Part shown: one piece after another, positions 1 through 64,000 of the stretch
Layout of the letters: every line of letters begins with the position of its first letter
Numbering within the stretch: the first letter of the stretch is position 1
Origin: a virus
Virus record (IMG/VR): IMGVR_UViG_3300042259_000159
Length of the DNA: 64,000 nt
Strand: one strand, 5' to 3'
The notes under the pieces: generated by a model
What the model saw: the letters and a program-made list of their open reading frames with translations, nothing else
Databases searched by the model: none
Told to the model about the DNA's origin: nothing
Made by a program: the position numbers and the translations under genes

Positions 1-407
1 GTATGGGTGTTAAGTATCAACTCGTTCGCGTGAACAACACCGTTGCGCTTTTTCTGGGCCAATCCGCCGTCGTCCATGTACCAAATGGCGATGTGGATTG
101 CAGACAGCCTGTTCAGGAGTTTCCGGTTGTAGATGTTTTTATAGCCATCTTTGTATAATATCCTTCTCAGTGTTTTACCCCATTTAGTTGTGCTTATATA
201 AGTTCGGTAGCTATCAAATCCGTTATTATTTTTGTAGGTGATGTCAGAGCACTTCACCCCTTCGGAACGTAGATACGCGATTTTCCACAGCAAGTAATCT
301 TTTTGAGCTGCGCAGTGCAGTATCGATCCGCTCCCAGTTTTACCTAAGTGTCCGTCGCCCAAGATGACACTTAGTAATGCAGTTCGTGAACTTCTGTTAA
401 ACTTCAT
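1..407 (-). CDS. LAGLIDADG homing endonuclease (N-terminal part; ORF runs off left edge)
   Basis: Minus-strand ATG at 407..405 preceded by GGAGG. My translation is MKFNRSSRTALLSVILGDGHLGKTG...IHIAIWYMDDGGL, which shows two LAGLIDADG-type motifs. Absent from the ORF track because it is truncated. Confidence 0.7.
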   Translation of the reverse strand, partial: MKFNRSSRTALLSVILGDGHLGKTGSGSILHCAAQKDYLLWKIAYLRSEGVKCSDITYKNNNGFDSYRTYISTTKWGKTLRRILYKDGYKNIYNRKLLNRLSAIHIAIWYMDDGGLAQKKRNGVVHANELILNTH

Positions 408-463
408 GTTAAGCCTCCAAGCACTGTTGTGCTGTTTAAGTCGACATTTAGTCGTTGCACCTT

Positions 464-955
464 CTACCATAAGTAGTTACGGGAGATGTCCTTATAAGAT
501 CTCCGACTACGGATGTCGTCGTAGATATGCTTAGGTATCCCCATAAGGTCTCGAATTTCCTTTGCAGAGTGTCTGCCATCGGCAATCATCTGGCAAATTC
601 TATGCACCTTGTCATCAGGGAGTGTGCTATGTGGACGCTTGCACAACTTGTTCTTGAATGCGTGCTTCCGATTTTCAGATGGCGTCACCCACTCAAGATT
701 GTTCTTGTGGTTATCAATCTTAATCCCATTCTTATGATTGACAACTTTGCCTTCTTCGTAGCCTTGCACATATGTGTAAGCCACAAGTTTATGCACAAAG
801 ATACGAAGAGTCTTTCCTTCAGAGGAGAGGGTTACTCGCTTGTAACCTGTTCTATTAAGGTCAGTGCGCAACACTCTTCCTGTTTCTGAATTTAAGACAA
901 CACCCTCTTCATTAACGAGGTACTTTTCAAAACCTTTTATTGCGACTGGTCTCAC
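464..955 (-). CDS. HNH homing endonuclease
   Basis: Motif NHKNGIKIDNHKNNLEWVTPSENRKHA (HNH_3-like) with a NUMOD4-like N-terminus. GTG start preceded by AAGGAG. Lies inside the putative intron. Confidence 0.8.
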   Translation of the reverse strand: MRPVAIKGFEKYLVNEEGVVLNSETGRVLRTDLNRTGYKRVTLSSEGKTLRIFVHKLVAYTYVQGYEEGKVVNHKNGIKIDNHKNNLEWVTPSENRKHAFKNKLCKRPHSTLPDDKVHRICQMIADGRHSAKEIRDLMGIPKHIYDDIRSRRSYKDISRNYLW

Positions 956-1041
956 ACCTAATCTCCTTATAGTAGCTTGGCTCAGGATTGTCTCTGAGAG
1001 AGTTCCCCTGAATTCACACAGTTTTACGCGGGCATCAATTT

Positions 1042-2010
1042 ACCCGCCCCGAAGTAGAAGGTCTCTCCTAGTCTTCGTCCTCTTGTGGCTTTTGTCAGGC
1101 CAAGCCAAGGCCACGGCCTTCCGTATTCGGGCTTAGTTCTTGCTTTTTCTTTTAAGGTAGAACCCTTGACGATACGGGTGTTCTTTGGGACTACAGTCTT
1201 CCACTTGGTGGCTTGCAGACACTCCGCTACCTTCCCTTCGAGGAGACAGTCATTAACATCCTTACACGGAAGCTCAGCAACATGCCCTCCGGGGAAGATA
1301 CGAACAAACTCTTCTGCTGCTTTCTGACCGGGTTCGTCCATGTCAGGGACGTACACTACCTTCTCAAACAGCTGACGAATCTTGTTTGCATGTTGGAGAA
1401 CAGCCTTCTGCACACTTCCTGCTCCTGAAGGAAGGCTCACAACAGCAGGAATGAGATGTTTGTATTGGGTGTTTGCTACGCTATCCCTGAGCATTTGATA
1501 CAAAGACATTGCATCAATCTCACCTTCGGTGATGTACAGAGTCTTTGCTCCAGCTGTGATAGCTTGTTTCCAACCAAAGAACGAAGCCCCTTTCAAAGAG
1601 CCTATAGCCCACATCCTCTTATCTTTCAGGATTCGTGCTTTATAAGCAGTGAGCTGCCCTCCTTCATCCGTGTAAGGAAAGAATACGATGTCAGGAGTAG
1701 AGCCATCCATAGGTGAGACACCTACTTTGACATTGAAATGCTCAAGGGTTTCTTTCCTCAGCTTTCTTGAAGGAAGAGGATGAGAGAGAAGACTAATTAT
1801 GTGTTTAATTTCTTCGTCTATCTCTTCCTTCGTCTTTTTAGCCACTACAGGAGTGTAGCCTTCAGGTTTGTCCTTATAGGGGTCAGGGACATATTTTCCA
1901 CAAGAGAAACAGTAGCCATCATAGCTGCCATCTTCTTGTAAAAACACTTGTAAACCTGAAGCTGTTCCACAAGAGTGAGGCAATTTTTCTACGCATACTC
2001 CTCGTTTCAT
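1042..2010 (-). CDS. T7 gp4-like DNA primase-helicase, exon 1 (Zn-ribbon plus TOPRIM; helicase domain cut off)
   Basis: Cys cluster HSCG...CFSCGKY, TOPRIM motifs YITEGEIDAMSLYQ and VPDMDEPGQKAA, and the start of a helicase domain (GLTKATRGRRLGETFYFGAG). The track ORF is 1024..2010; the exon end is inferred. Confidence 0.7.
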
Positions 2011-2093
2011 ACCTCCTCCATGTTAGAAGTTAAAGGGGGAATTAACTTCCCCCTATTTATATATACGTCACAGACGAGAGAATGTGACAATTT

Positions 2094-2879
2094 TTATTGC
2101 ATATAATTCCGAATTGCTCTAGCGTATGCTTCAAGAGCAGTGCCCATAATGCCCGGAGCAGTGTTCACTTCCAAGACGTAAGCCATATTCGCCCGCTGGT
2201 TGTAGATAACATCCACTGCTCCGAAGTCAAGCCCAAGAGCTTTAACAGCGAGGAGAGCCTGATTCTGAACTTGGAAGGGGCAGGTGTCATTTACGTCAGC
2301 TCCGTCTTTGTCAGTCCGAACAAAGATGAATCCCTTCTCATGGTTGCGGATACGCCAATCCACATTCTTAATATTCATTTCGGGATTGAGGGCTTTCCTC
2401 GTGATGTCGATGATTCTCCCGTTAAAGACATGGACACGATACTCCTGCTTTTTCTTGATGTAAGCAGTGTAGAGAGGAGCCTCAGGAACTTTGCCATGAG
2501 GCTCCACCAATTCAATTCCCTTTCCGCCATACCCAACGAGAGTGTGACGAACGACTACACAACCTCCGTTTTCCGCCCACAACTGAGCTCTGTCTCGGTC
2601 GATAGTGAAGGCGGGAAAATTGACATACTCTTCATCTTCAAACACTTCAAAAGTACGAAGCTTGTTGGAAGCAATTGCCACTGCCTCAAAGTCGTTAAGC
2701 ACACGACAATCCTCAGGGATGTGCTTAGGACGGGTAGAGCAGCCCCAGTTGAGCACCATTTTATCGGGGGTCCATTTCCACTTGCTGCGTTCAGCTCGAA
2801 TGCGGAGAACACCCAATTCAGTAGCAAGGGCTTTAGCGGACGTAGACTCCATTTTGTAAGGCAGAATAAACAGTTTCAT
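2094..2879 (-). CDS. ATP-grasp family ligase
   Basis: VVVRHTLVGYGGKGIELV, EYRVHVFNGRIID, GLDFGAVDVIY...VLEVNTAPG are typical ATP-grasp (RimK-like) motifs. Confidence 0.7.
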   Translation of the reverse strand: MKLFILPYKMESTSAKALATELGVLRIRAERSKWKWTPDKMVLNWGCSTRPKHIPEDCRVLNDFEAVAIASNKLRTFEVFEDEEYVNFPAFTIDRDRAQLWAENGGCVVVRHTLVGYGGKGIELVEPHGKVPEAPLYTAYIKKKQEYRVHVFNGRIIDITRKALNPEMNIKNVDWRIRNHEKGFIFVRTDKDGADVNDTCPFQVQNQALLAVKALGLDFGAVDVIYNQRANMAYVLEVNTAPGIMGTALEAYARAIRNYMQ

Positions 2880-2889
2880 TTTTTGTCTC

Positions 2890-3714
2890 CTAGATGTCTA
2901 TTAAAGGTTCGTCGATAAACACTGCGTTCATAAAGTCAATGCCATTGACAATAGAGTAGCAGCGATAAAGCTGTCTTTTGAACGAAGCGTTAAAGTCTTC
3001 GTAGGCAAGAGCGAAGGGAAACACTTCCCTCGTAAAGGCTATTGCGTCTTTAGACGCTTCTTTCAGGAGGGCATGAGGGTCTTCAAAAGTACAAGCTTTC
3101 TCCCGAAGAGAGAGGAGAAGGCGGAGCCACTGCTCAATCACTGCGATGTCCACAGTCCCACGCATAGCTCTGAACTCAATCGAACCATACTGAGGCGTAG
3201 CCTTGATGTTCATGCTTGCATAACGAATGTCGTTGTCATCCAAGGCATTAAAGTTCATGCTTTTTGCAAGACCCTCCAGTTTGAAGATGAGTCCTTCCGC
3301 ATCAAAGGAAGAGAGGCAGAAGAGATTGCCTTTACGCGTTTCTCCACAAAACTCCAGAAGAGCGTCTTCATAAAGCAAGTAGAGTATAACAAAGTTGAAC
3401 CACTGGCCCACTGTCAATTTTTGAACGTTAATATGAACATGAACAGATGTTCTGTCCGAGAGGACAACATCCGCTCTCCTGAGATGTTCTCTCAGCATAC
3501 GGAGCCGACGACAAGCCCCCGGGAAGCTGATGGGTTGAGGAAGGACGTATTCCTTCGGGTCATGCCCCCCAATAGGACGAAGAGAAGGTTCGATATGTAC
3601 CTGCCACCCATTCACCTGACGGGGGAGGTCACGACCTTCCACCTCTATTTCAATGCCAATGTCCCCATTCTTAGGGACCAACCCCAGCATATCGGCAATA
3701 GTTATTTCAGCCAT
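2890..3714 (-). CDS. Amidoligase (Amidoligase_2 / GCS2-like COOH-NH2 ligase)
   Basis: IGIEIEVEG, TSVHVHINV, YGSIEFRAMRGT match the pattern I recall for the Amidoligase_2 family. Confidence 0.6.
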   Translation of the reverse strand: MAEITIADMLGLVPKNGDIGIEIEVEGRDLPRQVNGWQVHIEPSLRPIGGHDPKEYVLPQPISFPGACRRLRMLREHLRRADVVLSDRTSVHVHINVQKLTVGQWFNFVILYLLYEDALLEFCGETRKGNLFCLSSFDAEGLIFKLEGLAKSMNFNALDDNDIRYASMNIKATPQYGSIEFRAMRGTVDIAVIEQWLRLLLSLREKACTFEDPHALLKEASKDAIAFTREVFPFALAYEDFNASFKRQLYRCYSIVNGIDFMNAVFIDEPLIDI

Positions 3715-4268
3715 TCTTCTCCCACCACCTCTTTGATGTAGTTAGCATAGAAGTTGTCTGCCACAATAAACTTTTCTTCATCAATATCTGCCACAGGCAT
3801 AGTCCGATAGAAAAGACTCCGCTCCCCAATAGCGAATTCCCTATGGAAGGCTATGCTTCTTCTTCGAGAACGGTCTTTCTCAAAGCATTCTTCCACCGTA
3901 GGGTAGTCGGCTATAATGGTCTTTGCCAAGTCTCTTACATTGGGTTGAGCACTTATCCCTACATAGTTGGAACGAAGGTCCAGACGGTCAAGAACCAATC
4001 CTTGCTTCTGCTTCCGATGGGGCCAGCGAGCCACATACATTGAGACCCCAACTAGGGTGTTCACATAGCCCAAAGGAGGAGAGGCAAAGTCCCATCCCTC
4101 ATCCCTAATGTGGATGCGAGCATCTTCTCCTTCTTCATCAAGAATGTCATACCCATTAGCAAATCCATCTTCCACATGCCGGATGTAGAAGGGGCTGCCA
4201 TTATACCTCACTACCGTTCCTGCCAGACGCATATTAGCGTCATGGTCGTTATTAAATTTCAACAGCAT
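3702..4268 (-). CDS. hypothetical protein within the amidoligase cluster
   Basis: 188-aa ORF overlapping both neighbours by a few nt; no motif recognised. Confidence 0.5.
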   Translation of the reverse strand: MLLKFNNDHDANMRLAGTVVRYNGSPFYIRHVEDGFANGYDILDEEGEDARIHIRDEGWDFASPPLGYVNTLVGVSMYVARWPHRKQKQGLVLDRLDLRSNYVGISAQPNVRDLAKTIIADYPTVEECFEKDRSRRRSIAFHREFAIGERSLFYRTMPVADIDEEKFIVADNFYANYIKEVVGEEWLK

Positions 4269-5043
4269 GGGGCACTCCCAGATTGTACTTCTTAATAAGA
4301 GCGACTGCCGAATCTACATCCGAAGTGTTGATGATGTTGGTGATGTCTCCCTCTTCCTCAGCCAAGTCTCTTCCTGCAAGCAAGTCAACAACAGCTTGTC
4401 GGGAAGCGGAGAACACCCAACGCATCAGACGCTCTTCTTTAAGCCAAGCATTGGACAGAGTGCGATATTCCATGCCGTAAGGCTTAACACGAAAAGCCCC
4501 TGCCTTCCCGTAGAGTTCTCTCCTTTTGGTGTCCTTGTCGAACAGAAGAGAAGGCAATCCAAGGTAGAAATCCAGCTGCCGTGCAAGCTGACACGAAGCA
4601 AGGAAAGCTCCGAAGTCGTTCACATCATGCTCCATATAGCCGATATGAACATGCCCAGCAGCAGTGCGGAAGTCTCGATTACCGTCAGGAGAAGGGTTGA
4701 TGTCCTGCGTCCACCCATTGTAGTCGGGGTCACACCCCAATTCAAGAGCGGCAGGAGGCTGAGTAGCCATATACTCCTTGCCAAAATGAGCCACAGGCTC
4801 AATGACAATTTCCTCCTTCACCATACGACGAAGCTGAGCGAATACATGCTCAATGTTGCTGACGAAGGTGTTTTCATCAGCTGCCGGCTCAATGTTAAAC
4901 TCAAGAGCCATACCATCCACCTGTACAGCCCCCTTCTCAACAGGGAAAGGGGCTTCCTTAGTCCCGGGAATGAGGCCGTAGCCGGAGATGAACTTCCCAT
5001 TGTCCTTCACAAACAGTTCGGGGTCGGTGCCAATGTATATCAT
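4252..5043 (-). CDS. phiEco32-like COOH-NH2 ligase type 2
   Basis: N-terminus MIYIGTDPELFV, then DGMALEFNIEP and AAGHVHIGY, resembling the phage COOH-NH2 ligase type 2 family. Confidence 0.55.
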   Translation of the reverse strand: MIYIGTDPELFVKDNGKFISGYGLIPGTKEAPFPVEKGAVQVDGMALEFNIEPAADENTFVSNIEHVFAQLRRMVKEEIVIEPVAHFGKEYMATQPPAALELGCDPDYNGWTQDINPSPDGNRDFRTAAGHVHIGYMEHDVNDFGAFLASCQLARQLDFYLGLPSLLFDKDTKRRELYGKAGAFRVKPYGMEYRTLSNAWLKEERLMRWVFSASRQAVVDLLAGRDLAEEEGDITNIINTSDVDSAVALIKKYNLGVPHAVEI

Positions 5044-5054
5044 GTTATTCCTCC

Positions 5055-6266
5055 TTAAAAGGGTATATTAGAGTCATACAGGGAGACAAAGTCTTTGTCT
5101 TTCAGGCATTCCAAACAAACAGAATCGTATTCCGAGATGATTGCGATTTTCTCATTCCTCTCATAGAACTTCCCGCACCAGTCGCAGGAGTGGTAAGGGT
5201 GATGCGGGTAGCTTATCTTATACTCAATCTTAGGGGCTTCTTCCTCCTTCTGATTGATGGGAATGATGGAACCCACAGTGAAATACGTCTTCTTGTCGAG
5301 CGTTTGCCCGATGAACAATATCTTTGCCCGAAGGGGGACGCCCACAGGAACATCCGAGTTGCCATATGCGAAGTGACGAGCTTCAATATCCTCTCCAATC
5401 ACCTCACCGAAGTAGTCGACATTCTTCCCATATGTGCTTTCCCTTTTGTGGAACTTCACAGTGGCATACTCATCTTCTCGATAGGTGCGAAGATTCCCCA
5501 CTGCTTTTCGTGTTGCCCTCTCCCAATTATTCCACCCTTGGTGGATGTACGTTGTCTTGACAGGAGGCGTGTACGAGCAAGGAGTGAGCTTCTTGGTAGT
5601 GAGTTTAAGGCCGTTGCTCAAGTTCCACGAGTAGAGAACATTTTCTTTCACTTCGCAAGCTTTCATGCAGGGTATTTTGTTTCTCCAACATGCCGCATGA
5701 ATGAAGAAAGGCTCAGAAGCCCAGAACACCACCTTCTTTTCTTTGTCAAGCATATAGTAGAGAGGCCGCTTATCGTTCCGCAGCATGTTGAGCGTGTCTT
5801 CGTTTTCGTCATACCAGACAAGAGCAGCTGCCCCGCAAAGATTCTGCCAAGTGTCTTCCACACCATGTATGGACATATGGTGGTAGATGTTGGAAGAATC
5901 AACATCGAATTTCTTGTAATCCGCCAGAAGATGTTGGGCTGTAAGTGTTCCGTTATGCACTCCTGTAATGTGCCCATGCTGAAACGGATGAGCGTTTTCC
6001 TCGATAATAGTTCCTTTCGTTGCTGCTCTATTATGCCCTATAAGGCATTTCAACACTTGTGAAAAGATAGGCTGTACTTTACCAATGGTGACAAAGTCAT
6101 AGGCTGCCAGAAGAGATTTTTCGATAGTGACTTTCTTCGTATGGCGATTTACTCCAGCGAGACCCACGGAATCAACTCCGCGTATTTCGTCAAAGATGAG
6201 CATATCCTTGACTGCCTTCTCCTCTTTCGTTGTAATCAGTCCAGCTGCTCCAATAATACCACACAT
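5055..6266 (-). CDS. Class II (Ntn) glutamine amidotransferase with C-terminal Zn-ribbon region
   Basis: N-terminal MCGIIG (catalytic Cys2), GHNRAATKG, and C-terminal CDWCG...CLEC. Confidence 0.7.
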   Translation of the reverse strand: MCGIIGAAGLITTKEEKAVKDMLIFDEIRGVDSVGLAGVNRHTKKVTIEKSLLAAYDFVTIGKVQPIFSQVLKCLIGHNRAATKGTIIEENAHPFQHGHITGVHNGTLTAQHLLADYKKFDVDSSNIYHHMSIHGVEDTWQNLCGAAALVWYDENEDTLNMLRNDKRPLYYMLDKEKKVVFWASEPFFIHAACWRNKIPCMKACEVKENVLYSWNLSNGLKLTTKKLTPCSYTPPVKTTYIHQGWNNWERATRKAVGNLRTYREDEYATVKFHKRESTYGKNVDYFGEVIGEDIEARHFAYGNSDVPVGVPLRAKILFIGQTLDKKTYFTVGSIIPINQKEEEAPKIEYKISYPHHPYHSCDWCGKFYERNEKIAIISEYDSVCLECLKDKDFVSLYDSNIPF

Positions 6267-6391
6267 AGAATACTCCTTTTTCGCACAGAAAAGGGGTTTT
6301 AAGCCCCGTTTATTTGTTTTGTGGACAATGAGATGTCATTGCATCTACCATCGCTTAGAACCAATTCTCGAAAGAATTGGCTCCAAGAGGG

Positions 6392-7006
6392 TTAGATGCC
6401 GAATACATCCTTCAGTACAGTGAAGAACAGCGTTCGAGTGTCATCCTTCCCACCATATTCAGGATGGGGTTGGAAGCACAGGCTCTTAGTCTTCGGGTAG
6501 ACGACAATTTCAGCTTGGTCGTCACGAAGAACAGAGCGCACCCTTCTTTCAGCCGAGAGAAGAGTGTTGTCGATGCAGTCTTCCACTTCTCCGAATCCTT
6601 CAAGACGACCATGACGGGCAGGAATCATCATCTGGTGGTGAGTGGAGGTGACTTTGTACTTTTCTCCCCTCCAATCGAGAGTGTGTGTGCCTCTGATGGC
6701 ATGACCCGTGACATCCTGCCGCATACTTCCACCATTCATCACATTGAGGAATTGCCCCCCACGGCATATTCCCACCAATGCTGCGTTGTGTTGTGTGGCA
6801 AAGAGGTAGTTGGTTATGTCAGCAATGTCTCGCTGAATACAATTATGGGAAGCCCTGTTGAGTTCACCATACAGAGAAGGGGTGACATCATATCCGCCAG
6901 AGAACACAAAGAGGTCAGCTTCCTCCATCTGTGTTGTCATCTGGTAGCCTGCATTGAGGAACATGGTGGACACAGCAATGTCTTGCGTAGACATAAAGAA
7001 TTTCAT
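6392..7006 (-). CDS. Class I glutamine amidotransferase-like / peptidase C26 (gamma-glutamyl hydrolase type)
   Basis: Nucleophile elbow GICRGGQFLNV and THHQMM motif. Confidence 0.65.
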   Translation of the reverse strand: MKFFMSTQDIAVSTMFLNAGYQMTTQMEEADLFVFSGGYDVTPSLYGELNRASHNCIQRDIADITNYLFATQHNAALVGICRGGQFLNVMNGGSMRQDVTGHAIRGTHTLDWRGEKYKVTSTHHQMMIPARHGRLEGFGEVEDCIDNTLLSAERRVRSVLRDDQAEIVVYPKTKSLCFQPHPEYGGKDDTRTLFFTVLKDVFGI

Positions 7007-7815
7007 CGAAATCTCCTCAGGTTGTCTATTGTGTTGACGACAATTTCATCAGTGCCGGGAATATCTTTGTCGTATTCCAGCATGAGAGTATTGCCATTCC
7101 GTGTCACTCTTTTCCCGCTCTCTTTGAGAGCAGATTCAATAAGGTCTATGACAAGAGGCCGATTGGTGTAACGGTTCAGAGTTTTTTCTACTCCTCTGCC
7201 CCAGTCACCCCCATTAAACGGGTCATCCAAGTGCCTTTTTTCCAACTGCTCCCCGTATATGAAGGCGGACGCAGACCTCACCGTAAGACCAGTATCGAAG
7301 AGGGAATGAGGTCCTCTTCTCGACGCAATATATTTCTCCCCACGATAGAAGTAGGCACTAAGCAACGCCACGGGTGGAGACACTTCAAACTTCTTCATAT
7401 ACTCCACCATCTTTTCTATACGGAAATCCTCATGGACGTCCCACGGAAGACGAGCAAGAGTAGCTGCCGTCAGCAAGATGTTTCTGGGAGCGTCCAGAGA
7501 AATGTACACCCCTCCTTTCTTCTTGTTTGTGTTGTTCTCATAATAGCCCTTGAAGCCGCTTTTCTTGAACAGCCAAGGCCAGTAGTGTTCTTTCAAGAAC
7601 TCACCTTCAGACCTAATACCTCCTGCCGGCCCGGGGACACAGCAGAGGTGAGTATATCCATTTTTGAGGGTGTGCGAATTCTTGAGCCATGCAAGGCACA
7701 CTTCGTTCGGAAAAGATTCACACTCTCTCGTTTTTTCGTTCACGAGAAGGTAGGGTTGAGACCTTACGTTATCATCCTCCTGACATTTCTTCACTTCCTT
7801 AAAGAAACTCCTCAT
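7003..7815 (-). CDS. hypothetical protein (first gene of the amidoligase cluster)
   Basis: 270-aa ORF, ATGA-type overlap with 6392..7006, RBS AAAGGAG upstream. Confidence 0.5.
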   Translation of the reverse strand: MRSFFKEVKKCQEDDNVRSQPYLLVNEKTRECESFPNEVCLAWLKNSHTLKNGYTHLCCVPGPAGGIRSEGEFLKEHYWPWLFKKSGFKGYYENNTNKKKGGVYISLDAPRNILLTAATLARLPWDVHEDFRIEKMVEYMKKFEVSPPVALLSAYFYRGEKYIASRRGPHSLFDTGLTVRSASAFIYGEQLEKRHLDDPFNGGDWGRGVEKTLNRYTNRPLVIDLIESALKESGKRVTRNGNTLMLEYDKDIPGTDEIVVNTIDNLRRFR

Positions 7816-7835
7816 GTTTCTCTCCTTTCTTCTCT

Positions 7836-7882
7836 CTGTATAATATATATATATATATTATATAATAATATATATTATACAG
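7836..7882. repeat. AT-only palindrome (14-bp perfect arms CTGTATAATATATA / TATATATTATACAG)
   Basis: Read directly; sits immediately upstream of the RBS of 7003..7815. Confidence 0.8.
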
Positions 7883-8077
7883 AAGTTAATAGTTTAGTTA
7901 AGAGCAGGAAATCCTGCCCTCTCTAAAGTATTAACAGTAAGGGTCTTCGTCCTCTATCGACCAGTCAATCGGCTCCTCAGGCATAATCGTCACCATTTAT
8001 TTGCGAGTAATCTATTCCTTGTTATTGAAAGTTTCTTGTCACATTTTCCATTTTCCAACGTATAATATATTAAGAGA

Positions 8078-8479
8078 CTAGTTCTTGCGACACCAGATTC
8101 CGTCACAAGACGGAGGCTTATTCATCTGGTCAACGTGGAGAGACACACTCTCAATAGGGTATACAATCATGTTATCGTCCCCTTCTTCTTCCACATTGAG
8201 GTAGTAGGACGACTGTTTTTCAAAGTCAAAGTACCTCACTGATGTAACTTTCAGACAAACATGAGCGTTCTCTTTGTAGAAGAAGTCCCCAACATCAAGG
8301 TCGGTGAAAGCCCTCTTCAGGCTAGTATGTCGGCTAACAACTGCAACTCTGGTCATACTCTCTTCTCCTTCGTTTTCTTCCTTACCTTTCAGATAGGGAA
8401 TTTTCAATATTGCAAACACGCTGATACCCATAGCCGCTACCAGAAAGAAAGCTTCACTCCATAACATAGGAGGCTCCAT
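8078..8479 (-). CDS. hypothetical protein (N-terminal TM segment)
   Basis: ORF track. Hydrophobic FFLVAAMGISVFAIL. The start may be the second ATG at 8467 (GGAG upstream). Confidence 0.4.
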   Translation of the reverse strand: MEPPMLWSEAFFLVAAMGISVFAILKIPYLKGKEENEGEESMTRVAVVSRHTSLKRAFTDLDVGDFFYKENAHVCLKVTSVRYFDFEKQSSYYLNVEEEGDDNMIVYPIESVSLHVDQMNKPPSCDGIWCRKN

Positions 8480-8481
8480 GA

Positions 8482-8691
8482 TTAGCGTTCAAGCCAAGAA
8501 TACTCTTCAGTAATACGGAAAAGTGAACAAAGTGGGTATTTATATACGACACGCTTCTTATCTTCCTCAACCAAAATACAGAAAAGACCGCCTTTTGTAT
8601 ATGTGTTGACGACATTCTCAAGCGTAATTGGTTGGCTGGATTCATTTCTATGTATTGAAATTTTCATACCTTTCTCAATAGCGTCAGTCAT
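8482..8691 (-). CDS. hypothetical protein
   Basis: ATG at 8691 preceded by AAAGGAG (MTDAIEKGMK...). Confidence 0.4.
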   Translation of the reverse strand: MTDAIEKGMKISIHRNESSQPITLENVVNTYTKGGLFCILVEEDKKRVVYKYPLCSLFRITEEYSWLER

Positions 8692-8963
8692 TGTACTACT
8701 CCTTTTAAGTATGCGCACCCTACGTATATAGAGCCGATGTGGAATTTCGTACCCTTAAGTTCAGGCTGTTTCCTTCCAACTTTCTTCAGAAATCTTCTGA
8801 AAGCACGGAGGGTACGACAGGGAGGCCCATGACTGGAGAAGCCTTTCTCTGTCGTACACTCTTCAAGCGGAAGCCAGATGCCATCACAATACCAGAGACC
8901 ATCGGACGCAGGTCTCCAGAAGTAACGTCGCAAACGGGCACCTCGCGAGCTAAAAAGTTTCAT
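8688..8963 (-). CDS. hypothetical protein
   Basis: ORF track; overlaps the start of the downstream gene by 4 nt. Confidence 0.4.
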   Translation of the reverse strand: MKLFSSRGARLRRYFWRPASDGLWYCDGIWLPLEECTTEKGFSSHGPPCRTLRAFRRFLKKVGRKQPELKGTKFHIGSIYVGCAYLKGVVQ

Positions 8964-9028
8964 CAGTCTCCCCTACCTTGTAAATGGCACTATTTTTCAA
9001 AACCCTGTCTAGGCTTTTTGCAGACATC

Positions 9029-9274
9029 TTACTTCCTCCTCTCCATCCATATCTGACGTATCTCTTGGAAGAGACTAAGACCTTCATGAAGAATAAGTGC
9101 AAGCACCCCTACCCAAGACAACACCGCAACAATAGCACAAACGATGAGTGCCTCACCAAATGTGTTGACATAACATCCATACGTCCTTTGTAGGCCAATA
9201 AGGACTAGGCAGCCTATATATGCAACAACTACCCCGCTCAGGTAAGTGGAAACGACAAGCTCTATTCCCGTCAT
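9029..9274 (-). CDS. small membrane protein
   Basis: 81 aa, with two or three hydrophobic segments. Confidence 0.4.
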   Translation of the reverse strand: MTGIELVVSTYLSGVVVAYIGCLVLIGLQRTYGCYVNTFGEALIVCAIVAVLSWVGVLALILHEGLSLFQEIRQIWMERRK

Positions 9275-9427
9275 TTTACTTCCTCCGTGCTTTGTCCAGC
9301 ATCATCCTCTGGTTTTCAGACAGTTGTCCCCAATACACTTGGGGATTGTACAAGGCTTTCCACGAGGGCAGACGCAGTTCCTTAGCCAGTGACTTTTCTA
9401 TTGCGTTAGGCATAACCTTCATCCTTG

Positions 9428-9766
9428 TTAATATTCATAGTATTCGCGTAAAGCGTCGTTGTTCCATGCCGGCTCATACACAGGCTTGTCATGTGCTTCT
9501 GCGAGCTTGTGAAGCACGTCGACAATGAAGGAAACGCCATTCTTTGCTTTCTTCGGATTGTTCTTCAGCTGGGCTTCAGCCGCAAGTCTCCCTACCCACT
9601 TCACATATCGGTCAGAGTTGGAACACTTCGCCACACCATACTCCACCTCTCCACTAGGGAGAGAACGGTATGCCACCGTAGCTCCACCGAAAGGATGATA
9701 AGGGTAGAAGTCACCGTTACGGTTGATGTAGCTGCGGCGGTAGTGAAAGAACGACACTTTATCCAT
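9428..9766 (-). CDS. hypothetical protein, PFGGATV paralog family member 1
   Basis: Motif HPFGGATVAYR...YGVAKCSNSDRYVKWVGRLAA, shared with 9784..10050 and 28094..28573. Confidence 0.55.
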   Translation of the reverse strand: MDKVSFFHYRRSYINRNGDFYPYHPFGGATVAYRSLPSGEVEYGVAKCSNSDRYVKWVGRLAAEAQLKNNPKKAKNGVSFIVDVLHKLAEAHDKPVYEPAWNNDALREYYEY

Positions 9767-9783
9767 TTCTATTCTCCTTTGTC

Positions 9784-10050
9784 CTATTCCCAGCGACCAC
9801 GGTAGTCAGGTGTATTGTATGCTGCTCTTATGTACGCTACTATTCCATCGAACACGTCTTTTTTCATTGTTAAAGGGGCAGACAGAGCGTCTATGTATGC
9901 GAGGTTACGCCCGATGCGTTTCACATACTGTTCAGAGTTACAGCATCGGGCAAGGCCAAATGCTACAGCATCCCCTACCTTGCGGTAGAAAACAGTAGCG
10001 CCACCAAACGGATGAAGACGCAATTCACCTTTACGGCTTATGTAGGGCAT
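9784..10050 (-). CDS. hypothetical protein, PFGGATV paralog family member 2
   Basis: HPFGGATVFYR...FGLARCCNSEQYVKRIGRNLA. Confidence 0.55.
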   Translation of the reverse strand: MPYISRKGELRLHPFGGATVFYRKVGDAVAFGLARCCNSEQYVKRIGRNLAYIDALSAPLTMKKDVFDGIVAYIRAAYNTPDYRGRWE

Positions 10051-10069
10051 TGCTCCCTTCTCTTAATTG

Positions 10070-10312
10070 CTACAACACATCACACACACGAGTCCCATTG
10101 TTATAGTAGTATCGGTATTCCCGCACCTTAACAAGTTGTCCTTCCTTGTTAGGTGACATTACACCAATGGAAATGGAAGGAAATATTCCTAGCTCCAATT
10201 CATGCAATGCTACCTTATAAGCGGCGTCGAATGTTGAAAACAATTGGTATCGGTAGGTGTATACGGACATTACACTGTCTTCCAGAATAATTTCATTCCG
10301 CAGACTTTTCAT
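10070..10312 (-). CDS. hypothetical protein
   Basis: ORF track; GAGGAA RBS upstream of the ATG. Confidence 0.4.
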   Translation of the reverse strand: MKSLRNEIILEDSVMSVYTYRYQLFSTFDAAYKVALHELELGIFPSISIGVMSPNKEGQLVKVREYRYYYNNGTRVCDVL

Positions 10313-10428
10313 ATTATTTCCTCACTTTCTTTCATCAATCGATTTGCAATCCCACCGAATGATGATAGTAGCTTATGCTACCAACAAGGGAAGGGGCGAC
10401 GCATAGACGCATCACCCCTTCCCTTGCT

Positions 10429-10797
10429 TTAGAACACCATATCGAGAACCGCCGACACGGCTTTGTTTAGTGTATGGAATCTTGCTTCTTCTTCCATCCT
10501 ATCGCCCGTGATATTCACGAGCACAATGCTATCGAGGTGCGGAAGGAGGGTATAGTCCTCCTCGTTGATAGAAAAGAAAAGCCCTTCCTCGCTTTCATAT
10601 GCGGCGATAAGGCGCTTGGCTACGTCCTGTTTATCCTTCTCCAGCCGGAGACGCTTTACGGCCTCGCTGTTTTCAACGTAGTCATGGCAATCCGTTCCAC
10701 CTTTACGGGCAACGAACGCACCACCGCCACAAGTCAGGGGCTTTCCTTCACCCCACCGGCAAGTCTGGCAATATTGTGTGTTTTGCATAGCAGTCAC
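10429..10797 (-). CDS. hypothetical protein
   Basis: ORF track; Cys pair YCQTCRW near the N-terminus. Confidence 0.4.
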   Translation of the reverse strand: MTAMQNTQYCQTCRWGEGKPLTCGGGAFVARKGGTDCHDYVENSEAVKRLRLEKDKQDVAKRLIAAYESEEGLFFSINEEDYTLLPHLDSIVLVNITGDRMEEEARFHTLNKAVSAVLDMVF

Positions 10798-10866
10798 TAC
10801 TCCATTGGTTATGGTTCATCACATAATTGCAAGCCCTATTGCTAGGGCCTGCTATATGGGACGAAG

Positions 10867-11532
10867 CTAATCAAGGGAAATGCCGCAATCAAATGCGAGG
10901 CTTTTCACACGGTCGAGAAATTCTTTCATATTGTCCTCGGGAATGTATTGTCCCTCGGCCAGTTTTTTCAAGTCAGACTTGATTGCATTGACTGCTTTTC
11001 CCTTGTACGGTTTTTCAGGCTTGGCAGGATTAAAATCATACCATGACTGAGCCGCGAGGCGGGCTTTCACGCTCATGACATTAAAAGACTTGGCGATAAG
11101 CTTCCCTTTTTTGTACGGTTCGCCGTTCGGATCGAGAAGCGTTTCACCGTCCGCTTTCTCCTTCGCCGTTTCGAATTTCCCCTTTTTCATATTCCAGCGT
11201 ATAGCGGACGCGCTTGCGTCCAGAACCGGCTTGTTGTCCTTATCGTATTGTATGGGACCGTCGCAGAATACCCATAACATATAGTTTTGTACTGCCGTGA
11301 TGTTAATTGCCCGTGTGCCGCCGATACGTGTCATGAATTCGCTCATAAGGCGGCAACCTACTTCGCCGTCAGTATCTTCCGCCTTCGCCATTACAGCGTC
11401 GACGATAACCGCCTGGACGGCTTCGCGGAAGGACAATGCCATTGCCTCGATATCCGGCATGGCGGCTGCGAACCTTTCAGCATGCTGGCGGACAACAGGA
11501 TTACTAATCTTGCTTGCGTCGAAGTTGCTCAT
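10867..11532 (-). CDS. hypothetical protein
   Basis: ATG at 11532 preceded by GAGGT (MSNFDASK...); the track ORF extends to 11592. Confidence 0.5.
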   Translation of the reverse strand: MSNFDASKISNPVVRQHAERFAAAMPDIEAMALSFREAVQAVIVDAVMAKAEDTDGEVGCRLMSEFMTRIGGTRAINITAVQNYMLWVFCDGPIQYDKDNKPVLDASASAIRWNMKKGKFETAKEKADGETLLDPNGEPYKKGKLIAKSFNVMSVKARLAAQSWYDFNPAKPEKPYKGKAVNAIKSDLKKLAEGQYIPEDNMKEFLDRVKSLAFDCGISLD

Positions 11533-11868
11533 GGTCTTTACCTCACTTACGTTATTTGTTTGTGGTATGAATGAACAAGCCACCTTGCGCATTCAAGCCC
11601 ACAAACAAACAAAACCTTGCTAGGGCTTGTTTGTCTATGGCGCACAAAGCGTCTATCCTACTTTTCGCCATAGTCCATGATGCGCGTTCCCCGATAGCCT
11701 AGGAATAATTTGTCCTTTCTAAGCGAAGAAATACGCGGAACCATGCTACTTTTCGAATATCCGCTTTGCTTTTCGGAGCGGTGGCCCGCTGCAACCACTT
11801 AAGGAGTCTAGACCACGTCACGCCGCTGAATTCTATCAACGGTCTGCGATGTAAGACGGTACGGAACC

Positions 11869-11897
11869 TATATAGGACGGTTACCTATCGGTGTCAA
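11869..11897 (-). promoter_or_regulatory. sigma70-type promoter (TTGACA-N17-TATATA)
   Basis: Minus strand reads ccggTTGACAccgataggtaaccgtccTATATAgg, about 330 nt upstream of 10867..11532. Confidence 0.5.
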
Positions 11898-12502
11898 CCG
11901 GTTTTTTCGTCCGCTTGCCGTACCGTGCCGGTATGCCGCTGATATAGCATACGCCGTGCCAACGTGTGCAACATGTTGAAATATCAGCACTATTTTTTGT
12001 GCCCTGAAACGCTATGCCCTAACCGCTTTATGTAAACCGTTGAAATGACTAGCTTTTCATATAATGCCGGTTAAAAATTTTGTACCGCTTTTCTGCTAGT
12101 GAATGAAAACTATGGCAATGCCGTAATGTAAGCGCCTGATATAATTGGCGGTTTAAAAAATTATACCATTTCAGGCAAAAGTATAAAAAATTGAACCGAC
12201 CATTTTCTTGTATAATGAGACGCGATTGCAATTATTATGCCAAACTGAATGGAACGCCTTGTGCTTATGCAATTGCCATGCCAATTGATATGGCACAATA
12301 AGTGCATAAGCAAGCATTGTGCCAACAAAGTTATCAGCCAGTTTAGCATGAAGCGTGCCATAATGTCATAAGTGAATGATAGCAGCATGATAGCATGGTT
12401 CAGCAATCTGAATATAGAATGTTATGTCTCGTTTATTGATCATTGCATATAAGCAAAATGATCAATAAGAGAGACAATATTATATAATAAGTATATACTT
12501 GT

Positions 12503-12527
12503 GTCGAGCGTAAGCGAGACGATATAA
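12503..12527 (+). repeat. direct repeat GTCGAGCGTA(A)GCGAGACGATATAA, copy 1
   Basis: Second copy at 12821..12844 differs by a 1-nt indel. Confidence 0.8.
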
Positions 12528-12618
12528 TACTATATAGAATACACGTAAGTGCCCATAATGATTGGACTATAGGTGAATGAGTAGTTGAAACATGATAGCA
12601 GTAGGGTAATGACCTATA

Positions 12619-12668
12619 TATGCCGTAGGCGATATAGGATACCAGATAAATATGCCGTAGGCGATATA
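12619..12668 (+). repeat. tandem pair of TATGCCGTAGGCGATATA (18 bp, 14-bp spacer)
   Basis: Identical 18-mers at 12619..12636 and 12651..12668. Confidence 0.85.
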
Positions 12669-12820
12669 ATATTCCCTAACCGATATAGATTTACAGGGGG
12701 GTAGTAGGGGGTGAGGGGGTGTCCTTTTGGATGCACTACCCCTTAAAAATTTCTCATAGAAATTATCGCCCCAGCCAAAAATATTTTCTCCAATTCCCCC
12801 GCACATTTACACACAAATAT

Positions 12821-12844
12821 GTCGAGCGTAGCGAGACGATATAA
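12821..12844 (+). repeat. direct repeat GTCGAGCGTAGCGAGACGATATAA, copy 2
   Basis: See 12503..12527. Confidence 0.8.
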
Positions 12845-13057
12845 AAATATTTTGTCACACTTTTGATTTTCTTACGTATATACATATAGGGGGATAAGGG
12901 GGGAAGAGGAATAAGTATTATAACGAAAGAAGAAGAAGAAGAAATAAGATGGTAGATATATAAAGGGGAGGGCTCTGCTAAGAAAGCAGCCCTCCCCTTA
13001 TAAGAAATAGATGAGGAAGAGAGAGGCTAACATAACAAAGGAAAAGTAGGAGAGAAG

Positions 13058-14956
13058 ATGGCTAAGATAAACATTCCTAATATTTCTTCTCCTTATGCGT
13101 CTCAGAATGCTTTGAATGAAAGATTCAAGATGATTGAGGACGTATTGAATGACAAGGTGTTGTGGAGAGACAACCCTATCGGAGAAGTGAACACGTTAAA
13201 GAATGACATAGACCTAGGCAACAACGACCTGCTTAATGTAGGCTTAGTTAGTGCTTCGTCTATTATGGTGCAGGGGCAGGGGCTAGAAGAAGGCATTACA
13301 GAAGCCTTGTCTCGTTGTACTGAAAAGGCTGACGAGGCTGAGGCTTCTGCTAATGCAGCTGCTGCTAATGCAGCCAGTGCTGAGGCTTCTGCTATTAGGG
13401 CGGAGGCTGCTGCGTCTCAAGTTGACCTGCCTGCCGTCTCCCCCGGAGATGAGGGGAAAGTTCTTACAGTTTCTCCTTCGTTAGAGAAGGAGTGGGCAGA
13501 GGTGCCTGAGGAGCTCCCTCCTTACAGCGTTGCAGACGAAGGGAAGGTTCTTAAGGTTTCTTCGTTGGGGGAGACAGAGTGGGGGATGGAAGAGAAAGAG
13601 CTTCCTTCCTACACACCGTTGGATGCTGGAAAGACCCTGTCTGTTAACGAAACAGGAAACGCAGTAGAGTGGACAGAGCCTCCTAAAGGGAGTGTTAATA
13701 TTGCTCCACAAACGATAGTGAGGGCTCAAGTGGGTCCTCGTCCCGACGGCTGGACGGCTGCTGACTGTGACGCCCCCGTGCAGAGTATGTCTGCGGAAAG
13801 CGCAGTCATCGTGAATAACGATGTACTCCCGGTGTTCTCTAGCTCTAACAGCAGCGGTGGGATGACGGTGTCAGCGCAGTCCATTTACAGTAGCACCTAC
13901 CCTGTATGGAAAGCGTTCAACAAGCAGGCCGTGAATTATACGGATAGTTGGCAATCAGGAAATGACTTCGCAAGTGACACCGGAGTTGGTAGCAGTTGGA
14001 TTCAAGTTGACATGGGCAGTCAGTTCAATGTGGCGCGTATCGTCCTGTATCCTCGAAATGAAGACGGGACGTTCAACACAAATTTCCCGTATGACTTCGA
14101 TATTGTCATAGACGGCGTGAAGGTGAAAGAGGTCAGAAATGCTATCCCGCCAAGCAGCACTGCGCGAATGGAGTTCGACCTAGATTCTCCGGTAACTGGG
14201 CAGATAGTCCGGTTGGACATTACGAGGACAGGCGGGGCCAGTGTGACTTCACTAGGCCAGTTTTATGTCTATGATGCGGAGGTAGTAAGTGGGAGCGCTC
14301 TTGTACAGATAGCCGCAGGGCTTCAAGTCGCTTACGCAGATGAGGGCAGGGTACAGTTGTCTGATGTTTTAGATTCAGCACATGCAGTTGACCTGTCGGC
14401 AGCGGCGGACGGGACGAGCTACATTTACGCGGATCTCTCGGAGGATGGGGCTTTCTCCGGTTTCGGTGCGACTGCCGTTGCGCCTGAGGTCGGGGCGGAA
14501 AAGGCCGACACATTGGCCGACCACTTCAACCCCGCAGAGGTTGTAATGTACAACGTCGCGGGTTCACCAGTCCGCCGCGTCTACATCGGCACGGCTGAAA
14601 AAGCGTCCGGAGCGATTACGAGTGTTCACTGCTATAGCCTTGGAACAGTAGTCACTATGCCCATAAACAGCGGCAACCCTGTGGCTACGCAGTCCCTTGT
14701 TCTTGATGAACTTCCTTATGCCTACAGCAGGATGATGCAGGTTGAACCGCAGTTGTACGGTGAAGGCATATGGGGCAAAGCTGGATGGATTTATACGTCT
14801 GCTGGCCTCGGTGTGTCGGCCACCGTGCGAAAAGAGGCAATCCGTGTTGTGACAGGCACTGGTCTTACTGCACAGTATGCGTCTATTGGTGGTGACTTTA
14901 ATGCAAACATACCGAGTCCGGCAAAAATCCGCGTCACGGTGCACAGGGGGTACTAA
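13058..14956 (+). CDS. tail fibre / receptor-binding protein with discoidin (F5/8 type C)-like domain
   Basis: The N-terminus (NERFKMIEDVLNDKVLWRD...DIDLGNNDLLNVG) is typical of tail fibre or spike adaptors. Three tandem (D/A)EGKVL.VS...EW repeats. SWIQVDMGSQFNVARIVLYPR resembles a carbohydrate-binding discoidin fold. Confidence 0.6.
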   Translation: MAKINIPNISSPYASQNALNERFKMIEDVLNDKVLWRDNPIGEVNTLKNDIDLGNNDLLNVGLVSASSIMVQGQGLEEGITEALSRCTEKADEAEASANAAAANAASAEASAIRAEAAASQVDLPAVSPGDEGKVLTVSPSLEKEWAEVPEELPPYSVADEGKVLKVSSLGETEWGMEEKELPSYTPLDAGKTLSVNETGNAVEWTEPPKGSVNIAPQTIVRAQVGPRPDGWTAADCDAPVQSMSAESAVIVNNDVLPVFSSSNSSGGMTVSAQSIYSSTYPVWKAFNKQAVNYTDSWQSGNDFASDTGVGSSWIQVDMGSQFNVARIVLYPRNEDGTFNTNFPYDFDIVIDGVKVKEVRNAIPPSSTARMEFDLDSPVTGQIVRLDITRTGGASVTSLGQFYVYDAEVVSGSALVQIAAGLQVAYADEGRVQLSDVLDSAHAVDLSAAADGTSYIYADLSEDGAFSGFGATAVAPEVGAEKADTLADHFNPAEVVMYNVAGSPVRRVYIGTAEKASGAITSVHCYSLGTVVTMPINSGNPVATQSLVLDELPYAYSRMMQVEPQLYGEGIWGKAGWIYTSAGLGVSATVRKEAIRVVTGTGLTAQYASIGGDFNANIPSPAKIRVTVHRGY

Positions 14957-15306
14957 TGGCAATTTACGCAAAAGTAGGCGAGAGCGTGCAATATGTAATG
15001 ACAGAGGCTCAGGCACGGAAAATGCCTGACTTGGTTTTGATGTCAGGGGAGAGACCCTCCCTAGGACATATTGCTCAAGCAGATGGAACATGGTTGGGTC
15101 CAGACAGCATACAAAAACAAATAGAAGCCATCGAAAAAAAGTATAAGACAAAAGAAGATGCTATAAAAGAACGCCTCCTGAATATACGATTATCTGATGG
15201 AACTTCAGAAGAGGCAAGAACCCTTGAAATACAAACGGCGTGGGCAGGAATACAGGCTGCAAAAACACAGGAAATAGAAACAATTTTACTAGGAGGTTTA
15301 GAGTAG
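14956..15306 (+). CDS. hypothetical protein (possible tail-fibre chaperone)
   Basis: Start overlaps the tail-fibre stop (TAATG). The function is inferred from position only. Confidence 0.4.
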   Translation: MAIYAKVGESVQYVMTEAQARKMPDLVLMSGERPSLGHIAQADGTWLGPDSIQKQIEAIEKKYKTKEDAIKERLLNIRLSDGTSEEARTLEIQTAWAGIQAAKTQEIETILLGGLE

Positions 15307-15461
15307 TGCCTACACTTCATTGTTCGGCTTGTGATAGTAAGAATCTTACACAGGAAGGCTTACCAGCTTCAGCCATCAAGTATGGCTATTATAGGTGTTT
15401 AGATTGCGGAAACCTCGTAAGACCTATTGTTATGCCAGACCTTGTAAACGAACCACTATAG
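15306..15461 (+). CDS. small Zn-ribbon protein
   Basis: GTG start overlapping the upstream stop; CSAC...CLDC pairs. Confidence 0.35.
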   Translation: MPTLHCSACDSKNLTQEGLPASAIKYGYYRCLDCGNLVRPIVMPDLVNEPL

Positions 15462-15470
15462 GGGGTAATT

Positions 15471-15752
15471 ATGTCTCTTGGTTACGTTCCACTACGTGCA
15501 GGAGACAGCAGTGATTGGTTGGGGAGAGATATTGTTATTAATATCTCTTCCTCATTAGACCTCACTGGCTGGTCTGCAAAGTTCAAATTGCAAGAAGTCA
15601 CTAAAGACTTCCCTGATATTTCTTCTAAACAAATATCTATTGCACTAACAAAGGAGGATACCTCCGGCCTTACTAAGGGCTTCCATTACGGGTATCTTAA
15701 AATATATGACAATGATGGTGGAAGCATAAAATCAGTTGGAGGGTTTATCTAG
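15471..15752 (+). CDS. hypothetical protein
   Basis: ORF track. Confidence 0.45.
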   Translation: MSLGYVPLRAGDSSDWLGRDIVINISSSLDLTGWSAKFKLQEVTKDFPDISSKQISIALTKEDTSGLTKGFHYGYLKIYDNDGGSIKSVGGFI

Positions 15753-15964
15753 TGTTAGATTCTATTTTGAGGCTCTTGCTGCTTCTTGTCGATTTAATTA
15801 AAACATCTGTGAGGAAGCAGGAGGTAGAGAATGTTAAAAAAGAATATAAGGATATTAGTTCTGATAGTAGTGATGAGTGGTCTTCTTGTTTCGGGGTGTC
15901 TATCGACAGGAAGCCAACAAAGCATGATAAAGAGCCTGCCTCCAAAACCAGTTCTGGAAAATAG
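15752..15964 (+). CDS. putative i-spanin (Rz-like)
   Basis: GTG start, N-terminal hydrophobic ILRLLLLLVDLI, charged remainder. Overlaps the lipoprotein ORF in another frame. Confidence 0.4.
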   Translation: MLDSILRLLLLLVDLIKTSVRKQEVENVKKEYKDISSDSSDEWSSCFGVSIDRKPTKHDKEPASKTSSGK

Positions 15965-16064
15965 TTGGATAGATGAAGAGGGAACGCTTCATATCCCAAA
16001 AGGAGATAAAGAAGAACTAATGCTCTATATAAAACAACTTGAAAATATATGTTCAGGATATTGA
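15831..16064 (+). CDS. putative o-spanin (Rz1-like lipoprotein)
   Basis: Signal peptide plus lipobox LLVSGC. Starts inside 15752..15964 in the +1 frame and extends beyond it (overlapped spanin architecture). Confidence 0.55.
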   Translation: MLKKNIRILVLIVVMSGLLVSGCLSTGSQQSMIKSLPPKPVLENSWIDEEGTLHIPKGDKEELMLYIKQLENICSGY

Positions 16065-16069
16065 CTTTC

Positions 16070-16240
16070 GGTGGTAAAATGATTATCTTATAGGTAACAC
16101 ACCATAAGCCGGTCTATTTAACATAGAAACAAAAACTCTTGGAACAAGAGGGTTAGCTCGGTCCGTTTTCGTTGGCTAGTAAAAGCAACGATAAGCCGAG
16201 AAGCCCCCCACTTCAATTAGACCGCAAGGTCAATAAGTGG
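16070..16240 (+). ncRNA. candidate structured RNA (unclassified)
   Basis: Nested hairpins: CTCTTggaacAAGAG; GCTCGG...[CGTTGgctagtaaaaGCAACG]...CCGAG; CCACTTcaattaGACCgcaaGGTCaataAGTGG with a GNRA loop. No convincing ORF. Confidence 0.3.
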
Positions 16241-16489
16241 TGGGCAGTTCACAAAATTCCTATACAACACGTCACAACCCTACAACACACCATACAAGAG
16301 AATGCTTGCAAGACATGGCAAACTTCTGTCATGTAAACATGTATACATATGACAGGAATTTGAACCAGTGGCGAAGCATGGGTTTTCAGGAAATGCAGCA
16401 AATAATGATGGGGAATGGTATACCACAAAGTATGATACAATCCCTTATGTACGGAACAAGAATTTAAAACCCCCTAGGAGGACAACACA

Positions 16490-16711
16490 ATGGAAGCAAT
16501 TATTACATATCTGGTAGCTAATGGAGGAACAATCCTCGCTGCCCTATCCGCCATTATTGGTGGATTTTCTATTATAGCAACGCTAACACCGAACCAAACA
16601 GATAACAAGGTTATTAATGCTTTATTGAAGGTTATTAACTTTCTTGCTGCTAACTTCGGTAATGCTAAAAATGACCCGAATGTTGGAGTTATAAAAAAGA
16701 GCGAAAAATGA
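16490..16711 (+). CDS. small membrane protein (holin candidate)
   Basis: 73 aa; hydrophobic AIITYLVANGGTILAALSAIIGGFSIIATL with a charged C-terminus; followed by a hairpin terminator. Confidence 0.4.
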   Translation: MEAIITYLVANGGTILAALSAIIGGFSIIATLTPNQTDNKVINALLKVINFLAANFGNAKNDPNVGVIKKSEK

Positions 16712-16737
16712 CGCTCATATTTAGGCTGTGAGCGTTT
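16712..16737 (+). terminator. rho-independent terminator
   Basis: CGCTCAtatttaggctgTGAGCG followed by TTT. Confidence 0.5.
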
Positions 16738-16953
16738 CTAATATCAACACAACCCTTACATCATAATACTGGAAAAAGTGTCTGATAAGGCATGTTCTGT
16801 TAAAAAGAGCCTGCATACGGCCCATAGTGTGTGGGCATACACATAGTGTATATGCACACATTTGTGTGCACATCTTTCCGGTTGTGTTGTATGGGTGTTG
16901 CTATTTCTTGGTAGAAACGGCGAGAGGCGGTAAGGTTTCCCTACCGCCTCTTT

Positions 16954-17502
16954 TCATATCATGCTTGTATCTTTTATAAACCGCCAAGTATATCCAGCAC
17001 TTTTACCCTTTTTGTTTTTGCAGCACTTGGTTATACCCGACCCACTCTTAAGCCCTACCGCTTTTGCAGCCTCCTTATCATCACTAAATATTTTTCCTGT
17101 CTCTAGACATACAATAAACTCCCCCCTTCTCCTCCTTCCATGTATGGTTCTCTGTCTGCGTTGTTCAGCGGTAACAGATTTATGACACGCTTTGCAAAGA
17201 ACCCTTAATTTGCTCTCATCACAAAACATCCTCTCCATTACCTCAGACCAATCCATTTCATAAATAGTCTTCTCAAGAGGTATTACAGGGACAATATGGT
17301 CTACCTCAACACCGGATGCTCCATAGGGCTTTCCACATATACTGCAAATAAAGACCCTCCCCCCTCTCGGTCCACGAAGTGTTGGATGTGTGGCCTTATT
17401 CAGCACATTGCGTACAATGGGCGAGCGCGAAAAAGTTCTCCGCATACAAGACATGATGGCATTGTGTGGTTTCCATGTTTTTTTATCCTTCTTCGTTTTC
17501 AT
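16954..17502 (-). CDS. HNH homing endonuclease with C-terminal NUMOD-like DNA-binding module
   Basis: CSICG...VEVDHIVPV...LRVLCKACH (HNH), and C-terminal GKIFSDDKEAAKAVGLKSGSGITKCCKNKKGKSAGYTWRF. Confidence 0.8.
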   Translation of the reverse strand: MKTKKDKKTWKPHNAIMSCMRRTFSRSPIVRNVLNKATHPTLRGPRGGRVFICSICGKPYGASGVEVDHIVPVIPLEKTIYEMDWSEVMERMFCDESKLRVLCKACHKSVTAEQRRQRTIHGRRRRGEFIVCLETGKIFSDDKEAAKAVGLKSGSGITKCCKNKKGKSAGYTWRFIKDTSMI

Positions 17503-18064
17503 ATATCTCCATAAAACTCTTTACCACCTCCAAACTGTCATAAGGGTAGAAGTTTCTACCAAACATTTTTACAGAGATGTTATACGGTTTTCTAGGCATC
17601 ATTATTCTTATCCTAGAATCATCAAACATCTGAACTGTGTGTGGATGGTCATCAACAAAGACAAGGACATTATTCTCTTCACAAAAAGGGTGTTTCTCAT
17701 CCCAGTCACGGTTGAATATTCTAAAAACAATATCATCGCCGTATATCTGGTGTAACATACCCTGTGTGTCTGCGTTTGTTTCTCTTTTACGTGCAGTGAG
17801 AATATCAACACTACCAAAAAGTTTCATGCTTTTACCAACCACATTAACAGAATAATCAACAGGTTTGCTGTGTTCCGCATACTTAAAAACATAGTCACAA
17901 AGAAGAGAATGTGTCTCCTTCTCACTCATATTTCCAACAGTTTTAATATACTCATTTCCTGTAGTATGAATACCATGCTCCATCTTTAGTCCATAAACAA
18001 TACATGGAAAGGTTTCAACAAGGGTATTATCAAGATCAAAAACAAAAGGGTTTAGTGCCTTCAT
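17483..18064 (-). CDS. HAD-family 5'(3')-deoxyribonucleotidase-like phosphatase
   Basis: Motif I FVFDLDNTLVET; later VLVFVDDHPH. Confidence 0.55.
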   Translation of the reverse strand: MKALNPFVFDLDNTLVETFPCIVYGLKMEHGIHTTGNEYIKTVGNMSEKETHSLLCDYVFKYAEHSKPVDYSVNVVGKSMKLFGSVDILTARKRETNADTQGMLHQIYGDDIVFRIFNRDWDEKHPFCEENNVLVFVDDHPHTVQMFDDSRIRIMMPRKPYNISVKMFGRNFYPYDSLEVVKSFMEIYENEEG

Positions 18065-19104
18065 TAGAACCGCTCCTCATACTCATAAAGGGTTGTTATA
18101 TGGCCTCTCTTCTCAAGCATTCGCAGAAGAATGAAATTTTCATTCATCATCTCTTTCCAGTTACGGGTTATCTCATCACCTCTCCAACCGGTGTATGTGT
18201 AATTATCTCCATAATAATCTTTGTAAGCTTCTGACACGGCTACATACATATCCCTTTCAGTGTTACATCCTTCGAGGTACTTCTCTGCGCCTTTGGGACC
18301 AACGCCTTTGGATTTTCTAATTCCAAACTCTTTCCTTATTTCATCTGTGAAATTATGCAGGCCAAGGATGTTGTCGGTAGCATCTCCTGTCAACATCTGT
18401 GTCCAAAACCGTCTTGCAGCAATATCAATACCAACCCACTCTGGAATAATCTCTTTGTCTAGATAATTAAGGTGATAGCCTGCAACCTGATAAAGATCCT
18501 TATCACAGGCACATATAGTGATGGGTGATGCATCCATATTTCCAGCCTTAACGGCCTTATGATATCCCCACCAACCAAGGACGGAAACAACATCATCAGC
18601 TTCAAATCCGTCTTCCCACACAACCTTGTCTTTGTATGCATCTTTAACAAAATCTTTAACAGCATCAAATCTAAGCGGTTTATCTATCCTGTTCCCTTTG
18701 TATTTCTGTATTGTAGCAATGTCATCACGAAAATTACCACAGCCGCCTATAACTATTTTATAATCTTTGCATAAGGGGTGCTTAATAATCCTCTCAAGGC
18801 TTGCTTCAAATCTGCCGAAGGCGACAAAATCTTCATTTGTTATTTCCACAAGAGGTTCTATCTCAAAGCACTCCGGTGTGAAGGGTGGTTTTCCGTTAGC
18901 CTCCCGTTCTGCATTTAAGTCCGCTAGCCACCCCCCGTCTTTTTTTGAGAAGTTACCTCCCCAGAAGGCTGTTCTGTTTTTAAATATTTTTTTCTTATCA
19001 CTACCTTTGTGCTTCACAACAACACGTTCTTCTTGGCAAGCCAGTGCAGATCTAACAAGGAGTGTATCGGCATCAATAGCAAAAAGCTTTTTATTTTTCT
19101 TCAC
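18064..19104 (-). CDS. 5'-3' exonuclease / flap endonuclease (FEN, T7 gp6 / T5 D15 class)
   Basis: FAIDADTLLVR, YKGNR, GFEADD, LTGDATDNILGL. Confidence 0.75.
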   Translation of the reverse strand: MKKNKKLFAIDADTLLVRSALACQEERVVVKHKGSDKKKIFKNRTAFWGGNFSKKDGGWLADLNAEREANGKPPFTPECFEIEPLVEITNEDFVAFGRFEASLERIIKHPLCKDYKIVIGGCGNFRDDIATIQKYKGNRIDKPLRFDAVKDFVKDAYKDKVVWEDGFEADDVVSVLGWWGYHKAVKAGNMDASPITICACDKDLYQVAGYHLNYLDKEIIPEWVGIDIAARRFWTQMLTGDATDNILGLHNFTDEIRKEFGIRKSKGVGPKGAEKYLEGCNTERDMYVAVSEAYKDYYGDNYTYTGWRGDEITRNWKEMMNENFILLRMLEKRGHITTLYEYEERF

Positions 19105-19158
19105 TATCCCTCCACAAGTGAAAGGGGTTACATTGTAACCCCTTGGAATATAACAGAA

Positions 19159-19986
19159 CTAGAACGGAATATCATCCATTTCGAAGTCTTCTTCACCGCC
19201 ACCAACACTGTCGTCATTAACATATTCATCAGGTTCAAAAGGAGGTTCATCAGGGAGTACAGGTGTTTCAGGTTCTTTTGTCTTCTCCTCCGCTACAGGG
19301 ATTTTACCCTCTTTGACATATTCTGTAACCGGCTTAACCAGTTGAAGAACCCAGATAGCTTTTTCCTGAATCTCATCCTCTTTCTTAGCAATATCACAAG
19401 CATTAAGAATGGCGTGACCCACGGCAGCACCAACATCATAGTCACTCATATCGGGGTGCTTCTTTGCATAAGCGGCCTTAAGCTTGGTTGTCAGGTCATG
19501 AATGAAGCAAGCCGTCTTAATGACAACGCTGTCATCTGCAACCTTTCCACCCTTAAGGAAACGGAATGCTCCGTTGAGTGCGTGACCGACACTAACCCCT
19601 GTCATATCTTTTTTGAAAGACTGCTTTTGCTGCCCACCGCCGGTCTGCTTGCTTTTTGCAGCAGCCTGCTTAAGCTTTATGCTTTTGCCGTTGTAGTAGG
19701 TAACACCGTTGGCACCTGTGTTTGTGGTTAGCGTGAAAGTAATTTCATCTCCTTCTTTCAGATCATGAAATCCTGCACCAAGCTTGATGGCAAACCTCTT
19801 ATCTTTTCTTCCTCCAATATTTACTTTAATACCATCAAAGGATACAGTCTCCATTTTATCCATATCCATACCCTTGACTTCACCATCAAACTGTGCCACC
19901 ACTCTTACCGTGTTTCCATAGTTATCAGGTTGCTTAAGCTCATTAAACCAAAGCTTGCTAATAACACCATTTACAACCATACTCAT
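19159..19986 (-). CDS. single-stranded DNA-binding protein (T7 gp2.5-like)
   Basis: Acidic C-terminal tail EEDFEMDDIPF. ATG at 19986 preceded by AAAGGAGG. Lies in the replication module. Confidence 0.55.
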   Translation of the reverse strand: MSMVVNGVISKLWFNELKQPDNYGNTVRVVAQFDGEVKGMDMDKMETVSFDGIKVNIGGRKDKRFAIKLGAGFHDLKEGDEITFTLTTNTGANGVTYYNGKSIKLKQAAAKSKQTGGGQQKQSFKKDMTGVSVGHALNGAFRFLKGGKVADDSVVIKTACFIHDLTTKLKAAYAKKHPDMSDYDVGAAVGHAILNACDIAKKEDEIQEKAIWVLQLVKPVTEYVKEGKIPVAEEKTKEPETPVLPDEPPFEPDEYVNDDSVGGGEEDFEMDDIPF

Positions 19987-20607
19987 ATCTTTCCTCCTTT
20001 TATCTAAAGCTTTAATATTTAAACTAACCAACTTAAAAATAGACTATACATATTTTCTAAGTATAAGTCAAGAGTTTATTTATTTTATTATTATTTATCT
20101 TAATATTTCATATCTCTACACCTGAAAGGGATTCGATGGGTTTGAAGAGGTTTGGATAGACCACCCCCTATATACCAAGTATTAATACTTAGCTAGAGGG
20201 TCTTTCTATCCATTGATTCGATTGGGAATCAGATGGTCATATCCACAGACTTGATTGCAATCCTTGATTATAATCAGTCGTACCTTTCTCAGTACGGGAT
20301 ATGGGGAGTATATACACGTTGTGCTAGACATATATACCCTACTGGAATCATAACGAAGGATAGCTCCTCCGGCAGCACCCACACCAGTATTAGACCTAGG
20401 CTCTTGCTTCGCTGCGTCCCTCAAGTAACAAGTTCACCACATTTTGCGGCTTATACCCTGCTGGCCCTTGTTGGGGGTCGTCACAACCAACAGGCAGGAG
20501 TCTTGACAAAAGACCTCCTGTCACATACAGTATATGAAAGTGGGCGAACCAAAATCTTTTTGCATGTGAAAAATAAATATACAACAGAGTTTTCAAAAAG
20601 TCAAGAC

Positions 20608-20635
20608 TTGACTTAAACAAAAAATAGTGTATAGT
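20608..20635 (+). promoter_or_regulatory. sigma70-type promoter (TTGACT-N16-TATAGT) embedded in inverted repeat AGTCAAGaCTTGACT
   Basis: Read directly; 30 nt upstream of the RBS of 20668..21051. Confidence 0.5.
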
Positions 20636-20667
20636 CTTAAGATAATCAAAAGGGAGGTAAAATATAC

Positions 20668-21051
20668 ATGAGAACACTGGATAAACAAATAGGCGGGAGT
20701 CATTATACAAAACAAAAAATACAACCAATACAGGGGTATGCGCTCATTGGAATTGAAAAGCAAGCCTTTATGTCAAACATTATCAAGTACATTACGAGGT
20801 TTAAAGACAAGAACGGTCTTCAGGATATCCAAAAAGCAGACGACTATCTTGACCTTATGAAGCTGGGATTTGAAGGTGGTCTTGAGACAGATATGCTAAG
20901 CCTTAGAGAGTATTGTGAAGCAAATAAATTTACAGAAGATCAAACCTCTGTGGTATGCCTCTCTTGGCTCTACATGTTGACAGGAAGAGATGAATACTAC
21001 ACCTATGCAAAGCAGAAGATAGCGAATATACTCAAGGGGTTGGAAGATTAA
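20668..21051 (+). CDS. DUF3310-like protein
   Basis: QIGGSHYTKQKIQPI...NIIKYITRFKDKNGLQDIQKADDYL resembles the DUF3310 signature. Confidence 0.5.
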   Translation: MRTLDKQIGGSHYTKQKIQPIQGYALIGIEKQAFMSNIIKYITRFKDKNGLQDIQKADDYLDLMKLGFEGGLETDMLSLREYCEANKFTEDQTSVVCLSWLYMLTGRDEYYTYAKQKIANILKGLED

Positions 21052-22685
21052 TGGCAATAGGAGGTTATACAAATATGCGGAAAAGGTCTTTTGAGTATAC
21101 CCCGACAGAGACGGTTGAAGAGGTTAATAAGTACCCTTTTGCCATATGGGATGAGAGAGGAATTAGACCAGAAACATTCAAACGTTTTGGTGTAAGAATG
21201 GCCCGTTCCAGCGACGGTCTTTCTGTTTCAGCTATATATTACCCCTTTTATTCTCAGGACAAGAAGGTTTGTGGATATAAGAAGCGCGACCTGACAAAAG
21301 ACAAGCATGAGAGAGGCCACTTCACTGTGATAGGGCATGTCGGGGTAGATTGCATGCTGTTCGGGCAGAACCTTGCAAAAAAATCAAAGAAGGTTTTTAT
21401 TGTTGAGGGAGAAAACGATGTACTGGCTTCATATCAGGCCATGAAGGACTTCATCCTTAAAGGCAAGCCAGAATACAGAAACATGGAACCACCTGTGGTA
21501 GGCTTGTCATGTGGAACAGCAAATGCAGCAGCTGCTGTTGCAACAAACATAAGTTTTATAAACAGTTTTGATGAGGTCGTTCTTGGTCTTGACAATGATG
21601 AAGCAAACCTTGTCGAAAAAAGAAAAGGGGTGAAGAAGGGGAAAGAGGCTACGGAGGATGTTGCAGGCATCCTTATGCGCGACAATATCTTTGTGGCGCA
21701 CTACGAGGATGGATTTAAAGATCCAAACGATTATCTCATGCAAGGTAAGAGCACTCTTCTTGCAAACACGCTCATGTTTACAAAAAACAGGTATGTTGCA
21801 GAGAAGGTGGTGGGTGCCTCAAGCTTTTCTTTTGAGGAGATTATTGCTGAAAAAGAAAAAGGTGTTTATGTAGAGTCTTTCCCGAAAGTTATGGACATGA
21901 TATATGGGATAAGAAAAAGGGAGATGATTGTTATTACCTCAATGTCCGGTGTTGGTAAAAGCTATTTTACATCAGAAATAGGTTACAGTCTTCTGGAGAA
22001 AGGTGCCACAGTGGGAGCAATTTTCCTTGAAGAAGAGGGTAAAGAGACAGTGCAGAGGATTGTGGCAAGAAAGGCCAAGATAAACTTCAACAAGTTCAGA
22101 TTTGCTTGCAAGAGCCTTGCCTCTATTGAGCAGTTGAGGCAGGCATACGATTGGACAACGGGGAAAGATATAGGGAAAGAAAGGCTTTATACCCTTAACC
22201 ATTTTGGTTCCTTGCGTATTAATGACTTGATGAATAAGATAAAGTATTTGACATATGTTTGTAAATGTGACTATATCCTTCTTGACCATTTAAGTGCTGT
22301 TTTGTCTGGACAAGATAGTAAAGATGAACGCAAGGAATTTGATATCCTTATGACCGAGCTTGCTGCTTTTGTATCCTCAAACGATGTTGGCATCATTGCC
22401 GTGTCACATCTTAATAGAAATGCAGCAGAGGAGATTAGAGGTCTTTCAAACCTTAAAGAACCTAAATGGATATGCACCAAGAAGGAAGACCTCAGGGGTT
22501 CAGCGAGCCTTGAGCAGTTCTCATGGATAATTCTTGGGATTGACTTTGAGGTTAGACCTGATAGAACCAGAGGAAGAGCACGGATTACCGTTCTTAAAAA
22601 TAGACCTCTGGGAACAATCGGTGTTGGTGATGTTTTTATATTGGACAATGATACTGGCCTCTTTATTAACGCAGATATTGTATAG
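21051..22685 (+). CDS. DNA primase-helicase (TOPRIM plus DnaB/gp4-type helicase), no Zn-ribbon
   Basis: VFIVEGENDVLASYQ and LGLDNDEAN (TOPRIM), Walker A SMSGVGKSY, Walker B YILLDHLS, then SHLNR. Confidence 0.8.
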   Translation: MAIGGYTNMRKRSFEYTPTETVEEVNKYPFAIWDERGIRPETFKRFGVRMARSSDGLSVSAIYYPFYSQDKKVCGYKKRDLTKDKHERGHFTVIGHVGVDCMLFGQNLAKKSKKVFIVEGENDVLASYQAMKDFILKGKPEYRNMEPPVVGLSCGTANAAAAVATNISFINSFDEVVLGLDNDEANLVEKRKGVKKGKEATEDVAGILMRDNIFVAHYEDGFKDPNDYLMQGKSTLLANTLMFTKNRYVAEKVVGASSFSFEEIIAEKEKGVYVESFPKVMDMIYGIRKREMIVITSMSGVGKSYFTSEIGYSLLEKGATVGAIFLEEEGKETVQRIVARKAKINFNKFRFACKSLASIEQLRQAYDWTTGKDIGKERLYTLNHFGSLRINDLMNKIKYLTYVCKCDYILLDHLSAVLSGQDSKDERKEFDILMTELAAFVSSNDVGIIAVSHLNRNAAEEIRGLSNLKEPKWICTKKEDLRGSASLEQFSWIILGIDFEVRPDRTRGRARITVLKNRPLGTIGVGDVFILDNDTGLFINADIV

Positions 22686-22698
22686 AAGGAGTAGTGAA

Positions 22699-25119
22699 AT
22701 GAGATTCTTTACAATGGACTCTGAAGGAGATGGACTTGTAGATGAAATAACTAAGTTCCACTGTATTGTCTTCAAGGAGTATAAAAAGGAAAACATTTTT
22801 GTGTTTGTCGACAAAGAAAGAATGACAAAAGACATCTCAAAAGGTATAGAAAATGTATTCTCTAAATACCGTTTTACTTGGGGGTATATAGAGGATTTTC
22901 CCAGATTCCTTAAGAGTGATATTGTTGACGGATTTCATTGTCATAACTTCTTCGGATTTGATCAGAAGGCCATTGAGAAACTGATACCGGAAATAAAGTT
23001 TAACCCCTTCATCAGACGTGAGGGGGTTCCGAGTACTGTTAATGTTGGTGGTTTTGAAAGAGACATACACATTTATGACACCCTTCCAATGAGCAGAACG
23101 CTGCACCCAGACAGACCCCTACCTTCTGGGTGTCCTGCTAGGATTAAGAACCCTATAACAGGGAAGATGCAAAATGTTGGCCCCCACGGTTTTCAGGCTT
23201 GGGGATACCGTGTTGCAAGAGCAAAGCCGCAGATCGATGATTGGATAAATGACACACTTTTTAACTATATACAACGGTGTGTTGCAGATACTGAAATCGG
23301 TGAAAAGGTTTGGGATGCCCTAAGGGTGGAGGCTCAAGACATAGCCACGGGTGGGGATTGGAAAAAACCGCTTAAGACATCAATGATAGATTTTTTTCTG
23401 TTTTGTGGTCAAGAGCAGGAAGGTGCCTTGTTGGATAAAGAGAAAGCGAAGACCCTTTGGGAAAGTATAAATAAAATGATGAAGGAGATAGCAGATGATG
23501 TAAATGCCTATCTTCTTGAGAAGAATGTTAGAAGGCCCCTTCCAAAAACAAAACAACCTAAATATCCTGCACAAACGTTTAAAAAAGACGGCACTCTAAC
23601 AAATAATGCACTCAAGTGGTGTGATAGGGTTGGTATACCAGAAAAAGACGCTGAGAAGGCCATTCTGTGCATAAATAAGGCACTTAAAGAAGGGGATGAG
23701 AGTGTCCTTGAAAGGTATGTTTTGACGGAACAAGTCACTATTGCACACGATGCAGCCATTAAGGAGTATCTTGTGGAAGAGGGTTGGGTTCCTACTCTTT
23801 GGAATATAAAAAACGCTTTTGTGAATCAGAAGAAAAAGGACTACACTCCTGAAGAGGTAGATGCAAACATTGCAAAGTATATCAGTGAACTGAAGACAAG
23901 CCCTTATAAAAGATTTATTCTTAAAGAGTTGGATTGGGAAGGCATGGACACTGATAGAGCTTTAAGTACCGAATCCTTCAGGAAGCATGTAAAAAGTAAA
24001 GGTAGGCAGCTTCCCACAACACCTAAAATAAAGGATGCCGCCACGGGTCGTATATGTCACAACCTTGAAGAGATGGATGGTGATTTTGCAAAGAAGGTTG
24101 TGAAATATGGTAGTTTGGAAAACAGACGTAATGTAATTCTTAGTGATAATGGAACTGGTTGGCTAACACACCCTAGACTTGAAAGGGACGGAAGAATACC
24201 TGCCAGCCATACAGGAACCACAAATACACACAGAGTTAAGCATTCAAACATCGTTAATATACCCAAGCCCGATCCTAAGGTTCTTTTGGGGTATGAGATG
24301 CGTGATCTTTTTGTTGCTCCTGAAGGGTGGATGTGTGTTGGGTGGGATAGTGCCGCTCTTGAAAACAGGGTTGCGGGGAGTGCTGCATACCCCTATGATG
24401 GGGGCAGATATGCAGATATTCTTCTCTTAGCGGACAGCCATACCCTTAATGCCCAAGCTTATTCTAAAGCAGCGGGGAAGGAAATCACAAGAAATAATGG
24501 CAAGTCTGTGACGTATGGAATTTTATACGGAGCACAGGCAAAAAAGGTTGCAAAAATGCTTGACATTTCCGTGGAAAAAGCACAAGATGTTATCAATGCT
24601 TTTTGGGATTCCAACGATGGTTTGAAGAAGTTTAAAGAGCATCTTGAGGCTTATTGGGAGAGCACAGGGAAAAAATACATCCTCGGACTAGATGGTAGGA
24701 AGGTTTATACAAGAAGTAAGCACAGCCTTGTAAATGCAGCCTTCCAATCCTGCGGTGCCATTCTTATGTCGCACACTATGGTGGAGATTGAGTATAGAAG
24801 GAGAGAGCAGGGTCTTATTGCTCCTCGTTGGGGATTTTATCATGATGAGGGGCAGTATTATATTCCTTTTACAAAAGATAAAAGTCTTTTTGATTTTGTG
24901 ATTCAGGATGAAAAGGATACCCCAAAACCAGATGACAGGATGTGGACAAAAGCAAGAGAGATAAAAGAAGGCAAGGCGGCAGGCAAGTTTGTGAGGTATT
25001 ACAGCCGTTTTGGAGAGTTGTGTGTTGAAACCCATAGGGATGTAGGTGTAATGCTTGGTATGAATATTCCTCTTGACGGGGAATACATGGTTGGTAAGAG
25101 TTGGGCACAAACACATTAA
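22699..25119 (+). CDS. Family A DNA polymerase with 3'-5' exonuclease domain
   Basis: ATG at 22699 after AAGGAG. Exo I FTMDSEGDGL, motif A GWDSAALENRV, motif B KSVTYGILYGAQ, motif C YHDEGQY. Confidence 0.85.
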   Translation: MRFFTMDSEGDGLVDEITKFHCIVFKEYKKENIFVFVDKERMTKDISKGIENVFSKYRFTWGYIEDFPRFLKSDIVDGFHCHNFFGFDQKAIEKLIPEIKFNPFIRREGVPSTVNVGGFERDIHIYDTLPMSRTLHPDRPLPSGCPARIKNPITGKMQNVGPHGFQAWGYRVARAKPQIDDWINDTLFNYIQRCVADTEIGEKVWDALRVEAQDIATGGDWKKPLKTSMIDFFLFCGQEQEGALLDKEKAKTLWESINKMMKEIADDVNAYLLEKNVRRPLPKTKQPKYPAQTFKKDGTLTNNALKWCDRVGIPEKDAEKAILCINKALKEGDESVLERYVLTEQVTIAHDAAIKEYLVEEGWVPTLWNIKNAFVNQKKKDYTPEEVDANIAKYISELKTSPYKRFILKELDWEGMDTDRALSTESFRKHVKSKGRQLPTTPKIKDAATGRICHNLEEMDGDFAKKVVKYGSLENRRNVILSDNGTGWLTHPRLERDGRIPASHTGTTNTHRVKHSNIVNIPKPDPKVLLGYEMRDLFVAPEGWMCVGWDSAALENRVAGSAAYPYDGGRYADILLLADSHTLNAQAYSKAAGKEITRNNGKSVTYGILYGAQAKKVAKMLDISVEKAQDVINAFWDSNDGLKKFKEHLEAYWESTGKKYILGLDGRKVYTRSKHSLVNAAFQSCGAILMSHTMVEIEYRRREQGLIAPRWGFYHDEGQYYIPFTKDKSLFDFVIQDEKDTPKPDDRMWTKAREIKEGKAAGKFVRYYSRFGELCVETHRDVGVMLGMNIPLDGEYMVGKSWAQTH

Positions 25120-25145
25120 AAACTTTTAGTAAAGAAGGAGAATGT

Positions 25146-25394
25146 ATGAATCTTTATGTAGTAGAAACACCTGTTATGCCTAAGAATGATTGGGATACCT
25201 ATCACAGAGCCTTTACGAGGGTAGAGGCTGTTGATCCCCTCCATGCGGTTAAGATAATTCTGTCTCAGCTTGACGATAAGGAAAAATACCGTGATTACAT
25301 TGTGAGCTGTGATGGTATGTGTGATGACAAGGGTGTTTCTTGTCAAACCCTTATTAGGGTTGATACAGCAGGAATTTCAACATATTATATTTAG
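25146..25394 (+). CDS. hypothetical protein
   Basis: ATG after AAGGAG. Confidence 0.45.
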   Translation: MNLYVVETPVMPKNDWDTYHRAFTRVEAVDPLHAVKIILSQLDDKEKYRDYIVSCDGMCDDKGVSCQTLIRVDTAGISTYYI

Positions 25395-25402
25395 GAAACA
25401 AT

Positions 25403-25753
25403 ATGAACATCTTTAACAAAACAGATAAAGAAACGGCAGACGACCCAGAAAACGAAGGCATGTTCTTTACCCTAGCCAAAAACTTTGATGATGACTTTGA
25501 TTCACAAGAACAAAAAGAAAAACATAGTGGGTGGGTAAAAATTGCGGTAGGGGAATTGGGGTGTAATGCCGTTCTTGATTATGAAAAAGGCATTTCAGAC
25601 TTTGCACTTGAAATGCTCAAAGAAGATATAAAGGATCAGAATGTTGATCTTGGAGAGGTTGGTGTGTACACGTTTAACATAAATGTGGACTGTGAATCAG
25701 ATTACTATGGTGACTATGATTGTTACCTTGAATATGAGAAAATTGAAGACTAA
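25403..25753 (+). CDS. hypothetical acidic protein
   Basis: ORF track; D/E-rich by eye. Confidence 0.45.
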   Translation: MNIFNKTDKETADDPENEGMFFTLAKNFDDDFDSQEQKEKHSGWVKIAVGELGCNAVLDYEKGISDFALEMLKEDIKDQNVDLGEVGVYTFNINVDCESDYYGDYDCYLEYEKIED

Positions 25754-25793
25754 ACACTACTGACCGAATTAAACAAAAAGGAGAGTTGATCAT

Positions 25794-26186
25794 ATGAATT
25801 ATAAAGAACACCTTATTGCAAACATGAAAGTTGCTGCCAACTCATTTAAAATGATGGTATTTCATGCCTTGCACGGTATCATTCCTTGCAAATACACAAG
25901 TCATGATTATTGGGCTGTCAACGACAATTCAAAGGATATCAAAACATCGGAGTTTATTCCCTGCAAAGAGCGATTGCCGGAAAACAAAGGATATTATTGG
26001 GCTACTGTTAAAGAATCGGGTAGCCCGTATAGTGAAACCGGCACTAGTTACTATATAGAAACAGTTTGGTACAGCCCTGAAAATGGAAATGGCTGGTACA
26101 TTGCGAATTGCCGCAAAGATAATCCTGATTGGACATTTGAAGTTACTGCGTGGATGGAACGCGCCAAGCCTTATAAAGGAGATTGA
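25794..26186 (+). CDS. DUF551-like protein
   Basis: The C-terminus WYIANCRKDNPDWTFEVTAWMERAKPYK resembles DUF551. The N-terminal HALHGIIPCKYTSH is shared with 58444..58596. Confidence 0.4.
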   Translation: MNYKEHLIANMKVAANSFKMMVFHALHGIIPCKYTSHDYWAVNDNSKDIKTSEFIPCKERLPENKGYYWATVKESGSPYSETGTSYYIETVWYSPENGNGWYIANCRKDNPDWTFEVTAWMERAKPYKGD

Positions 26187-26288
26187 TAGTGCCCAAGAAC
26201 TACATACCTGTTTGGACGGGTTGGGGAGGGCAAGCCCTACTTGTAGATAAAGCGTGAAACGCTTTGTTTCTAAAACCTATATTTTCTA

Positions 26289-26317
26289 TTGACAAAAGTG
26301 TTCGGTCTTGATAGGTT
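26289..26317 (+). promoter_or_regulatory. sigma70-type promoter (TTGACA-N17-TAGGTT, then GTATTTAAC)
   Basis: Same architecture at 32237 (+) and 56322 (-). Confidence 0.5.
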
Positions 26318-26357
26318 GTATTTAACGAAACAACATAAACAAACAAAAGGTTCAGAC

Positions 26358-26768
26358 ATGCGTAAAACTCTTTTTATTATTCGGGGTGCTTCCGGTTCCG
26401 GTAAAAGCACTCTTGCTGATGAGATTGATAACATTTTGCAGGTTTGGGAAGCAGATATGTATTTTACAGATGCCATTACTCAGGAATATAACTTCATCCC
26501 TAAACTCCTCCCGCTGGCTCATAAGTGGTGTCAAAATCAGATCCGTAAGTGTATGGAGCGCGGTGACAAGAGAATTGCTGTGGCAAATACCTTTACAAAA
26601 AACTGGGAAATGAAACCATATCTTGACATGTGTGAAGATTTTGGTTACACTCCTTTCGTAATTCGCTGTGAGAATGCTTTTGACAATATCCACGATGTAC
26701 CTGAAGATGTTGTCAAGAAACAACGCGAACGTTTTGAAGATTATGGAGTAACTAAAGATGTCTCGTAG
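26358..26768 (+). CDS. P-loop kinase-like protein (AAA_33-like)
   Basis: Walker A GASGSGKST at the N-terminus. Confidence 0.5.
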   Translation: MRKTLFIIRGASGSGKSTLADEIDNILQVWEADMYFTDAITQEYNFIPKLLPLAHKWCQNQIRKCMERGDKRIAVANTFTKNWEMKPYLDMCEDFGYTPFVIRCENAFDNIHDVPEDVVKKQRERFEDYGVTKDVS

Positions 26769-26988
26769 GGTATACACAAAAACTATCAAGACAGAAAAGG
26801 AAGTCGCATTTACCGAATTAACATGTGACGAGTGTGGCAGAAAAGAAGAAACAAGCGCAGACGAATTGTTCGGATGGGATGCTATGACGTATGGTGGTAA
26901 GGTATACGATATATGCCCCTCGTGTGCTGAGGCTTTGGCTACTATTGTACAATCTATGAAAATAGAAAAGCAAGAAAATCTATACTAA
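26758..26988 (+). CDS. Zn-ribbon protein
   Basis: CDECG...CPSC. Confidence 0.45.
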   Translation: MSRRVYTKTIKTEKEVAFTELTCDECGRKEETSADELFGWDAMTYGGKVYDICPSCAEALATIVQSMKIEKQENLY

Positions 26989-27011
26989 CCTGTTATAAGA
27001 AAAGGCTAACT

Positions 27012-27545
27012 TTGGACATCTTCTTTATAACTTTTATTCTGTGGTTTGGAGGGGAGACTATTCCCGATGATCTCCTGCACGATACAATCAGTGAGGTTGT
27101 CGATATTGTATGTTCTCAGCACCACATACCGGACAAGGAAAGTTTTAAAAGGCTTTTATATGAGACTGCTCAATATGAAAGTGAGGGTGGAATATATATA
27201 GAACAGCTTTCCGGAGGAGGAGCAAAAGGTATCTATCAGATAGAGCCTTTCACAGCGGAGTGCATAAAAAGCAATTGGATGAAATATAACGCTTCCAGCG
27301 GTGTTGAGACACTTTATAAAAATGCCTATGAAAGCGGCATGGGCTTGGAGTGGAATCTAGAGGTTAATCTGGGGTTTCAAACACTTATAGCCTCTTTGAT
27401 TTACATTTCAAGAATGAATAAAAAAGACCATGCCCTAATAAAAACCTTGACAGGAAGGGCAAAAGTGTATAAGAAGTATTTTAATACACCACTTGGAAAA
27501 GGAACAGTTCAAGGGTATATAACCAAAAACAAAAAGGAGAAATGA
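27012..27545 (+). CDS. lytic transglycosylase (SLT-like) with N-terminal hydrophobic segment
   Basis: YETAQYESEGG ... GAKGIYQIEP. TTG start as in the ORF track. Confidence 0.45.
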   Translation: MDIFFITFILWFGGETIPDDLLHDTISEVVDIVCSQHHIPDKESFKRLLYETAQYESEGGIYIEQLSGGGAKGIYQIEPFTAECIKSNWMKYNASSGVETLYKNAYESGMGLEWNLEVNLGFQTLIASLIYISRMNKKDHALIKTLTGRAKVYKKYFNTPLGKGTVQGYITKNKKEK

Positions 27546-27802
27546 TGAGTATTTACACACCGAAAGAGGTAGCAAATGTAGCAATGGATATCGTTCTGAA
27601 GGAGGGCATTGCACGTCTTGAGTATGATAAAGATTTTATCCGAAAGATTGAAAACACCCTTCAAGAAGCAGGGTACTTTAAGGTAAACATTACCGATGCA
27701 CAGAAGCGTCACATTGCAAAAGCAATGCTTAAGGATGTGACACGATGGCATGAAAGTCGCCGTAAATATATGGCAGAAAGCCGTGGACATAAGAACTGGT
27801 AA
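27542..27802 (+). CDS. hypothetical protein
   Basis: ORF track; ATGA overlap with the upstream gene. Confidence 0.45.
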   Translation: MMSIYTPKEVANVAMDIVLKEGIARLEYDKDFIRKIENTLQEAGYFKVNITDAQKRHIAKAMLKDVTRWHESRRKYMAESRGHKNW

Positions 27803-27852
27803 GTCTTAATTCCTCGACTGGCCAGTCCCATTCAGACGTTTAAGGAGTACAA

Positions 27853-28041
27853 ATGCTTGCTTTTTGTTCGCAAGACGAGTTTGATTTTTCAGAGGAAAAA
27901 CAGGAAAGACGTGTAAACCGTATGAAGAAGGGAAGTAAACGGCTTACTAAAGAAGATCGTAAGAAGATAGTTAAACAAAGGCGTATACTTAAGAACAAAG
28001 AGGGCTTCAGGGATGAAGAGCATGATGGTGAGTATATCTAG
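27853..28041 (+). CDS. hypothetical basic protein
   Basis: ORF track. Confidence 0.35.
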   Translation: MLAFCSQDEFDFSEEKQERRVNRMKKGSKRLTKEDRKKIVKQRRILKNKEGFRDEEHDGEYI

Positions 28042-28093
28042 CGCACCACACTCAAAATGCCTGAGAAAAAATAAGGAGAACACTGTGGAAAAG

Positions 28094-28573
28094 ATGAGTG
28101 AAAATATGAGCCTCTATGATTTTATTCTTGAGGATCTTGCAAAACTTAAAGGTACTACGAAATACGGGCACTACCGTCACAAAATGTTAAAGCTGCTTCC
28201 ACGTATAGGCTTTTTGGGTGATGCCGGTTACTACCCCTTTGGAGGATGTACTGTAGCACTTGAGTTCACTAATGTAGGTGTTGCTATAAAATACGGAGTA
28301 TGCAACGAGGTCGATCGCTTTGTTAAAAGCCTCGGAAGGGCTTGTGCAAGATCAAAAAAGCCCTCACAATTTTATCCGTATGAGAAACTTCTAGAAGACA
28401 TCCTTCAGGATGAAGAATGCCTTACGGATGACAGCCTTGCATGTAAGCTTGATATCGCACTGACAACCCTAGATACCTTTAGACGCATGATCATACAAAG
28501 AGCCTACCAGAAAGCCGAGGAAGGTCTTAAGAAGGCAGGATTTAAAGAGAAAACATTCTACATTCTGAAATAG
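28094..28573 (+). CDS. hypothetical protein, PFGGATV paralog family member 3
   Basis: YYPFGGCTVALEF...YGVCNEVDRFVKSLGRACA; start uncertain (28013-28106). Confidence 0.5.
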   Translation: MSENMSLYDFILEDLAKLKGTTKYGHYRHKMLKLLPRIGFLGDAGYYPFGGCTVALEFTNVGVAIKYGVCNEVDRFVKSLGRACARSKKPSQFYPYEKLLEDILQDEECLTDDSLACKLDIALTTLDTFRRMIIQRAYQKAEEGLKKAGFKEKTFYILK

Positions 28574-28647
28574 GCATTTATCACCTTGACAAGCATCTTA
28601 TCTTAGGATAGGGTGCTTTTATTATTTTCAATTACAAGGAGGATGCT

Positions 28648-30024
28648 ATGGAGATGTTTTTTAGCAACAAAGAGGTTATCAGGGCTTGGGAAAATGTTGT
28701 GAAAAAACTTAACGCCAGCGGTTTTAAAGGTGCCATTGTTGGCGGTGCAGTTAGGGATGTTTTTATGGGAAAGACTCCCACAGATATAGACATTGCTACA
28801 AATGCAACACCAGAGGAGGTTTGTAGCATCTTTAAAGGTGCTAAACTTGTTGGTGAAAGCTTTGGTGTTTGCCGTTGGAATGGCTATGAAATTGCTACTT
28901 ATCGAAACGATGTCCACAACGGTATTGGTGATACTTGTTGCACCGTGAGGTATACAGACGATCTCATTGAAGACCTTAGGCGTAGAGACTTCACAATGAA
29001 TGCTTGTGCATATGAGAGGCATCCTGACGGGACAACGCATTTTGTTATGGCACAGGCAGGTTGTCTGGATGACATCGAGAATAAGCGTCTTGATTTTGTA
29101 GGCAATGCTGAAGATAGAATCAGGGAAGATCCCAACCGCAGCTTCAGAGCATACCGCATGATTTGCAAAACAGGCTTTCTGCCGTCATATGCTACAGCAA
29201 AGATAATATACAACAGAGGTATTGTTGAAAAATATCTTCCGTACATTGCACCTGAGAGGATAGGTAAAGAGCTTATAAAATCTATGGAGGAGCCTTTCTC
29301 TTGGAATTTTTTTAGGTGTCTTTACAGGTCTGGTATTATGTACACTCTCATCCCTGAGATGGCACAGGCTTGGAATATTTGGGGAGGAAAATACCATGCA
29401 GAGTACGTTGGTGAACACCTTATGGCTGTTGGTATGGGTATCTCTGCAAAATTCCCCTTGCTGAGGCTTGCAGGGTATCTGCATGATGTTGGTAAGGGGG
29501 TAACACACGAGGATGGCAGCTTCATCCGGCATGAAAAAGAGGGCGTGCATATTGCGCGGAGGTTTCTTAAAAGCCTTAAGTTCTCTACAAAAGATACAGA
29601 GAAGGTTTGCAATATAATTCGTTGCCATATGCGTAGATTTGGTGAGAATGAAACGCCTGCTACAAACAGGCGAACCCTTGCATATCTTGCAAAACACAAT
29701 GTCTGCACATACGATTTCATCCGTTTGCGGATTGCGGATCACAACGGCAACTTTGCATGCAAGAAGATGAAATTCAGAGATATTAAGTCCCTTGTCAGAT
29801 GTTGGGACACCTATCAGTTTGAAAAACAAGCTGCCCATAGTAGGAAAATGCTTGCCATTAATGGCAGGGATATTATGAAAGAGTTTAATATCCCTCCGTC
29901 AAGACTTGTTGGGGAGATGATTGAATTTGCCCATAATATTGTTCTTGACAATGTTGATAAAAACGAATATAGTATCCTTATCAATGAAATTAAAAAGCGG
30001 TTCGGAGGTAGCAATGGCGAATGA
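28648..30024 (+). CDS. cca: tRNA nucleotidyltransferase (CCA-adding enzyme) with HD domain
   Basis: GAIVGGAVRDVFMGKTPTDIDIAT and GYLHDVGK; AAGGAGG RBS. Confidence 0.8.
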   Translation: MEMFFSNKEVIRAWENVVKKLNASGFKGAIVGGAVRDVFMGKTPTDIDIATNATPEEVCSIFKGAKLVGESFGVCRWNGYEIATYRNDVHNGIGDTCCTVRYTDDLIEDLRRRDFTMNACAYERHPDGTTHFVMAQAGCLDDIENKRLDFVGNAEDRIREDPNRSFRAYRMICKTGFLPSYATAKIIYNRGIVEKYLPYIAPERIGKELIKSMEEPFSWNFFRCLYRSGIMYTLIPEMAQAWNIWGGKYHAEYVGEHLMAVGMGISAKFPLLRLAGYLHDVGKGVTHEDGSFIRHEKEGVHIARRFLKSLKFSTKDTEKVCNIIRCHMRRFGENETPATNRRTLAYLAKHNVCTYDFIRLRIADHNGNFACKKMKFRDIKSLVRCWDTYQFEKQAAHSRKMLAINGRDIMKEFNIPPSRLVGEMIEFAHNIVLDNVDKNEYSILINEIKKRFGGSNGE

Positions 30025-30202
30025 ACTTAATCTAAGGCTTAAGCTTAACGATGTGGAGAGGGAGGCAGCCACCTACAGGGCGGTATGCAAGATGTTGTTT
30101 AATAGAATGTCTTCAGCAGGAGACCTTGCATTCATCCACAAAAAGGATCTTCAAAAAGCACTTGACAAATATAAGGAGGTATCACAAGATGCAAATATAT
30201 AA
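30014..30202 (+). CDS. hypothetical protein
   Basis: ATG at 30014 overlapping the cca 3' end. Confidence 0.4.
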   Translation: MANELNLRLKLNDVEREAATYRAVCKMLFNRMSSAGDLAFIHKKDLQKALDKYKEVSQDANI

Positions 30203-30608
30203 ACCGAGCCACTTCAGGATTGAAGAACTTGTTGACAAAAAAACTTTCAACGACAGAGGCGAGAAGGCTTGGCAACTTTTGGATGACAGGGCTTTGTTTG
30301 TTCTTCAGCTTCTCAGAAAGCGTTATGGACCCATTACAGTTAACAACTGGCTGTGGGGAGGGGACAGACAGTGGAGCGGCCTTAGAACAAAAGAGTGCAG
30401 TATTGGTGCAACATATTCTCAGCACAGGTTCGGAAGAGCCTTTGACTGTCTTATTAAAAACGCCACTGCCGAAGAAGTTAGAAAAGATATGCTTGACTTC
30501 TGGCCAAAACAGATGTATAACTTCCCTATCACGATGGAAGACGATGTAAGCTGGTTCCATTTTGATACGCGGCAACAGGAAAATCCAGTAACCATTTTTA
30601 AACCGTAA
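30189..30608 (+). CDS. peptidase M15 family cell-wall hydrolase (endolysin candidate)
   Basis: SQHRFGRAFD and WFHFD (H..D...H zinc ligand pattern); AAGGAGG RBS. Confidence 0.7.
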   Translation: MQIYKPSHFRIEELVDKKTFNDRGEKAWQLLDDRALFVLQLLRKRYGPITVNNWLWGGDRQWSGLRTKECSIGATYSQHRFGRAFDCLIKNATAEEVRKDMLDFWPKQMYNFPITMEDDVSWFHFDTRQQENPVTIFKP

Positions 30609-30874
30609 AGGCGAATATCTGCCTAGCGTAACTCATAGGATACATGGACTTCGCAAGTACAAGAATCAAATTAAAAAGGAACTTTAACTATGGATATAGC
30701 GGTATCACACAAGATACGACTGCCGTGGTTCCCCTCCAAATCCTTCTGTGCTAAATCTTAACGCCTGTGGACAGAATGACCTCTGTATCTACCAACCAAT
30801 GGAAGATATAAGTCAGCTGGTTGAAGCAGGAATTAAGTCCGGATTAATAGAAATTAATAGGAATTAAGGAGCAG

Positions 30875-31042
30875 ATGAATATGTTGATTACGAACAATAA
30901 AGAACACCTTCGCTCATACCATGATATCATGCGTCTTTGGAAGATTGGTATCTTCACAGACAAGGCAAAGGATAAGTATTTGAATAAGCTTTATATTCGT
31001 GCTATGCACGACGGTAGGGTTCTTACAGAAAAAGAACATTGA
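30875..31042 (+). CDS. hypothetical protein (55 aa)
   Basis: ATG after AAGGAG; below the ORF-track size cut-off. Confidence 0.35.
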   Translation: MNMLITNNKEHLRSYHDIMRLWKIGIFTDKAKDKYLNKLYIRAMHDGRVLTEKEH

Positions 31043-31051
31043 GGGATAGCA

Positions 31052-31393
31052 GTGGACAATGTACCTTTTCTTGACCTTAATAGGGTCTCTGTAAATATGC
31101 TTATCAAAGCACCTGAATTACTTGTTAAAACAGATGCACAGATACATTCCGTAAAACACATTATAGAGGATCTGAATCTAGATGCTGTTAAACTTGTAAA
31201 GATGGCCGTCCTTCTACGTACTCTTTTGAGGCAGAGGAGGTATTATAAAGAGATCACGGCCTTGCATAATTCAATGTGTGTTGATAGTGAAAGGGTACTG
31301 AACTGGAAAAAGAAAAGCGATAGGCGGTTGATGGGGTATAAAGATCAATCCGAGCAACAGCTTGAATACTATGAGAAGAAATACAATCTCTGA
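31052..31393 (+). CDS. hypothetical protein
   Basis: ORF track (GTG start). Confidence 0.4.
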   Translation: MDNVPFLDLNRVSVNMLIKAPELLVKTDAQIHSVKHIIEDLNLDAVKLVKMAVLLRTLLRQRRYYKEITALHNSMCVDSERVLNWKKKSDRRLMGYKDQSEQQLEYYEKKYNL

Positions 31394-31408
31394 TACAGGA
31401 GGAGAAAG

Positions 31409-31600
31409 ATGAAGATGGGTTTTATGACTATTCTGGGTCTTATCTTTATTACGCTGAAACTTACAGGGCATATCCTGTGGTCTTGGTGGTGGGTATTGGC
31501 ACCTTTCTGGGGTCCAGCAGTAATTGCACTGATTTGCTTGATTTGTTTTGTAGCAAGCAACCTGCTGTTTAATACGAACAAAGGCAAAAATAGACTTTAA
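31409..31600 (+). CDS. small membrane protein
   Basis: Two hydrophobic segments; W-rich WSWWWVLAPFW. Confidence 0.45.
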   Translation: MKMGFMTILGLIFITLKLTGHILWSWWWVLAPFWGPAVIALICLICFVASNLLFNTNKGKNRL

Positions 31601-31609
31601 GATTAATTT

Positions 31610-31647
31610 AAAAACCGCTTGACAAAATCAGGCGGTTTTTCTATTGT
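31610..31647 (+). promoter_or_regulatory. composite terminator hairpin / sigma70 promoter (AAAAACCGCttgacaaaatcagGCGGTTTTT; TTGACA-N17-TATTGT)
   Basis: The -35 hexamer lies in the loop of a U-tailed hairpin. Near-identical copy at 38080..38116. Confidence 0.55.
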
Positions 31648-31706
31648 GTTCCTACGGCAACGAGGAAAAGAACACAAATACGCAACAAACAAAAGGGGAA
31701 ATAAAG

Positions 31707-32058
31707 ATGAAATGGTTGGAACAGTTTGAACCTATCAGTAACACCACAAATGTAAAAGCAATTTATGAAGTTGCAGGTATCGTAGATGGTCTTGGGGGAT
31801 CTTTCTGACGAAACATTCAGTAGCTGGCAGGATGTTTTCAAGAAGTGCACGCCTCTTTATGCAGACTGCGTAGGAAGGAGTACATATCAGGTTGTCACCT
31901 ATCTTAGAGAAATTAATGAAATGACCTACCAAGAAGCTGTTTCCTACATGTTACAGGAGATGCTCCCTTTATTTGGAAAGCCCATCTTCTGGCACAGTAA
32001 ACATATACAGCTTTGGGATTATCTCTCAAAGCACGGTGTTAGTAAGAAGAAGGCGTAA
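31707..32058 (+). pseudogene. hypothetical gene split by a frameshift at a G5 run (31707..31805 plus 31786..32058)
   Basis: MKWLEQFEPISNTTNVKAIYEVAGIVDGLGGSF* and MVLGDLSDETF... become one ORF if the GGGGG at approx 31793-31797 changes length by 1 nt. Confidence 0.4.
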
Positions 32059-32236
32059 GGCTCCTATAGACTTTTCAAAGAACTAGTTGGGGCATCAACT
32101 AGTGGAGTAGGGCATGTCAGACTGGAGAAATCTAGCAATGCCTGTTGATACCAGAATCCCAAGAACTTTAGCCTTGGGAGTATGTCAAGGACAAGTTGTG
32201 AATCGATTTGTTTTTTACAAAAAACACAAATTTCTA

Positions 32237-32265
32237 TTGACAAAACTTCTTAGCTTGGATATGTT
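32237..32265 (+). promoter_or_regulatory. sigma70-type promoter (TTGACA-N17-TATGTT, then GTATTTAAC)
   Basis: Read directly. Confidence 0.5.
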
Positions 32266-32310
32266 GTATTTAACAAAAACATTTTTTACATCAGAAAAAG
32301 AGAGAAGATC

Positions 32311-32466
32311 ATGATGTATAAAGAAATGACAATCATGCAGTTTTTGGCAAAACTGGCAAATGCCTCTGGAGATGAGGCACTTGACCTTGTTGGGGAATGG
32401 CAATGTGGAGGTCTTGTTGTTGGTGGAATCAGTCTTGATGATGCTGAAGAATTTGAAGCTAAATAA
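32311..32466 (+). CDS. hypothetical protein (51 aa)
   Basis: ATG after AGAGAAG; below the ORF-track cut-off. Confidence 0.35.
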   Translation: MMYKEMTIMQFLAKLANASGDEALDLVGEWQCGGLVVGGISLDDAEEFEAK

Positions 32467-32493
32467 AACACATTTAATAAAAAAGGATTGACA

Positions 32494-32928
32494 ATGACCG
32501 AAAACAATTGTACAAAGTTTCTTGCACGTGAGAAGTACGAGGAAGCATGGATTTGCATGATAACAGCACTGGAACATATTGAGAGTGCAAAATACCTTAT
32601 CGGGCTTTGTAACAGTGTGCATGTCGGCGATGCAACCTATAACCTGAATCGTGCCACCGATGATATGCAAACGGCACACAGTTTCTACAAAGAATTCTTC
32701 GATACTCTGACGATTGGTTGTGATGACGAGGATGAACAAAATGTTTATCAAAGTGAGGAAGAAATTAACGAGGCACTGTGTGACCTAGACATAATGGGGA
32801 TAGACAGTAAAACTGTATGCATTTCTTGTTTTTATTGTGGGGGTATTTGCCCCAAAGACCCCGTTAGTTGCAATCAAGCAACACATTTTTATAAGTTCCT
32901 TCACAAGGATACAGGAGAGCGAGCATGA
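32494..32928 (+). CDS. hypothetical protein
   Basis: ATG at 32494 (the track begins at a TTG at 32488). Confidence 0.45.
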   Translation: MTENNCTKFLAREKYEEAWICMITALEHIESAKYLIGLCNSVHVGDATYNLNRATDDMQTAHSFYKEFFDTLTIGCDDEDEQNVYQSEEEINEALCDLDIMGIDSKTVCISCFYCGGICPKDPVSCNQATHFYKFLHKDTGERA

Positions 32929-33263
32929 ACAAGTGTCAAGAAGAAATCCTTACTTTTGTTGTTGGGGTGGTTGCGGAGATGGAGCGTGAAACAGGAGCGG
33001 ATATTTTTGTAAGTTACTCTCCCCACGTGTCTTGCATCAATGTTAATTTCCACGCTAATAAGTGGATAAGTGGACATGGATCAGATTTTGATGTGGTGTT
33101 TTATCTTGATTCTGAAGAGTATGATGATATAGCTGAAAGTTTCCTGTCTCTGGAGAATGCTAGGGATTTGATTGAAAAGCATCAACAAGATACCCTGCTT
33201 AGAAAGCAAAAAGCCATTAAGGAACTTGAAGAGCAGCTTAAACGCCTGAAAGAAGAGCAGTAA
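32925..33263 (+). CDS. hypothetical protein
   Basis: ATGA overlap with the upstream gene; followed by a strong terminator. Confidence 0.45.
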   Translation: MNKCQEEILTFVVGVVAEMERETGADIFVSYSPHVSCINVNFHANKWISGHGSDFDVVFYLDSEEYDDIAESFLSLENARDLIEKHQQDTLLRKQKAIKELEEQLKRLKEEQ

Positions 33264-33270
33264 GTATTGA

Positions 33271-33295
33271 GGCCGGAAATAATCCGGCCTTTTTT
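33271..33295 (+). terminator. rho-independent terminator
   Basis: GGCCGGAaataaTCCGGCC followed by TTTTTT. Confidence 0.75.
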
Positions 33296-33377
33296 ACGTC
33301 TAAATCCAGAGGACTTTTTCATTTTAAAAGGTCTAGAGAGGTTTTTCATTTTGGGAGGTCTAAAGAACATTTTCAAT
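33288..33377 (+). repeat. 90-bp direct repeat, copy 1 (identical copy at 37862..37951)
   Basis: CCTTTTTTACGTCTAAATCCAGAGGACTTTTTCATTTTAAAAGGTCTAGAGAGGTTTTTCATTTTGGGAGGTCTAAAGAACATTTTCAAT is present at both sites. Confidence 0.9.
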
Positions 33378-33443
33378 TTACAACCAAAAGTAAAAAGTCT
33401 AGAGAACATTTTTAATTTGAGGTCTAAAGAGGATTTTCATTTT
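33297..33443 (+). repeat. array of five approx 23-bp iterons (G)GTCTA(A/G)AGA-N4-6-TTTT(C/A)ATTT
   Basis: Units start at approx 33297, 33330, 33357, 33397 and 33421. Confidence 0.7.
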
Positions 33444-33456
33444 CAGATTTTTGTAT

Positions 33457-33558
33457 GAAAATGATACTCATTATCACCGATAATGGTCGTTGAAAACGAC
33501 ATTCATTATCAACGATATTGATAATCATTTTCAATGATATTGAGTTTCATTATCAATC
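33457..33558. promoter_or_regulatory. cluster of Fur-box-like sites
   Basis: GAAAATGATACTCATTATC (33457-33475) matches GATAATGATAATCATTATC at 17/19. TGATAATCATTTTCA (33519-33533) matches the 7-1-7 TGATAATNATTATCA at 14/15. Additional CATTATCAA half-sites are present. Confidence 0.4.
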
Positions 33559-33828
33559 TAAATAGTAACTATTACTAATAATAAAAATTGTGCAGGGGCG
33601 GTTTATAATGGATCTTAACCATGTGCCGGAATGCCTTTGATTTTTTCCTCGCTGGCAAAGACAGAATATTAAAAATGCAAACGGCGGTCAAGCGGAAAAT
33701 GAAAAAATATTAAAAATATTTTTTCGGCTTGCCATATCATTATATAGACGCTATATCCATCCCATACCACAGACAATGAATGGAACGCGGAGGAATGGAG
33801 TTTTTATTAAAAATCGTCTGAAAAACAC

Positions 33829-33857
33829 TTGACAGTGATTCCGCTTTGTGTTTAGTT
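33829..33857 (+). promoter_or_regulatory. sigma70-type promoter (TTGACA-N17-TTAGTT)
   Basis: Read directly; precedes 33894..34043. Confidence 0.4.
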
Positions 33858-33893
33858 TTTCACCTACAAGAACACAAAAAAGAGGTAAAGAAA

Positions 33894-34043
33894 ATGCCAA
33901 CCATGTATCAATTTGCTAGTGCAACGCCCTACATCATTATTATTGTATCCATGCTGATCTGTGTCGGGATCGGATCAACCCTTTCCAGTAAAAAAGATAG
34001 TAAGCACGCTTGGAACACAACATACAACGGTAAAAATATCTAG
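33894..34043 (+). CDS. small membrane protein (49 aa)
   Basis: ATG after AGAGGT; hydrophobic YIIIIVSMLICVGIG. Confidence 0.4.
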   Translation: MPTMYQFASATPYIIIIVSMLICVGIGSTLSSKKDSKHAWNTTYNGKNI

Positions 34044-34053
34044 GAGGCTAAAA

Positions 34054-34236
34054 ATGTCTGATTTTCTTACTCTTTTCAAGAGCATTGCGGCGGAGGTACT
34101 GGCCGAAGAGGAAACATCCCGCGCAGCTGCTACTACACTTGACGCTTGGCAATGGGCAACGGATGAAACGGACGGATTGCCCGAACAGGTATGCAAACAT
34201 ATAGGTCTGTGGGAGGAACAGGAAAATGAAAGATAA
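34054..34236 (+). CDS. hypothetical acidic protein
   Basis: ATG after TAGGAGG. Confidence 0.45.
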   Translation: MSDFLTLFKSIAAEVLAEEETSRAAATTLDAWQWATDETDGLPEQVCKHIGLWEEQENER

Positions 34237-34327
34237 GCAGGTTTTGATTGATCTTGTCACGGCTTGCGGATACATTTGCATTCTTTTTGCTATCCTTTAT
34301 ATATGCCTTTTTATACATGCAGCCTAG
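34226..34327 (+). CDS. small membrane peptide (33 aa)
   Basis: ATG after GGAGGAACAGG; CGYICILFAILYICLFI. Confidence 0.3.
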   Translation: MKDKQVLIDLVTACGYICILFAILYICLFIHAA

Positions 34328-34341
34328 TCGGGAGGTGTGAA

Positions 34342-34572
34342 ATGCTTTTTTCAGATTTTTGTAGGGCGCTCCAGTGCACGCCGCTTGCCGGTATCCGGAT
34401 TATTGAGGAGTGGGCAGAAAAGCACAGTACAGTCACCTGTAAAAATATTGTACCGTTCCGGCCTTGGCGGGCTGGACAAATATATGTTAATGAATTGTGC
34501 CCTGAAATATTTGACACCGTATATAAATGGTTTATCGGCAGGGGGGTAGTAAATAATGAAGACAAAGAGTGA
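34342..34572 (+). CDS. hypothetical protein
   Basis: ATG after GGGAGG. Confidence 0.45.
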   Translation: MLFSDFCRALQCTPLAGIRIIEEWAEKHSTVTCKNIVPFRPWRAGQIYVNELCPEIFDTVYKWFIGRGVVNNEDKE

Positions 34573-34843
34573 AAAAGATTTTTTCATGAAAAACTTTTGT
34601 TCCTATGGTTTTACACGCAAAAGCGTTTTGGCACTATATGACGCTGTACAGGAGTGGGAAGGCAAAGAACAGGATACATACAATTTAGACGGTATACACG
34701 GCTACATACAGGAATGGCTTGCAATTAATCCGCCGGAGGTATTAGCATGCAAAATAACGTTACGCCGTGCCCGTGCCGATGATATTAACGCCGATCCAGA
34801 ACAAATAACACTGTGGAGGAGGAATGCCGGTAAAAATACTTAA
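34556..34843 (+). CDS. hypothetical protein
   Basis: ORF track. Confidence 0.45.
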   Translation: MKTKSEKDFFMKNFCSYGFTRKSVLALYDAVQEWEGKEQDTYNLDGIHGYIQEWLAINPPEVLACKITLRRARADDINADPEQITLWRRNAGKNT

Positions 34844-35174
34844 AAATTGCATGGATGGATATAAAGATGCTATATTTTTTACCGAGGAGGATAAAAACGG
34901 CTGGACAGGAAACGAAACATTTAGTATGGAAGCGGAGGAGGTGATTTTCAAAGACTGCTCGCACTTTGTGGATACCATTATAGGCTATTTACCTATTGAT
35001 TTTTGTGAATATGATCAACTAGGCTTTGATTTTTGGCTTACACGCAACGGGCAAAACGCTTTTGCAAAGCGTATAATGCTTTACAATGGTGCAGCAAAAA
35101 TACTAACACAGGTATCTGAAGTTTTTGGCACTGTTTATGCCTACGCTGAAAATGATGAAATATTTTTGAAATAA
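34824..35174 (+). CDS. hypothetical protein
   Basis: ORF track. Confidence 0.45.
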   Translation: MPVKILKNCMDGYKDAIFFTEEDKNGWTGNETFSMEAEEVIFKDCSHFVDTIIGYLPIDFCEYDQLGFDFWLTRNGQNAFAKRIMLYNGAAKILTQVSEVFGTVYAYAENDEIFLK

Positions 35175-35177
35175 CGC

Positions 35178-35206
35178 TTGACAATGCTAAAAGTACAGAT
35201 TAGAAC
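35178..35206 (+). promoter_or_regulatory. sigma70-type promoter (TTGACA-N17-TAGAAC)
   Basis: Read directly. Confidence 0.4.
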
Positions 35207-35232
35207 AAGACAAACAACAGCAAAAAAGGAGC

Positions 35233-35829
35233 ATGGAAATGAAAATTATCGAAGCTTTTGAAATGTGGGAAAATGAAGTGCAGCCCTTCATCGTTGAAAA
35301 ATACGGTGAAAATGACTTTCCGGCACTTGCGGAAAGCTGGAATGACTTCACAGACATTCTTTGCAAGGACGGAGAATTGACGTCCTTGCAGTATCACTAT
35401 GCACCGGCATATGATGAAGGTATGCCCGACGATGATCTGGAGTACATCCTTGACCAGCTTGGCATTGAGTTCCATTGCGAGACCATACCTGCACGTACAG
35501 ACGGGCTTATGTCTGATATGCCTGCCGGTACGCGGCACTTTGAGTGCACATTCTATCAGGGCAACACTCCGGCTCTTGTTGTGCAGTACTCGCAAGGTCC
35601 TGCACACATGGGCATGCCCACTCGCGAGGAGGTTTTGCAAAGCATCATGCAAGATATCGCCTATGCCGATTACGATTTTGAGGAGTTTTGCAACGAAATG
35701 GGCTACGATACTGACAGCAGGACGGCAGAAAGTATCTATAATGCAGTAGTGGAACAAAACGAAATTGTCCAAGCCATGTTTACGGCGGATGAAATTGCCG
35801 ATCTTCAGCAGCTTTTTTACGATTTTTAA
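35233..35829 (+). CDS. hypothetical strongly acidic protein
   Basis: 198 aa, D/E-rich by eye; own promoter. Confidence 0.5.
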   Translation: MEMKIIEAFEMWENEVQPFIVEKYGENDFPALAESWNDFTDILCKDGELTSLQYHYAPAYDEGMPDDDLEYILDQLGIEFHCETIPARTDGLMSDMPAGTRHFECTFYQGNTPALVVQYSQGPAHMGMPTREEVLQSIMQDIAYADYDFEEFCNEMGYDTDSRTAESIYNAVVEQNEIVQAMFTADEIADLQQLFYDF

Positions 35830-35839
35830 CGAATAGTGC

Positions 35840-35868
35840 TTGACAGGTGCTGTATTAACCTATAATAC
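35840..35868 (+). promoter_or_regulatory. sigma70-type promoter (TTGACA ... TATAAT) overlapping inverted repeat CTGTATTAacctaTAATACAG
   Basis: Read directly. Confidence 0.55.
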
Positions 35869-35907
35869 AGTACCTACTCAACCACTATTAAAAACGGAGT
35901 AAAAGCC

Positions 35908-36492
35908 ATGCGTGAAATTATTACGAAAATTTACCGCTTTGAGGAATTGTCTGAAAAATCCCAAGCCCGTGCACTTGAAAAATATCGTGACATTTTTGTG
36001 TCTGATAGCCTTTGGTATGAGGATTTGCTTGAGGAATACAAGGCATGCCTCGAAAAATGTGGGTTCTATGATGCAGAAATACTTTTTTCTGGCTTTTTCT
36101 CGCAAGGGGATGGAGCCTGTTTTGACGCACAACACATTGACGTTGCGGAAGTGCTCAATGCAATAATTATGACTGATCAGGCATGCATTGACCGCGAATT
36201 TATCCGCTTTTACACACTGGCGAATCATGATGCAATCGAGTGCGACATTCTTCAGCGGTCATCCCTTTATGTTCATGAGCATACCAGATACATAGGCGCG
36301 GATAGCCCGTTTTTGACTGAAATGGAAACAAAACGCCTTGAGGAAATTATTGAAAATTTTCGCCTTGATCTGTGCTATACCATATACAACCGCCTTGAGG
36401 CGGAGTATCAATATCAGACCAGTGATGAAGTTTTGCGTGAGTTTTTCATTGATATGGAATGCGAGTTCTATGAAAGCGGGAAGATGGTATAA
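35908..36492 (+). CDS. hypothetical acidic protein
   Basis: ORF track; FSGFFSQGDGACFD motif, family not identified. Confidence 0.5.
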   Translation: MREIITKIYRFEELSEKSQARALEKYRDIFVSDSLWYEDLLEEYKACLEKCGFYDAEILFSGFFSQGDGACFDAQHIDVAEVLNAIIMTDQACIDREFIRFYTLANHDAIECDILQRSSLYVHEHTRYIGADSPFLTEMETKRLEEIIENFRLDLCYTIYNRLEAEYQYQTSDEVLREFFIDMECEFYESGKMV

Positions 36493-36552
36493 CTATCAAA
36501 AATAGTTAGCAATGTTTGAGAGGAAAGAAAAATAATTTTTTATAAAAACCGC

Positions 36553-36581
36553 TTGACAGGTGTAGGGCATATTTGTATGGT
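36553..36581 (+). promoter_or_regulatory. sigma70-type promoter (TTGACA-N17-TATGGT) overlapping inverted repeat GTAGGGCA...TGCCCTAC
   Basis: Read directly. Confidence 0.5.
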
Positions 36582-36614
36582 TGCCCTACAGACAACAAAA
36601 AAGGACGGTTAAAA

Positions 36615-36890
36615 ATGACAAAGCTTGAAAAACAGAACGCTAAAAAATGGGATGAAATTTGCAACCTCCTCCGCGCCCACGGCTATGAAATGGACCGTTA
36701 TGGCAATATGGTCAAGGGCGAAAAGGGTAGTGCCGTGAGATATAAGAAGATGGCTCGCAATGTGCGCAAAGAGCGTGATTTTTATACGGAAGGGTATGAC
36801 GGGAAAATGGAAAGGCTTTGGCGTAAAGTGTGGTCCATACCGCTTAAGCAGCTTGCCATTGTGGATGGAAAAATAACAAAAAATAAGTGA
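36615..36890 (+). CDS. hypothetical basic protein
   Basis: ATG after AAGGACGG. Confidence 0.45.
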   Translation: MTKLEKQNAKKWDEICNLLRAHGYEMDRYGNMVKGEKGSAVRYKKMARNVRKERDFYTEGYDGKMERLWRKVWSIPLKQLAIVDGKITKNK

Positions 36891-36978
36891 TTTGGTGCAT
36901 TGCGGGGAATCCTGAAAATAATCCTGACAGGATTCCCTGCCCCAGCGTGTCAAAAAACAAAACAGATTGGAGGATACA

Positions 36979-37206
36979 ATGATAGATGAAAATATCCGCT
37001 TCATTAGCATAGAACACGATTATCAGAATAGTGCGGTTCGAAGCTGGTTTAATGTTGACGGTCAGGATTGGTGTATTCACCTTTCCACTATGACAGGGGA
37101 GCGAACTATGCTTGACAGTGAGGGCTATCCAGTTTATCCGCGCAATAGACGTGAAGATGCTATCTGGCGTAGGCTTTTGCAACACGTATATAGGGAGCAG
37201 GTATGA
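36979..37206 (+). CDS. hypothetical protein
   Basis: ATG after GGAGGA. Confidence 0.45.
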   Translation: MIDENIRFISIEHDYQNSAVRSWFNVDGQDWCIHLSTMTGERTMLDSEGYPVYPRNRREDAIWRRLLQHVYREQV

Positions 37207-37460
37207 AAAATATAAAAGCAGTGGATAGAAAAAAGGACCTTTCCACAGGAACCATTGAGTTGATTCATTGGTTTCAGGATCAAGCGCACTGGCAAAAGGA
37301 TCCGTGTTTCAATAGGATGTGCATTCATGTCGCTGATTGCCTTGAGTGTGGGACAATTACACCGATGGAGGGTTATGATATACAGGCATATGTACATCTA
37401 TACGGATTATTCCCGGAGTGGCCGAAGGCGCGGGCGTCAAACTACTCACATACCATCTAG
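37203..37460 (+). CDS. hypothetical protein
   Basis: ATGA overlap with the upstream gene. Confidence 0.45.
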   Translation: MKNIKAVDRKKDLSTGTIELIHWFQDQAHWQKDPCFNRMCIHVADCLECGTITPMEGYDIQAYVHLYGLFPEWPKARASNYSHTI

Positions 37461-37478
37461 TACACCAAGGAGCATATT

Positions 37479-37808
37479 ATGACCACAGTGAAAAGATTAC
37501 AGAAGCTGGTTGAAGACATTGCAAGAGACATTGAAAACGGCGTAATTGATTGCGAACCCGTGGACGGTGAAGAGCCTACGGCATTTGATTACCTACAAAA
37601 CGCACTTGCTATTGAGTACATTGTCAGCAGCAGGAAAGAATATCTTGGCGCACGCATCATGGTTGCATGTGGCGGACCTGATATCTGGATTAATACACGC
37701 ACAAACACTGTGGAAGGCTACTGGGGCTCTAATGCAGCCGTGGCCATGGCCTCGGCATTGTTCCGCCGTCACGGAAAAGCGCTGGAGGAATTATACTTGT
37801 GTAGTTAG
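37479..37808 (+). CDS. hypothetical protein
   Basis: ATG after AAGGAG. Confidence 0.45.
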   Translation: MTTVKRLQKLVEDIARDIENGVIDCEPVDGEEPTAFDYLQNALAIEYIVSSRKEYLGARIMVACGGPDIWINTRTNTVEGYWGSNAAVAMASALFRRHGKALEELYLCS

Positions 37809-37861
37809 GGGCTACGTTAAAATTAGCAAAAACTTCAAAAAAGGCGTTGACAAGGTTGACG

Positions 37862-37951
37862 CCTTTTTTACGTCTAAATCCAGAGGACTTTTTCATTTTA
37901 AAAGGTCTAGAGAGGTTTTTCATTTTGGGAGGTCTAAAGAACATTTTCAAT
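37862..37951 (+). repeat. 90-bp direct repeat, copy 2
   Basis: See 33288..33377; it also follows a terminator hairpin. Confidence 0.9.
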
Positions 37952-38087
37952 CCGATGCAGCCTTTGCCGCGTATAGCCGTGACCGCATTGGTTTGGATGG
38001 AGAACTGGAGGGATTGTATGCGTGTAAGCCTCCGCTAACACACATAAGGCTGCTTACAGTAAAAATAGAAAAACTATTCAAAACCGC

Positions 38088-38116
38088 TTGACAAAACCGG
38101 GCGGTTCTTCTATTGT
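38088..38116 (+). promoter_or_regulatory. composite hairpin / sigma70 promoter, second copy (AAACCGCttgacaaaaccgGGCGGTT; TTGACA-N17-TATTGT)
   Basis: About 45 nt near-identical to 31610..31655. Confidence 0.55.
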
Positions 38117-38157
38117 GTTCCTAACGAACACAAACACTCAACAAAGAGAGGTAAAGA

Positions 38158-38502
38158 ATGTTTCCTATCAAGATGAATGTCAAGCATTTTTATGCCGCCA
38201 GAAAAGCGTTCCTGCATGCATTTATGCGCCACAACAACCCCGACAGTATATTCGACGAGACAGATTGCGCGATCAATGCCGTAAATCGTGAAAGAATCTA
38301 TAAAAAAAGAGAAAAGGACGCGTTTGTTGTTGGATTTCTTGCGTTTTTGTCTGATATTGACAATATCAAAGAGCTGTACAGACAGCACGGGGAAGATGCT
38401 GTTATGAAGACTTGGCTAGTAGACAAAAAACTGGTGCTTACCGGTGACGAAGATATGATAGACGATGTTCTGTATAGGGTAGGGCTCAAGGTAGCTAAAT
38501 AA
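38158..38502 (+). CDS. hypothetical protein
   Basis: ATG after AGAGAGG. Confidence 0.45.
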   Translation: MFPIKMNVKHFYAARKAFLHAFMRHNNPDSIFDETDCAINAVNRERIYKKREKDAFVVGFLAFLSDIDNIKELYRQHGEDAVMKTWLVDKKLVLTGDEDMIDDVLYRVGLKVAK

Positions 38503-38742
38503 TCAAAAAACCTCAAAACAACATAAATAACAGGAGCACACTATAACTGACCGCACATTCTTTATCCACCTTATATCCGGCCACGTTGCTACGCTCGAAG
38601 AGTGGAGGGCAGACTATAAGTCAATGGATGCAGAACTATGGCACGGCAAGCCCGCTGAAGAGTGCAACCCTGATGAATGGCTTAAAGACGGCCTCCTTGA
38701 GGAATATGAAGCGGATCCCAACGAATAAAGCAGTTACACCAC

Positions 38743-38768
38743 AGAGGCACCTATGAGGTGCCTCTTCT
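38743..38768 (+). terminator. rho-independent terminator
   Basis: AGAGGCACCtatgAGGTGCCTCT followed by a T-rich tail. Confidence 0.6.
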
Positions 38769-39136
38769 TATGCCTACTAGCGCCGTTATCAGGGTAACGG
38801 CAGGAATCAGCGGGAAACATGTATATAAGGAAAGAAAAACTAAAAGATAACCTAGGACATACGTAAGAGGTAAAAAGCATTAGAAGGCGCATAAGGGGCA
38901 CTAAATATGCCCCTTATTTGTTTGTGTGTCTAATAGGCTTTGTGTGTGCAAAAAGGCTTGTATAGCGGCTTTATCATGGAAGCCGCGCATACAGGCAAGG
39001 CTTTTAGCACTATATATGCACAGATACGGTGTATCCGTGAATATGGTTAATAATCTCTAAATACCTGCCCGAAAGATATGAAATATCTTGAGGGGGGAAA
39101 CACACAATAATCCTCCTGTCAAGTGTTACTGATTTT

Positions 39137-39273
39137 GAATATCATTATCAATGGAGATATTGTCATTGAACAGCATAACGCTGTTATACACACGGATCAA
39201 TTAATTCCCATCGATCAGCATTTCGCTGGTGCTGCTGGAATCAACACTTGTTGAGATAATGACATCCATTATC
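39137..39273. promoter_or_regulatory. Fur-box-like sites in the non-coding region
   Basis: GATAATGACATCCATTATC (39255-39273) matches the 19-mer at 16/19. GAATATCATTATCAAT lies at 39137-39152. Confidence 0.35.
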
Positions 39274-39302
39274 AATGCTGTTCAATGGCCGTTTTCAACG
39301 GC

Positions 39303-39322
39303 AATGTTTCACGTGAAACATT
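39303..39322. repeat. perfect 20-bp palindrome AATGTTTCACGTGAAACATT
   Basis: Self-complementary by inspection; flanked by hairpin GCCGTTttcAACGGC (39288-39302). Confidence 0.9.
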
Positions 39323-39526
39323 CCTGATCAGAATACTGGCAAGAAACATTGATAACGACAATCTTTATCAACGTATCTGGCGATCCTTTCAGGTTAACAC
39401 AAATCTGGAAGAAAGTAAAGTAATATAAATTTTAATAAGGGGTTGACATCTTCCTGATATTTTGATATTATAGAAAGAGAGGCGTATGGGGAGGGGGGAG
39501 GCCTTAAGCACCGGTATACTTATATA

Positions 39527-39576
39527 CCAAGTACCCCTATAGGTTCATGCCGGATATTTGCCCAAGTACCCCTATA
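39527..39576 (+). repeat. direct repeat CCAAGTACCCCTATA x2
   Basis: Copies at 39527-39541 and 39562-39576. A related TATACCAAGTA occurs at approx 20171. Confidence 0.8.
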
Positions 39577-39967
39577 ATGGTATACCGATATACTTATACA
39601 CACCATATCTGCACACAGAAGGTATAGGGGGATATTTCCTGCTAGGATATTTCCACACAAAAAGGGGGAGTATATGGGAGGGATATTCCTGAAGGGAATA
39701 GATATTTTAGACAGGTATATATATATTATCTCTATGCTATATATACTCTATATATGTATATTCCATATATACATATTTCTTCTTATTCTATTCTTCTATT
39801 TCTACTAATGAGATATATACATATTAGGACAGCATATGCATGTGTCTACATCACATGTAGACACATATATACACATTCCCTTTCCTAACGGACAGCCGTA
39901 TTATAACATATTTTTTGGATTTTGTCAAGAACTTTTTTGTATTTCACATGGAAAATATTTCATACCG

Positions 39968-40085
39968 GCTATTCCTTTTGGGAATAGCCTATTCCATTTT
40001 GGAATAACCATTCCTAGGGGAATAGCCTGTTCCCAGAGGGAACAGACATACCCGAAGGGAATAGATATGCCCATTGGAAATAGCA
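39968..40085. repeat. array of inverted repeats built on GGAATAGC / GCTATTCC
   Basis: GCTATTCCttttgGGAATAGC, CTATTCCattttGGAATAA, CATTCCtaggGGAATAG, CCTGTTCCCagagGGAACAG, GGGAATAGA, GGAAATAGC. Confidence 0.8.
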
Positions 40086-40187
40086 AAAGCCCACACACCT
40101 GTAAAGATATGTGGGCTGATAACATTAACAGTGTTAATAACATTAGCGAAGCTAATAATATTTTATCCTATCAATCAATACCTGTAG

Positions 40188-40418
40188 CTACGTGATCGAG
40201 GCAGAGCACCTGTGGTCGAGGTAGAACACCTTGCCAATGCAGAAGGTATGCCCTTCCTTCATAATGCGGAATGTTGCTTGCATGGGCACATTTACCTCCA
40301 CTACCCACTGGATGCCTTGTTCAGGCCAGAAACTCAAGCTGCCGTTAAACTCAAAAGGCTTTGCTTCACAACCCTTCACAGCGGTATTTATCTCTTCCAT
40401 ACCATCTTCACCAGTCAT
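40188..40418 (-). CDS. hypothetical protein
   Basis: ATGA overlap with the methyltransferase stop. Confidence 0.4.
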   Translation of the reverse strand: MTGEDGMEEINTAVKGCEAKPFEFNGSLSFWPEQGIQWVVEVNVPMQATFRIMKEGHTFCIGKVFYLDHRCSASIT

Positions 40419-41269
40419 GACTCCACGGAATCAAGCAAACTTGGCTGCTTATTTCTACGGCTAATAGCCTCGGCGTCTAGCCGCTTAGCGATTATCTCGC
40501 AGTACTTTTCTTCGCGCTCTATCAGGATCCAGCGGCGGCTAGCACGCTCGGCTGCAACTGCTGTTGTGCCGCTGCCCGCGCAGAAATCAAGCACTGTTTC
40601 ACCTTCGTTGGTGTAGGTTTTGATGAGGTATTCCATTAGGGCAACAGGTTTTTGGGTTGGATGGAGTGCTTCAGAGTCTTGGCTAAATTTAATAACACCG
40701 CGAGGGTAGTTTGTAAATTCTTGTTTATAGCTTTCAGATTTGGTCAGATCATTATGTACACTTGTCCTATCCCCATTCTCTTTTAGAGAATCCTTCCGTG
40801 TCTTTGTCCCCGTGTTTTTTACCACCTTGTCCACCTTTACAAGCCCCTGCGCGTTATAAGTTGGCTGCTTGCGGTAGAATACAAGCACGTCCTCAAATCC
40901 TTTTAGCGGCATCCTTTTGGCATTGGGGAAATTTGTTGGACGACCTTTCTCCCAGACCCATGTGTATTTAAGCATTTTGAGATTACTAGCCCCCAAAAGA
41001 CTTGTAAACGGCTGGCTAGCAGTCATAACAACAGCCCCACTAGGCTTGATAGCCCGCTTCAACTGCTCCCACATTGGCTCTAGCGGAATAATGCTATCCC
41101 ACTTACACGCCGTCATTCCAATTCAGCCGTAGGGTGGATCGCATAACACCAGGTCTATAGAGCCGTCTGGGATATATTTCATAACCTCAAGACAATCTCC
41201 ATGAACCAACGTGTTAGGCAATACGCACCCTACGTGCTGTATCTCCTTTTCGTTAGTTATAGTAAACAT
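40415..41269 (-). pseudogene. N6/N4 DNA methyltransferase (beta class) with an in-frame TGA after DPPYG
   Basis: ATG 41269 ... VLCDPPYG-TGA(41125..41123)-IGMTACKWD ... HPTQKP ... FCAGSGTT, all in one frame. The track ORF 40415..41116 is the downstream part. Confidence 0.7.
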
Positions 41270-41811
41270 TAAATAAAATACTCCTGTATGTTTAGTTTCA
41301 AATTATTCCAATCTGTTTGTGTCATATCATTTTTGCACCTATTTTCAAACCACGACAAAAACTGCAAGTTTTCTATGTCATTAGTTCCTCCTTTTGCTTT
41401 TGGTGTTATGTGGTCTATTGATGGCTTTTTGTATTTTTCTTTACCGCCGCTAACCCATCTTTCATAAATCCTATTAAATTGATCGTCATAGTAAAACCTA
41501 CTTATATAACTTTTGTACCATTCAGTTGATATGTCCCATCTGCCTGAACGATTCGTAATTACATCATTTAACAGCTTTAATTTATCAAAATCCTTAAACT
41601 GCATTAACCAATCAGTCGTTACGTCAAACCTCAAGTGTGTTGCCATGTTGTTATAATTGCGCTCAATATCACAATTAAATTTTTTAACACCTCTTAGATT
41701 CTTGGGCTTTCTGGTCTGTACCCCATTTCTCTTCAGGATTCTTGATATTAGTTTGTGATTAGTACCTAGCTTATCCGCTATAGAGCGCATTGAATCGCCA
41801 CTTTTGTACAA
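41269..41811 (-). CDS. HNH endonuclease with N-terminal HTH
   Basis: SIDHITPKAKGGTNDIENLQFLSWFENRCKND. Its stop overlaps the methyltransferase ATG (TAATG). Confidence 0.75.
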   Translation of the reverse strand: MYKSGDSMRSIADKLGTNHKLISRILKRNGVQTRKPKNLRGVKKFNCDIERNYNNMATHLRFDVTTDWLMQFKDFDKLKLLNDVITNRSGRWDISTEWYKSYISRFYYDDQFNRIYERWVSGGKEKYKKPSIDHITPKAKGGTNDIENLQFLSWFENRCKNDMTQTDWNNLKLNIQEYFI

Positions 41812-41816
41812 TTCAA

Positions 41817-42218
41817 CTAATGGATAAATAGGTAATCCCCAATCTCCTCGGGGCGTTTAGCATTTTTTACCTGCTCATTATAAGGAAGAACCAAGAGTTC
41901 ACCAACAGCATCCCTTTTGGATACAGGCAGTTTTTCTTCCAGCCGTTTTTGCATAGACTCGGAGTCCATTCCCATCAACAGCTCAAAAATCTCCAAATCT
42001 TTTAGACGATTATCGGTGGCAGGTAGAAGCGATCCAAGTATACAGGCTTTATTGAGTATCAGGGGTTTGCGCCCTTTCCAGTAACTGCCAAGAGCGGTCA
42101 ATGTTTTGCTCTGAACAGCGCTCTGTTCTTTAAAACTTTCAGCGGATATTTTTTGCACTGGAAAGAGATGTTCAATCAGTGCCGGTTTATCTTTCCATTC
42201 GAACGGTTTCAGTGCCAT
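41817..42218 (-). CDS. DUF1156-like N-terminal fragment (domain normally at the N-terminus of large DNA methylases)
   Basis: From MALKPFEWKDK: LIEHLFPVQKISAESFKEQ...YWKGRKPLILNKACILGSLLP resembles DUF1156. Only about 133 aa; it ends 5 nt before the HNH gene. Confidence 0.4.
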   Translation of the reverse strand: MALKPFEWKDKPALIEHLFPVQKISAESFKEQSAVQSKTLTALGSYWKGRKPLILNKACILGSLLPATDNRLKDLEIFELLMGMDSESMQKRLEEKLPVSKRDAVGELLVLPYNEQVKNAKRPEEIGDYLFIH

Positions 42219-42448
42219 CAGATATCTCCCTTTTCTATAAATCCAACAAGAGGAAGGACTTCTTGTTTTGCTTGTATATTGTACATCTGGCAAAGATCAG
42301 TAAGATTGTCAGAAGATGTAACCCACTTACCAACCTGATTTTTGACATCGAAAAAGGTAACACCCTTATTGTGATTGCATGGTAAGAGGTTTTCAAAAAG
42401 ATTATGGCACCCCCTTAAGGAGGGCTTTTGTATCATAACACCTTCCAC
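42218..42448 (-). CDS. hypothetical protein
   Basis: ORF track. Confidence 0.3.
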   Translation of the reverse strand: MEGVMIQKPSLRGCHNLFENLLPCNHNKGVTFFDVKNQVGKWVTSSDNLTDLCQMYNIQAKQEVLPLVGFIEKGDI

Positions 42449-42592
42449 AGGTGGGACAAAATATTAAACTGGTTAGTTCTGTTTGGTGTATAGTCATCAA
42501 CACACCCTCCCATCACTTGTCATTTGCTTGCTCCTCTGTGTTTTTTGTATGGTTTTATAGCCTCGGCATCGCCCCTGCTTTCTGCCCATTGC

Positions 42593-43417
42593 TTAGATGA
42601 TTGCTTTATTCTCATGTGCACTCTCAATGCGCCGCTTGGCAATGTTGAAATAGCCTTGGTCTAGCTCAATACCGATAAAGCAGCGGTTCAGCAGCTTGGC
42701 CATCTTGCCAGTCGTACCGCTGCCCATGAAGGGGTCGAAAATCGTATCGCCTTCGTTTGACCAGCTTGATATATGTCTTTGCGCTAATTTTTCAGGAAAA
42801 ATTGCAGGGTGCTTAAACGCCTCACTATCCATTGTTGAGTGACCTTTACCTGTCGTTATGTACCATATATTTCCATCTATCTTATCTAATCCAACTGGTT
42901 TCCTTTTCTTGCCACTTCTGGCACTGCGCATTTTTTCAGTTGTAGATGAAAAATAACTGTTCTGACGTGAAGTTTCTTTTTCCGGATATTTTGTCGGAAC
43001 TCGAATGGCGTTAAAGGTTTTAGGTCTACCCTTACTAAAAACAAACATATACTCAAAATCTTGTTCGTATCTGTTGTGGTTTTTCGGTAGTGCGTTTTTA
43101 TGGTATATCATCGTATCATGCAGCCGGAAGCCGCACTCCATAGCCCACAATGCTTGCTTAAAGCTAGTACCTGTCTCACTACCCTTAATCGTGGCGTCAC
43201 CAACAACCCAAACAACAACCCCACCATCTTTAGTAACACGGTATAGGTCTTTAATAACCGCCTTCCAAACATGCTCTCCCCACAACGCATTATTGCCGTT
43301 ATAAGTGCGCAGATTATCGTATGGTGGGCTTGTTACCGTTAAATCAACAATACCATCAGGTATTTCTTTCATCCGCTCAAGGCAATCGCCTAGCATCAGC
43401 TTAATCATCATCACCAC
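42593..43417 (-). CDS. N6/N4 DNA methyltransferase (SPPY type)
   Basis: LTVTSPPYDN, HPAIFPEKL, FDPFMGSGTTG. Confidence 0.8.
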   Translation of the reverse strand: MVMMIKLMLGDCLERMKEIPDGIVDLTVTSPPYDNLRTYNGNNALWGEHVWKAVIKDLYRVTKDGGVVVWVVGDATIKGSETGTSFKQALWAMECGFRLHDTMIYHKNALPKNHNRYEQDFEYMFVFSKGRPKTFNAIRVPTKYPEKETSRQNSYFSSTTEKMRSARSGKKRKPVGLDKIDGNIWYITTGKGHSTMDSEAFKHPAIFPEKLAQRHISSWSNEGDTIFDPFMGSGTTGKMAKLLNRCFIGIELDQGYFNIAKRRIESAHENKAII

Positions 43418-43613
43418 CCATCAGCCCGTCAAACAAATCATCGGTATATCCTTCAATTTTCCCTTCAATATGCCCATCAATCCATGCCCCACCGTATGTT
43501 TTAGGGTAGGGGCTAGTAACACCTTCTAGCTTGTTACGGCTATCCTGTTCACAACACAAGGGGATGTACTTGTTCTGTTCATTTTCACAATCCACCTCAA
43601 TCACATATCTCAT
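43401..43613 (-). CDS. hypothetical protein
   Basis: ORF track. Confidence 0.4.
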   Translation of the reverse strand: MRYVIEVDCENEQNKYIPLCCEQDSRNKLEGVTSPYPKTYGGAWIDGHIEGKIEGYTDDLFDGLMGGDDD

Positions 43614-43634
43614 GATTTCTCCTTTTATTCGCTC

Positions 43635-44351
43635 TTATATTTCCGAAAGACGCTTGTTTCCCCTGAACCTTTTACCTTCCGAGTAATTTATTCTCTCCTC
43701 AAGATCAAGCATCCTCGCCCACAATTCCGGCTTATTATTTTTAACAGCCAAAAGGCTGTCCAAGGGTTGAAGGGGGCAGCAATAGCAGGATACCCTATTC
43801 ATGTGTTTGTAGAGGCCCCCCCAATCAAAGCCCCTATCATAGCAGTATTCAAGGGCTGATTTTTCGTCCATATCCCACTCTATCAAAGGAAAACGAAGAA
43901 TCCATCCATGTTTTTCAGCATTAGCATTCATTGTTCTAGAGAGCGCCCTCTCTGATTCATCTTTTGCAAAGCCAATACACTTAACAATGTTACCATCTAT
44001 TTTTTTATAGCTCATCCCCCTCAAATAGTAATCAAAAGCTTTTATCTTTTCTCTTGTACACCACCTTCTAGACGGTGATGGCCATCCAACACCACGGCAC
44101 CTTACTTCTTTAGTCCCCCTAGAGACCACTTCGTGCTCCGTAAGCCAATAATCAAAGGGTTTGTTTGGTTTGAGTATGGTGATTTTGCGAGAAATATAGT
44201 CTTCAACCTTTTTGATATGATCATACATCTCGGGAAATTCCCAACCTGTGTCAAACATAACAATGTCTTCAATCTTTTCTCCACATTCAATGGCCTTCAA
44301 AAGCATTGCTGTAGAATCCTTTCCCCCGCTAAAACTAAAAAATTGTCGCAT
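43635..44351 (-). CDS. PAPS reductase-like PP-loop ATPase
   Basis: N-terminal FSFSGGKDSTAMLL (SGGKDS PP-loop). Confidence 0.65.
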   Translation of the reverse strand: MRQFFSFSGGKDSTAMLLKAIECGEKIEDIVMFDTGWEFPEMYDHIKKVEDYISRKITILKPNKPFDYWLTEHEVVSRGTKEVRCRGVGWPSPSRRWCTREKIKAFDYYLRGMSYKKIDGNIVKCIGFAKDESERALSRTMNANAEKHGWILRFPLIEWDMDEKSALEYCYDRGFDWGGLYKHMNRVSCYCCPLQPLDSLLAVKNNKPELWARMLDLEERINYSEGKRFRGNKRLSEI

Positions 44352-44371
44352 ATACTACTCCTTTTTGCAAT

Positions 44372-44599
44372 CTAACGTTTATTAACATATTTTCCTCTGA
44401 CAGGTACTCCCCTGTAAAGCACAGGTGTATCAAAATAGTACTCTTCTGTCAACCTGTTTAGAGGAGTATAATGCCAAGTTTGGTTTTTATTTGATGTCCA
44501 TGAAAAATGAGGAAAGGGGAATATCTTTTCACAATTAACCCTCCCTCCACATGTAATTTGTTTCCAGATTGCCCAGATAAGACAGTTACCGTACCGCAT
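44372..44599 (-). CDS. hypothetical protein
   Basis: ORF track. Confidence 0.4.
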   Translation of the reverse strand: MRYGNCLIWAIWKQITCGGRVNCEKIFPFPHFSWTSNKNQTWHYTPLNRLTEEYYFDTPVLYRGVPVRGKYVNKR

Positions 44600-44631
44600 A
44601 AACTTACCACGTATAAAAGAGGATATAAAAG

Positions 44632-44943
44632 TTAAAGTTTGTCATCCAACCCCTTTATCCACCGACTATACTCTGTATCTGAGAGGCCAAAATATTCTTG
44701 AAGGGTAACACCTTCACATTCATCGCCACCATACCGCTTATCGATCATGTTGTCAACAATTTTCCTGTTTATCTTTTGAGGCTTATTTAATGTTGATGCC
44801 ACATACTTAACATCTAGAACGTGGTATACATACAGGAGAACAATCCAAATAAACGGAGTCATCCCACTAAAGGTGGCATAAAGGGTCGCTACAAACAAGG
44901 TAGCAATAGTGGCAAAGTAAGAAACAATAAAAACAGGGTACAC
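44632..44943 (-). CDS. membrane protein
   Basis: Two N-terminal TM segments. Confidence 0.4.
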   Translation of the reverse strand: MYPVFIVSYFATIATLFVATLYATFSGMTPFIWIVLLYVYHVLDVKYVASTLNKPQKINRKIVDNMIDKRYGGDECEGVTLQEYFGLSDTEYSRWIKGLDDKL

Positions 44944-44954
44944 GGCAACACCTC

Positions 44955-45152
44955 CTAAATATGTTCTTCTATAAGATTCTTTGTACTTATAACACAGAAC
45001 CTGATGGAGCTATACAGCCCAAGGAGCAAACCTGTGGTAATGAAGCCGCTAACAACTATGCTTCCTGACAAAGCCATAACCAGAAGATAGGCAAAGAAGA
45101 GACAACCACACAACGATCCTGCAAAATCAAGCAGTGTTTTAAAGCCTTTCAT
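44955..45152 (-). CDS. small membrane protein
   Basis: ATG at 45152 after GGAG (MKGFKTLLDF...). Confidence 0.4.
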   Translation of the reverse strand: MKGFKTLLDFAGSLCGCLFFAYLLVMALSGSIVVSGFITTGLLLGLYSSIRFCVISTKNLIEEHI

Positions 45153-45693
45153 GTTGTTCTTTCTCCATAATATATTGACAAATAACTTTTGCTGCTTTTT
45201 CGTCACTTACTAGGTTTATAAAAGGTATATTATACTCTATAAGAAAGTTTTTTATCTTAATATCTACCTCTTCAGCCTCTTTTACATCCTTTTGGGTGCG
45301 TCCCTTTGAATCATAGGGGAACTTTTTATTTCTTTCCAAGAGGATGTTAACGTTGTCATATGCATTGAAAGTTTCAACAACAAGGTGTTGAAATGCGTTT
45401 TTAGGAACAAAACCATCAACCTTGCAATAGATGGCTGATAGGAGTATAGGGCTGTCTGTAACCACGAAGTCTGCCTGCCCATAGATACTTTTCTGTTGCA
45501 GTAGCTGTTTTGCGAAAATGTAGAGTTGCTCTTCTTGGAGAATCTTCTCTCTGCCCTGATATACCAAGCTTTTAGCATACTCTGTTACCAGTTCAGTGCT
45601 CAGATGTCTCCTTTTCATTACTGAGAAAAGATCCGCAGCGACAGTGCTTTTACCGGCACAAGGCCCACCAAAGATGTTGATTATTTTAGTCAT
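45139..45693 (-). CDS. P-loop NTPase (AAA_28-like)
   Basis: Walker A GGPCAGKST; later VVTDSP. Confidence 0.5.
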   Translation of the reverse strand: MTKIINIFGGPCAGKSTVAADLFSVMKRRHLSTELVTEYAKSLVYQGREKILQEEQLYIFAKQLLQQKSIYGQADFVVTDSPILLSAIYCKVDGFVPKNAFQHLVVETFNAYDNVNILLERNKKFPYDSKGRTQKDVKEAEEVDIKIKNFLIEYNIPFINLVSDEKAAKVICQYIMEKEQHERL

Positions 45694-46076
45694 TATCCCT
45701 CCAAACCTTCTTCAACAATCCACCAATTCTTTACAAGGAGTGTGTGGTATACACTCCCGTCCTCCAAAGACACCACACACGCAAGAGGGATTCCATCATA
45801 TATACCAATAACCTCTTGAATAATAAAAACACACCCCTCCTCTACCTGACACGGCTCATACTCCTCAACAAAATAATCATAGAGATTACCATCCTTGAGA
45901 ACAATAACGGCAAGCATCCCCACCAAAACCTCTTTAGTTTGTGTAACAACGGCTGTACCGTTTGAGGTGGCCTTGCTACCAATCAGAGAAGCTGCGCTAC
46001 TATCTCTTACAAGGCTCAGGAGAAATACCATCCCCACAAGCAGATAAATTATTAGTAAAGTCTTCTTCTTCAACAA
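45693..46076 (-). CDS. membrane-anchored hypothetical protein
   Basis: TTG start after AAGGAG inferred; TM LLIIYLLVGMVFLLSL. Confidence 0.3.
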   Translation of the reverse strand: MLKKKTLLIIYLLVGMVFLLSLVRDSSAASLIGSKATSNGTAVVTQTKEVLVGMLAVIVLKDGNLYDYFVEEYEPCQVEEGCVFIIQEVIGIYDGIPLACVVSLEDGSVYHTLLVKNWWIVEEGLEG

Positions 46077-46215
46077 AATACTCCTTTTTTTGTATTCTTG
46101 CTTTATATTCTTCCCCACAATCCAAACAAACAACGGATCCCGCTGTGTAGACACCGTCCGGTTGTTCTTCAAACTGAAAAACACATCTCCCTGAGCACTT
46201 CGGGCAAACCATCAT
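46000..46215 (-). CDS. Zn-ribbon protein
   Basis: CPKCSG...CLDCG. Confidence 0.35.
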   Translation of the reverse strand: MMVCPKCSGRCVFQFEEQPDGVYTAGSVVCLDCGEEYKARIQKKEYFVEEEDFTNNLSACGDGISPEPCKR

Positions 46216-46388
46216 ACCGAATCCTCCTTTTCATTCATCTCTTTTAGGCATTGTAAACAGATATGCTCCCAATCTTCATCAAACTTAACCTTCTTTGATT
46301 CCACGATGGAAGCGATGGGGTATATGACCTCGTAATCATCTGTTACCCCGCAGCAGTCACAAAGGAAAGCCTCTTTCAAATACTTCAT
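46212..46388 (-). CDS. Zn-ribbon protein
   Basis: ATG at 46388 after GGAGG; CDCC...CLQC. Confidence 0.4.
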   Translation of the reverse strand: MKYLKEAFLCDCCGVTDDYEVIYPIASIVESKKVKFDEDWEHICLQCLKEMNEKEDSV

Positions 46389-46471
46389 AACAACCTCCAT
46401 GAAAAGAATATACACATAACAAAGAAGAAAGTCAAGCAAAAAAAAAAGGAGAGCCGAAGCTCTCCGTAAAT

Positions 46472-46870
46472 CTACCCTTTCTGACTTCTCTCAATGTAGT
46501 CATCAATGAGGGCATCTTTCTTTTTAATCCTTCCATCCAGATCGACACCTTCTTTGAAGGCTTTTGACTTAATCTCCTCAATGGAGAGATTCTCAAGCTC
46601 CTCCCGCAAGGTGTTTTCCGCTCCTGTGGCAACCTCCTGCATCTTCTCTTCCTCTTTTACCGTTGTCTCAACCACAACACTCTCTGGGTCATTGATAGCC
46701 TCTCCCGCACTTTTAGGTACGGTTACAGAATATTGACTGCCAAAACGGTTCATTTTTACACCCGCAAGAGACACACCAGCAACGCCAAGACAGTAGGCAA
46801 TACGTGCATAATCACGATGGTTGAACGCACTGTAAACATAAAAATCAATAAGCTCTTTTGTATAAAACAC
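46472..46870 (-). CDS. hypothetical protein
   Basis: ORF track (GTG start adjacent to the ligase stop). Confidence 0.4.
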   Translation of the reverse strand: MFYTKELIDFYVYSAFNHRDYARIAYCLGVAGVSLAGVKMNRFGSQYSVTVPKSAGEAINDPESVVVETTVKEEEKMQEVATGAENTLREELENLSIEEIKSKAFKEGVDLDGRIKKKDALIDDYIERSQKG

Positions 46871-46871
46871 C

Positions 46872-47999
46872 TTAATCCTCCCTGATATATTGTCCTACAG
46901 TATTCCCTTGCGGAATACCATCTTTCGAAAACTCCTGAAACTTAACATTAAGCCACTTGCCAATATAGCTGTCTTTGTACTTTATAATTTGCTCTCTATA
47001 GGCATCCTCCCCCATAGGTCTAACTTCAAAAATCTTTTTATTCTGGGTTTCACAGACAAACATACCTTGGCGGTATGCAACACACCCGTCTGTATTATAG
47101 ATTGGTTTTGTTTCCACCACATCTACAATTTTAAACTCATTATCCATAAAGCTTTTATATTTCCACAGGTGAGGAGACCTAGTACATTCATAGGGGGCAT
47201 CTATTCTTATTATTATGCCCTCAAATCCTTGCTGAACACGTTCGTTACATATCTTCTCCAAGGAATCACAGGAAGGCAGTCTCATATCCTTCTGCTGGAG
47301 GAGGGTGTTTGGGGTAAGAAAGGCAGTTCTTTCCCTATAAGTAAGATGCTCCATCCCCTTAATATAAACATCAAATACTACAAAGTCAATATCATATATT
47401 TCAGCATTACCTGTCTTTACAAATGAGTTGATATCTTGTAAGGGCATCCCGTGCTTATAAAACTCCCCATCAAGTATTACATTCTCCTCCTTGGCCTTCA
47501 TCCCTCTTGCAATCCTTGATATAAGAGCCTCTGACTGGTAATACGCACGGCATTGTAAAGGCACCTTGGAATATTCTACATTTTTACGTGAGAAAAACAG
47601 CCTTCTCCTGTCAACTTCTTGGAAGGTGGCTCGTAACCCGTTTAACTTATTTTGAAGCACCACAGACCCGCCCACGGCCATTTTTTCCATACGTCTATAG
47701 TTTTTCCTTCCGTCCTGCGCCTTCATAGGGTAGAAGGTGGAACCCCACTGTTCAATATCTTCGACATACCCTTTACGCTCTATCTGCTTCCTGTGCAGGG
47801 CGGCAGCTTCAAGACGTGCCTGTTCCTCTGCTGTTGTCTCATTTGCTTTCCCTATATTCTTACCGTTGCAAACCGTTTTTCTTTTTGTTTGTTTACCGCC
47901 CTGTGTTCCGTGGATAACAGTGAAGGAATCTCCCTCAACAAAGATCCTCCACTCCCTGATTTTGCCTTTTCTATCTTTAGCATATAGTGTGGAAAACAC
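46872..47999 (-). CDS. ATP-dependent DNA ligase
   Basis: Motif I QNKLNGLR (adenylation Lys), ILDGEFY, FEGIIIR, LWKYK. Confidence 0.7.
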   Translation of the reverse strand: MFSTLYAKDRKGKIREWRIFVEGDSFTVIHGTQGGKQTKRKTVCNGKNIGKANETTAEEQARLEAAALHRKQIERKGYVEDIEQWGSTFYPMKAQDGRKNYRRMEKMAVGGSVVLQNKLNGLRATFQEVDRRRLFFSRKNVEYSKVPLQCRAYYQSEALISRIARGMKAKEENVILDGEFYKHGMPLQDINSFVKTGNAEIYDIDFVVFDVYIKGMEHLTYRERTAFLTPNTLLQQKDMRLPSCDSLEKICNERVQQGFEGIIIRIDAPYECTRSPHLWKYKSFMDNEFKIVDVVETKPIYNTDGCVAYRQGMFVCETQNKKIFEVRPMGEDAYREQIIKYKDSYIGKWLNVKFQEFSKDGIPQGNTVGQYIRED

Positions 48000-48053
48000 A
48001 AAGAACCCCTGTACATAAAAAGTTTTCTGGAATAAAACAAAGGAAATACATAA

Positions 48054-48287
48054 TTAACCTTTATTCAGAAGAGATGTTAGCATTTCTGTAAAAGCCGCTA
48101 CCTCGTCCATCTCGTCTGAGAAGTTTTGTTTGTGAACAACCTTAACCACCCTATTGAACAAAGCAGGCTTGATATCAAACTCCTCTTTGGCAGTTTTTGC
48201 CAACTCTTTGCGCTGCTCTTTTATTTGATTTTCTTCTTCCATAAGTACTGCTGCCGATTCAATCATGTTCTTAAGCTTCTGTTCCAT
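48054..48287 (-). CDS. hypothetical protein
   Basis: ORF track. Confidence 0.4.
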   Translation of the reverse strand: MEQKLKNMIESAAVLMEEENQIKEQRKELAKTAKEEFDIKPALFNRVVKVVHKQNFSDEMDEVAAFTEMLTSLLNKG

Positions 48288-48296
48288 AATTCCTCC

Positions 48297-48848
48297 TTAT
48301 TTAACTCCTGTGCTTCCGTGACCACCACGATTTTTACCACTGAGGCTATCAACCTGTTTCAAAACAAAACCCTCACTGCGCATCGTGGATGTTACCCTGA
48401 ATTGGCAAACCCTATCATTTTTTGCTACTCTCCCATCACGCATAGCTATGACAGGGAAAAGCCACTCATCCCCCTCACCGCAGTAGGTGTTATCAATAAT
48501 GCCCATACTATTAGTGAGAAGAAATCCATAGTTTTTAAAGGTGGAAGATCGGGGAACAACATGTGCCTCGCTTCCCTCTGGTAGCTGCACTGCTATGCCA
48601 AGGCGGATTCTTAAATAATCGTTAGGATAATAATACCAATATTGTCCAGTATTTACCAAGGGCTTAAAAATAATCTCCCCTGTGCTTTTACACATATACC
48701 CTTTCTCAATGCTAGAAACACGAAGGTCAATCCAATCCCCGATATCAATTACCTCCGGCGGGATAAGGTCTTTATCCAAAACCTTAAAACAAATCTCCTT
48801 TCTCAAAACTACCTCCTTTTTAGGGGGTCGTAACCCCCTTTTTTTCAA
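48297..48848 (-). CDS. dut: dUTPase
   Basis: GIIDNTYCGEGDEW (motif 3) and NRGGHGSTG (motif 5). Confidence 0.8.
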   Translation of the reverse strand: MKKRGLRPPKKEVVLRKEICFKVLDKDLIPPEVIDIGDWIDLRVSSIEKGYMCKSTGEIIFKPLVNTGQYWYYYPNDYLRIRLGIAVQLPEGSEAHVVPRSSTFKNYGFLLTNSMGIIDNTYCGEGDEWLFPVIAMRDGRVAKNDRVCQFRVTSTMRSEGFVLKQVDSLSGKNRGGHGSTGVK

Positions 48849-51800
48849 CTAAATGCTTTTATCTACAAACTTTCTCTGTGGAAAATCAAATTCCCGCCTT
48901 GTTTTATTCCAAGCTTTTACGGGTGTAAAAAACCCAACAACCCTTGTCAGCTGTGTACTTATATCTTCCGAACATATGGGGCATGTACTGAAGGAACCCA
49001 TAGAGACATGGGAGTTGATACACTCAGAGTATACGGTATTAATGGCAAAATGTTCACATCCACAACCCAAAGCAAAACAGATAATTTTCTTGGCCTGCTC
49101 TCTTGTCAGCCTCTGCCCGACAGTGGCATGAACAATCCCCCCGCCTGTTAGGTTTTTAGTATATTCTCCGTCAATTCTGAGCCTGTCCCACAGAGATGCC
49201 TCTTCCCACAAAGGAACAAACTGGTTTGCATAGAGAGGGTATTCTATAAAAGTATCGCCGTGAATGATCTTATCTGCGCTGCAAACTTTTACAGCCATAC
49301 TCTCTGCTGGGATTTGCTCAATGTTGAAGACATATCCTGCGTTCTTCTTGGTATACAATCTAGCTTTTCTGTTAAGAAATGTCAAGATCTTTTTCTTCAA
49401 ATCCCCCTCAACACCGAACCTTTGTTTAAGAACCTTTTCACACTCGTAAAGACCAAGAATACCAAACGTTGAAAAGAGCCTGTTGAGGTCTATCCACCCA
49501 CGCGTTATAAAAGGCTGAAGACCTATTTGTTCAAGGACATGAATCAAGACCTTATGAGCAATCAGAATATCTTTAGCAGCCTCTACACGGTACGTGTATA
49601 TTTTCCAAAAATCATCAATACTCTCGGCCTCAATTGCCATCTTGTTGAAATTAAGAGTAACAACTCTATGGCTCCCGATGCTGGAAAGAACACCGGCACC
49701 GAAAGAATTGGAGGTGGATGCCACATCTAACATCTCTTCATCATTGATCAATCGGCAACAGCTAGCGATCTTTGTGCTCTCAGATGTGAAAATATTGTAG
49801 CGCGAAATGTCTCTATTAAGAAATATTTCCAAACTCTCTTCGTCTGCAAGGATGTAATCATCGCCGTCCTTAGTTTTTGAAATGTTCATCGTGCAAACAG
49901 GGAACCTGTAAGGCATCCCGTTATTTGAGGGATCTCCTTTATCAAAGATGTCTAGGAATATTTCCTGCAATTCAAAAACATAGTCAACACACTCTTCTAT
50001 ATCTACAACACCACCATCTGAAAACATCCACAAAAGATGTTCCTTTATGATGTACCTGAGTTTGTGTTTATCAAACACCGATACATTGGTAAAGGGACTC
50101 TCAACTCCGTCACGACTCAAATGGTTTACGCTGTGAATAAGCTGTTGAAACTCGTTTTCTATCTCTTTCCTCACAGCCTTATCGTTTTTAAGCACATCAA
50201 GGGGAACCTTATTCTTTATCATGAGAAGGTGAGCAACATCTATAAATACAGTACCTATGGCTAGAGCACCAGCAACATGCGATGACATTTGGTGGATTGT
50301 CTCACACAGGGCGGCAATATAACTATTAACTCTTTTTGCCGGTTTAGAGGGCAATACTCCAAAAGTTCTTCCTTCTGTAATGAGATTTGTTGCGTTTAAA
50401 GAATAACAATTATGTTGCACCATTCCGTTTGCATAAAAACGGCCCGTTGCTGTTGTCAAATCATATACGTCTTGAAGCTCCTCTCTAAGCTTTCTTGTAC
50501 TAGGAATGTCTTCAAGATTAAACCTGATGATTTTTACAACCCTGTTGCTTTCGCCCTTGGTGTTTGCTTTTTCATTATACTTATCATAGTCTTCTTTATG
50601 CATCTTCATCTTATCAGAAAGATCAACCATCTTATTCGTACTTGACGGGACAAAGGAAAGGGCATAAATCGAATTAGAAATATCACTCCCTTTTATCCTT
50701 TTTCTAAGGCATCGAATACCTTCAATGCCTCTAAGGACGTCATAAAGTGTGTTTATTACTGCCATAGACTGCAAACAAATCTCCACCCTGCCATTCTTTT
50801 TGTAGGTATATCCGTCCGCGTCTACAAGCCCCGCAACAAGTGCCTCTACAGAATCATTTGTCCAAGAGAGGATGTTCTTAGGAAGAACCTTTGTGAAGCT
50901 ATTTTCTTTGTTCCCGAAACCAAAAAAGGCACTTACAAGAAAATTCATATCATAAGAAGACCAATTAATCTGTCTCTCGACTTTATCACTGGGCTTAAAA
51001 AGATTCGCATCAGGAAACAAGTCTTTTATGATACTATAAATTCTTGAGTTATCAATATCGTTTTGATAAACACTGCAAAGCGTTCCCCCTCTTGTAAATC
51101 TGAAAGAGCCTTTTATGTCCTTACCGTTCATTACGCCATCATCAACACAATACCCTTCAAAGTTCCCATCACCAAGCATAAAGCCAAGAAGGTAGGCCAG
51201 CTTTTCTGGAACAATTATTGTTTTTTCCACGGAGGGCAAACAAGTCTCTGTCAAAACAGCATCCCCAACAGAAAGTTCTGAGGCTATTTTTTCAGTTCCA
51301 TCTTCCATATAGATTGGGTGGTTGTCTGTTACCAAAGCAAAGTGCCCTGCCTCTGTCTGATACAAAGAGAATCCTGTATCCGTTTTATGCTTGATAATAC
51401 GTTGTACAGCAACCCATCCATTGTTTGTATCCCAAACCTCTATATTAACTTTTTCACTCACATTGCAGGCCAACTTACCGGAACGACCTTTTGCGGTGTT
51501 CTTGTTAGTGATGTTCGCACTCACATTATTACGCAGCATTGCTGTTGTAATCTCTAGATCTCTTGTAAGGCCTTTTGTGTTAATTTCCTCATGCGTACCC
51601 CTATTTTCGGAGTGTATTGCAAACATATTGAAAAGCTTTTTAAGAGGAATACAAATAATCTCTCCGTTAATTCTGACAAAAACAGGCGTGTTTCCATAAT
51701 ACGAATATGGAAGGTTTAGCTTCGTGCTGTCGGAGATGGGAAGACTGAAATCCAACATTTCTCCTATAAGCCTTTTAGCCCTCTTCTTGCCGTAGAGTTC

Positions 51801-52184
51801 CTTCATAACACGGTAGAGGAAATCGTACCCTGCAATTTTTTTCTGGGGGGCACTTGCCTCACTCTGTATTCCGGCAATTGTCTTCTCATTCTTATTAGCA
51901 TTGTCATCAATAGAGACATCATTAATGTTTGCATTTAATTGTTTTTGAAACATCTTGAGAAAGTCTGTATTGTCCTGCGAAAGACCATGCAGACGCATAA
52001 GTTTTTCAGCTTTTGTATCAATCTCTTCTTGAGAAAGGGTTGTTTTACGAGAAAGATTCCTTTTCAAAGCCTTAAGCATCTGTTTCCGTGTGTATTCAAT
52101 CTCAGCATCATTTGTAAAAGATGAAGAAAAACCTTTAGCTATGCTATTCAAAGCAGTAAACTCCTTCTTTTGTAAGTTTAACAT
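48849..52184 (-). CDS. nrdD: anaerobic ribonucleoside-triphosphate reductase (class III), intein-containing
   Basis: C-terminal CPICS Zn site and glycyl-radical region TRVVGFFTPVKAWN. Likely start MLNLQKKEF at 52184, overlapping the nrdG 3' end. A 432-aa insert carries intein blocks. Confidence 0.8.
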   Translation of the reverse strand: MLNLQKKEFTALNSIAKGFSSSFTNDAEIEYTRKQMLKALKRNLSRKTTLSQEEIDTKAEKLMRLHGLSQDNTDFLKMFQKQLNANINDVSIDDNANKNEKTIAGIQSEASAPQKKIAGYDFLYRVMKELYGKKRAKRLIGEMLDFSLPISDSTKLNLPYSYYGNTPVFVRINGEIICIPLKKLFNMFAIHSENRGTHEEINTKGLTRDLEITTAMLRNNVSANITNKNTAKGRSGKLACNVSEKVNIEVWDTNNGWVAVQRIIKHKTDTGFSLYQTEAGHFALVTDNHPIYMEDGTEKIASELSVGDAVLTETCLPSVEKTIIVPEKLAYLLGFMLGDGNFEGYCVDDGVMNGKDIKGSFRFTRGGTLCSVYQNDIDNSRIYSIIKDLFPDANLFKPSDKVERQINWSSYDMNFLVSAFFGFGNKENSFTKVLPKNILSWTNDSVEALVAGLVDADGYTYKKNGRVEICLQSMAVINTLYDVLRGIEGIRCLRKRIKGSDISNSIYALSFVPSSTNKMVDLSDKMKMHKEDYDKYNEKANTKGESNRVVKIIRFNLEDIPSTRKLREELQDVYDLTTATGRFYANGMVQHNCYSLNATNLITEGRTFGVLPSKPAKRVNSYIAALCETIHQMSSHVAGALAIGTVFIDVAHLLMIKNKVPLDVLKNDKAVRKEIENEFQQLIHSVNHLSRDGVESPFTNVSVFDKHKLRYIIKEHLLWMFSDGGVVDIEECVDYVFELQEIFLDIFDKGDPSNNGMPYRFPVCTMNISKTKDGDDYILADEESLEIFLNRDISRYNIFTSESTKIASCCRLINDEEMLDVASTSNSFGAGVLSSIGSHRVVTLNFNKMAIEAESIDDFWKIYTYRVEAAKDILIAHKVLIHVLEQIGLQPFITRGWIDLNRLFSTFGILGLYECEKVLKQRFGVEGDLKKKILTFLNRKARLYTKKNAGYVFNIEQIPAESMAVKVCSADKIIHGDTFIEYPLYANQFVPLWEEASLWDRLRIDGEYTKNLTGGGIVHATVGQRLTREQAKKIICFALGCGCEHFAINTVYSECINSHVSMGSFSTCPICSEDISTQLTRVVGFFTPVKAWNKTRREFDFPQRKFVDKSI
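50409..51704 (-). mobile_element. intein with LAGLIDADG homing endonuclease domain inside NrdD
   Basis: Block A SYYGNTPVFV (Ser1), block B LVTDNHPIY, LAGLIDADG motifs LAYLLGFMLGDGNF and LVAGLVDADGYTY, C-terminal FYANGMVQHN followed by extein Cys (CYSLN). Confidence 0.8.
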
Positions 52185-52659
52185 AATTATTATTATAAAG
52201 TTCTTGGTTAGACGAACCAAGTACGAGTTTTGTCCTTTGCCCTTTTGTTGTATCTGACTGGTGCAGTTCTTTTATATACTCTCCTGTTTTTATAAATTTG
52301 AAACCGTTAAGATTAAGGTATTTAACAGTGTCAATATCGTATCCAGTATAAATACATATGTTAAAACACCCACCGTATTGTTCTAAGAACTGTGCTGTAA
52401 ACCCTCTGTTGCAGGAGGCTAGCGGATCTCCACCAAGAAGTACAATATTATTTGTGCGGTATTTTAAGGTCTCCTGTTTACAATGGTTGTAGAAGTCTTC
52501 AATGGAAAATTCCACACCACCCTGATATTCAGGGTTTTGCAGGGAGGGGTTATGACACCCCTTACAGGAAAAATCACACCCACACATAAAAAGACTTACT
52601 GCCCACCCATCCTTTGAGGGGTAGTCTGTAAATGTCATCTCAGAACCTGCAAATCTCAT
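52144..52659 (-). CDS. nrdG: anaerobic RNR activating enzyme (radical SAM)
   Basis: CGCDFSCKGCHNP (CxxxCxxC cluster). Confidence 0.8.
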   Translation of the reverse strand: MRFAGSEMTFTDYPSKDGWAVSLFMCGCDFSCKGCHNPSLQNPEYQGGVEFSIEDFYNHCKQETLKYRTNNIVLLGGDPLASCNRGFTAQFLEQYGGCFNICIYTGYDIDTVKYLNLNGFKFIKTGEYIKELHQSDTTKGQRTKLVLGSSNQELYNNNYVKLTKEGVYCFE

Positions 52660-52661
52660 TT

Positions 52662-53258
52662 TTATCCTTCTCTTTCCAGAGCAACATCTATAAGGGATTG
52701 GAACTCCGGCGGGAGGCTGTTATACATTTTTTGTGCCATTTCCCTTATTTCCCACTGTGCGTCTTTTGCCATACGGAGTTTTAGAAAATTGATTAATGCT
52801 CTTAGATTCATTGTTACCATAATTTTTGTGGTAGTTGCGTTCGGGAACACAAAACGTGCATCCTCTTTTTTAACCCCAGCATCAAGCAGGCGATTGTATG
52901 TGTCCCATATAACCTCCATTGTATCTTCATAAAGATCACGAATATAGCCATCCTCGTGCTCTGATATGCTTGGTGGAGTGACATAAGAAGGCTCTTCTGT
53001 CTTTACATACCTTTGACTTGCCTGTGTATATGATGCAATACGGTGTCTTACCTGTTGATGTGTTAGTGCGCGGGATACCCCTGTAATTTCAAAACAAAAA
53101 GCAGAATGCTCCACAACACTTTCGTGTCCTTTCTTAATACACTTTTTAACAAGCGCTGTATCACTCGCACCCCCATTGTCAGAAACACTTTCATAGGGTA
53201 TTCTGGCAGCACGACAAATAGTTGTGTATTTCAAACAATCAACAAGTTCTACTTTCAT
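52662..53258 (-). CDS. thyX: flavin-dependent thymidylate synthase
   Basis: ThyX motif QVRHRIASYTQASQRY. ATG at 53258 after AAAGGAGG. Confidence 0.8.
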   Translation of the reverse strand: MKVELVDCLKYTTICRAARIPYESVSDNGGASDTALVKKCIKKGHESVVEHSAFCFEITGVSRALTHQQVRHRIASYTQASQRYVKTEEPSYVTPPSISEHEDGYIRDLYEDTMEVIWDTYNRLLDAGVKKEDARFVFPNATTTKIMVTMNLRALINFLKLRMAKDAQWEIREMAQKMYNSLPPEFQSLIDVALEREG

Positions 53259-53422
53259 TACGCCTCCTTTTTTACCCAAGATGTGGGCTTATAATCATTG
53301 CCTATTCGGCAGTTTTTACACTCTACCTTCCTGTGGTGTCTATAGGGGCCACTTGCACAGCTTATGCATGTAAGATTTGTCTCAACATGCCCACGGTTTT
53401 TCCTCTCTACAAAGACATTCAT
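53258..53422 (-). CDS. Zn-ribbon protein (54 aa)
   Basis: ATG after AAGGAG; CISC...CKNC. Its stop overlaps the thyX ATG (TAATG). Below the track cut-off. Confidence 0.4.
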   Translation of the reverse strand: MNVFVERKNRGHVETNLTCISCASGPYRHHRKVECKNCRIGNDYKPTSWVKKEA

Positions 53423-53604
53423 CGTTTCTCCTTTTTGCGTTGATAGGTGAATTTAATATTCCCAACCCTTGCAGGTATAACACTCTTTTCAATAACACGC
53501 CCACATGCCTTTTCAGGAATGGAGAAGGTATCTATAATTTCCCCATTACTATTAAACACCACTATAGTATCCACAAAACCCCCTAAAGGCTGAAAAAGCC
53601 GCTT

Positions 53605-54579
53605 TTAGCGGCAAAAATAAATGTCTGGTGAGAAGGTTAGAAGATCTTTTGTATGCACTGAGTATGAGATATCGTTCAAATCCTGTGCTTCGTGTAAAAT
53701 ATCAAACACAAGGAACCCGAAATCTACTGTTCCAGAACATTTCCTCTCTCCGAAAATTGTCTTTGGACCTTGAAGAGATGGACAAGACATCGCCATATAT
53801 TTTGTTGTACTGTTTGCAATGTGGTAGTGAACATGCCCACGGAGAATTACATCGCTTTTAGGCTGCATCTTTTTCTCTTCCCATAGGCGATTCCAGACAT
53901 ATTCTTTCGAAAGCTGTGTTGCCCTCCCGTGAGGGATTCCACTACTTCCAATGGCATGTCTGAGGTCAAAAAGAATCCCATTAATATCTACCCACAACCT
54001 ACCATCAAAAATAGCACCTATCTCTTTAGCTAGAACCTCTTCAAAATCCTCACCACCGGCATATGTATGGTAACCTGTCCCACCAACTAGAAAAATATTC
54101 TTACACGGGATTGAATCGAAGACTTGAACAGCTATATCTACTTGCTCGTTGAGGGATGAGGTTATCAGTCCATTTCCACCATCCTTAGATGCCTTGCCAT
54201 CAATTGCATCGCCTATGTGAAAAAGTGCATCGATATGGCCTAAGGATGAAACCCCTGTAGAGAAAAAGTCCCACATCTCTTCTTGCATAGAGGCAATCTT
54301 CTTTCTTTCCTCTTTGCTTCCTCCTTGAACGTTAAACATCCAGTCTGGAGGTGTCAAACCAACCTTACTTCCGCAGTGGGTATCCGAGATAACCAAAACC
54401 CTTGAGAAATCCCTTTTACACCTTTCCTCCTCTTTTTCCCACTTTGTGAGACCCTTATACTTATCCTTAAGAAAGTCGTGAACAGAAGATTTTGGAACCC
54501 CTGTTGCGGCAGAAATCTGCCTTATAGACTTCCCAGCCTTTTGCATTATAAGAGCAACCTCTTTCTGATATTCCTCCAT
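53605..54579 (-). CDS. calcineurin-like metallophosphoesterase with N-terminal HTH
   Basis: VISDTHCG, IGDAIDG, RGHVHYH. N-terminal GKSIRQISAATGVPKSSVHDFL. Confidence 0.6.
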   Translation of the reverse strand: MEEYQKEVALIMQKAGKSIRQISAATGVPKSSVHDFLKDKYKGLTKWEKEEERCKRDFSRVLVISDTHCGSKVGLTPPDWMFNVQGGSKEERKKIASMQEEMWDFFSTGVSSLGHIDALFHIGDAIDGKASKDGGNGLITSSLNEQVDIAVQVFDSIPCKNIFLVGGTGYHTYAGGEDFEEVLAKEIGAIFDGRLWVDINGILFDLRHAIGSSGIPHGRATQLSKEYVWNRLWEEKKMQPKSDVILRGHVHYHIANSTTKYMAMSCPSLQGPKTIFGERKCSGTVDFGFLVFDILHEAQDLNDISYSVHTKDLLTFSPDIYFCR

Positions 54580-54616
54580 CTAACCTCCTTTACTCCTGTT
54601 TTTGGGAATAGAAATA

Positions 54617-54646
54617 TGGTACTGGCAGCGGGATTCGAACCCACAC
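54617..54646 (-). tRNA. orphan tRNA 3' fragment (T-arm, acceptor 3' strand, CCA)
   Basis: Minus strand reads GTGGGTTCGAATCCCGCTGCCAGTACCA with no upstream D or anticodon arms. Its acceptor strand complements the 5' acceptor ACTGGTA at 55323..55317. Confidence 0.6.
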
Positions 54647-54658
54647 TGAAGGGGGGAT

Positions 54659-55108
54659 TTACTTATCTCTCTGGTAGTAGTGCTTTGATATTGCACTTCT
54701 TTCCATTTTTTGAATTTTTTTATTCTGAACGTCGGACCCATAACGTCCAGAACACGTTCTGGAACAAAAGGGCCCAGCTTTATTTTTAATGTTTCTCTGT
54801 GTCACCGTTGGCGTAAAAAGAGAATCGCAATATGGACACTTTACTTCTTCCACTCTCACCCTTACCACATCAAGCGAAGCATGGGAGGATCTACACAAAA
54901 CTTGTAAATTTTCAATTTTGTTGTTCAGTGGATTTCTATCAATGTGGTCAACTGTCTCAGATGGATCTAAAACTCTGCCCAGATGCACTTCCATTATAAT
55001 TCTGGAAGCCTGTTTAGCAGTTCTTTTAATTCCATCATATAAAACAATGACCAGTCTACCGTCTTTCCTTAAATATGGCCCATAAATTTTTTTACACTCT
55101 GGGTACAA
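54659..55108 (-). CDS. HNH homing endonuclease
   Basis: VDHIDRNPLNNKIENLQVLCRSSHA plus C-terminal CPYC...CSRTC. The track ORF extends to 55192 but overlaps tRNA-Leu; a TTG at 55108 is proposed as the start. Confidence 0.65.
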   Translation of the reverse strand: MYPECKKIYGPYLRKDGRLVIVLYDGIKRTAKQASRIIMEVHLGRVLDPSETVDHIDRNPLNNKIENLQVLCRSSHASLDVVRVRVEEVKCPYCDSLFTPTVTQRNIKNKAGPFCSRTCSGRYGSDVQNKKIQKMERSAISKHYYQRDK

Positions 55109-55122
55109 TTTTTGAATGTGTT

Positions 55123-55206
55123 TGGTAGGAGAAGAGAGATTCGAACTCTCAAGGAATAATCCGTCGAGGCTTAAACTCGATGTGTTTACCATTTCACCAT
55201 TCTCCC
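55123..55206 (-). tRNA. tRNA-Leu (anticodon UAA), type II with long variable arm, CCA encoded
   Basis: GGGAGAA/TTCTCCT acceptor, anticodon arm TCGAG-TTTAAGC-CTCGA, T-arm GAGAG-TTCGAAT-CTCTC. Confidence 0.75.
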
Positions 55207-55245
55207 GTATTTTTTATCTACCATTCCGCCATTCCCGCATTTATT

Positions 55246-55323
55246 TGGTACCCACTGTGAGATTCGAACCCACACTAATCAGTTTCTAAGACTGATGCCT
55301 CTGCCAAGTTGGGCTATACCAGT
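55246..55323 (-). tRNA. chimeric / possibly defective tRNA (anticodon UAG, short variable loop)
   Basis: Good D, anticodon (TCAGT-CTTAGAA-ACTGA) and T arms. However, 5' acceptor ACTGGTA pairs poorly with the local 3' strand AGTGGGT and well with TGCCAGT at 54617..54646. Confidence 0.45.
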
Positions 55324-55581
55324 ATTATGCTTATTATTTTATTTTGAAAGGCCATATGTATACACATATATATATATACATATATATATGTATAGAGCAA
55401 CCAAAATGGTTAAATAAAAAGGTGTTTTGTGGAGACACCAAACTCCTCCAGTTTTAGTGATCTGGAAACAATAAGCGGCGCAGGTGCTCTTTAAAACACG
55501 TGCTACCAAGCGTATAAATTGTCTAGGGGATTTCACCAAACACATTATGTTATTGGAGGGATCTTTCCCTAGACTCAGTAA

Positions 55582-55654
55582 AGCTCCTGACAGGACTTGA
55601 ACCCGCAACCGGCTGATTACAAATCAGCTGCTCTGCCAGTTGAGCTACAGGAGC
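55582..55654 (-). tRNA. tRNA-Thr (anticodon UGU), no encoded CCA
   Basis: GCTCCTG/CAGGAGC acceptor, GCTGA-TTTGTAA-TCAGC. Confidence 0.8.
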
Positions 55655-55658
55655 AGAA

Positions 55659-55730
55659 CAGAGGGAGAAGGATTCGAACCTTCGAATGACGGGACCAAAA
55701 CCCGTTGCCTTACCGCTTGGCTACCCCTCT
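55659..55730 (-). tRNA. tRNA-Gln (anticodon UUG), no encoded CCA
   Basis: ACGGG-TTTTGGT-CCCGT anticodon arm, T-arm GAAGG-TTCGAAT-CCTTC. Confidence 0.75.
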
Positions 55731-55738
55731 AAATTTTT

Positions 55739-55815
55739 TGGCTCCGGCGGCAGGATTTGAACCTACATTCGCAATGGTTAACAGCCATTTGCCTTACCAA
55801 TTCGGCGACACCGGA
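55739..55815 (-). tRNA. tRNA-Asn (anticodon GUU), CCA encoded
   Basis: AATGG-CTGTTAA-CCATT, TTCAAAT T-loop, acceptor TCCGGTG/CGCCGGA. Confidence 0.75.
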
Positions 55816-55860
55816 ATGAACTTTTTATTTGTTATCAGCATTGTTTTGCTTTATTTTAAA

Positions 55861-55939
55861 TGGTCTCGGTGATTAGATTTGAACTAATGATTATTCCTGC
55901 TCCCAAAGCAGGTGCCATACCAAGCTAGGCGACACCGAG
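55861..55939 (-). tRNA. tRNA-Pro (anticodon UGG), CCA encoded
   Basis: CCTGC-TTTGGGA-GCAGG, T-arm ATTAG-TTCAAAT-CTAAT, acceptor CTCGGTG/CACCGAG. The variable region is slightly long. Confidence 0.65.
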
Positions 55940-56293
55940 ATCAGGTGTGGTACCAAACTCCACTATGGGCAGAGGTTATAAGAAGGTCCGTACATGATAT
56001 AGACAGATATTCTTCCATAACAGCGGTACGGACGCTGTCTCATTTTTATATCTTTCAGTGTGCTATTACGCCAAAGGGAAATTAAGCCTTACCAGTTACG
56101 GGGTGCCCTTTTACTATCCACAAAGAATTTCAAATCGCGTGCATTCTAAGTATCGGAAAATTCTACAACCACTTAAAGTACACCTCGTTTAAGAGATAGC
56201 GACCTGTGCTTCGTCCCACTCTTTAAAGGATGGCTGCCTCAAAGCCCACCTCCTGAAAAATGCATGAAGGATTATCCCTCCTTCGCTAAATAC

Positions 56294-56322
56294 AACCTAT
56301 CAATTTTAAGGGTTCTTGTCAA
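56294..56322 (-). promoter_or_regulatory. sigma70-type promoter (TTGACA-N17-TAGGTT, then GTATTTAGC) facing the tRNA cluster
   Basis: The minus strand has the same architecture as the promoters at 26289 and 32237. Confidence 0.5.
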
Positions 56323-56423
56323 GAACATTTTAAGGTTTTTGAAATTTTTGTTGAACGCTGATTTGCTACGCGGGTACAGCGTTCGAAACCTCGATAGCAT
56401 CCTTGCCGTTGGCAAAGCTGTCA

Positions 56424-56505
56424 GGAGCCGCAGGAGGAGAATTGAACTCCTCTGGCATCAACACGCAGTCACCACAACTACATCTACCGTTACGGGTATG
56501 GCTCC
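56424..56505 (-). ncRNA. degenerate tRNA-like element
   Basis: GGAGCC/GGCTCC acceptor-like helix, hairpin GTAGT-TGTGGTG-ACTGC, perfect T-arm AGGAG-TTCAATT-CTCCT. It has extra nucleotides and a non-canonical anticodon loop. Confidence 0.3.
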
Positions 56506-56519
56506 CCATCCTAGTCACC

Positions 56520-56790
56520 TGTTGATACCTTATAGGTTCAGCCCTACCAAGGGCACTGCGGCTTAAGTGGGTTGGTTGGTGCAGATTGTGAACGTACCCC
56601 CGCCTATAGAGGCGGAAGCTTCCTGCTTCAGCGAGAACAGCACCAGTAACTCCGAAGAGTTGTGGCGAATTACACTCTCTCCACAGGCGTAAATTCCCGT
56701 GCGACCCACGGTACTTTATGAGTTACGCTAGGCAGATATTCGCCCAGCTTCTTCTCTAATATTTATTGCAGCGTTCTTGTCACGGTTATG
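56520..56790 (-). ncRNA. expected TnpB omega-RNA (reRNA) region
   Basis: Located by position at the 3' end of tnpB plus downstream sequence. Hairpins CCGTGGGTCGCACGG, ACTCttcgGAGT and CCGCCtctataGGCGGGGG are present; the exact ends are unknown. Confidence 0.3.
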
Positions 56791-57976
56791 ATGACTGCCA
56801 CACTTAAGGCAATCCCATTCCCGCACAGACAAGTCTTTGGTATCCTTGTTCTGGTAGCCACAGACATGGCATAGCTGACTGCTTGGATACCATTTGTCTA
56901 TCTTGATAAGTTGCTTACCCTGCCATGCAAGTTTGTATTTCAGCATACTTGTGAACATGCTCCAGCCGTTGTCGGATATGGATTTACCAAAGTTGAACTT
57001 GCCACCCTTCTTTCGCTTCGCCATGTCCTTTACGCTAATGTCCTCTATGCCAATCACATCATAGCGGTCTGCAAGATAACGAGCTTTCTTATGCAGGAAG
57101 TCGCGGCGTTGATTAGCAATTTTCTCATGGAGTACAGCCAAACGTAGTCTTTGTTTATTCCTATTACGGCTCCCTTTTTGTCTCTTGGAGAGTTTTCTTT
57201 GTGCCTTGATCAATCTCTTTTCGGCTTCCCGTAAGAAATTTGGATAATCGGCGTTGTCCTCATCGGAAGCAACATACATCCCGTGCATAGCAAAATCCAA
57301 TCCAAGAAAATTCTTCGGTATGATGGGAAGTATTTGGTTTTCATACTCCACCAAAATACTAATATAGTATTTTCCTGACGGTGTTTTACTTATGGTTACA
57401 GTCTTTATGGTGCTATTCTCCATCAATGGACGATGCAGACACAGCTTTACCCAACCTATTTTCGGCAGCTTGACTTTGTTTCCCTCGATTCTTACAGAGC
57501 CATGTTGGTTGTTCGTAGAATATGAAGCATGACCCGCTTTCTTCGACTTGAAGCGTGGCTTGCAAAAATGCTTCCTATTGCTCCAAAAGTTGTTATACGC
57601 CTTGTTCAGGTTTATTTGGGCATTGGCGAGAGCAAGGCTGTCAACCTCTTTCAGCCAAGGAAACTCTTTCTTGTACTGTGCAGGTGTGTTGTTCAGCCTC
57701 TCTCCTGTTTCCTTATAGTGATCAAGACGATCTCCAAGCATCTTGTTATAGATGAATCTGGCACTGCCGAAAGTCTTGGCAAACATAATCTTCTGTTCAA
57801 TTGTCGGGTAGAGTCTATATCGGTATGCCTTATTCACTATAATCACCTGCCTTGATTTTCTATGTATTTACGAATTGTCTCAAACGGAGCAATTATCTGG
57901 CTCAACTACTTACGTAAATTCGCTAGACACACCTTCATCCCCCACCTTAGAGGTGGAGGGCTTCTGGCGGGTTAGG
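56560..57976 (-). mobile_element. IS200/IS605-family TnpB-only element (boundaries approximate)
   Basis: tnpB is flanked by similar subterminal hairpins: LE CCCTCCACCtctaaGGTGGGGG (57939-57960) and RE CCGCCtctataGGCGGGGG (56597-56614). No tnpA is present. Confidence 0.55.
56728..57846 (-). CDS. tnpB: TnpB (OrfB_IS605) RNA-guided nuclease
   Basis: N-terminus AYRYRLYPTIEQKIMFAKTFGSARFIYN. RuvC-like GLDFAM / IGIEDISVKDM / RDKNAAINI. Zn-ribbon CHVCGY...CLKCGSHHNRD. Confidence 0.9.
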   Translation of the reverse strand: MIIVNKAYRYRLYPTIEQKIMFAKTFGSARFIYNKMLGDRLDHYKETGERLNNTPAQYKKEFPWLKEVDSLALANAQINLNKAYNNFWSNRKHFCKPRFKSKKAGHASYSTNNQHGSVRIEGNKVKLPKIGWVKLCLHRPLMENSTIKTVTISKTPSGKYYISILVEYENQILPIIPKNFLGLDFAMHGMYVASDEDNADYPNFLREAEKRLIKAQRKLSKRQKGSRNRNKQRLRLAVLHEKIANQRRDFLHKKARYLADRYDVIGIEDISVKDMAKRKKGGKFNFGKSISDNGWSMFTSMLKYKLAWQGKQLIKIDKWYPSSQLCHVCGYQNKDTKDLSVREWDCLKCGSHHNRDKNAAINIREEAGRISA

Positions 57977-58013
57977 TTAAATCCCTTGTGTCTACTAATT
58001 CCACCAATCGGGC
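57977..58013 (-). pseudogene. truncated tRNA-Leu(UAA) 5' half ending at the anticodon (..AAGGGATTTAA)
   Basis: GCCCGATTGGTGGAATTAGTAGACACAAGGGATTTAA, then unrelated sequence (the IS left end). It duplicates the 5' half and upstream spacer of the tRNA at 58023..58109. Confidence 0.7.
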
Positions 58014-58022
58014 TAAAATCTT

Positions 58023-58109
58023 TGGTGCCCAATGCAGGACTCGAACCTGCACGCCATTTCAGGCAGGAGGGCTTAAACCTCGTGTGTCTACCAATTCCAC
58101 CAATCGGGC
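58023..58109 (-). tRNA. tRNA-Leu (anticodon UAA), type II, CCA encoded
   Basis: Close to E. coli leuZ-type layout: GCCCGAT..GTGGAATTGGTAGACAC..TTTAAGC..TGCAGGTTCGAGTCCTGCATTGGGCACCA. Confidence 0.8.
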
Positions 58110-58118
58110 TAAAATCTT

Positions 58119-58202
58119 TGGTGCCTCAGACAGGATTCGAACCTGCACGGATCTCTCCACTTGGTCCTAAGCCAAGCGTGTCTGCCATTCCACCACTGAG
58201 GC
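58119..58202 (-). tRNA. tRNA-Leu (anticodon UAG), type II, CCA encoded
   Basis: GCCTCAG acceptor, CTTGG-CTTAGGA-CCAAG, long variable arm, GCAGGTTCGAATCCTGT. Confidence 0.8.
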
Positions 58203-58260
58203 TGAAATTTTAATTAAAGTTTGACATACTCCCCACGGATAAATCCGGGGGATTCTGGAT

Positions 58261-58413
58261 TCAAACAGCAACGGCGGGTGCAAGCACCCTTCTGTCTGTC
58301 ATTGAGGCAGTCGCCTTAGAACCAGCCGCTGCACCGAACTCGCTACCGCTGGGCGCTCTGCAAGAACACACTCCCAGATATGTATGCCAATAGCAATTTT
58401 TGTCATGTTTCAT
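58261..58413 (-). CDS. small Cys-rich protein (50 aa)
   Basis: ATG after GGAGGTAAAC; below the track cut-off. Confidence 0.35.
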   Translation of the reverse strand: MKHDKNCYWHTYLGVCSCRAPSGSEFGAAAGSKATASMTDRRVLAPAVAV

Positions 58414-58443
58414 GTTTACCTCCGCTCGCAGGTGAGCTATTCG

Positions 58444-58596
58444 TTATATGTCGTAAAATTCATGGCTCGTGTATTTGCACGGGATTACCCCATGCAAAAC
58501 GTGCAGGAAGGCAAGCACAGCCTGACGCACGGCCTCCCTTAATGCCTTTTTTGCTACGGCAAAATTCGCCATCATGTGCTTAAAATAGATCATCAT
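58444..58596 (-). CDS. small protein homologous to the N-terminus of 25794..26186
   Basis: HVLHGVIPCKYTSHEFY compared with HALHGIIPCKYTSHDYW; weak RBS. Confidence 0.3.
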   Translation of the reverse strand: MMIYFKHMMANFAVAKKALREAVRQAVLAFLHVLHGVIPCKYTSHEFYDI

Positions 58597-58646
58597 ATAA
58601 CCAGTCAATCAACCGGATTTGCTATGCTCTCCGGTTATTTCGGTCG

Positions 58647-59057
58647 TTAGCCTTCCATCGCCAGCTTGATTGCCCGGCGAACTTTCCCAAAATCGTGAAT
58701 CGAAAACAGGCATCCGCCGAAATTATACCGGCAGACCATCTCCGCATCCAGCCAGCGCAACACCTCCAGCATTTCAGGGGCGGCTGCAATAAGTTTGGCG
58801 TTGGCCTCCATGATTGGCACGCGTCCTTGCACGCCACGGGCAGAGGTTGCACATACCGGGTTGCCGTTGCAATCCTCTACTATCAACCGGCCTTTTCGGT
58901 CCGGCACAACTCCGGCAGTAACCGACCACGGGCCGGGACTATGCACAGGATAATCTTCCCTGTTGTAGGCTGTTTTCCCATCCGTTATAATTGTCGGCGT
59001 TTCGCTATCTTTGCAAACCTTTCCCCGATATGTATTTCCGTCACCGTAGCTATTCAT
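58647..59057 (-). CDS. hypothetical protein
   Basis: Contains EANAKLIAAAPEMLEVL, a motif I recall from many phage and prophage hypothetical proteins. Confidence 0.5.
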   Translation of the reverse strand: MNSYGDGNTYRGKVCKDSETPTIITDGKTAYNREDYPVHSPGPWSVTAGVVPDRKGRLIVEDCNGNPVCATSARGVQGRVPIMEANAKLIAAAPEMLEVLRWLDAEMVCRYNFGGCLFSIHDFGKVRRAIKLAMEG

Positions 59058-59107
59058 TGGTGTTATCTCCTTCTTCGGCCATTATTCTTAAAAATTCTTC
59101 AAAGTTG

Positions 59108-59281
59108 TATGCGGCCTTATTCGTCATCTCTATACACCTCCACTTGCTCATGTGATTGTCGGAAACTTTCGGCAACTTTTTCGGCGACATCTTTTGTCAT
59201 TAGGCCAGTCCTATACCACTCTCCGGCTTGTTCGTTAATCCATCTCCAGTATTTCACTCGATAATTAACATTTTTTGGCAT
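59108..59281 (-). CDS. hypothetical protein (57 aa)
   Basis: ATG after GGAGGAG; below the track cut-off. Confidence 0.35.
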
Positions 59282-59284
59282 TGT

Positions 59285-59551
59285 CTATCTCCTCCGCAAG
59301 TTGCGCTCTCTGGTCAAGCCACCATTTTTTTCTGACACGTCTTTGTCTCTTTCAATCGTGTAGAGAAGGTTTTCGGATTTGTCTATCAATTCCTGTAATT
59401 GATGATATATTTTCCGGTATTCGTCGTGCGAAATATCCAAAAGTTCCCGCATTCCGTCTCTGGTATTCTTAAACAACAAGCAATCTGCATCACCACGAGA
59501 AAGGCCAAGGTTTGCTTCCATATAATTAAACGGGCAAACAGGCTTTTTCAT
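59285..59551 (-). CDS. hypothetical protein
   Basis: ORF track; ATGA overlap with the upstream gene. Confidence 0.45.
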   Translation of the reverse strand: MKKPVCPFNYMEANLGLSRGDADCLLFKNTRDGMRELLDISHDEYRKIYHQLQELIDKSENLLYTIERDKDVSEKNGGLTRERNLRRR

Positions 59552-59808
59552 GTTGTCTCCTTTATTTCTTCAATAAGTGTTTCCAGGTCTGAACACTCCT
59601 GCTCAAGTGCCTTGTGCAGTGCTTTATTCTCATGAGCACCTTGCATTTCCGAGTACAGCCGCCCGAGCAACGATGCTTCCAAGTATGGCAAAACCCTTTT
59701 CAACAGTTCACCTCGCAACAAATTTTCAGTAACCTGCTTTTCTTGGTGGTTCTTCATCAGGCAAGAACCGCAAATAATATTCTCGCTGTGGTTACAGGAC
59801 GTTATCAT
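59548..59808 (-). CDS. hypothetical protein
   Basis: ORF track; overlap-coupled. Confidence 0.45.
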   Translation of the reverse strand: MITSCNHSENIICGSCLMKNHQEKQVTENLLRGELLKRVLPYLEASLLGRLYSEMQGAHENKALHKALEQECSDLETLIEEIKETT

Positions 59809-60047
59809 ACAAACCCCTCAAAATAGCATAACGGCAGCCAACCCCGAATAAGGTGCGTGTCGTGACCATCTATCAAGAACCTATCTTCACAACATATCCA
59901 ATCATACTCGCCGTCGTCTTTCGCGTCGTTCTCCGGAGCAACATTAGAAAACCACGCACTACAAACTGTTCCGTCATGCAAAAACAACAATATCTGCTGA
60001 CCGTTTGTCGGTAGTGTTTCCGGGCCATTCAATCGTATTTGATTCAT
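59805..60047 (-). CDS. hypothetical protein
   Basis: ORF track; overlap-coupled. Confidence 0.45.
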   Translation of the reverse strand: MNQIRLNGPETLPTNGQQILLFLHDGTVCSAWFSNVAPENDAKDDGEYDWICCEDRFLIDGHDTHLIRGWLPLCYFEGFV

Positions 60048-60257
60048 TTACAGTCCTCCAAATGTATTTTCCATTGCCGTAAACCCGCAGCCTTTTCCAT
60101 CTGCAAGCGTTTCAACTGCGGCATTAAAACCACGGACGAACGCCGGTGGCGGGTCCGGTATGTCGTCATCGTCAGTACCCCAATACTTACGCCAGCTATC
60201 CATCATCGTTTTGTTAATCATTTCACTCATCTTCAAAGCCCTCCACGTGCAAATCAT
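60048..60257 (-). CDS. hypothetical protein
   Basis: ORF track. Confidence 0.4.
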   Translation of the reverse strand: MICTWRALKMSEMINKTMMDSWRKYWGTDDDDIPDPPPAFVRGFNAAVETLADGKGCGFTAMENTFGGL

Positions 60258-60432
60258 TGCTCAGATCCAAGTCAACAAACACCTGCGCCGGTTCCTCTTC
60301 CTCGCCGTAATTACCCGATTGCCTGACGGGGCCGGTGAGTATTCTGATGTCTCTTATCATGCATAACAACTGTGATCCGTCGAAAGAGAGATTAAACAGC
60401 TGAGACAGTTATGCAGGCGTTAACGTTCTTAT

Positions 60433-60461
60433 TATATAGCACAGGAGAAACACTTTGTCAA
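60433..60461 (-). promoter_or_regulatory. sigma70-type promoter (TTGACA-N17-TATATAAT)
   Basis: Minus strand reads gcTTGACAaagtgtttctcctgtgcTATATAATaag. Confidence 0.55.
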
Positions 60462-60611
60462 GCTTTTTATAAAACTATTTTAAAAAAGAACTGTTTCGCT
60501 GTACATAATTCTGACTTAAGGCCTAGAACAAATAGTAAAACCGGAGGAGGAGCTTCTTTTCATCTAGGATGTGACTTCCATGTCTGATAGGCTTTCCGGC
60601 GTGTTAAGAAG

Positions 60612-60640
60612 AATATAACAAACAACACAGGCCTTGTCAA
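60612..60640 (-). promoter_or_regulatory. sigma70-type promoter (TTGACA-N17-TATATT)
   Basis: Minus strand reads cTTGACAaggcctgtgttgtttgtTATATTc. Confidence 0.5.
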
Positions 60641-60713
60641 GTGTTTTCTTACATCCCTTATGAGACTCCTTATTGTTTATATCACAACACCCTGCTGTCA
60701 TTGCTTCTTCCTC

Positions 60714-61423
60714 TTAGATAGTAAACAGTTTTTCAACACCTTTCTTGCTTCCCGTGTTCTTTGTCAGGCTGCTTACAATTTCTTTTTTCCAAATGCAAGT
60801 AAAATCTTCTGGAGCATTATATTCTGAAACAAACACCTTATGTCCCTCATTAGCCTTATCTCTGCACCACTGCCAAAACAACTCATGGTCAAAATCATTA
60901 GAGTACTTTGTTGTCCCTGAATAGGGCGGATCACAGTAGATTAAGCTGTTACTGGGGATATGTAGCTCATCATAAGGACAACACAAAAATTCTACATTTT
61001 GAATTAGCGAGGACTGTTTTATTGCTGATTGCTTACTACGTTTTGTTTGTATTATCATGTTTTCAATATCACCTTTTGTTCCTGCTTTGTCCCGCCTATA
61101 CCCCCCAAAAAATTTACCACCAAAAGACATTGAAAATGCTGTAAATCCAGTTAAACCATCAATATTTTTGTGTTTTTTCATTGAATTGTACATATCTTCT
61201 GTAATAATTTCAGGAATACTTTTTGGTGCATCGCGTATAAGTTTTAATGCTTCTATTACATACGGGCTGCAATGGCGGCCCCAATACGATTCCCATCAAC
61301 CTTATCAATCATGTTTCCACCTCCAACAAACGGTTCAACCCACCACTGGTCAGGTTTTCTTTCTGCAAGCATAATTGGGAGGATATACTTTGCTATTCTG
61401 TTTTTACTTCCCATGTATTTCAT
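60714..61423 (-). pseudogene. Dam-like (D12 class) N6-adenine methyltransferase split by a frameshift
   Basis: N-part MKYMGSKNRIAKYILP...WVEPFVGGGN (61256..61423). C-part ...SPYVIEALKLIRD...LIYCDPPYSGTTKY (60714..approx 61250) lies in another frame. The switch is near 61250-61265. Confidence 0.65.
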
Positions 61424-61772
61424 ACTTACCTCCTGTTTTTGTTTTAGTTGTAAGGTGCTTTTACCTGTCAATATCAAACTACCCCTATTCCCCCTGTTTG
61501 TCAATACCTTATTCTTATCTAAACATAAGATATATATATTATATATATATTCTTTATATAATATAAATATATATACTTTATATATAGTATATTTATATAA
61601 TATATATATGTATATAATATATATACTCCTACTCACTACGAGACACATACATAATATATACATTAACCCTTCCTGCAAAGGAAGCCGTAGGATACCATAA
61701 AAAAGAGATTTTGTCAAGCATTATTTTAAGAAATGTTAAAAATAATTTCCTAACCTAATCTCTATTTTTTAC

Positions 61773-61801
61773 TTGACAAAAAGACTTTATTGTGTTATAA
61801 C
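61773..61801 (+). promoter_or_regulatory. sigma70-type promoter (TTGACA-N17-TATAAC)
   Basis: Read directly. Confidence 0.5.
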
Positions 61802-61833
61802 ATAATAGAGGCTAATTTTATATGGAGGAAAAT

Positions 61834-62016
61834 ATGATATACACATACAGGTGTTCAATCTGCAACAAGCTTTTTACCTCGCACGAGGATGTATACGATG
61901 TATACTTAGAAAGCTTTGTTTGTCCTGAATGTCTGCGTGAGGGAAATATCTCCGCTGTCTATGGCGAGGATTTCTTAGATTCGCTGGACATGTTCGACAA
62001 CCCAGAAGATCTTTAA
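61834..62016 (+). CDS. Zn-ribbon protein
   Basis: ATG after GGAGGA; CSIC...CPEC. Confidence 0.45.
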   Translation: MIYTYRCSICNKLFTSHEDVYDVYLESFVCPECLREGNISAVYGEDFLDSLDMFDNPEDL

Positions 62017-62051
62017 TAAAGTATTTTATCAAAAAATAATTAAATAAAGAC

Positions 62052-62080
62052 TTGACAAATGGTTAAAAGTGTGTTATAAT
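62052..62080 (+). promoter_or_regulatory. consensus sigma70 promoter (TTGACA-N17-TATAAT)
   Basis: Read directly; followed at 62103-62125 by the AT-rich Fur-like site AAATGATAATGAATTTCATTGTC. Confidence 0.6.
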
Positions 62081-62219
62081 AGGTTTTGAATTAATAATTA
62101 AAAATGATAATGAATTTCATTGTCTTTTGTAATCTTCTAAGATGTCTTAGATAGGCATCCGAAAAGTATAGGGGAGTTTCCCTCCTTTTCTCCCCTATAA
62201 AATATTAACAGGAGGTAAT

Positions 62220-62540
62220 ATGGCTAGGCCGAAAGGTACAACAAAAGAGGTTCTTATGAACAGGAAGCTTCTTGCACAACTAGACATTATCAAAGAGAAG
62301 GTGTCTGATGATGTTGTAGAGGCTTATGAAACACTGGCCTTCTTGATGAGGGATAAGGCATCCTCTTCAAGTGTAAGAAAGGGTTCAGCGGAACAAATCA
62401 TTGGTCTCCACAAATCTTTTTGCAAGGAAGCAAGCGGTGATGTTGAGGATGTAGAGGAGGTAATGGAAGACGGTAGGACTTCTGGCGGGGGTATGGGTAA
62501 AATACTCAGCCTGAAAATGGTAGGAGGAGGCAATGACTAA
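62220..62540 (+). CDS. putative terminase small subunit
   Basis: Inferred only from its position directly upstream of terL and overlapping it (ATGACTAA). Confidence 0.35.
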   Translation: MARPKGTTKEVLMNRKLLAQLDIIKEKVSDDVVEAYETLAFLMRDKASSSSVRKGSAEQIIGLHKSFCKEASGDVEDVEEVMEDGRTSGGGMGKILSLKMVGGGND

Positions 62541-62604
62541 ACTCGCACCTGCATCAAGAAAGCAAGAAATGATGCTGGGTGCTGATGCCCAAATGACGGT
62601 AATT
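62533..62604 (+). CDS. terL: terminase large subunit, exon 1
   Basis: MTKLAPASRKQEMMLGADAQMTVI. A stop follows 2 codons later unless the transcript is spliced. Confidence 0.55.
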
Positions 62605-63082
62605 GGTAGATAACTGCCCTGTACACAGGAAACTGTGTATGTGTATCTCATTAAAACGGGGAACCCTAAGTGTACACGCATAAGGGAATCCCGTGACTAC
62701 GCAAGCCGAAAAAGGAGTAGGCATGAAAAATTTAGGATTTATGGGTTTTGATAAGTGTGCGGATATGTTCTGACCTAGAGAAGGGTTTTTCATGCTCTTC
62801 TACTGTAAGGAGGAATAAGGTTGGAACAAGCACGGTACATAGGATCTATAGAAGAAAAACGCATACTTCCATATCTAAGAATTTTTCTTGGGAGTAGTTG
62901 TAACGACTAGTTCATAAGAACGTAAGACACAAGTAGTCCTTAAGTGCAAGGACAAGGTGTTTGAAACATGAGACACTCTAACAAGTAATGTTGAGGGTGA
63001 AGAGATAGTCTGAACTGTATAGAAATATACAGCAGGAGAACATTTTAATGTTTTTCCGGCAGATGCCTTACGAACATCTGTG
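62605..63082 (+). ncRNA. group I intron 1 in terL (ORF-less, approx 478 nt)
   Basis: Core GTAACGACTAGTTC...GAAGAGATAGTCTGA, hairpin CTGTATAgaaaTATACAG, terminal CAGATG..CATCTG hairpin, ends in G. Confidence 0.6.
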
Positions 63083-63368
63083 AACATTTTGGGTGCCGCA
63101 GGTTCGGGAAAGTCATACATAATGAATATGATACCTTTGAGGTATGTCGATTGCCCCAACTTTAGGGGGATTGTCTTCCGAAGGGAAACGACACAGCTTA
63201 CAGGTGAAGGGGGGATGTGGGATACAGCAACGGAGATATACTCTGAGCTGCCTAAAAATATCAGGCCCAAAATATTGAAACATAACCTGAGAATGATTTT
63301 TCCGAATGGGGCAAAAATTAAGTTTTCACACATGGAAAATGATAATGATTTCAGGAAACATCAAGGGT
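63083..63368 (+). CDS. terL: terminase large subunit, exon 2 (Walker A)
   Basis: NILGAAGSGKSYIMN...GIVFRRETTQL...KFSHMENDNDFRKHQG. Confidence 0.7.
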
Positions 63369-63622
63369 TAATTAGTAGCCCCTTGTGTTGGTGACAGCGC
63401 AAGCAAACTAACCTAATTCGGTGGAAGCCCAAACATGTAGGATGTGGGTGATACCGAGCAAGCCACGGCGTGTGTAACGACTAGTTCTTAGGAACGTAGG
63501 CCCAAGCGGGTCGAAACGGTTAGCATCTTATTAAGATGAAGATATAGTCTACTCTGCATGGAAACATGCAGCGGACACTTTATGTGTCGGGCAGATGTTA
63601 GCGCCATCTGTTGAATATTATG
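63369..63622 (+). ncRNA. group I intron 2 in terL (ORF-less, approx 254 nt)
   Basis: GTAACGACTAGTTC...GAAGATATAGTCTAC (compare canonical AGATATAGTC), CTGCATGgaaaCATGCAG, CAGATG..CATCTG. U before the 5' junction and G before the 3' junction. Confidence 0.65.
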
Positions 63623-63739
63623 TACAATATACCCTGATATGCTTTGATGAGGCAACACATTTCACTTTCCAACAAGTTGAATACTTAATGTCACGTATGA
63701 GAAGTAAAAGTAAGTATGCTTCTCGTATGGTTCTGTCGT
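63623..63739 (+). CDS. terL: terminase large subunit, exon 3 (Walker B)
   Basis: (L)QYTLICFDEATHFTFQQVEYLMSRMRSKSKYASRMVLS; the 3' end is approximate. Confidence 0.65.
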
Positions 63740-64000
63740 GGATTACGCGACATGTATGGCGAAAGCTGTACTGGCAACTGTGTGAACTCAGGGAAACCTT
63801 AGCTGCTGCAATTGGGCAGAGGAAGAAGGCAATCCTGAGCGAAGCCTTCCCACCGGGAAGGAACGTGCAACGACCATCGAAAGCGTAACACCTGTTACAG
63901 TGAGTAGAGTACACCACACATGTGTGGTGGAAGCGCACAGCCCCTAACATGTAACGATGAGGGTGAAGATATGGTCTGAACCTACAGAAATGTAGAAAAA
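63740..64000 (+). ncRNA. group I intron 3 in terL (runs off right edge)
   Basis: CAACGACCATCG...GAAGATATGGTCTGA, with GACCA/TGGTC replacing the GACTA/TAGTC of introns 1 and 2. Hairpin CCTACAgaaaTGTAG(G). Confidence 0.55.

Follow-up and report, generated by a model that had tools for sequence, protein, structure and literature searches.

A block of fourteen small genes with promoter-like sites in a large virulent-type phage: gene content, layout and candidate roles

Gene content and gene flux

The DNA analysed here (the window, 64,000 nucleotides of IMG/VR record IMGVR_UViG_3300042259_000159) is that of a large virulent-type uncultured phage, the context genes of which include a DnaB-primase, PolA, a CCA-adding enzyme, NrdD, a ligase and methyltransferases. 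Directly downstream of the replication and nucleotide genes, at the end of the rightward (+) gene block, lies an array of small genes on the + strand (33.9-38.7 kb). An earlier note on this DNA had counted about 17 small ORFs; ORF listing combined with a ribosome-binding-site screen (33829-38730) bears out the array and lowers the number to 14 (g1 to g14, 33-196 aa), and the identical set of 14 is found in the gene calls on the public source contigs. The size range given earlier (33-198 aa) is correct, as is the description of the products as being without recognisable enzymatic motifs.

The array opens with g1 (33894-34043, 49 aa), which has one predicted membrane helix, followed by the acidic g2 (34054-34236, 60 aa, pI 4.1, no family match), g3 (34226-34327, 33 aa), hydrophobic in its C-terminal half, g4 (34342-34572, 76 aa), for which a 75-aa homologue is called in the relative L087, and g5 (34556-34843, 95 aa). 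The acidic g6 (34824-35174, 116 aa, or 107 aa if the start lies at 34851) is a significant full-length match to the phrog_1915 profile (E 3.5e-6, positions 7-136 of 141). Beyond g7 (35239-35829, 196 aa, or 198 aa if the start lies at 35233) and g8 (35908-36492, 194 aa) come the basic g9 (36615-36890, 91 aa, pI 9.9), g10 (36979-37206, 75 aa), g11 (37203-37460, 85 aa), which carries the cysteine pattern C-x4-C-x6-C-x2-C, and g12 (37479-37808, 109 aa, pI 4.8), for which a PDB sequence search gave no match. The last two genes are g13 (38158-38502, 114 aa, or 109 aa if the start lies at 38173), unmatched in family searches, and the very acidic g14 (38624-38728, 34 aa). The garbled coordinate "34054..36" of the earlier note refers to g2.

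The composition of the block is less distinctive than had been supposed. A pI below 5 is found in six of the 14 genes (g2, g6, g7, g8, g12 and g14), and g7 (net charge -34) and g8 (net charge -22) stand out, but the acidity of the block as a whole does not differ from that of other small ORFs (Mann-Whitney P = 0.52, on a crude whole-window gene call). The GC content, described earlier as higher than that of the neighbours, does rise, though only marginally (0.429 in the region against 0.40-0.41 in the flanking coding blocks and 0.424 in the whole window).

Comparison with relatives that are 86-91% identical was feasible for 11 genes (g1-g3 and g5-g12), all of which are free of frameshifts and stops and are under purifying selection; the genes of the block are real. 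Their dN/dS values span 0.03-0.37 (0.07 for g1, 0.37 for g2, 0.03 for g3, 0.10 for g5, 0.14 for g6, 0.11 for g9, 0.15 for g10, 0.30 for g11 and 0.15 for g12), so low that the pairwise comparison carries no arms-race signal at this resolution. Gene content is variable: the relatives L086 and L088 have two additional genes in the g8-g9 interval and a third in the g9-g10 interval, and the window keeps a deleted remnant of the third on the + strand (36887..36982), the intact copy of which in L086 encodes 74 aa. Three whole-gene insertions or deletions lie within 1.5 kb between these genomes, and such gain and loss between close relatives is as expected of an accessory, conflict-type region.

Promoter-like sites, hairpins and repeat arrays

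At least five TTGACA-N17 promoters had been proposed for the region. The TTGACA box is found at all five sites (33829, 35178, 35840, 36553 and 38088) and is enriched, the + strand of the region having nine copies where about 2.5 would be expected (P about 0.001), six of them within only 931 intergenic bases; the longer pattern CGCTTGACA-N17-TAnnnT occurs eight times in the window against 0.27 expected. Furthermore, the -35 boxes at 33829, 35178 and 36553 are kept in relatives while the spacers diverge. Several host-type promoter-like sites precede small genes, as in early or host-takeover regions of phages, but their -10 hexamers are weak (4/6 at best), and the site at 35840 resembles an RNA element more than a promoter. 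Outside the block, at 39.4-39.9 kb and 60.4-62.1 kb, are the strongest consensus promoters of the window.

The individual sites, all on the + strand, differ in their surroundings. Upstream of g1, P33829 (33829..33876) consists of TTGACA after an A/T-rich stretch, a weak -10 and the palindrome TGTGTT..AACACA, its -35 being kept in L087. P35178 (35178..35206, TTGACA-N17-TAGAAC) begins 3 nt past the g6 stop codon; its TTGACA is invariant in L087 and L088, and the spacer has diverged. P36553 (36553..36581, TTGACA-N17-TATGGT), upstream of g9, overlaps an 8-bp inverted repeat, and in L086 the TTGACA, the spacing and a -10 of TAAGTT are retained beside a different upstream gene. P38088 (38082..38132) has its TTGACA inside a 9-bp hairpin (z -5.2), with TATTGT and the palindrome TGTGTTC..GAACACA after it; a paralogous element lies at 31619 (31610-31676), with 91% identity over 47 nt and an inverted repeat common to both. 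The inverted repeats said to overlap three of the promoters (35840, 36553 and 38088) all exist, though the one at 36553 is lost in L086.

The site at 35840 lies between g7 and g8 in an interrupted 26-bp hairpin (35832..35889, + strand; -27.5 kcal/mol, z -8.4), which also holds a TATAAT. This hairpin is better conserved than the flanking genes (96% identity over four aligned sequences), and of the three changes that fall within pairs, two preserve the pairing only through G-U. A structured RNA element, for example a processing or stabilising hairpin, is more likely here than a promoter. As an intrinsic terminator the hairpin was rejected, since the stem is followed by AAAAACGGAG with no T run and the element is absent from the terminator scan. 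A Frpo-type single-strand promoter was likewise rejected. In that layout (PMC11541004), DNA entering in single-stranded form carries, ahead of a leading-region gene, a long imperfect stem with both the -35 and the -10 on the same arm; the present element belongs to a phage and has its -35 on the 5' arm and its TATAAT in the loop and 3' arm.

Three intrinsic terminators on the + strand mark the unit ends. The first (33269..33296; -17.6 kcal/mol, z -4.5, then a T run) ends the upstream unit, the second (37837..37869; -17.3 kcal/mol, z -4.5, then TTTTTT) ends the g1-g12 unit, and the third (38891..38925, from the terminator scan) ends both the g13-g14 unit and the whole + strand block. Two iteron arrays accompany them. 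Array 1 (33287..33444) has four copies of GGTCTARAGAnnnTTTTnAWTT, 25-39 nt from start to start, and array 2 (37861..37952) is the second copy of an exact 91-bp repeat (33287-33377 and 37861-37951, 100% identical), the first copy of which begins within the 3' stem of the 33269..33296 terminator. The unit is matched six times in the window against 0.05 expected, always within these two arrays. With their repeats of about 27 nt, the 91-bp arrays probably bind a regulator of the phage, and they could also serve as recombination substrates.

The acidic protein g7 and the widespread g8 family

Searches against 24,736 Pfam, 18,950 NCBIfam and 38,880 PHROG models revealed no recognised anti-defence gene in the block, the only matches being to three PHROGs of unknown function. 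No block protein matched Pfam (all 14 searched), NCBIfam or PADLOC (a subset searched), or any known anti-defence, takeover or defence-related family, and no nucleic-acid enzyme or DNA-binding signatures were found among them. As phrog_5162, phrog_4273 (with phrog_336) and phrog_1915 are all annotated as "unknown function", membership confers a name and no mechanism.

The g7 protein joins a phrog_336-like helical module at its N-terminus to a widespread core domain, which is a significant full-length match to the phrog_4273 profile (E 6.4e-26, positions 13-150 of 150); the core family comprises 9957 cluster representatives. With 41 D/E against 7 K/R (21% and 3.6%) and a pI of 4.05, g7 has the strongly acidic, K/R-poor composition typical of DNA mimics, and it may act as a nucleic-acid decoy. 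It is small, strongly negative and poor in lysine and arginine, as are the Ocr and ArdA mimics, and g8 with its net charge of -22 is also strongly acidic. The structure check proposed in the earlier note nevertheless turned out negative: the high-confidence models of g7 (pLDDT 96) and g8 (pLDDT 94) match no fold in the PDB, so neither is Ocr- or ArdA-like, and assignment of the two proteins to that type by fold or sequence was rejected.

The g8 protein is a significant full-length match to the phrog_5162 profile (E 2.3e-34, positions 3-196 of 201). Its family is very large (at least 587 IMG/VR matches; 6563 proteins, over 6,500 clusters) and recurs in small-gene arrays of unrelated large phages, including rV5-like and jumbo phages; in Caulobacter jumbo phages the homologues lie within the terminal repeats, and in several phages they lie near DNA methyltransferases. 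The homologues of g7, for their part, sit in early-type small-gene arrays, and in five independent lineages a g7-core gene and a g8-family gene are encoded on one strand no more than 8 kb apart. Equivalent arrays elsewhere include that of Burkholderia phage AH2, where a homologue opens an operon at a divergent junction close to the end of the genome; homologues of both proteins are also found in arrays distant from replication genes.

On alphaproteobacterial conjugative plasmids and on integrative elements, the g8 family occupies a constant position among ArdC, DUF2958, ParB-N, strawberry-notch helicase, Toprim, SSB, RadC and DUF932. Its synteny with ArdC, SSB, ParB-N, RadC and DUF932 is conserved in four alphaproteobacterial plasmids or integrative elements, and g8 is the only member of the block that associates with known anti-defence genes elsewhere. 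ArdC is active against restriction in the recipient cell (PMC7213743), and ArdC, SSB, ParB-N, RadC and DUF932 belong to the repertoire described for anti-defence leading regions, the gene sets of which are enriched in anti-defence functions (PMC11541004). The plasmid clusters, for which no oriT was located, are plausibly establishment clusters in a putative leading region. Membership of g8 in so large a family, common to the entry-side clusters of conjugative plasmids, makes an anti-defence or host-takeover role plausible but unproven. In the g8 model, the invariant motifs SGFxSQGDGA (GFxSQGDGA) and YxH/YxHE lie on loops of two adjacent beta-hairpins, and these two polar loops suggest a pocket for ligand binding or catalysis and not DNA mimicry.

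Candidate roles of the block

Arrays of small genes that are largely orphans, several of them preceded by a sigma-70-type promoter of their own, and high gene flux are features of the hyperplastic or host-takeover regions of large virulent phages, such as the early regions of T4, the pre-early region of T5 and the terminal-redundancy module of SPO1. The present block is alike in these respects, and g8 homologues occupy the terminal repeats of Caulobacter jumbo phages; it differs in its weak -10 elements and in following replication genes instead of lying at a genome end. The anti-defence islands of plasmid leading regions (Samuel et al. 2024, PMC11541004) offer a second parallel, with co-oriented small genes, many of them uncharacterised, gene content that varies between relatives, several promoters inside the block and, on conjugative plasmids, the g8 family itself among ArdC, SSB, ParB-N, RadC and DUF932. 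The phage block differs from these islands in having no recognised anti-defence gene (Acr, Ard, KlcA, PsiB or Ocr), in belonging to a virulent-type phage with double-stranded DNA and in the layout of its 35840 hairpin, which is not that of Frpo.

On balance, the locus is best regarded as a hyperplastic accessory block of a large virulent-type phage, served by host-type promoters, the products of which would bind host or phage macromolecules soon after DNA entry. As judged from the sequence, a sigma-70-type RNA polymerase of the host would read it as two units, use of the promoters by that polymerase being assumed. Unit 1 would begin at P33829, take in g1-g12 with further promoters inside it at 35178 and 36553, and stop at the 37837 terminator; unit 2 would extend from P38088 through g13-g14 to the terminator at 38891, each unit boundary being formed by a terminator followed by the identical 91-bp array. 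For 14 small products without a recognisable enzyme signature, such early binding would be the most likely mode of action. The best candidate is g8, which might neutralise a host response that phage and plasmid DNA alike meet on entry. The earlier host-takeover and anti-defence reading is retained in part: the accessory array, the promoter-like sites, the gene flux and the plasmid synteny of g8 speak for it, and the lack of matches to known anti-defence families and solved folds, the weak -10 elements (the block could be middle rather than early), the low dN/dS and the helicase, primase and SSB genes in the plasmid synteny (g8 could serve DNA metabolism) speak against it. Support for an anti-defence or establishment function is partial and comes from association only.

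More tentatively, the g8 family could be a hitherto unrecognised factor of establishment or anti-defence, of new fold and very wide distribution, mislabelled "antitoxin" and common to virulent large or jumbo phages and conjugative plasmids. It would act through its conserved polar pocket, which might, for instance, block a nuclease or else sequester or destroy a defence signal, and g7 would be a phage-only partner that repeatedly travels in the same arrays.

Rather unlikely, yet the strongest of the alternatives, is that these are accessory genes of the replication phase, forming the tail of the DNA-metabolism operon and tuning phage replication, recombination or DNA modification instead of attacking host defences. 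The block follows the primase-helicase, PolA and CCA-enzyme genes immediately and on the same strand, and its promoters, in contrast to the consensus ones at 39.4-39.9 kb and 60.4-62.1 kb, combine a perfect -35 with a weak -10, so that it could be middle rather than early. The adjoining helicase, Toprim (primase) and SSB genes on the plasmids imply that g8 could serve DNA metabolism instead, with which the proximity of its homologues to methyltransferases in phages and the purifying selection on all compared genes also agree. Nevertheless, whole-gene gain and loss among close relatives is unusual for core replication helpers, signatures of nucleic-acid enzymes or DNA binding were not found, and g7 and g8 homologues also lie far from replication genes and in terminal repeats.

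It is improbable that the main significance of the locus is that of a recombination-delimited cassette, in which the repeats at 33287 and 37861 let the 4.6-kb block g1-g12 be excised, duplicated or exchanged. The two direct repeats match each other perfectly, against a divergence of 9-14% among relatives elsewhere, their unit occurs nowhere else in the window, and a terminator precedes both copies; however, no genome was found without the block or with the block elsewhere, the only long contigs being identical to the window, and protein-binding sites would account no less well for the periodicity within the repeats. Such a cassette would in any case be compatible with the accessory block favoured above.

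More doubtful still is an orphan antitoxin, as the NCBI name of the plasmid homologues would have g8, neutralising toxin-antitoxin or abortive-infection toxins of the host or of rivals. Many homologues are named "antitoxin of toxin-antitoxin stability system" by their sources, a conserved 138-aa gene overlaps the start of the plasmid homologues as in a two-gene cassette, a RES-Xre pair adjoins the homologue in plasmid pOT1-7, and leading regions have been proposed to hold orphan antitoxins (PMC11541004). On the other hand, the name has no support from any Pfam or NCBIfam model, an antitoxin-type DNA-binding domain was not found in g8, the fold of which is unmatched, and the 138-aa partner lacks a toxin domain and occurs neither in the window nor at any of the phage loci. 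A protein of about 200 aa with an invariant polar site is, moreover, unlike typical type II antitoxins.

Elsewhere in the window, the related small-gene region that the earlier note had placed on the minus strand is real and has two consensus promoters (60640 and 60461).

The small-gene block and its coding content

The region at about 33.9-38.7 kb is best read as an accessory small-gene block. Its transcription would start from several host-type promoters, with terminator-plus-repeat modules as its boundaries, and its products probably target macromolecules of the host or phage shortly after entry. As a block of small genes it is ordinary; its main value lies in g8, and then in g7, two well-defined candidates with culturable relatives in which to test them. 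About 17 small ORFs had been claimed for this island, while ORF listing and a ribosome-binding-site screen yield 14 plus-strand genes (g1-g14; 33894-38728), in agreement with the gene calls of the public contigs; their small size (33-196 aa) stands. A coding test against three short contigs of relatives (L086, L087 and L088; 86-91% DNA identity) gave dN/dS values of 0.03-0.37 for g1-g3 and g5-g12 with zero frameshifts or stops, the 49-aa g1 (33894-34043) and the 33-aa g3 included. Judged by this alignment-based test, the compared ORFs are real genes under purifying selection, and the dN/dS values rule out a chance origin.

Gene content varies among these relatives. Two extra small genes lie between g8 and the promoter at 36553 in L086 and L088, and L086 carries a 74-aa gene between g9 (36615-36890) and g10 (36979-37206), of which the window retains only a remnant (36887-36982). 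At about 88% identity, three whole genes differ within 1.5 kb, which marks the block as hyperplastic.

The description of the island as D/E-rich holds for two outstanding proteins, namely g7 (35239-35829; 196 aa, 21% D/E, 3.6% K/R, net charge -34) and g8 (35908-36492; 194 aa, net charge -22). However, the island, with pI below 5 in 6 of 14 genes, is no more acidic than the other small ORFs of a crude whole-window gene call (P = 0.52), and acidic small proteins are encoded upstream of it too (for example, 25403-25753 and 32494-33263). The GC enrichment proposed in the earlier note is marginal only (0.429 for the region vs 0.424 for the window and 0.40-0.41 for flanking coding blocks). On these composition comparisons, an unusually acidic or GC-rich island is rejected.

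Pfam searches of all 14 proteins, as well as NCBIfam and PADLOC searches of a subset, returned zero matches, and PDB sequence searches with single sequences and profiles for g6 (34824-35174), g7, g8, g9, g12 (37479-37808) and g13 (38158-38502) returned noise only. Three proteins match families of the phage protein set PHROG, all of unknown function: g6 (phrog_1915), g7 (phrog_4273, along with a phrog_336-like N-terminal module) and g8 (phrog_5162). Relatives of the remaining eleven outside this phage lineage were absent from the loci examined, and the literature on the PHROG identifiers and the plasmid gene cluster described below yielded nothing specific to these families.

Proposed takeover, anti-defence and replication-phase roles

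Most new anti-defence and host-takeover proteins came from phage blocks of small, function-unknown genes, and such a role had been proposed for this island. The plasmid synteny of g8, the gene flux and the early-type settings in which homologues lie point to it by association only, and the island contains no known anti-defence family. The anti-defence reading is further weakened by the weak -10 elements, the stronger promoters elsewhere and the placement of the block after the replication genes. The main rival is a replication-phase accessory role. Overall, the island as first described is confirmed in part, and its proposed role is supported in part.

The window belongs to a large phage of virulent type, as yet uncultured. 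Contigs of 70 and 91.6 kb in JGI and IMG/VR contain its sequence as well, and near-identical DNA is found in none of the GenBank phages or PLSDB plasmids. On the plus strand, the block at about 20.2-39 kb carries genes for a DnaB-type helicase that includes a Toprim domain (21051-22685), a family A DNA polymerase (22534-25119; only about 39% identity to the enzymes of Vibrio phages PWH3a-P1 and ICP1), a CCA-adding enzyme (28648-30024) and a lysin-like protein (30051-30608).

The g8 and g7 families

The g8 family comprises 6563 proteins in a profile search (more than 6,500 sequence clusters), and its motif GFxSQGDGA has at least 587 confirmed matches in IMG/VR. Among GenBank phages, members are found in rV5-like, PBECO4/RaK2/GAP32-type jumbo, Acinetobacter Saclayvirus and Campylobacter phages, while Caulobacter jumbo phages carry them in their terminal repeats. 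Invariant residues are confined to two loops (G62, F63, Q66, G67, D68, G69 and A70; Y121 and H123), which in a confident structural model top two neighbouring beta-hairpins; this placement suggests a putative binding or catalytic site. The model resembles no known fold, and a Pfam search for informative domain fusions in all 34 members of the g8 alignment found nothing.

The family also occurs on 94 PLSDB plasmids, mostly alphaproteobacterial. In four independent elements the homologue has a fixed place in a conserved array of ArdC (ArdcN plus metallopeptidase), DUF2958, a 710-aa ParB-N protein, a strawberry-notch-type helicase, a Toprim protein, DUF2493/YAcAr and SSB, to which the conjugative MOBP/MPF_T plasmid pOT1-7 adds DUF932 and two RadC genes. 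Such a repertoire has been reported for anti-defence leading regions (PMC11541004) and, more broadly, for establishment functions (PMC5512222); in the recipient cell, ArdC counteracts restriction (PMC7213743). By gene repertoire, the g8-containing plasmid clusters are putative leading regions. Through this family, small-gene arrays in unrelated large phages are linked with ArdC/SSB/ParB clusters on conjugative plasmids.

A minor rival holds that g8 is an orphan antitoxin. The plasmid homologues are named ‘antitoxin of toxin-antitoxin stability system’ at NCBI, and in alphaproteobacterial elements (L089-L091 and L097) a conserved 138-aa gene shares 8 nt with the beginning of the g8 homologue. 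The name, however, is backed by zero Pfam or NCBIfam models, and the 138-aa partner lacks a toxin domain and any Pfam match and is absent from phages. The partner was also rejected as a g7 relative (hhalign probability 0.1%). Another label, ‘RNA polymerase binding protein’ for the homologue in Acinetobacter phage CP14 (L005, OP585105.1), was set aside as mis-transferred, because neighbouring tiny ORFs bear T4 gene names in T4 order (sliding clamp, clamp loader, RegA and DNA polymerase on ORFs of 140-280 nt). If the g8 family were an establishment factor, this would bear on the choice of therapeutic phages and on plasmid spread, and would correct a widely propagated ‘antitoxin’ annotation. Knock-outs are feasible for the homologues carried by rV5-like and PBECO4-like phages of E. 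coli, which can be cultured, and by plasmids of Paracoccus and the Roseobacter group.

The g7 family is represented by 9957 cluster representatives in a full HMMER scan, most of which match the core domain only (profile positions of about 70-201). Phages with a full-length relative are Burkholderia phage AH2, Xylella phages Salvo and Sano and Xanthomonas phage FoX4; plasmids have none. The AH2 relative heads a small-gene operon, at a divergent junction by the genome end; in metagenomic phages, relatives lie in long one-directional small-gene arrays or just past a divergent junction ahead of a primase-polymerase gene. Structural neighbours in BFVD are all uncharacterised, and a Pfam search for informative domain fusions in 10 long relatives found nothing. 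In five independent lineages (L005, L007, L012, L063 and L093), the g7 core and g8 families stand on the same strand within 8 kb of each other, and the two seem to share one circulating accessory-gene pool.

Promoters, repeats and the wider window

TTGACA is present at all five promoter positions proposed earlier (33829, 35178, 35840, 36553 and 38088). The plus strand of the region carries nine copies vs about 2.5 expected (P ~0.001), six of them within just 931 intergenic bases, and the window has 8 instances of the extended pattern CGCTTGACA-N17-TAnnnT vs 0.27 expected. An A/T-rich stretch precedes each box, and the -10 hexamers match consensus at no more than 4 of 6 positions. In relatives, TTGACA at 35178 is invariant while the spacer and untranslated leader have diverged; the box at 33829 is also retained, and in L086 the box at 36553 and a TAnGnT -10 persist with their 17-nt spacing despite a different upstream gene. 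Much stronger consensus promoters lie outside the island (39443, 39928, 60461, 60640, 61773 and 62052).

Overlap with inverted repeats or hairpins was confirmed for 36553, 35840 and 38088, but the 8-bp repeat at 36553 is lost in L086. The 38088 element has a paralogue at 31610-31676 (91% identity over 47 nt, 31610-31656). In both (31610-31676 and 38080-38132), TTGACA is enclosed in a stable terminator-like hairpin (z -5.2 at 38088), with TATTGT and then the palindrome TGTGTTC..GAACACA after it; each element appears to combine a terminator and a promoter in one compact module. The palindrome TGTGTT..AACACA is limited to three sites in the window (vs 0.2 expected), adjoining promoters 31619, 33829 and 38088.

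At 35840, TTGACA lies inside an interrupted 26-bp hairpin (35832-35889; -27.5 kcal/mol, z -8.4). This interval is 96% identical over four aligned sequences (the window, L086, L087 and L088), above the flanking genes, and TTGACA reads TTGACG in L086 and L087. Two of three within-pair substitutions retain pairing, as G-U only. A T run after the hairpin is absent, and its identification as a terminator or as an Frpo promoter (the single-strand type of plasmid leading regions) was rejected. Comparison with one diverged lineage weakly suggests an RNA-level element between g7 and g8, perhaps for processing or stabilisation, rather than a promoter.

Strong intrinsic terminators at 33269, 37837 and 38891 divide the block into two units, g1-g12 and g13-g14 (g14, 38624-38728). 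The first two are each followed by an identical (100%) 91-bp direct repeat (33287-33377 and 37861-37951), so placed as to bracket g1-g12. The repeat is built of units of about 27 nt (GGTCTARAGAnnnTTTTnAWTT) seen nowhere else in the window, and could constitute regulator-binding arrays or a recombination substrate. The latter use, by which g1-g12 would be a recombination cassette, is a minor rival to the reading as a promoter-served block bounded by terminator-plus-repeat modules. A second, A/T-rich repeat family of 28-30 nt, direct and inverted (GAAAAYGAYAnTCATTATCAAYGATATT), occupies two non-coding stretches, one on each side of the island (33456-33564 and 39124-39380), and looks origin-like or operator-like.

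The 1.2 kb at 38930-40200 is devoid of a convincing gene and of Rfam matches. Its two near-perfect consensus promoters, both with extended -10 elements, converge (39443, plus; 39928, minus). Low-complexity runs rich in TATATA are also present, as are direct repeats such as GGAATAGCCTATTCC, and the stretch could encode non-coding RNAs or contain a transcription-activated origin. Promoters of a distinct class, in which the conserved box GTATTTARCGAA comes after TTGACA-N17-TAKGTT, lie at 26289 and 32237 (plus) and 56322 (minus); they may represent a temporal class of their own.

In the minus-strand block (61.7 to 40.4 kb) lie genes for several DNA methyltransferases, a DNA ligase, an anaerobic ribonucleotide reductase with an intein, a thymidylate-synthase-like protein and a TnpB, as well as tRNA genes. 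The reductase NrdD (1123 aa; 48849-52220, intein-interrupted) and its activase (52144-52659) suggest an anaerobic host. Within the first 8 kb of the window, amidoligase, COOH-NH2 ligase, two glutamine amidotransferase and ATP-grasp-like genes are clustered (1024-7815, minus); together with the thymidylate-synthase-like gene (52662-53279, minus), this cluster looks like a DNA base hypermodification pathway. At least three methyltransferase genes are present on the minus strand (40415-41116, 42593-43417 and 60714-61193 with 61256-61420), the last a Dam-like enzyme seemingly split over two ORFs (N-terminal part at about 61256-61420, DPPY part at 60714-61193); g8 homologues of other phages are also often near methyltransferases. 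On either side of the TnpB gene (IS605 OrfB; 56728-57846, minus) lies a copy of a tRNA-Leu(taa)/tRNA-Leu(tag) pair (55123-55314 and 58023-58202), and a 28-nt stretch overlapping the 3' end of the TnpB gene (56717-56744) has an exact inverted repeat at 30610-30637. Lastly, two group I introns (63359-63571 and 63728-63997, plus; Rfam RF00028, 76-77 bits) lie close together by the right end of the window.

What the first reader, a model, noticed from the sequence alone, without database searches (positions are those of the whole stretch)
40415..42293. DNA methyltransferase with an in-frame TGA right after the catalytic DPPYG, coupled to an HNH gene and a DUF1156-like fragment
- **In-frame stop:** reading from the ATG at 41269 gives ...DLVLCDPPYG-TGA-IGMTACKWDSIIPLE... 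in a single frame. Motifs IV and I are otherwise intact.
- **Possible explanations:** a very recent nonsense mutation, a sequencing error, programmed read-through or recoding, or a switch that controls methylase dosage.
- **Context:** the gene is translationally coupled (TAATG) to an upstream HNH endonuclease. That endonuclease is preceded by a 133-aa ORF resembling only the N-terminal DUF1156 domain of large defence-associated methylases. This suggests the HNH gene inserted into, or beside, an older methylase gene.
Basis: seen in the sequence. Interest (0 to 1): 0.55.

Follow-up and report, generated by a model that had tools for sequence, protein, structure and literature searches.

The report
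Homing-endonuclease cassette with stop-codon mini-insert
The stop codon inside this phage DNA methylase gene is not damage: it belongs to a 9-base insert carried by a selfish HNH endonuclease gene cassette, found with a stop at the same spot in over 130 phage methylase genes, and ribosomes probably skip it.

Summary
On the minus strand, ATG 41269 reads ...DPPYG-TGA(41125-41123)-IGMTACKWD.

It is not a point mutation or a sequencing error. Uninterrupted homologues read DPPYG-TTACKWD, so the window carries 9 extra bases, TGA ATT GGA (41125-41117). The same sequence appears in at least 8 independent assemblies.

Pattern scans found 135 distinct junctions with 3-11 extra bases at exactly this site.
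- **Stop codon:** 133 of 135 carry one (TGA 91, TAA 24, TAG 18).
- **Reading frame:** about 45% of the inserts shift the frame.
- **Downstream gene:** about 90% keep an intact ORF of roughly 217 codons.
- **Sources:** phage contigs, MAGs from many phyla, TGA=Gly phages and the cultured Geobacillus phage PK3.6.

The window's HNH family sits directly upstream of 56 of 88 interrupted genes and 0 of 119 uninterrupted ones. Synonymous divergence jumps at the insert. Usually an older methylase N-terminal piece lies upstream of the HNH.

This matches the architecture of the T4 mobA/gene 60 element, but in a different gene and with a much shorter gap.

Best reading: the insert protects the carrier from its own HNH, and ribosomes hop from GGC to GGA. 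Both steps are inferred. Read-through and re-initiation at ATG 41116 remain open for this phage.

The DUF1156 ORF is a truncated, host-like MtsC N-terminus next to the cassette.

The parts
41126..41269 (-). Cassette-borne N-terminal module of the methylase. It spans 48 codons from ATG 41269 to the Gly codon GGC 41128-41126, the proposed take-off codon. It contains motif IV, DPPY, at 41140-41129.
   Evidence: ORF and translation. Part of the PF01555 match. PHROG methylase hits for the 48-aa piece alone. Synonymous divergence against L023-L025 is only 0.07-0.30, compared with 0.9 or more just downstream. DNA identity is 93-99% in many loci whose HNH gene is far more diverged.
41117..41125 (-). 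The 9-nt insert TGA ATT GGA: stop codon 41125-41123, spacer 41122-41120, and Gly codon GGA 41119-41117, the proposed landing codon. Uninterrupted homologues lack it.
   Evidence: Protein alignment A1. DNA alignment A2. 135 related junctions, of which 133 carry a stop.
40415..41116 (-). Body of the methylase: 233 codons starting at ATG 41116 (M-TACKWD...) and ending at TGA 40417-40415. It holds the target-recognition region and motif I (FCAGSGTT). The ATG replaces the ACN (Thr) codon found in relatives and could serve as a re-initiation start.
   Evidence: dN/dS is 0.03-0.19 downstream of the insert. The ATG variant was found only in this phage among IMG/VR contigs.
41269..41811 (-). HNH homing-endonuclease gene with an N-terminal helix-turn-helix. 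Its stop TAA 41271-41269 overlaps the methylase ATG. The native start (MDVDLIVELYKKG... in relatives) is missing. Only TTG 41811 is available, and the frame stays open upstream to about 41856.
   Evidence: Pfam HNH and HTH_38. PHROG HNH families. Homologues at 42-88% identity lie directly upstream of 56/88 interrupted and 0/119 uninterrupted methylase genes. N-termini compared.
41270..41300 (-). Conserved leader of the methylase, lying inside the 3' end of the HNH ORF. It includes the Shine-Dalgarno sequence AGGAG at 41285-41281.
   Evidence: Read directly from the sequence. The same leader precedes the N-module in loci where the HNH has been lost or reduced to a 22-30-aa remnant.
41817..42218 (-). 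Truncated DUF1156 (MtsC-like defence methylase) N-terminal ORF of 133 aa. It abuts the cassette and is not part of the cassette in any other locus.
   Evidence: Pfam and NCBIfam matches. Homologues continue past ...LFSH|IW into a methylase core. Bacterial context is DUF499-DUF3780-DUF1156-PLD/helicase. A second allele exists in an otherwise identical phage.

Best explanation
The TGA is the first codon of a 9-nt insert (TGA ATT GGA). The insert marks the downstream edge of a mobile cassette made of an HNH homing-endonuclease gene, a replacement 5' leader and a 48-codon N-terminal module of a PF01555 (beta-class N6/N4) DNA methylase.

**Shown here**
- Cassettes of this family sit inside phage methylase genes just upstream of the DPPY motif.
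- They leave an older N-terminal piece upstream of the HNH.
- They supply a fresh N-module that ends in DPPY(G), a stop codon and 0-5 further bases.
- The stop codon itself is conserved, in any of its three forms.
- The methylase ORFs on both sides stay intact.

**Inferred**
1. The insert breaks the HNH target in the conserved DPPYG|TTACKWD coding sequence, so the carrier phage is immune to its own endonuclease. This is the role shown for the 50-nt insert of T4 gene 60 with MobA.
2. Full-length methylase is still made because ribosomes stalled with the stop codon in the A site let peptidyl-tRNA(Gly) leave GGC (41128-41126) and re-pair with GGA (41119-41117). Decoding then resumes at the next codon. 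This is a short 'stop-hop' that gives DPPYG-MTACKWD with canonical spacing.

**My estimates:** cassette and immunity origin about 0.8; hop as the decoding route about 0.4-0.45.
For: **It is an insert, not a substitution**
- Uninterrupted homologues read DPPYG-TTACKWD.
- The cultured Geobacillus phage PK3.6 has a 7-nt insert at this site relative to PK5.1 and PT9.1.

**It recurs at one site**
- There are 135 distinct junctions of 70 types with 3-11 extra bases. Stops: TGA 91, TAA 24, TAG 18, none 2.
- In the 9-nt class the neighbouring third positions vary freely. The first codon only moves among the three stop codons, which implies selection for a stop.

**It works in any frame**
- About 45% of inserts are not multiples of 3.
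- Of 92 informative genes, 81 pass a strict intactness test and only about 6 are clearly truncated.
- 95 of 123 junctions have no canonical start codon that could begin a separate C-terminal protein including GTTACKWD.

**The flanking codons match**
- When a Gly codon precedes the stop, the triplet before ACN-ACN is GGN in most cases. Otherwise it is usually AGC, AGT, CGC or TGC.
- When the stop follows TAY directly, the triplet before GGN is GAC, GAT, AAC or AAT.
- In TGA=Gly phages the stop is TAA, flanked by TGA...TGA or TGA...GGA.
- A hop would give the canonical protein in every class.
- The spacing from the Tyr of DPPY to the conserved Trp is the same in M.RsrI.

**It is linked to the HNH gene**
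- The HNH is present within 400 nt upstream of 56/88 interrupted and 0/119 uninterrupted genes (Fisher p = 5e-28).
- The modal distance from the HNH stop to the junction is 143 nt.
- An older methylase N-terminal piece lies upstream of the HNH in 32/40 loci.

**The insert is a recombination boundary**
- Synonymous divergence is 0.07-0.30 in the N-module and 0.9 to saturated immediately after the insert. The DNA identity profile agrees.
- L003 is identical to the window from the HNH onward and diverges only upstream of 41859.

**The interrupted gene outlives the HNH**
- L023, L025, L050, L053, L094 and L113 have lost the HNH or keep only a remnant of it. They still hold the stop insert and an intact ORF of 211-282 codons.

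**Precedent**
- The MobA/gene 60 element is described as HNH + N-terminal extension + homologous replacement region + bypass insert that blocks MobA nicking.
- Synthetic stop-hops are known in E. coli, but no natural occurrence was known as of 2016.
- A candidate 10-nt bypass exists in phage Hau3.

**The genetic code is standard here**
- Stop usage in 31 window ORFs is TAA 19, TAG 8, TGA 4. The window encodes no suppressor tRNA.
Against: - There is no direct evidence for any translation product, for methylation or for HNH cleavage. Everything rests on comparative sequence analysis.
- In the 9-nt class to which the window belongs, the spacer behaves like a translated Ile/Leu codon: A or C at position 1, T at position 2 in 60 of 61 cases, and T, A or C at position 3. 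Read-through predicts this pattern; a hop does not obviously predict it.
- Within the window's own cassette lineage, 43 of 45 inserts are in frame.
- The landing codon GGA matches the take-off codon GGC only at positions 1 and 2.
- No stable RNA structure surrounds the site (z = -1.0).
- From memory, unaided stop-hops in E. coli are inefficient, at around the percent level.
- This phage, apparently uniquely, has ATG two codons after the stop, which points to re-initiation.
- The window's HNH has lost its native start, so it may no longer be active.
- Purifying selection measured across old divergences may largely predate the cassette's arrival.
Confidence: 0.5

Rival explanations
1. Leaky termination (stop-codon read-through). 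A near-cognate tRNA occasionally decodes TGA, giving a low level of a methylase with three extra residues (DPPYG-X-I-G-MTACKWD). The stop would act as an expression throttle.
For: - The insert is in frame in the window and in 43 of 45 members of its cassette lineage.
- The spacer and the second Gly codon vary like translated codons: ATT, ATA and ATC or CTT and CTA, followed by GGA, GGC or GGT. The second spacer position is T in 60 of 61 cases.
- The base after the stop is A or C in 81% of junctions. From memory, these are weak termination contexts.
Against: - It cannot explain the roughly 45% of junctions that change frame yet keep intact ORFs. These include frame-shifted members of the same lineage: L114, L140 and proteins P0023 and P0025.
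- TAA, the tightest stop, also occurs.
- No member has converted the stop to a sense codon, although 8 of 9 single-base changes of TGA would do so.
- Only one related junction (L090) has a sense insertion at this site.
- The Tyr-to-Trp spacing is conserved as far away as M.RsrI.
Confidence: 0.15
2. A genuine two-piece enzyme in this phage. Translation ends at TGA and the same ribosome re-initiates at ATG 41116, 6 nt downstream. The 48-aa N-piece carrying DPPY and the 233-aa C-piece then assemble without a covalent link.
For: - The window has ATG where relatives have ACN (Thr), a change seen only in this phage in IMG/VR.
- Some frame-shifted relatives have an overlapping ATG. GenBank annotators used it for Geobacillus phage PK3.6, calling two CDS of 39 and 221 aa.
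- From memory, genes split by homing endonucleases can function as two polypeptides (T4 gp39/gp60; Aeh1 NrdA).
Against: - 95 of 123 junctions have no canonical start codon for the C-piece, so this cannot be the family's general solution.
- There is no Shine-Dalgarno sequence at useful spacing before ATG 41116.
- The split falls right after the central strand and catalytic loop of the fold. This is an inference from the alignment to M.RsrI and CcrM.
Confidence: 0.15
3. Collateral damage from a selfish element. The cassette inactivates the methylase, and the downstream ORF looks intact only because invasions are recent.
For: - Vibrio phage VnaP and Pseudoalteromonas phage H101 carry this HNH family next to decayed methylase N-pieces and have no methylase body.
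- About 6 of 92 interrupted genes are truncated downstream.
- Selection measured over old divergence may predate the invasion.
Against: - About 90% of interrupted genes are intact.
- N-modules have diverged by dS 0.07-0.30 without any loss of the stop or of either ORF.
- Several loci have lost the HNH yet keep the stop insert and both intact halves.
- The stop is conserved while adjacent neutral positions vary. That would not be expected in a dead gene.
Confidence: 0.12
4. A trivial or code-level cause: sequencing error, a recent nonsense mutation, TGA reassigned as a sense codon, selenocysteine, or a suppressor tRNA.
For: Some related junctions come from phages that read TGA as Gly.
Against: - The sequence is identical in at least 8 independent contigs.
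- The difference is a 9-nt insertion, not a substitution.
- TAG and TAA occupy the same position in relatives.
- Window ORFs of up to 1123 aa contain no in-frame TGA, and four genes end in TGA.
- The window encodes no suppressor tRNA.
- In the TGA=Gly phages the insert uses TAA as its stop.
Confidence: 0.02

Closest known systems
Phage T4 mobA / gene 60 mobile cassette (HNH homing endonuclease plus 50-nt translational bypass insert), as described in bioRxiv 10.1101/2022.08.31.505936, which cites Bonocora et al. 2011
   Same: - An HNH endonuclease gene is inserted into a conserved phage gene.
- The element carries a replacement N-terminal region of about 45-48 aa for the downstream ORF.
- That region is followed by a non-coding insert that begins with a stop codon right after a Gly take-off codon and ends at a matching Gly landing codon.
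- In some genomes the endonuclease has decayed or been lost while the insert remains.
- The structure suggests independent invasions at a single site.
   Different: - The target is a PF01555 DNA methylase, not topoisomerase II.
- The gap is 3-11 nt rather than 50 nt (20 nt in one clade).
- There is no take-off stem-loop or other predicted structure.
- The older N-terminal piece appears to be discarded rather than used as a second subunit.
- The host range spans many phyla, including TGA=Gly lineages.
- Homology of this HNH to MobA was not tested.
- Neither bypass nor protection from cleavage has been demonstrated here.
Synthetic 'stop-hops' in E. coli (matched codons flanking a stop, so that 9 nt specify one amino acid), as summarised in Atkins et al. 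2016, PMC5009743
   Same: The layout is the same as the GGT TGA GGN class. With one extra spacer codon it is also the layout of the window's GGC TGA ATT GGA.
   Different: Those were engineered constructs. The review states that no natural occurrence was known. The present case is a natural, conserved family, but it lacks experimental proof.
Candidate UUA-triggered bypass of 10-nt inserts in the Streptomyces phage Hau3 terminase gene (PMC10732093)
   Same: Short inserts of about 10 nt lie in an essential phage gene, and bypass triggered by a slow-to-decode A-site codon is proposed for them.
   Different: The trigger there is a rare sense codon tied to the host's developmental stage. Stem-loop and Shine-Dalgarno stimulators are proposed for it. 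No homing endonuclease is linked to it.
Programmed stop read-through (Q-beta A1 protein) and the prfB +1 frameshift at CUU UGA C (both recalled from memory)
   Same: Recoding occurs at a UGA in a weak context. A or C follows the stop in 81% of the junctions here.
   Different: Read-through cannot serve the out-of-frame classes. The prfB type needs a slippery P-site codon and an upstream Shine-Dalgarno sequence, and neither is present here.
Beta-class N6/N4 DNA methyltransferases (Pfam PF01555; solved relatives CcrM 6PBD and M.RsrI 1EG2)
   Same: The Pfam profile matches over its full length. Motifs IV and I are present, and the DPPY-to-Trp spacing is canonical once the insert is skipped.
   Different: The coding sequence is interrupted directly after motif IV.

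Membership tests
PF01555 beta-class DNA N6/N4 methyltransferase | Full-length match to the family profile, with motif IV (DPPY) near the N-terminus and motif I (FxGxG) near the C-terminus | tested here: met
   Profile positions 1-220 of 221, E 4e-31. DPPY and FCAGSGTT are both present. Homologues reach 81% identity. CcrM and M.RsrI were found among solved structures.
PF01555 beta-class DNA N6/N4 methyltransferase | A single uninterrupted ORF | tested here: not met
   There is an in-frame TGA at 41125-41123.
MobA/gene-60-type cassette (homing endonuclease plus bypass insert) | An HNH endonuclease gene physically linked to the interrupted gene and absent from uninterrupted alleles | tested here: met
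   56/88 interrupted versus 0/119 uninterrupted, p = 5e-28. The window's HNH ORF is 41269-41811.
MobA/gene-60-type cassette (homing endonuclease plus bypass insert) | The element lies inside the target gene and brings a replacement N-terminal region for the downstream ORF | tested here: met
   An older methylase N-piece lies upstream of the HNH in 32/40 related loci. The N-module has low dS and the boundary falls at the insert. In the window itself the upstream piece is a DUF1156 fragment instead.
MobA/gene-60-type cassette (homing endonuclease plus bypass insert) | A non-coding insert that starts with a stop codon right after the take-off codon and ends at a matching landing codon | tested here: met
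   The window reads GGC TGA ATT GGA. A central-position match plus at least one further match is seen in nearly all of 123 junctions, including TGA...TGA in TGA=Gly phages.
MobA/gene-60-type cassette (homing endonuclease plus bypass insert) | A long gap of 20-50 nt with a take-off stem-loop and other RNA signals | tested here: not met
   The gap is 9 nt (3-11 nt across the family). No stable local structure was predicted, z = -1.0.
MobA/gene-60-type cassette (homing endonuclease plus bypass insert) | Ribosomes demonstrably bypass the insert, and the insert blocks cleavage by the endonuclease | not testable with these tools
   This needs mass spectrometry or reporter assays and in vitro cleavage or mixed-infection experiments.
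MobA/gene-60-type cassette (homing endonuclease plus bypass insert) | Sequence homology of the endonuclease to MobA | not tested
   Only generic HNH matches were obtained. No MobA sequence was compared.
Stop-codon reassignment (genetic code 4 or 25) or a suppressor tRNA | In-frame TGA at conserved sense positions throughout the genes, or a tRNA that reads TGA | tested here: not met
   Long window ORFs contain no in-frame TGA, and 4 of 31 genes end in TGA. None of the 8 tRNAs is a suppressor. Related TGA=Gly phages use TAA in the insert.
Programmed stop-codon read-through | An in-frame stop whose downstream codons are translated contiguously with those upstream | tested here: inconclusive
   The window's class is in frame and its spacer varies like a codon. 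However, 45% of the family is out of frame.
DUF1156 / MtsC-type defence methyltransferase (MANTIS, BREX-related type 2) | A protein of about 960 aa with the DUF1156 N-terminus, methylase core, TRD and CTD, encoded next to DUF499, DUF3780 and PLD-helicase genes | tested here: not met
   Only profile positions 1-85 of 960 are present. The ORF ends where homologues continue into motif I. The window has no DUF499, DUF3780 or PLD-helicase neighbours. The bacterial context is seen for P0126.

The most novel reading that the evidence does not exclude
This would be the first natural, evolutionarily maintained family of short-range 'stop-hops'. Ribosomes would skip 3-11 nt, in any frame, by re-pairing peptidyl-tRNA(Gly) or peptidyl-tRNA(Tyr) on a near-cognate triplet just past a stop codon.

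An HNH homing-endonuclease cassette would use this as a general way to place a self-immunity insert inside the catalytic motif of a target gene without changing the protein. It would operate across many bacterial phyla, including hosts that read TGA as Gly.

A second, separate possibility concerns the adjacent 133-aa MtsC N-terminal fragment. It includes the DNA-binding loop and could be a phage decoy against MANTIS-type (BREX-related type 2) defence systems.
Probability: 0.4. Interest if true: 0.9.

Novelty: new variant of a known kind. Interest (0 to 1): 0.82.

Why it matters
- **Natural bypass is very rare.** It is known essentially from T4 gene 60 and its homologues, from one yeast mitochondrial genome, and from one candidate phage terminase. 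The 2016 recoding review states that no natural stop-hops were known.
- **This may be a second example of a rule.** Here a second, unrelated target gene shows the same 'HNH plus replacement N-terminus plus stop-initiated insert' architecture as the MobA element, with a minimal gap. Pairing a homing endonuclease with an untranslated immunity insert may therefore be a general strategy and not a T4 curiosity.
- **It offers natural test material.** There are 70 junction variants, with different gap lengths, frames, stops and landing triplets, for testing what a ribosome needs in order to hop.
- **It affects annotation.** Gene callers report these methylases as truncated proteins or as two genes. 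Examples are the 219-aa P0001 and the two CDS in Geobacillus phage PK3.6. Phage methylome predictions will therefore miss them.
- **It stays useful if hopping is disproved.** A stop codon maintained by selection at one site of a catalytic motif in more than 130 genes would still need an explanation.

Tried and rejected
- **Megablast against GenBank phages.** Window 40100-43500 gave no match, so no close cultured relative exists.
- **Suppressor tRNA or altered genetic code.** Rejected.
- **RNA structure around the site.** Nothing beyond shuffled controls.
- **Independent start codon for the C-terminal ORF as a general solution.** Rejected: absent in 95 of 123 junctions.
- **A second mobile-element insertion.** I suspected one after ...IPFN in L057, L065, L087 and L147. 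It is a roughly 45-aa in-frame protein insertion, not an endonuclease.
- **'Series C' junctions (TAC TGA TAA C TGA ACT).** These first looked incompatible with hopping. They come from TGA=Gly phages and in fact fit the matched-codon rule.
- **Escherichia phage vB_EcoM_011D4.** Its split methylase is broken at a different position, mid-gene, and is unrelated.
- **Geobacillus phages PK5.1 and PT9.1.** They are too diverged from PK3.6 to define cassette borders. They show only the 7-nt insert.
- **Vibrio phage VnaP and Pseudoalteromonas phage H101.** They carry the HNH family but only decayed methylase remnants.
- **Literature searches.** Searches for a stop or insert after DPPY, for split phage methylases, or for bypass in methylases found no prior description.
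- **DUF1156 ORF as the ancestral gene split by the HNH.** Considered and rejected as a general model, because no other locus pairs the two.
- **Not run.** Structure prediction and fold search, because they could not discriminate between the rival decoding routes.


Full report
**1. The observation**

On the minus strand, the ATG at 41269 opens a frame that reads MFTITNEKEIQHVGCVLPNTLVHGDCLEVMKYIPDGSIDLVLCDPPYG. It then meets TGA (41125-41123) and continues IGMTACKWDSIIPLEPMWEQLK... to TGA 40417-40415. With X placed at the stop, the protein matches Pfam PF01555 over profile positions 1-220 of 221 (E 4e-31), and motifs IV and I are intact.

The upstream ORF 41269-41811 is an HNH endonuclease with a helix-turn-helix. 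Its TAA overlaps the methylase ATG. The ORF 41817-42218 (133 aa) matches only the first 85 of 960 positions of the NCBIfam DUF1156 anti-phage profile.

**2. It is an insertion, and it is real**

Close homologues (58-81% identity) read DPPYG-TTACKWD with no gap. The window has nine extra bases, TGA ATT GGA (41125-41117), and its next codon is ATG where relatives have ACN.

The 219-aa C-terminal protein that gene callers report (P0001) is encoded on at least 8 contigs from JGI metagenomes and Logan assemblies. Four were retrieved:
- L001, L002 and L004 are 100% identical to the window.
- L003 differs at 84 positions, all within 41859-42150, which lies inside the DUF1156 ORF. It carries the same HNH, the same stop and the same methylase.

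Sequencing error and a private nonsense mutation are excluded.

The phage uses the standard genetic code. ORFs of 1123, 861 and 632 aa contain no in-frame TGA. Stop usage in 31 ORFs is TAA 19, TAG 8, TGA 4. None of the eight tRNAs in the window is a suppressor. The phage is about 91.6 kb (IMG/VR contig). Its replication proteins resemble those of Pseudaeromonas, Pseudomonas and Acinetobacter phages at about 40-45% identity.

**3. The same interruption occurs in unrelated phages**

Three N-terminally truncated homologues were traced to their contigs (L023, L024, L025). These are different phages with different neighbouring genes (PolA, 5'-3' exonuclease, primase-helicase). All read DPPYG-TGA-(I/L)-G-TTACKWD.

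I then ran degenerate DNA pattern scans of IMG/VR, of JGI metagenome contigs (capped at 120 loci) and of GTDB genomes. These gave 135 distinct junction contexts of 70 sequence types, in which 3-11 extra bases separate DPPY(G) from (G)TTACKWD.

- **Length.** In the first 123 junctions, the distance between TAY and ACN-ACN is 12 nt (58 cases), 7 (16), 8 (15), 10 (10), 9 (9), 11 (8), 13 (3), 14 (3) and 6 (1). It is 3 nt in uninterrupted genes. About 45% therefore change the reading frame.
- **Stop codon.** 133 of 135 contain a stop directly after Tyr or Gly: TGA 91, TAA 24, TAG 18.
- **TGA=Gly phages.** Ten loci come from phages that read TGA as glycine, with in-frame TGA at conserved Gly positions along the whole gene. 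There the insert's stop is TAA, flanked by TGA...TGA or TGA...GGA.
- **Hosts.** Loci binned into MAGs are labelled Saccharibacteria, Leptolyngbyaceae (seven copies), Bacteroidetes, Clostridium, Bacilli, Anaeroplasma, Sebaldella and Pedobacter.
- **A cultured case.** Geobacillus phage vB_GthS_PK3.6 reads DLPYG-TAA-C-GGC-TTACKWD. It is annotated as two CDS of 39 and 221 aa. Its relatives PK5.1 and PT9.1 lack the 7 nt.

**4. The stop is maintained and the gene stays intact**

In the 61 members of the 9-nt class, the third positions of both Gly codons and of the spacer vary freely. The first inserted codon only moves among the three stop codons, even though 8 of 9 single-base changes of TGA would create a sense codon.

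Of 92 interrupted genes with enough downstream sequence, 81 pass a strict test: an ORF of at least 180 codons with both C-terminal motifs, median 217 codons. Only about six are clearly truncated.

Between the window and L023-L025, dN/dS is 0.03-0.19 in the 16 codons between the stop and the first Met, and 0.03-0.09 in the body. The stretch right after the stop has therefore evolved as coding sequence in that frame. One caveat applies: much of that divergence may predate the insert.

Stronger evidence comes from loci that have lost the HNH or keep only a 22-30-aa remnant (L023, L025, L050, L053, L094, L113). They still hold the stop insert and intact ORFs of 211-282 codons.

**5. Link to the HNH gene: a mobile cassette**

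tblastn with the window's HNH finds homologues at 42-88% identity directly upstream of the interrupted methylase. The modal distance from the HNH stop to the junction is 143 nt.

As a control I retrieved a set of uninterrupted genes. The HNH lies within 400 nt upstream of 56 of 88 interrupted genes and of 0 of 119 uninterrupted genes (Fisher p = 5e-28).

Other features point to a mobile unit:
- In 32 of 40 loci with a full-length HNH, an older PF01555 N-terminal piece (GDCLExM...SVD..) lies just upstream of the HNH. In five it is fused in frame, for example L031: MIDLYNGDCLEEMKKISDGSVDMV|IVELYKKGDSMRS. The element therefore sits inside the methylase gene, a few codons before DPPY.
- Downstream of the HNH, the element supplies a new leader (Shine-Dalgarno AGGAG at 41285-41281 in the window) and a new 48-codon N-module.
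- Synonymous divergence is 0.07-0.30 in the N-module and jumps to 0.9 or saturation immediately after the insert.
- The last 70 nt before the insert are 93-99% identical in loci whose HNH genes are only 45-85% identical.
- L003 and the window are identical from the HNH onward and differ only upstream of it.

Together these features match what has been described for the T4 MobA element. That element is an HNH gene plus an N-terminal extension with a homologous replacement region, plus a bypass insert that starts with a stop after a Gly take-off codon. It is inserted recurrently at one site. The endonuclease is often lost while the insert remains, and the insert protects against MobA nicking.

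**6. How the gene is probably decoded**

Any general mechanism must work in all three frames and without a start codon. No canonical start that would include GTTACKWD exists in 95 of 123 junctions.

The flanking triplets give a clue:
- When a Gly codon precedes the stop, the triplet just before ACN-ACN is GGN in most cases. Otherwise it is usually AGC, AGT, CGC or TGC, with two exceptions, GTT and AGA.
- When the stop follows Tyr directly, the triplet just before GGN is GAC, GAT, AAC or AAT, which shares positions 2 and 3 with TAY.
- In TGA=Gly phages the flanking pair is TGA...TGA.

Suppose peptidyl-tRNA leaves its codon when the stop occupies the A site and re-pairs on that near-cognate triplet. 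Every class would then yield the canonical DPPY-G-TTACKWD. The Tyr-to-Trp spacing is conserved as far away as M.RsrI.

[quoted passage not shown] A 10-nt candidate bypass exists in phage Hau3. The base after the stop is A or C in 81% of junctions. From memory, these are weak termination contexts.

For the window the hop would run from GGC (41128-41126) to GGA (41119-41117) and give DPPYG-MTACKWD.

**7. What argues against the hop, and what remains open for this phage**

- In the 9-nt class the spacer looks like a translated Ile/Leu codon. Position 2 is T in 60 of 61 cases.
- 43 of 45 members of the window's own cassette lineage are in frame. Read-through therefore remains a live alternative for this class. 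It still cannot serve the out-of-frame classes, nor the frame-shifted members of the same lineage (L114, L140, P0023, P0025).
- The window alone among IMG/VR contigs has ATG two codons after the stop. Termination followed by re-initiation, giving a two-piece enzyme, is therefore also plausible here. PK3.6 and some other +1 variants have an overlapping ATG.
- No RNA structure was detected.
- The window's HNH has lost its native N-terminus: relatives begin MDVDLIVELYKKG..., whereas here only TTG 41811 is available. It may be inactive.
- Nothing was measured directly.

I put the cassette and immunity origin at about 0.8 and the hop at about 0.4-0.45. The alternatives are read-through at about 0.15, a two-piece enzyme at about 0.15 and a dead gene at about 0.12.

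**8. The DUF1156 ORF**

Its closest relatives (76-82% identity) are N-terminal parts of full-length bacterial DUF1156 methylases. These continue past ...LFSH|IW into motif I (FCGSGQIPFEA), whereas the window ORF stops at ...LFIH, right at the HNH border.

One relative lies in a DUF499-DUF3780-DUF1156-PLD/helicase operon. This resembles the four-gene BREX-related type 2 (MANTIS) layout, in which the methylase is MtsC. Residues 37-58 of MtsC form the DNA-binding loop.

No other cassette locus contains a DUF1156 gene. The fragment is therefore a neighbour and not the cassette's original target.

The two alleles (window and L003) differ by 46 synonymous and 19 non-synonymous codon changes within otherwise identical DNA. 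This looks like a recombination patch from a homologous host gene. Whether the fragment acts as a decoy against such defence systems is speculation.

**9. Novelty and verdict**

Literature searches found no description of a stop or insert after DPPY in phage methylases, nor of bypass in a methylase.

The element is best classed as a new variant of a known kind: a MobA/gene-60-like cassette of homing endonuclease plus bypass insert, in a different target gene and with a minimal gap. It is potentially the first natural stop-hop family.

Noticed in passing
window 39650-40190: This is the divergent intergenic region at the strand and GC-skew switch. It holds at least 5 copies of a palindromic site, CTATTCC-N5-GGAATAG (39682-39705, 39968-39991, 39989-40011, 40026-40049, 40045-40068). 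It also holds three AT-rich ATATATACATATT repeats. It could be an operator array or a replication origin.
   Followed up: partly
window 48849-52220 (-): The 1123-aa anaerobic ribonucleotide reductase (NrdD) ORF carries an intein. Pfam Intein_splicing matches residues 258-604. This is another selfish element in the same phage.
   Followed up: no
window 56728-57846 (-) and tRNA genes at 55123-55939 and 58023-58202: An IS605 OrfB/TnpB-like ORF lies between two tRNA-Leu(taa)/tRNA-Leu(tag) pairs (55123-55314 and 58023-58202). The tRNA pair may have been duplicated around the element.
   Followed up: no
window 41817-42218 (-); L003 1-378: The 133-aa MtsC-like (DUF1156) N-terminal fragment includes the region equivalent to the MtsC DNA-binding loop. 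It exists as two alleles in otherwise identical phages: 84 nt differences confined to 41859-42150, with 46 synonymous and 19 non-synonymous codon changes. It may be a decoy against MANTIS-type (BREX-related type 2) defence.
   Followed up: partly
L062, L089, L091, L092, L100, L111, L128, L133 (metagenome loci): These phage contigs read TGA as glycine throughout the methylase gene, for example LF*SEPF and NE*ETVLDFTA*S*TT. This is a code-25-like usage. They carry a diverged copy of the same HNH family (33-39% identity).
   Followed up: partly
L171, L172, L175, L180, L181, L182 (Leptolyngbyaceae MAG CBDHHL01): Seven contigs of one cyanobacterial MAG each carry a near-identical interrupted methylase (GGT TGA GC ACG). 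This suggests a multi-copy element or several related prophages or plasmids.
   Followed up: no
L190 (Vibrio phage VnaP, ON212104) and L189 (Pseudoalteromonas phage H101, KR534323): These cultured phages carry the same HNH family (47% identity). It is flanked only by decayed methylase N-terminal pieces, and no methylase body follows. They look like end-stage relics of the cassette.
   Followed up: partly
L057, L065, L087, L147: Some family members have an in-frame protein insertion of about 45 aa between ...IPFN and GMW/GLW, about 12 codons downstream of the stop insert. It is not an endonuclease and its function is unknown.
   Followed up: partly
window 42593-43417 (-) and 43635-44351 (-): A second, uninterrupted PF01555 methylase (motif SPPY) and a PAPS-reductase-family gene lie just upstream in the same transcription direction. 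The phage therefore encodes at least two DNA methylases.
   Followed up: no
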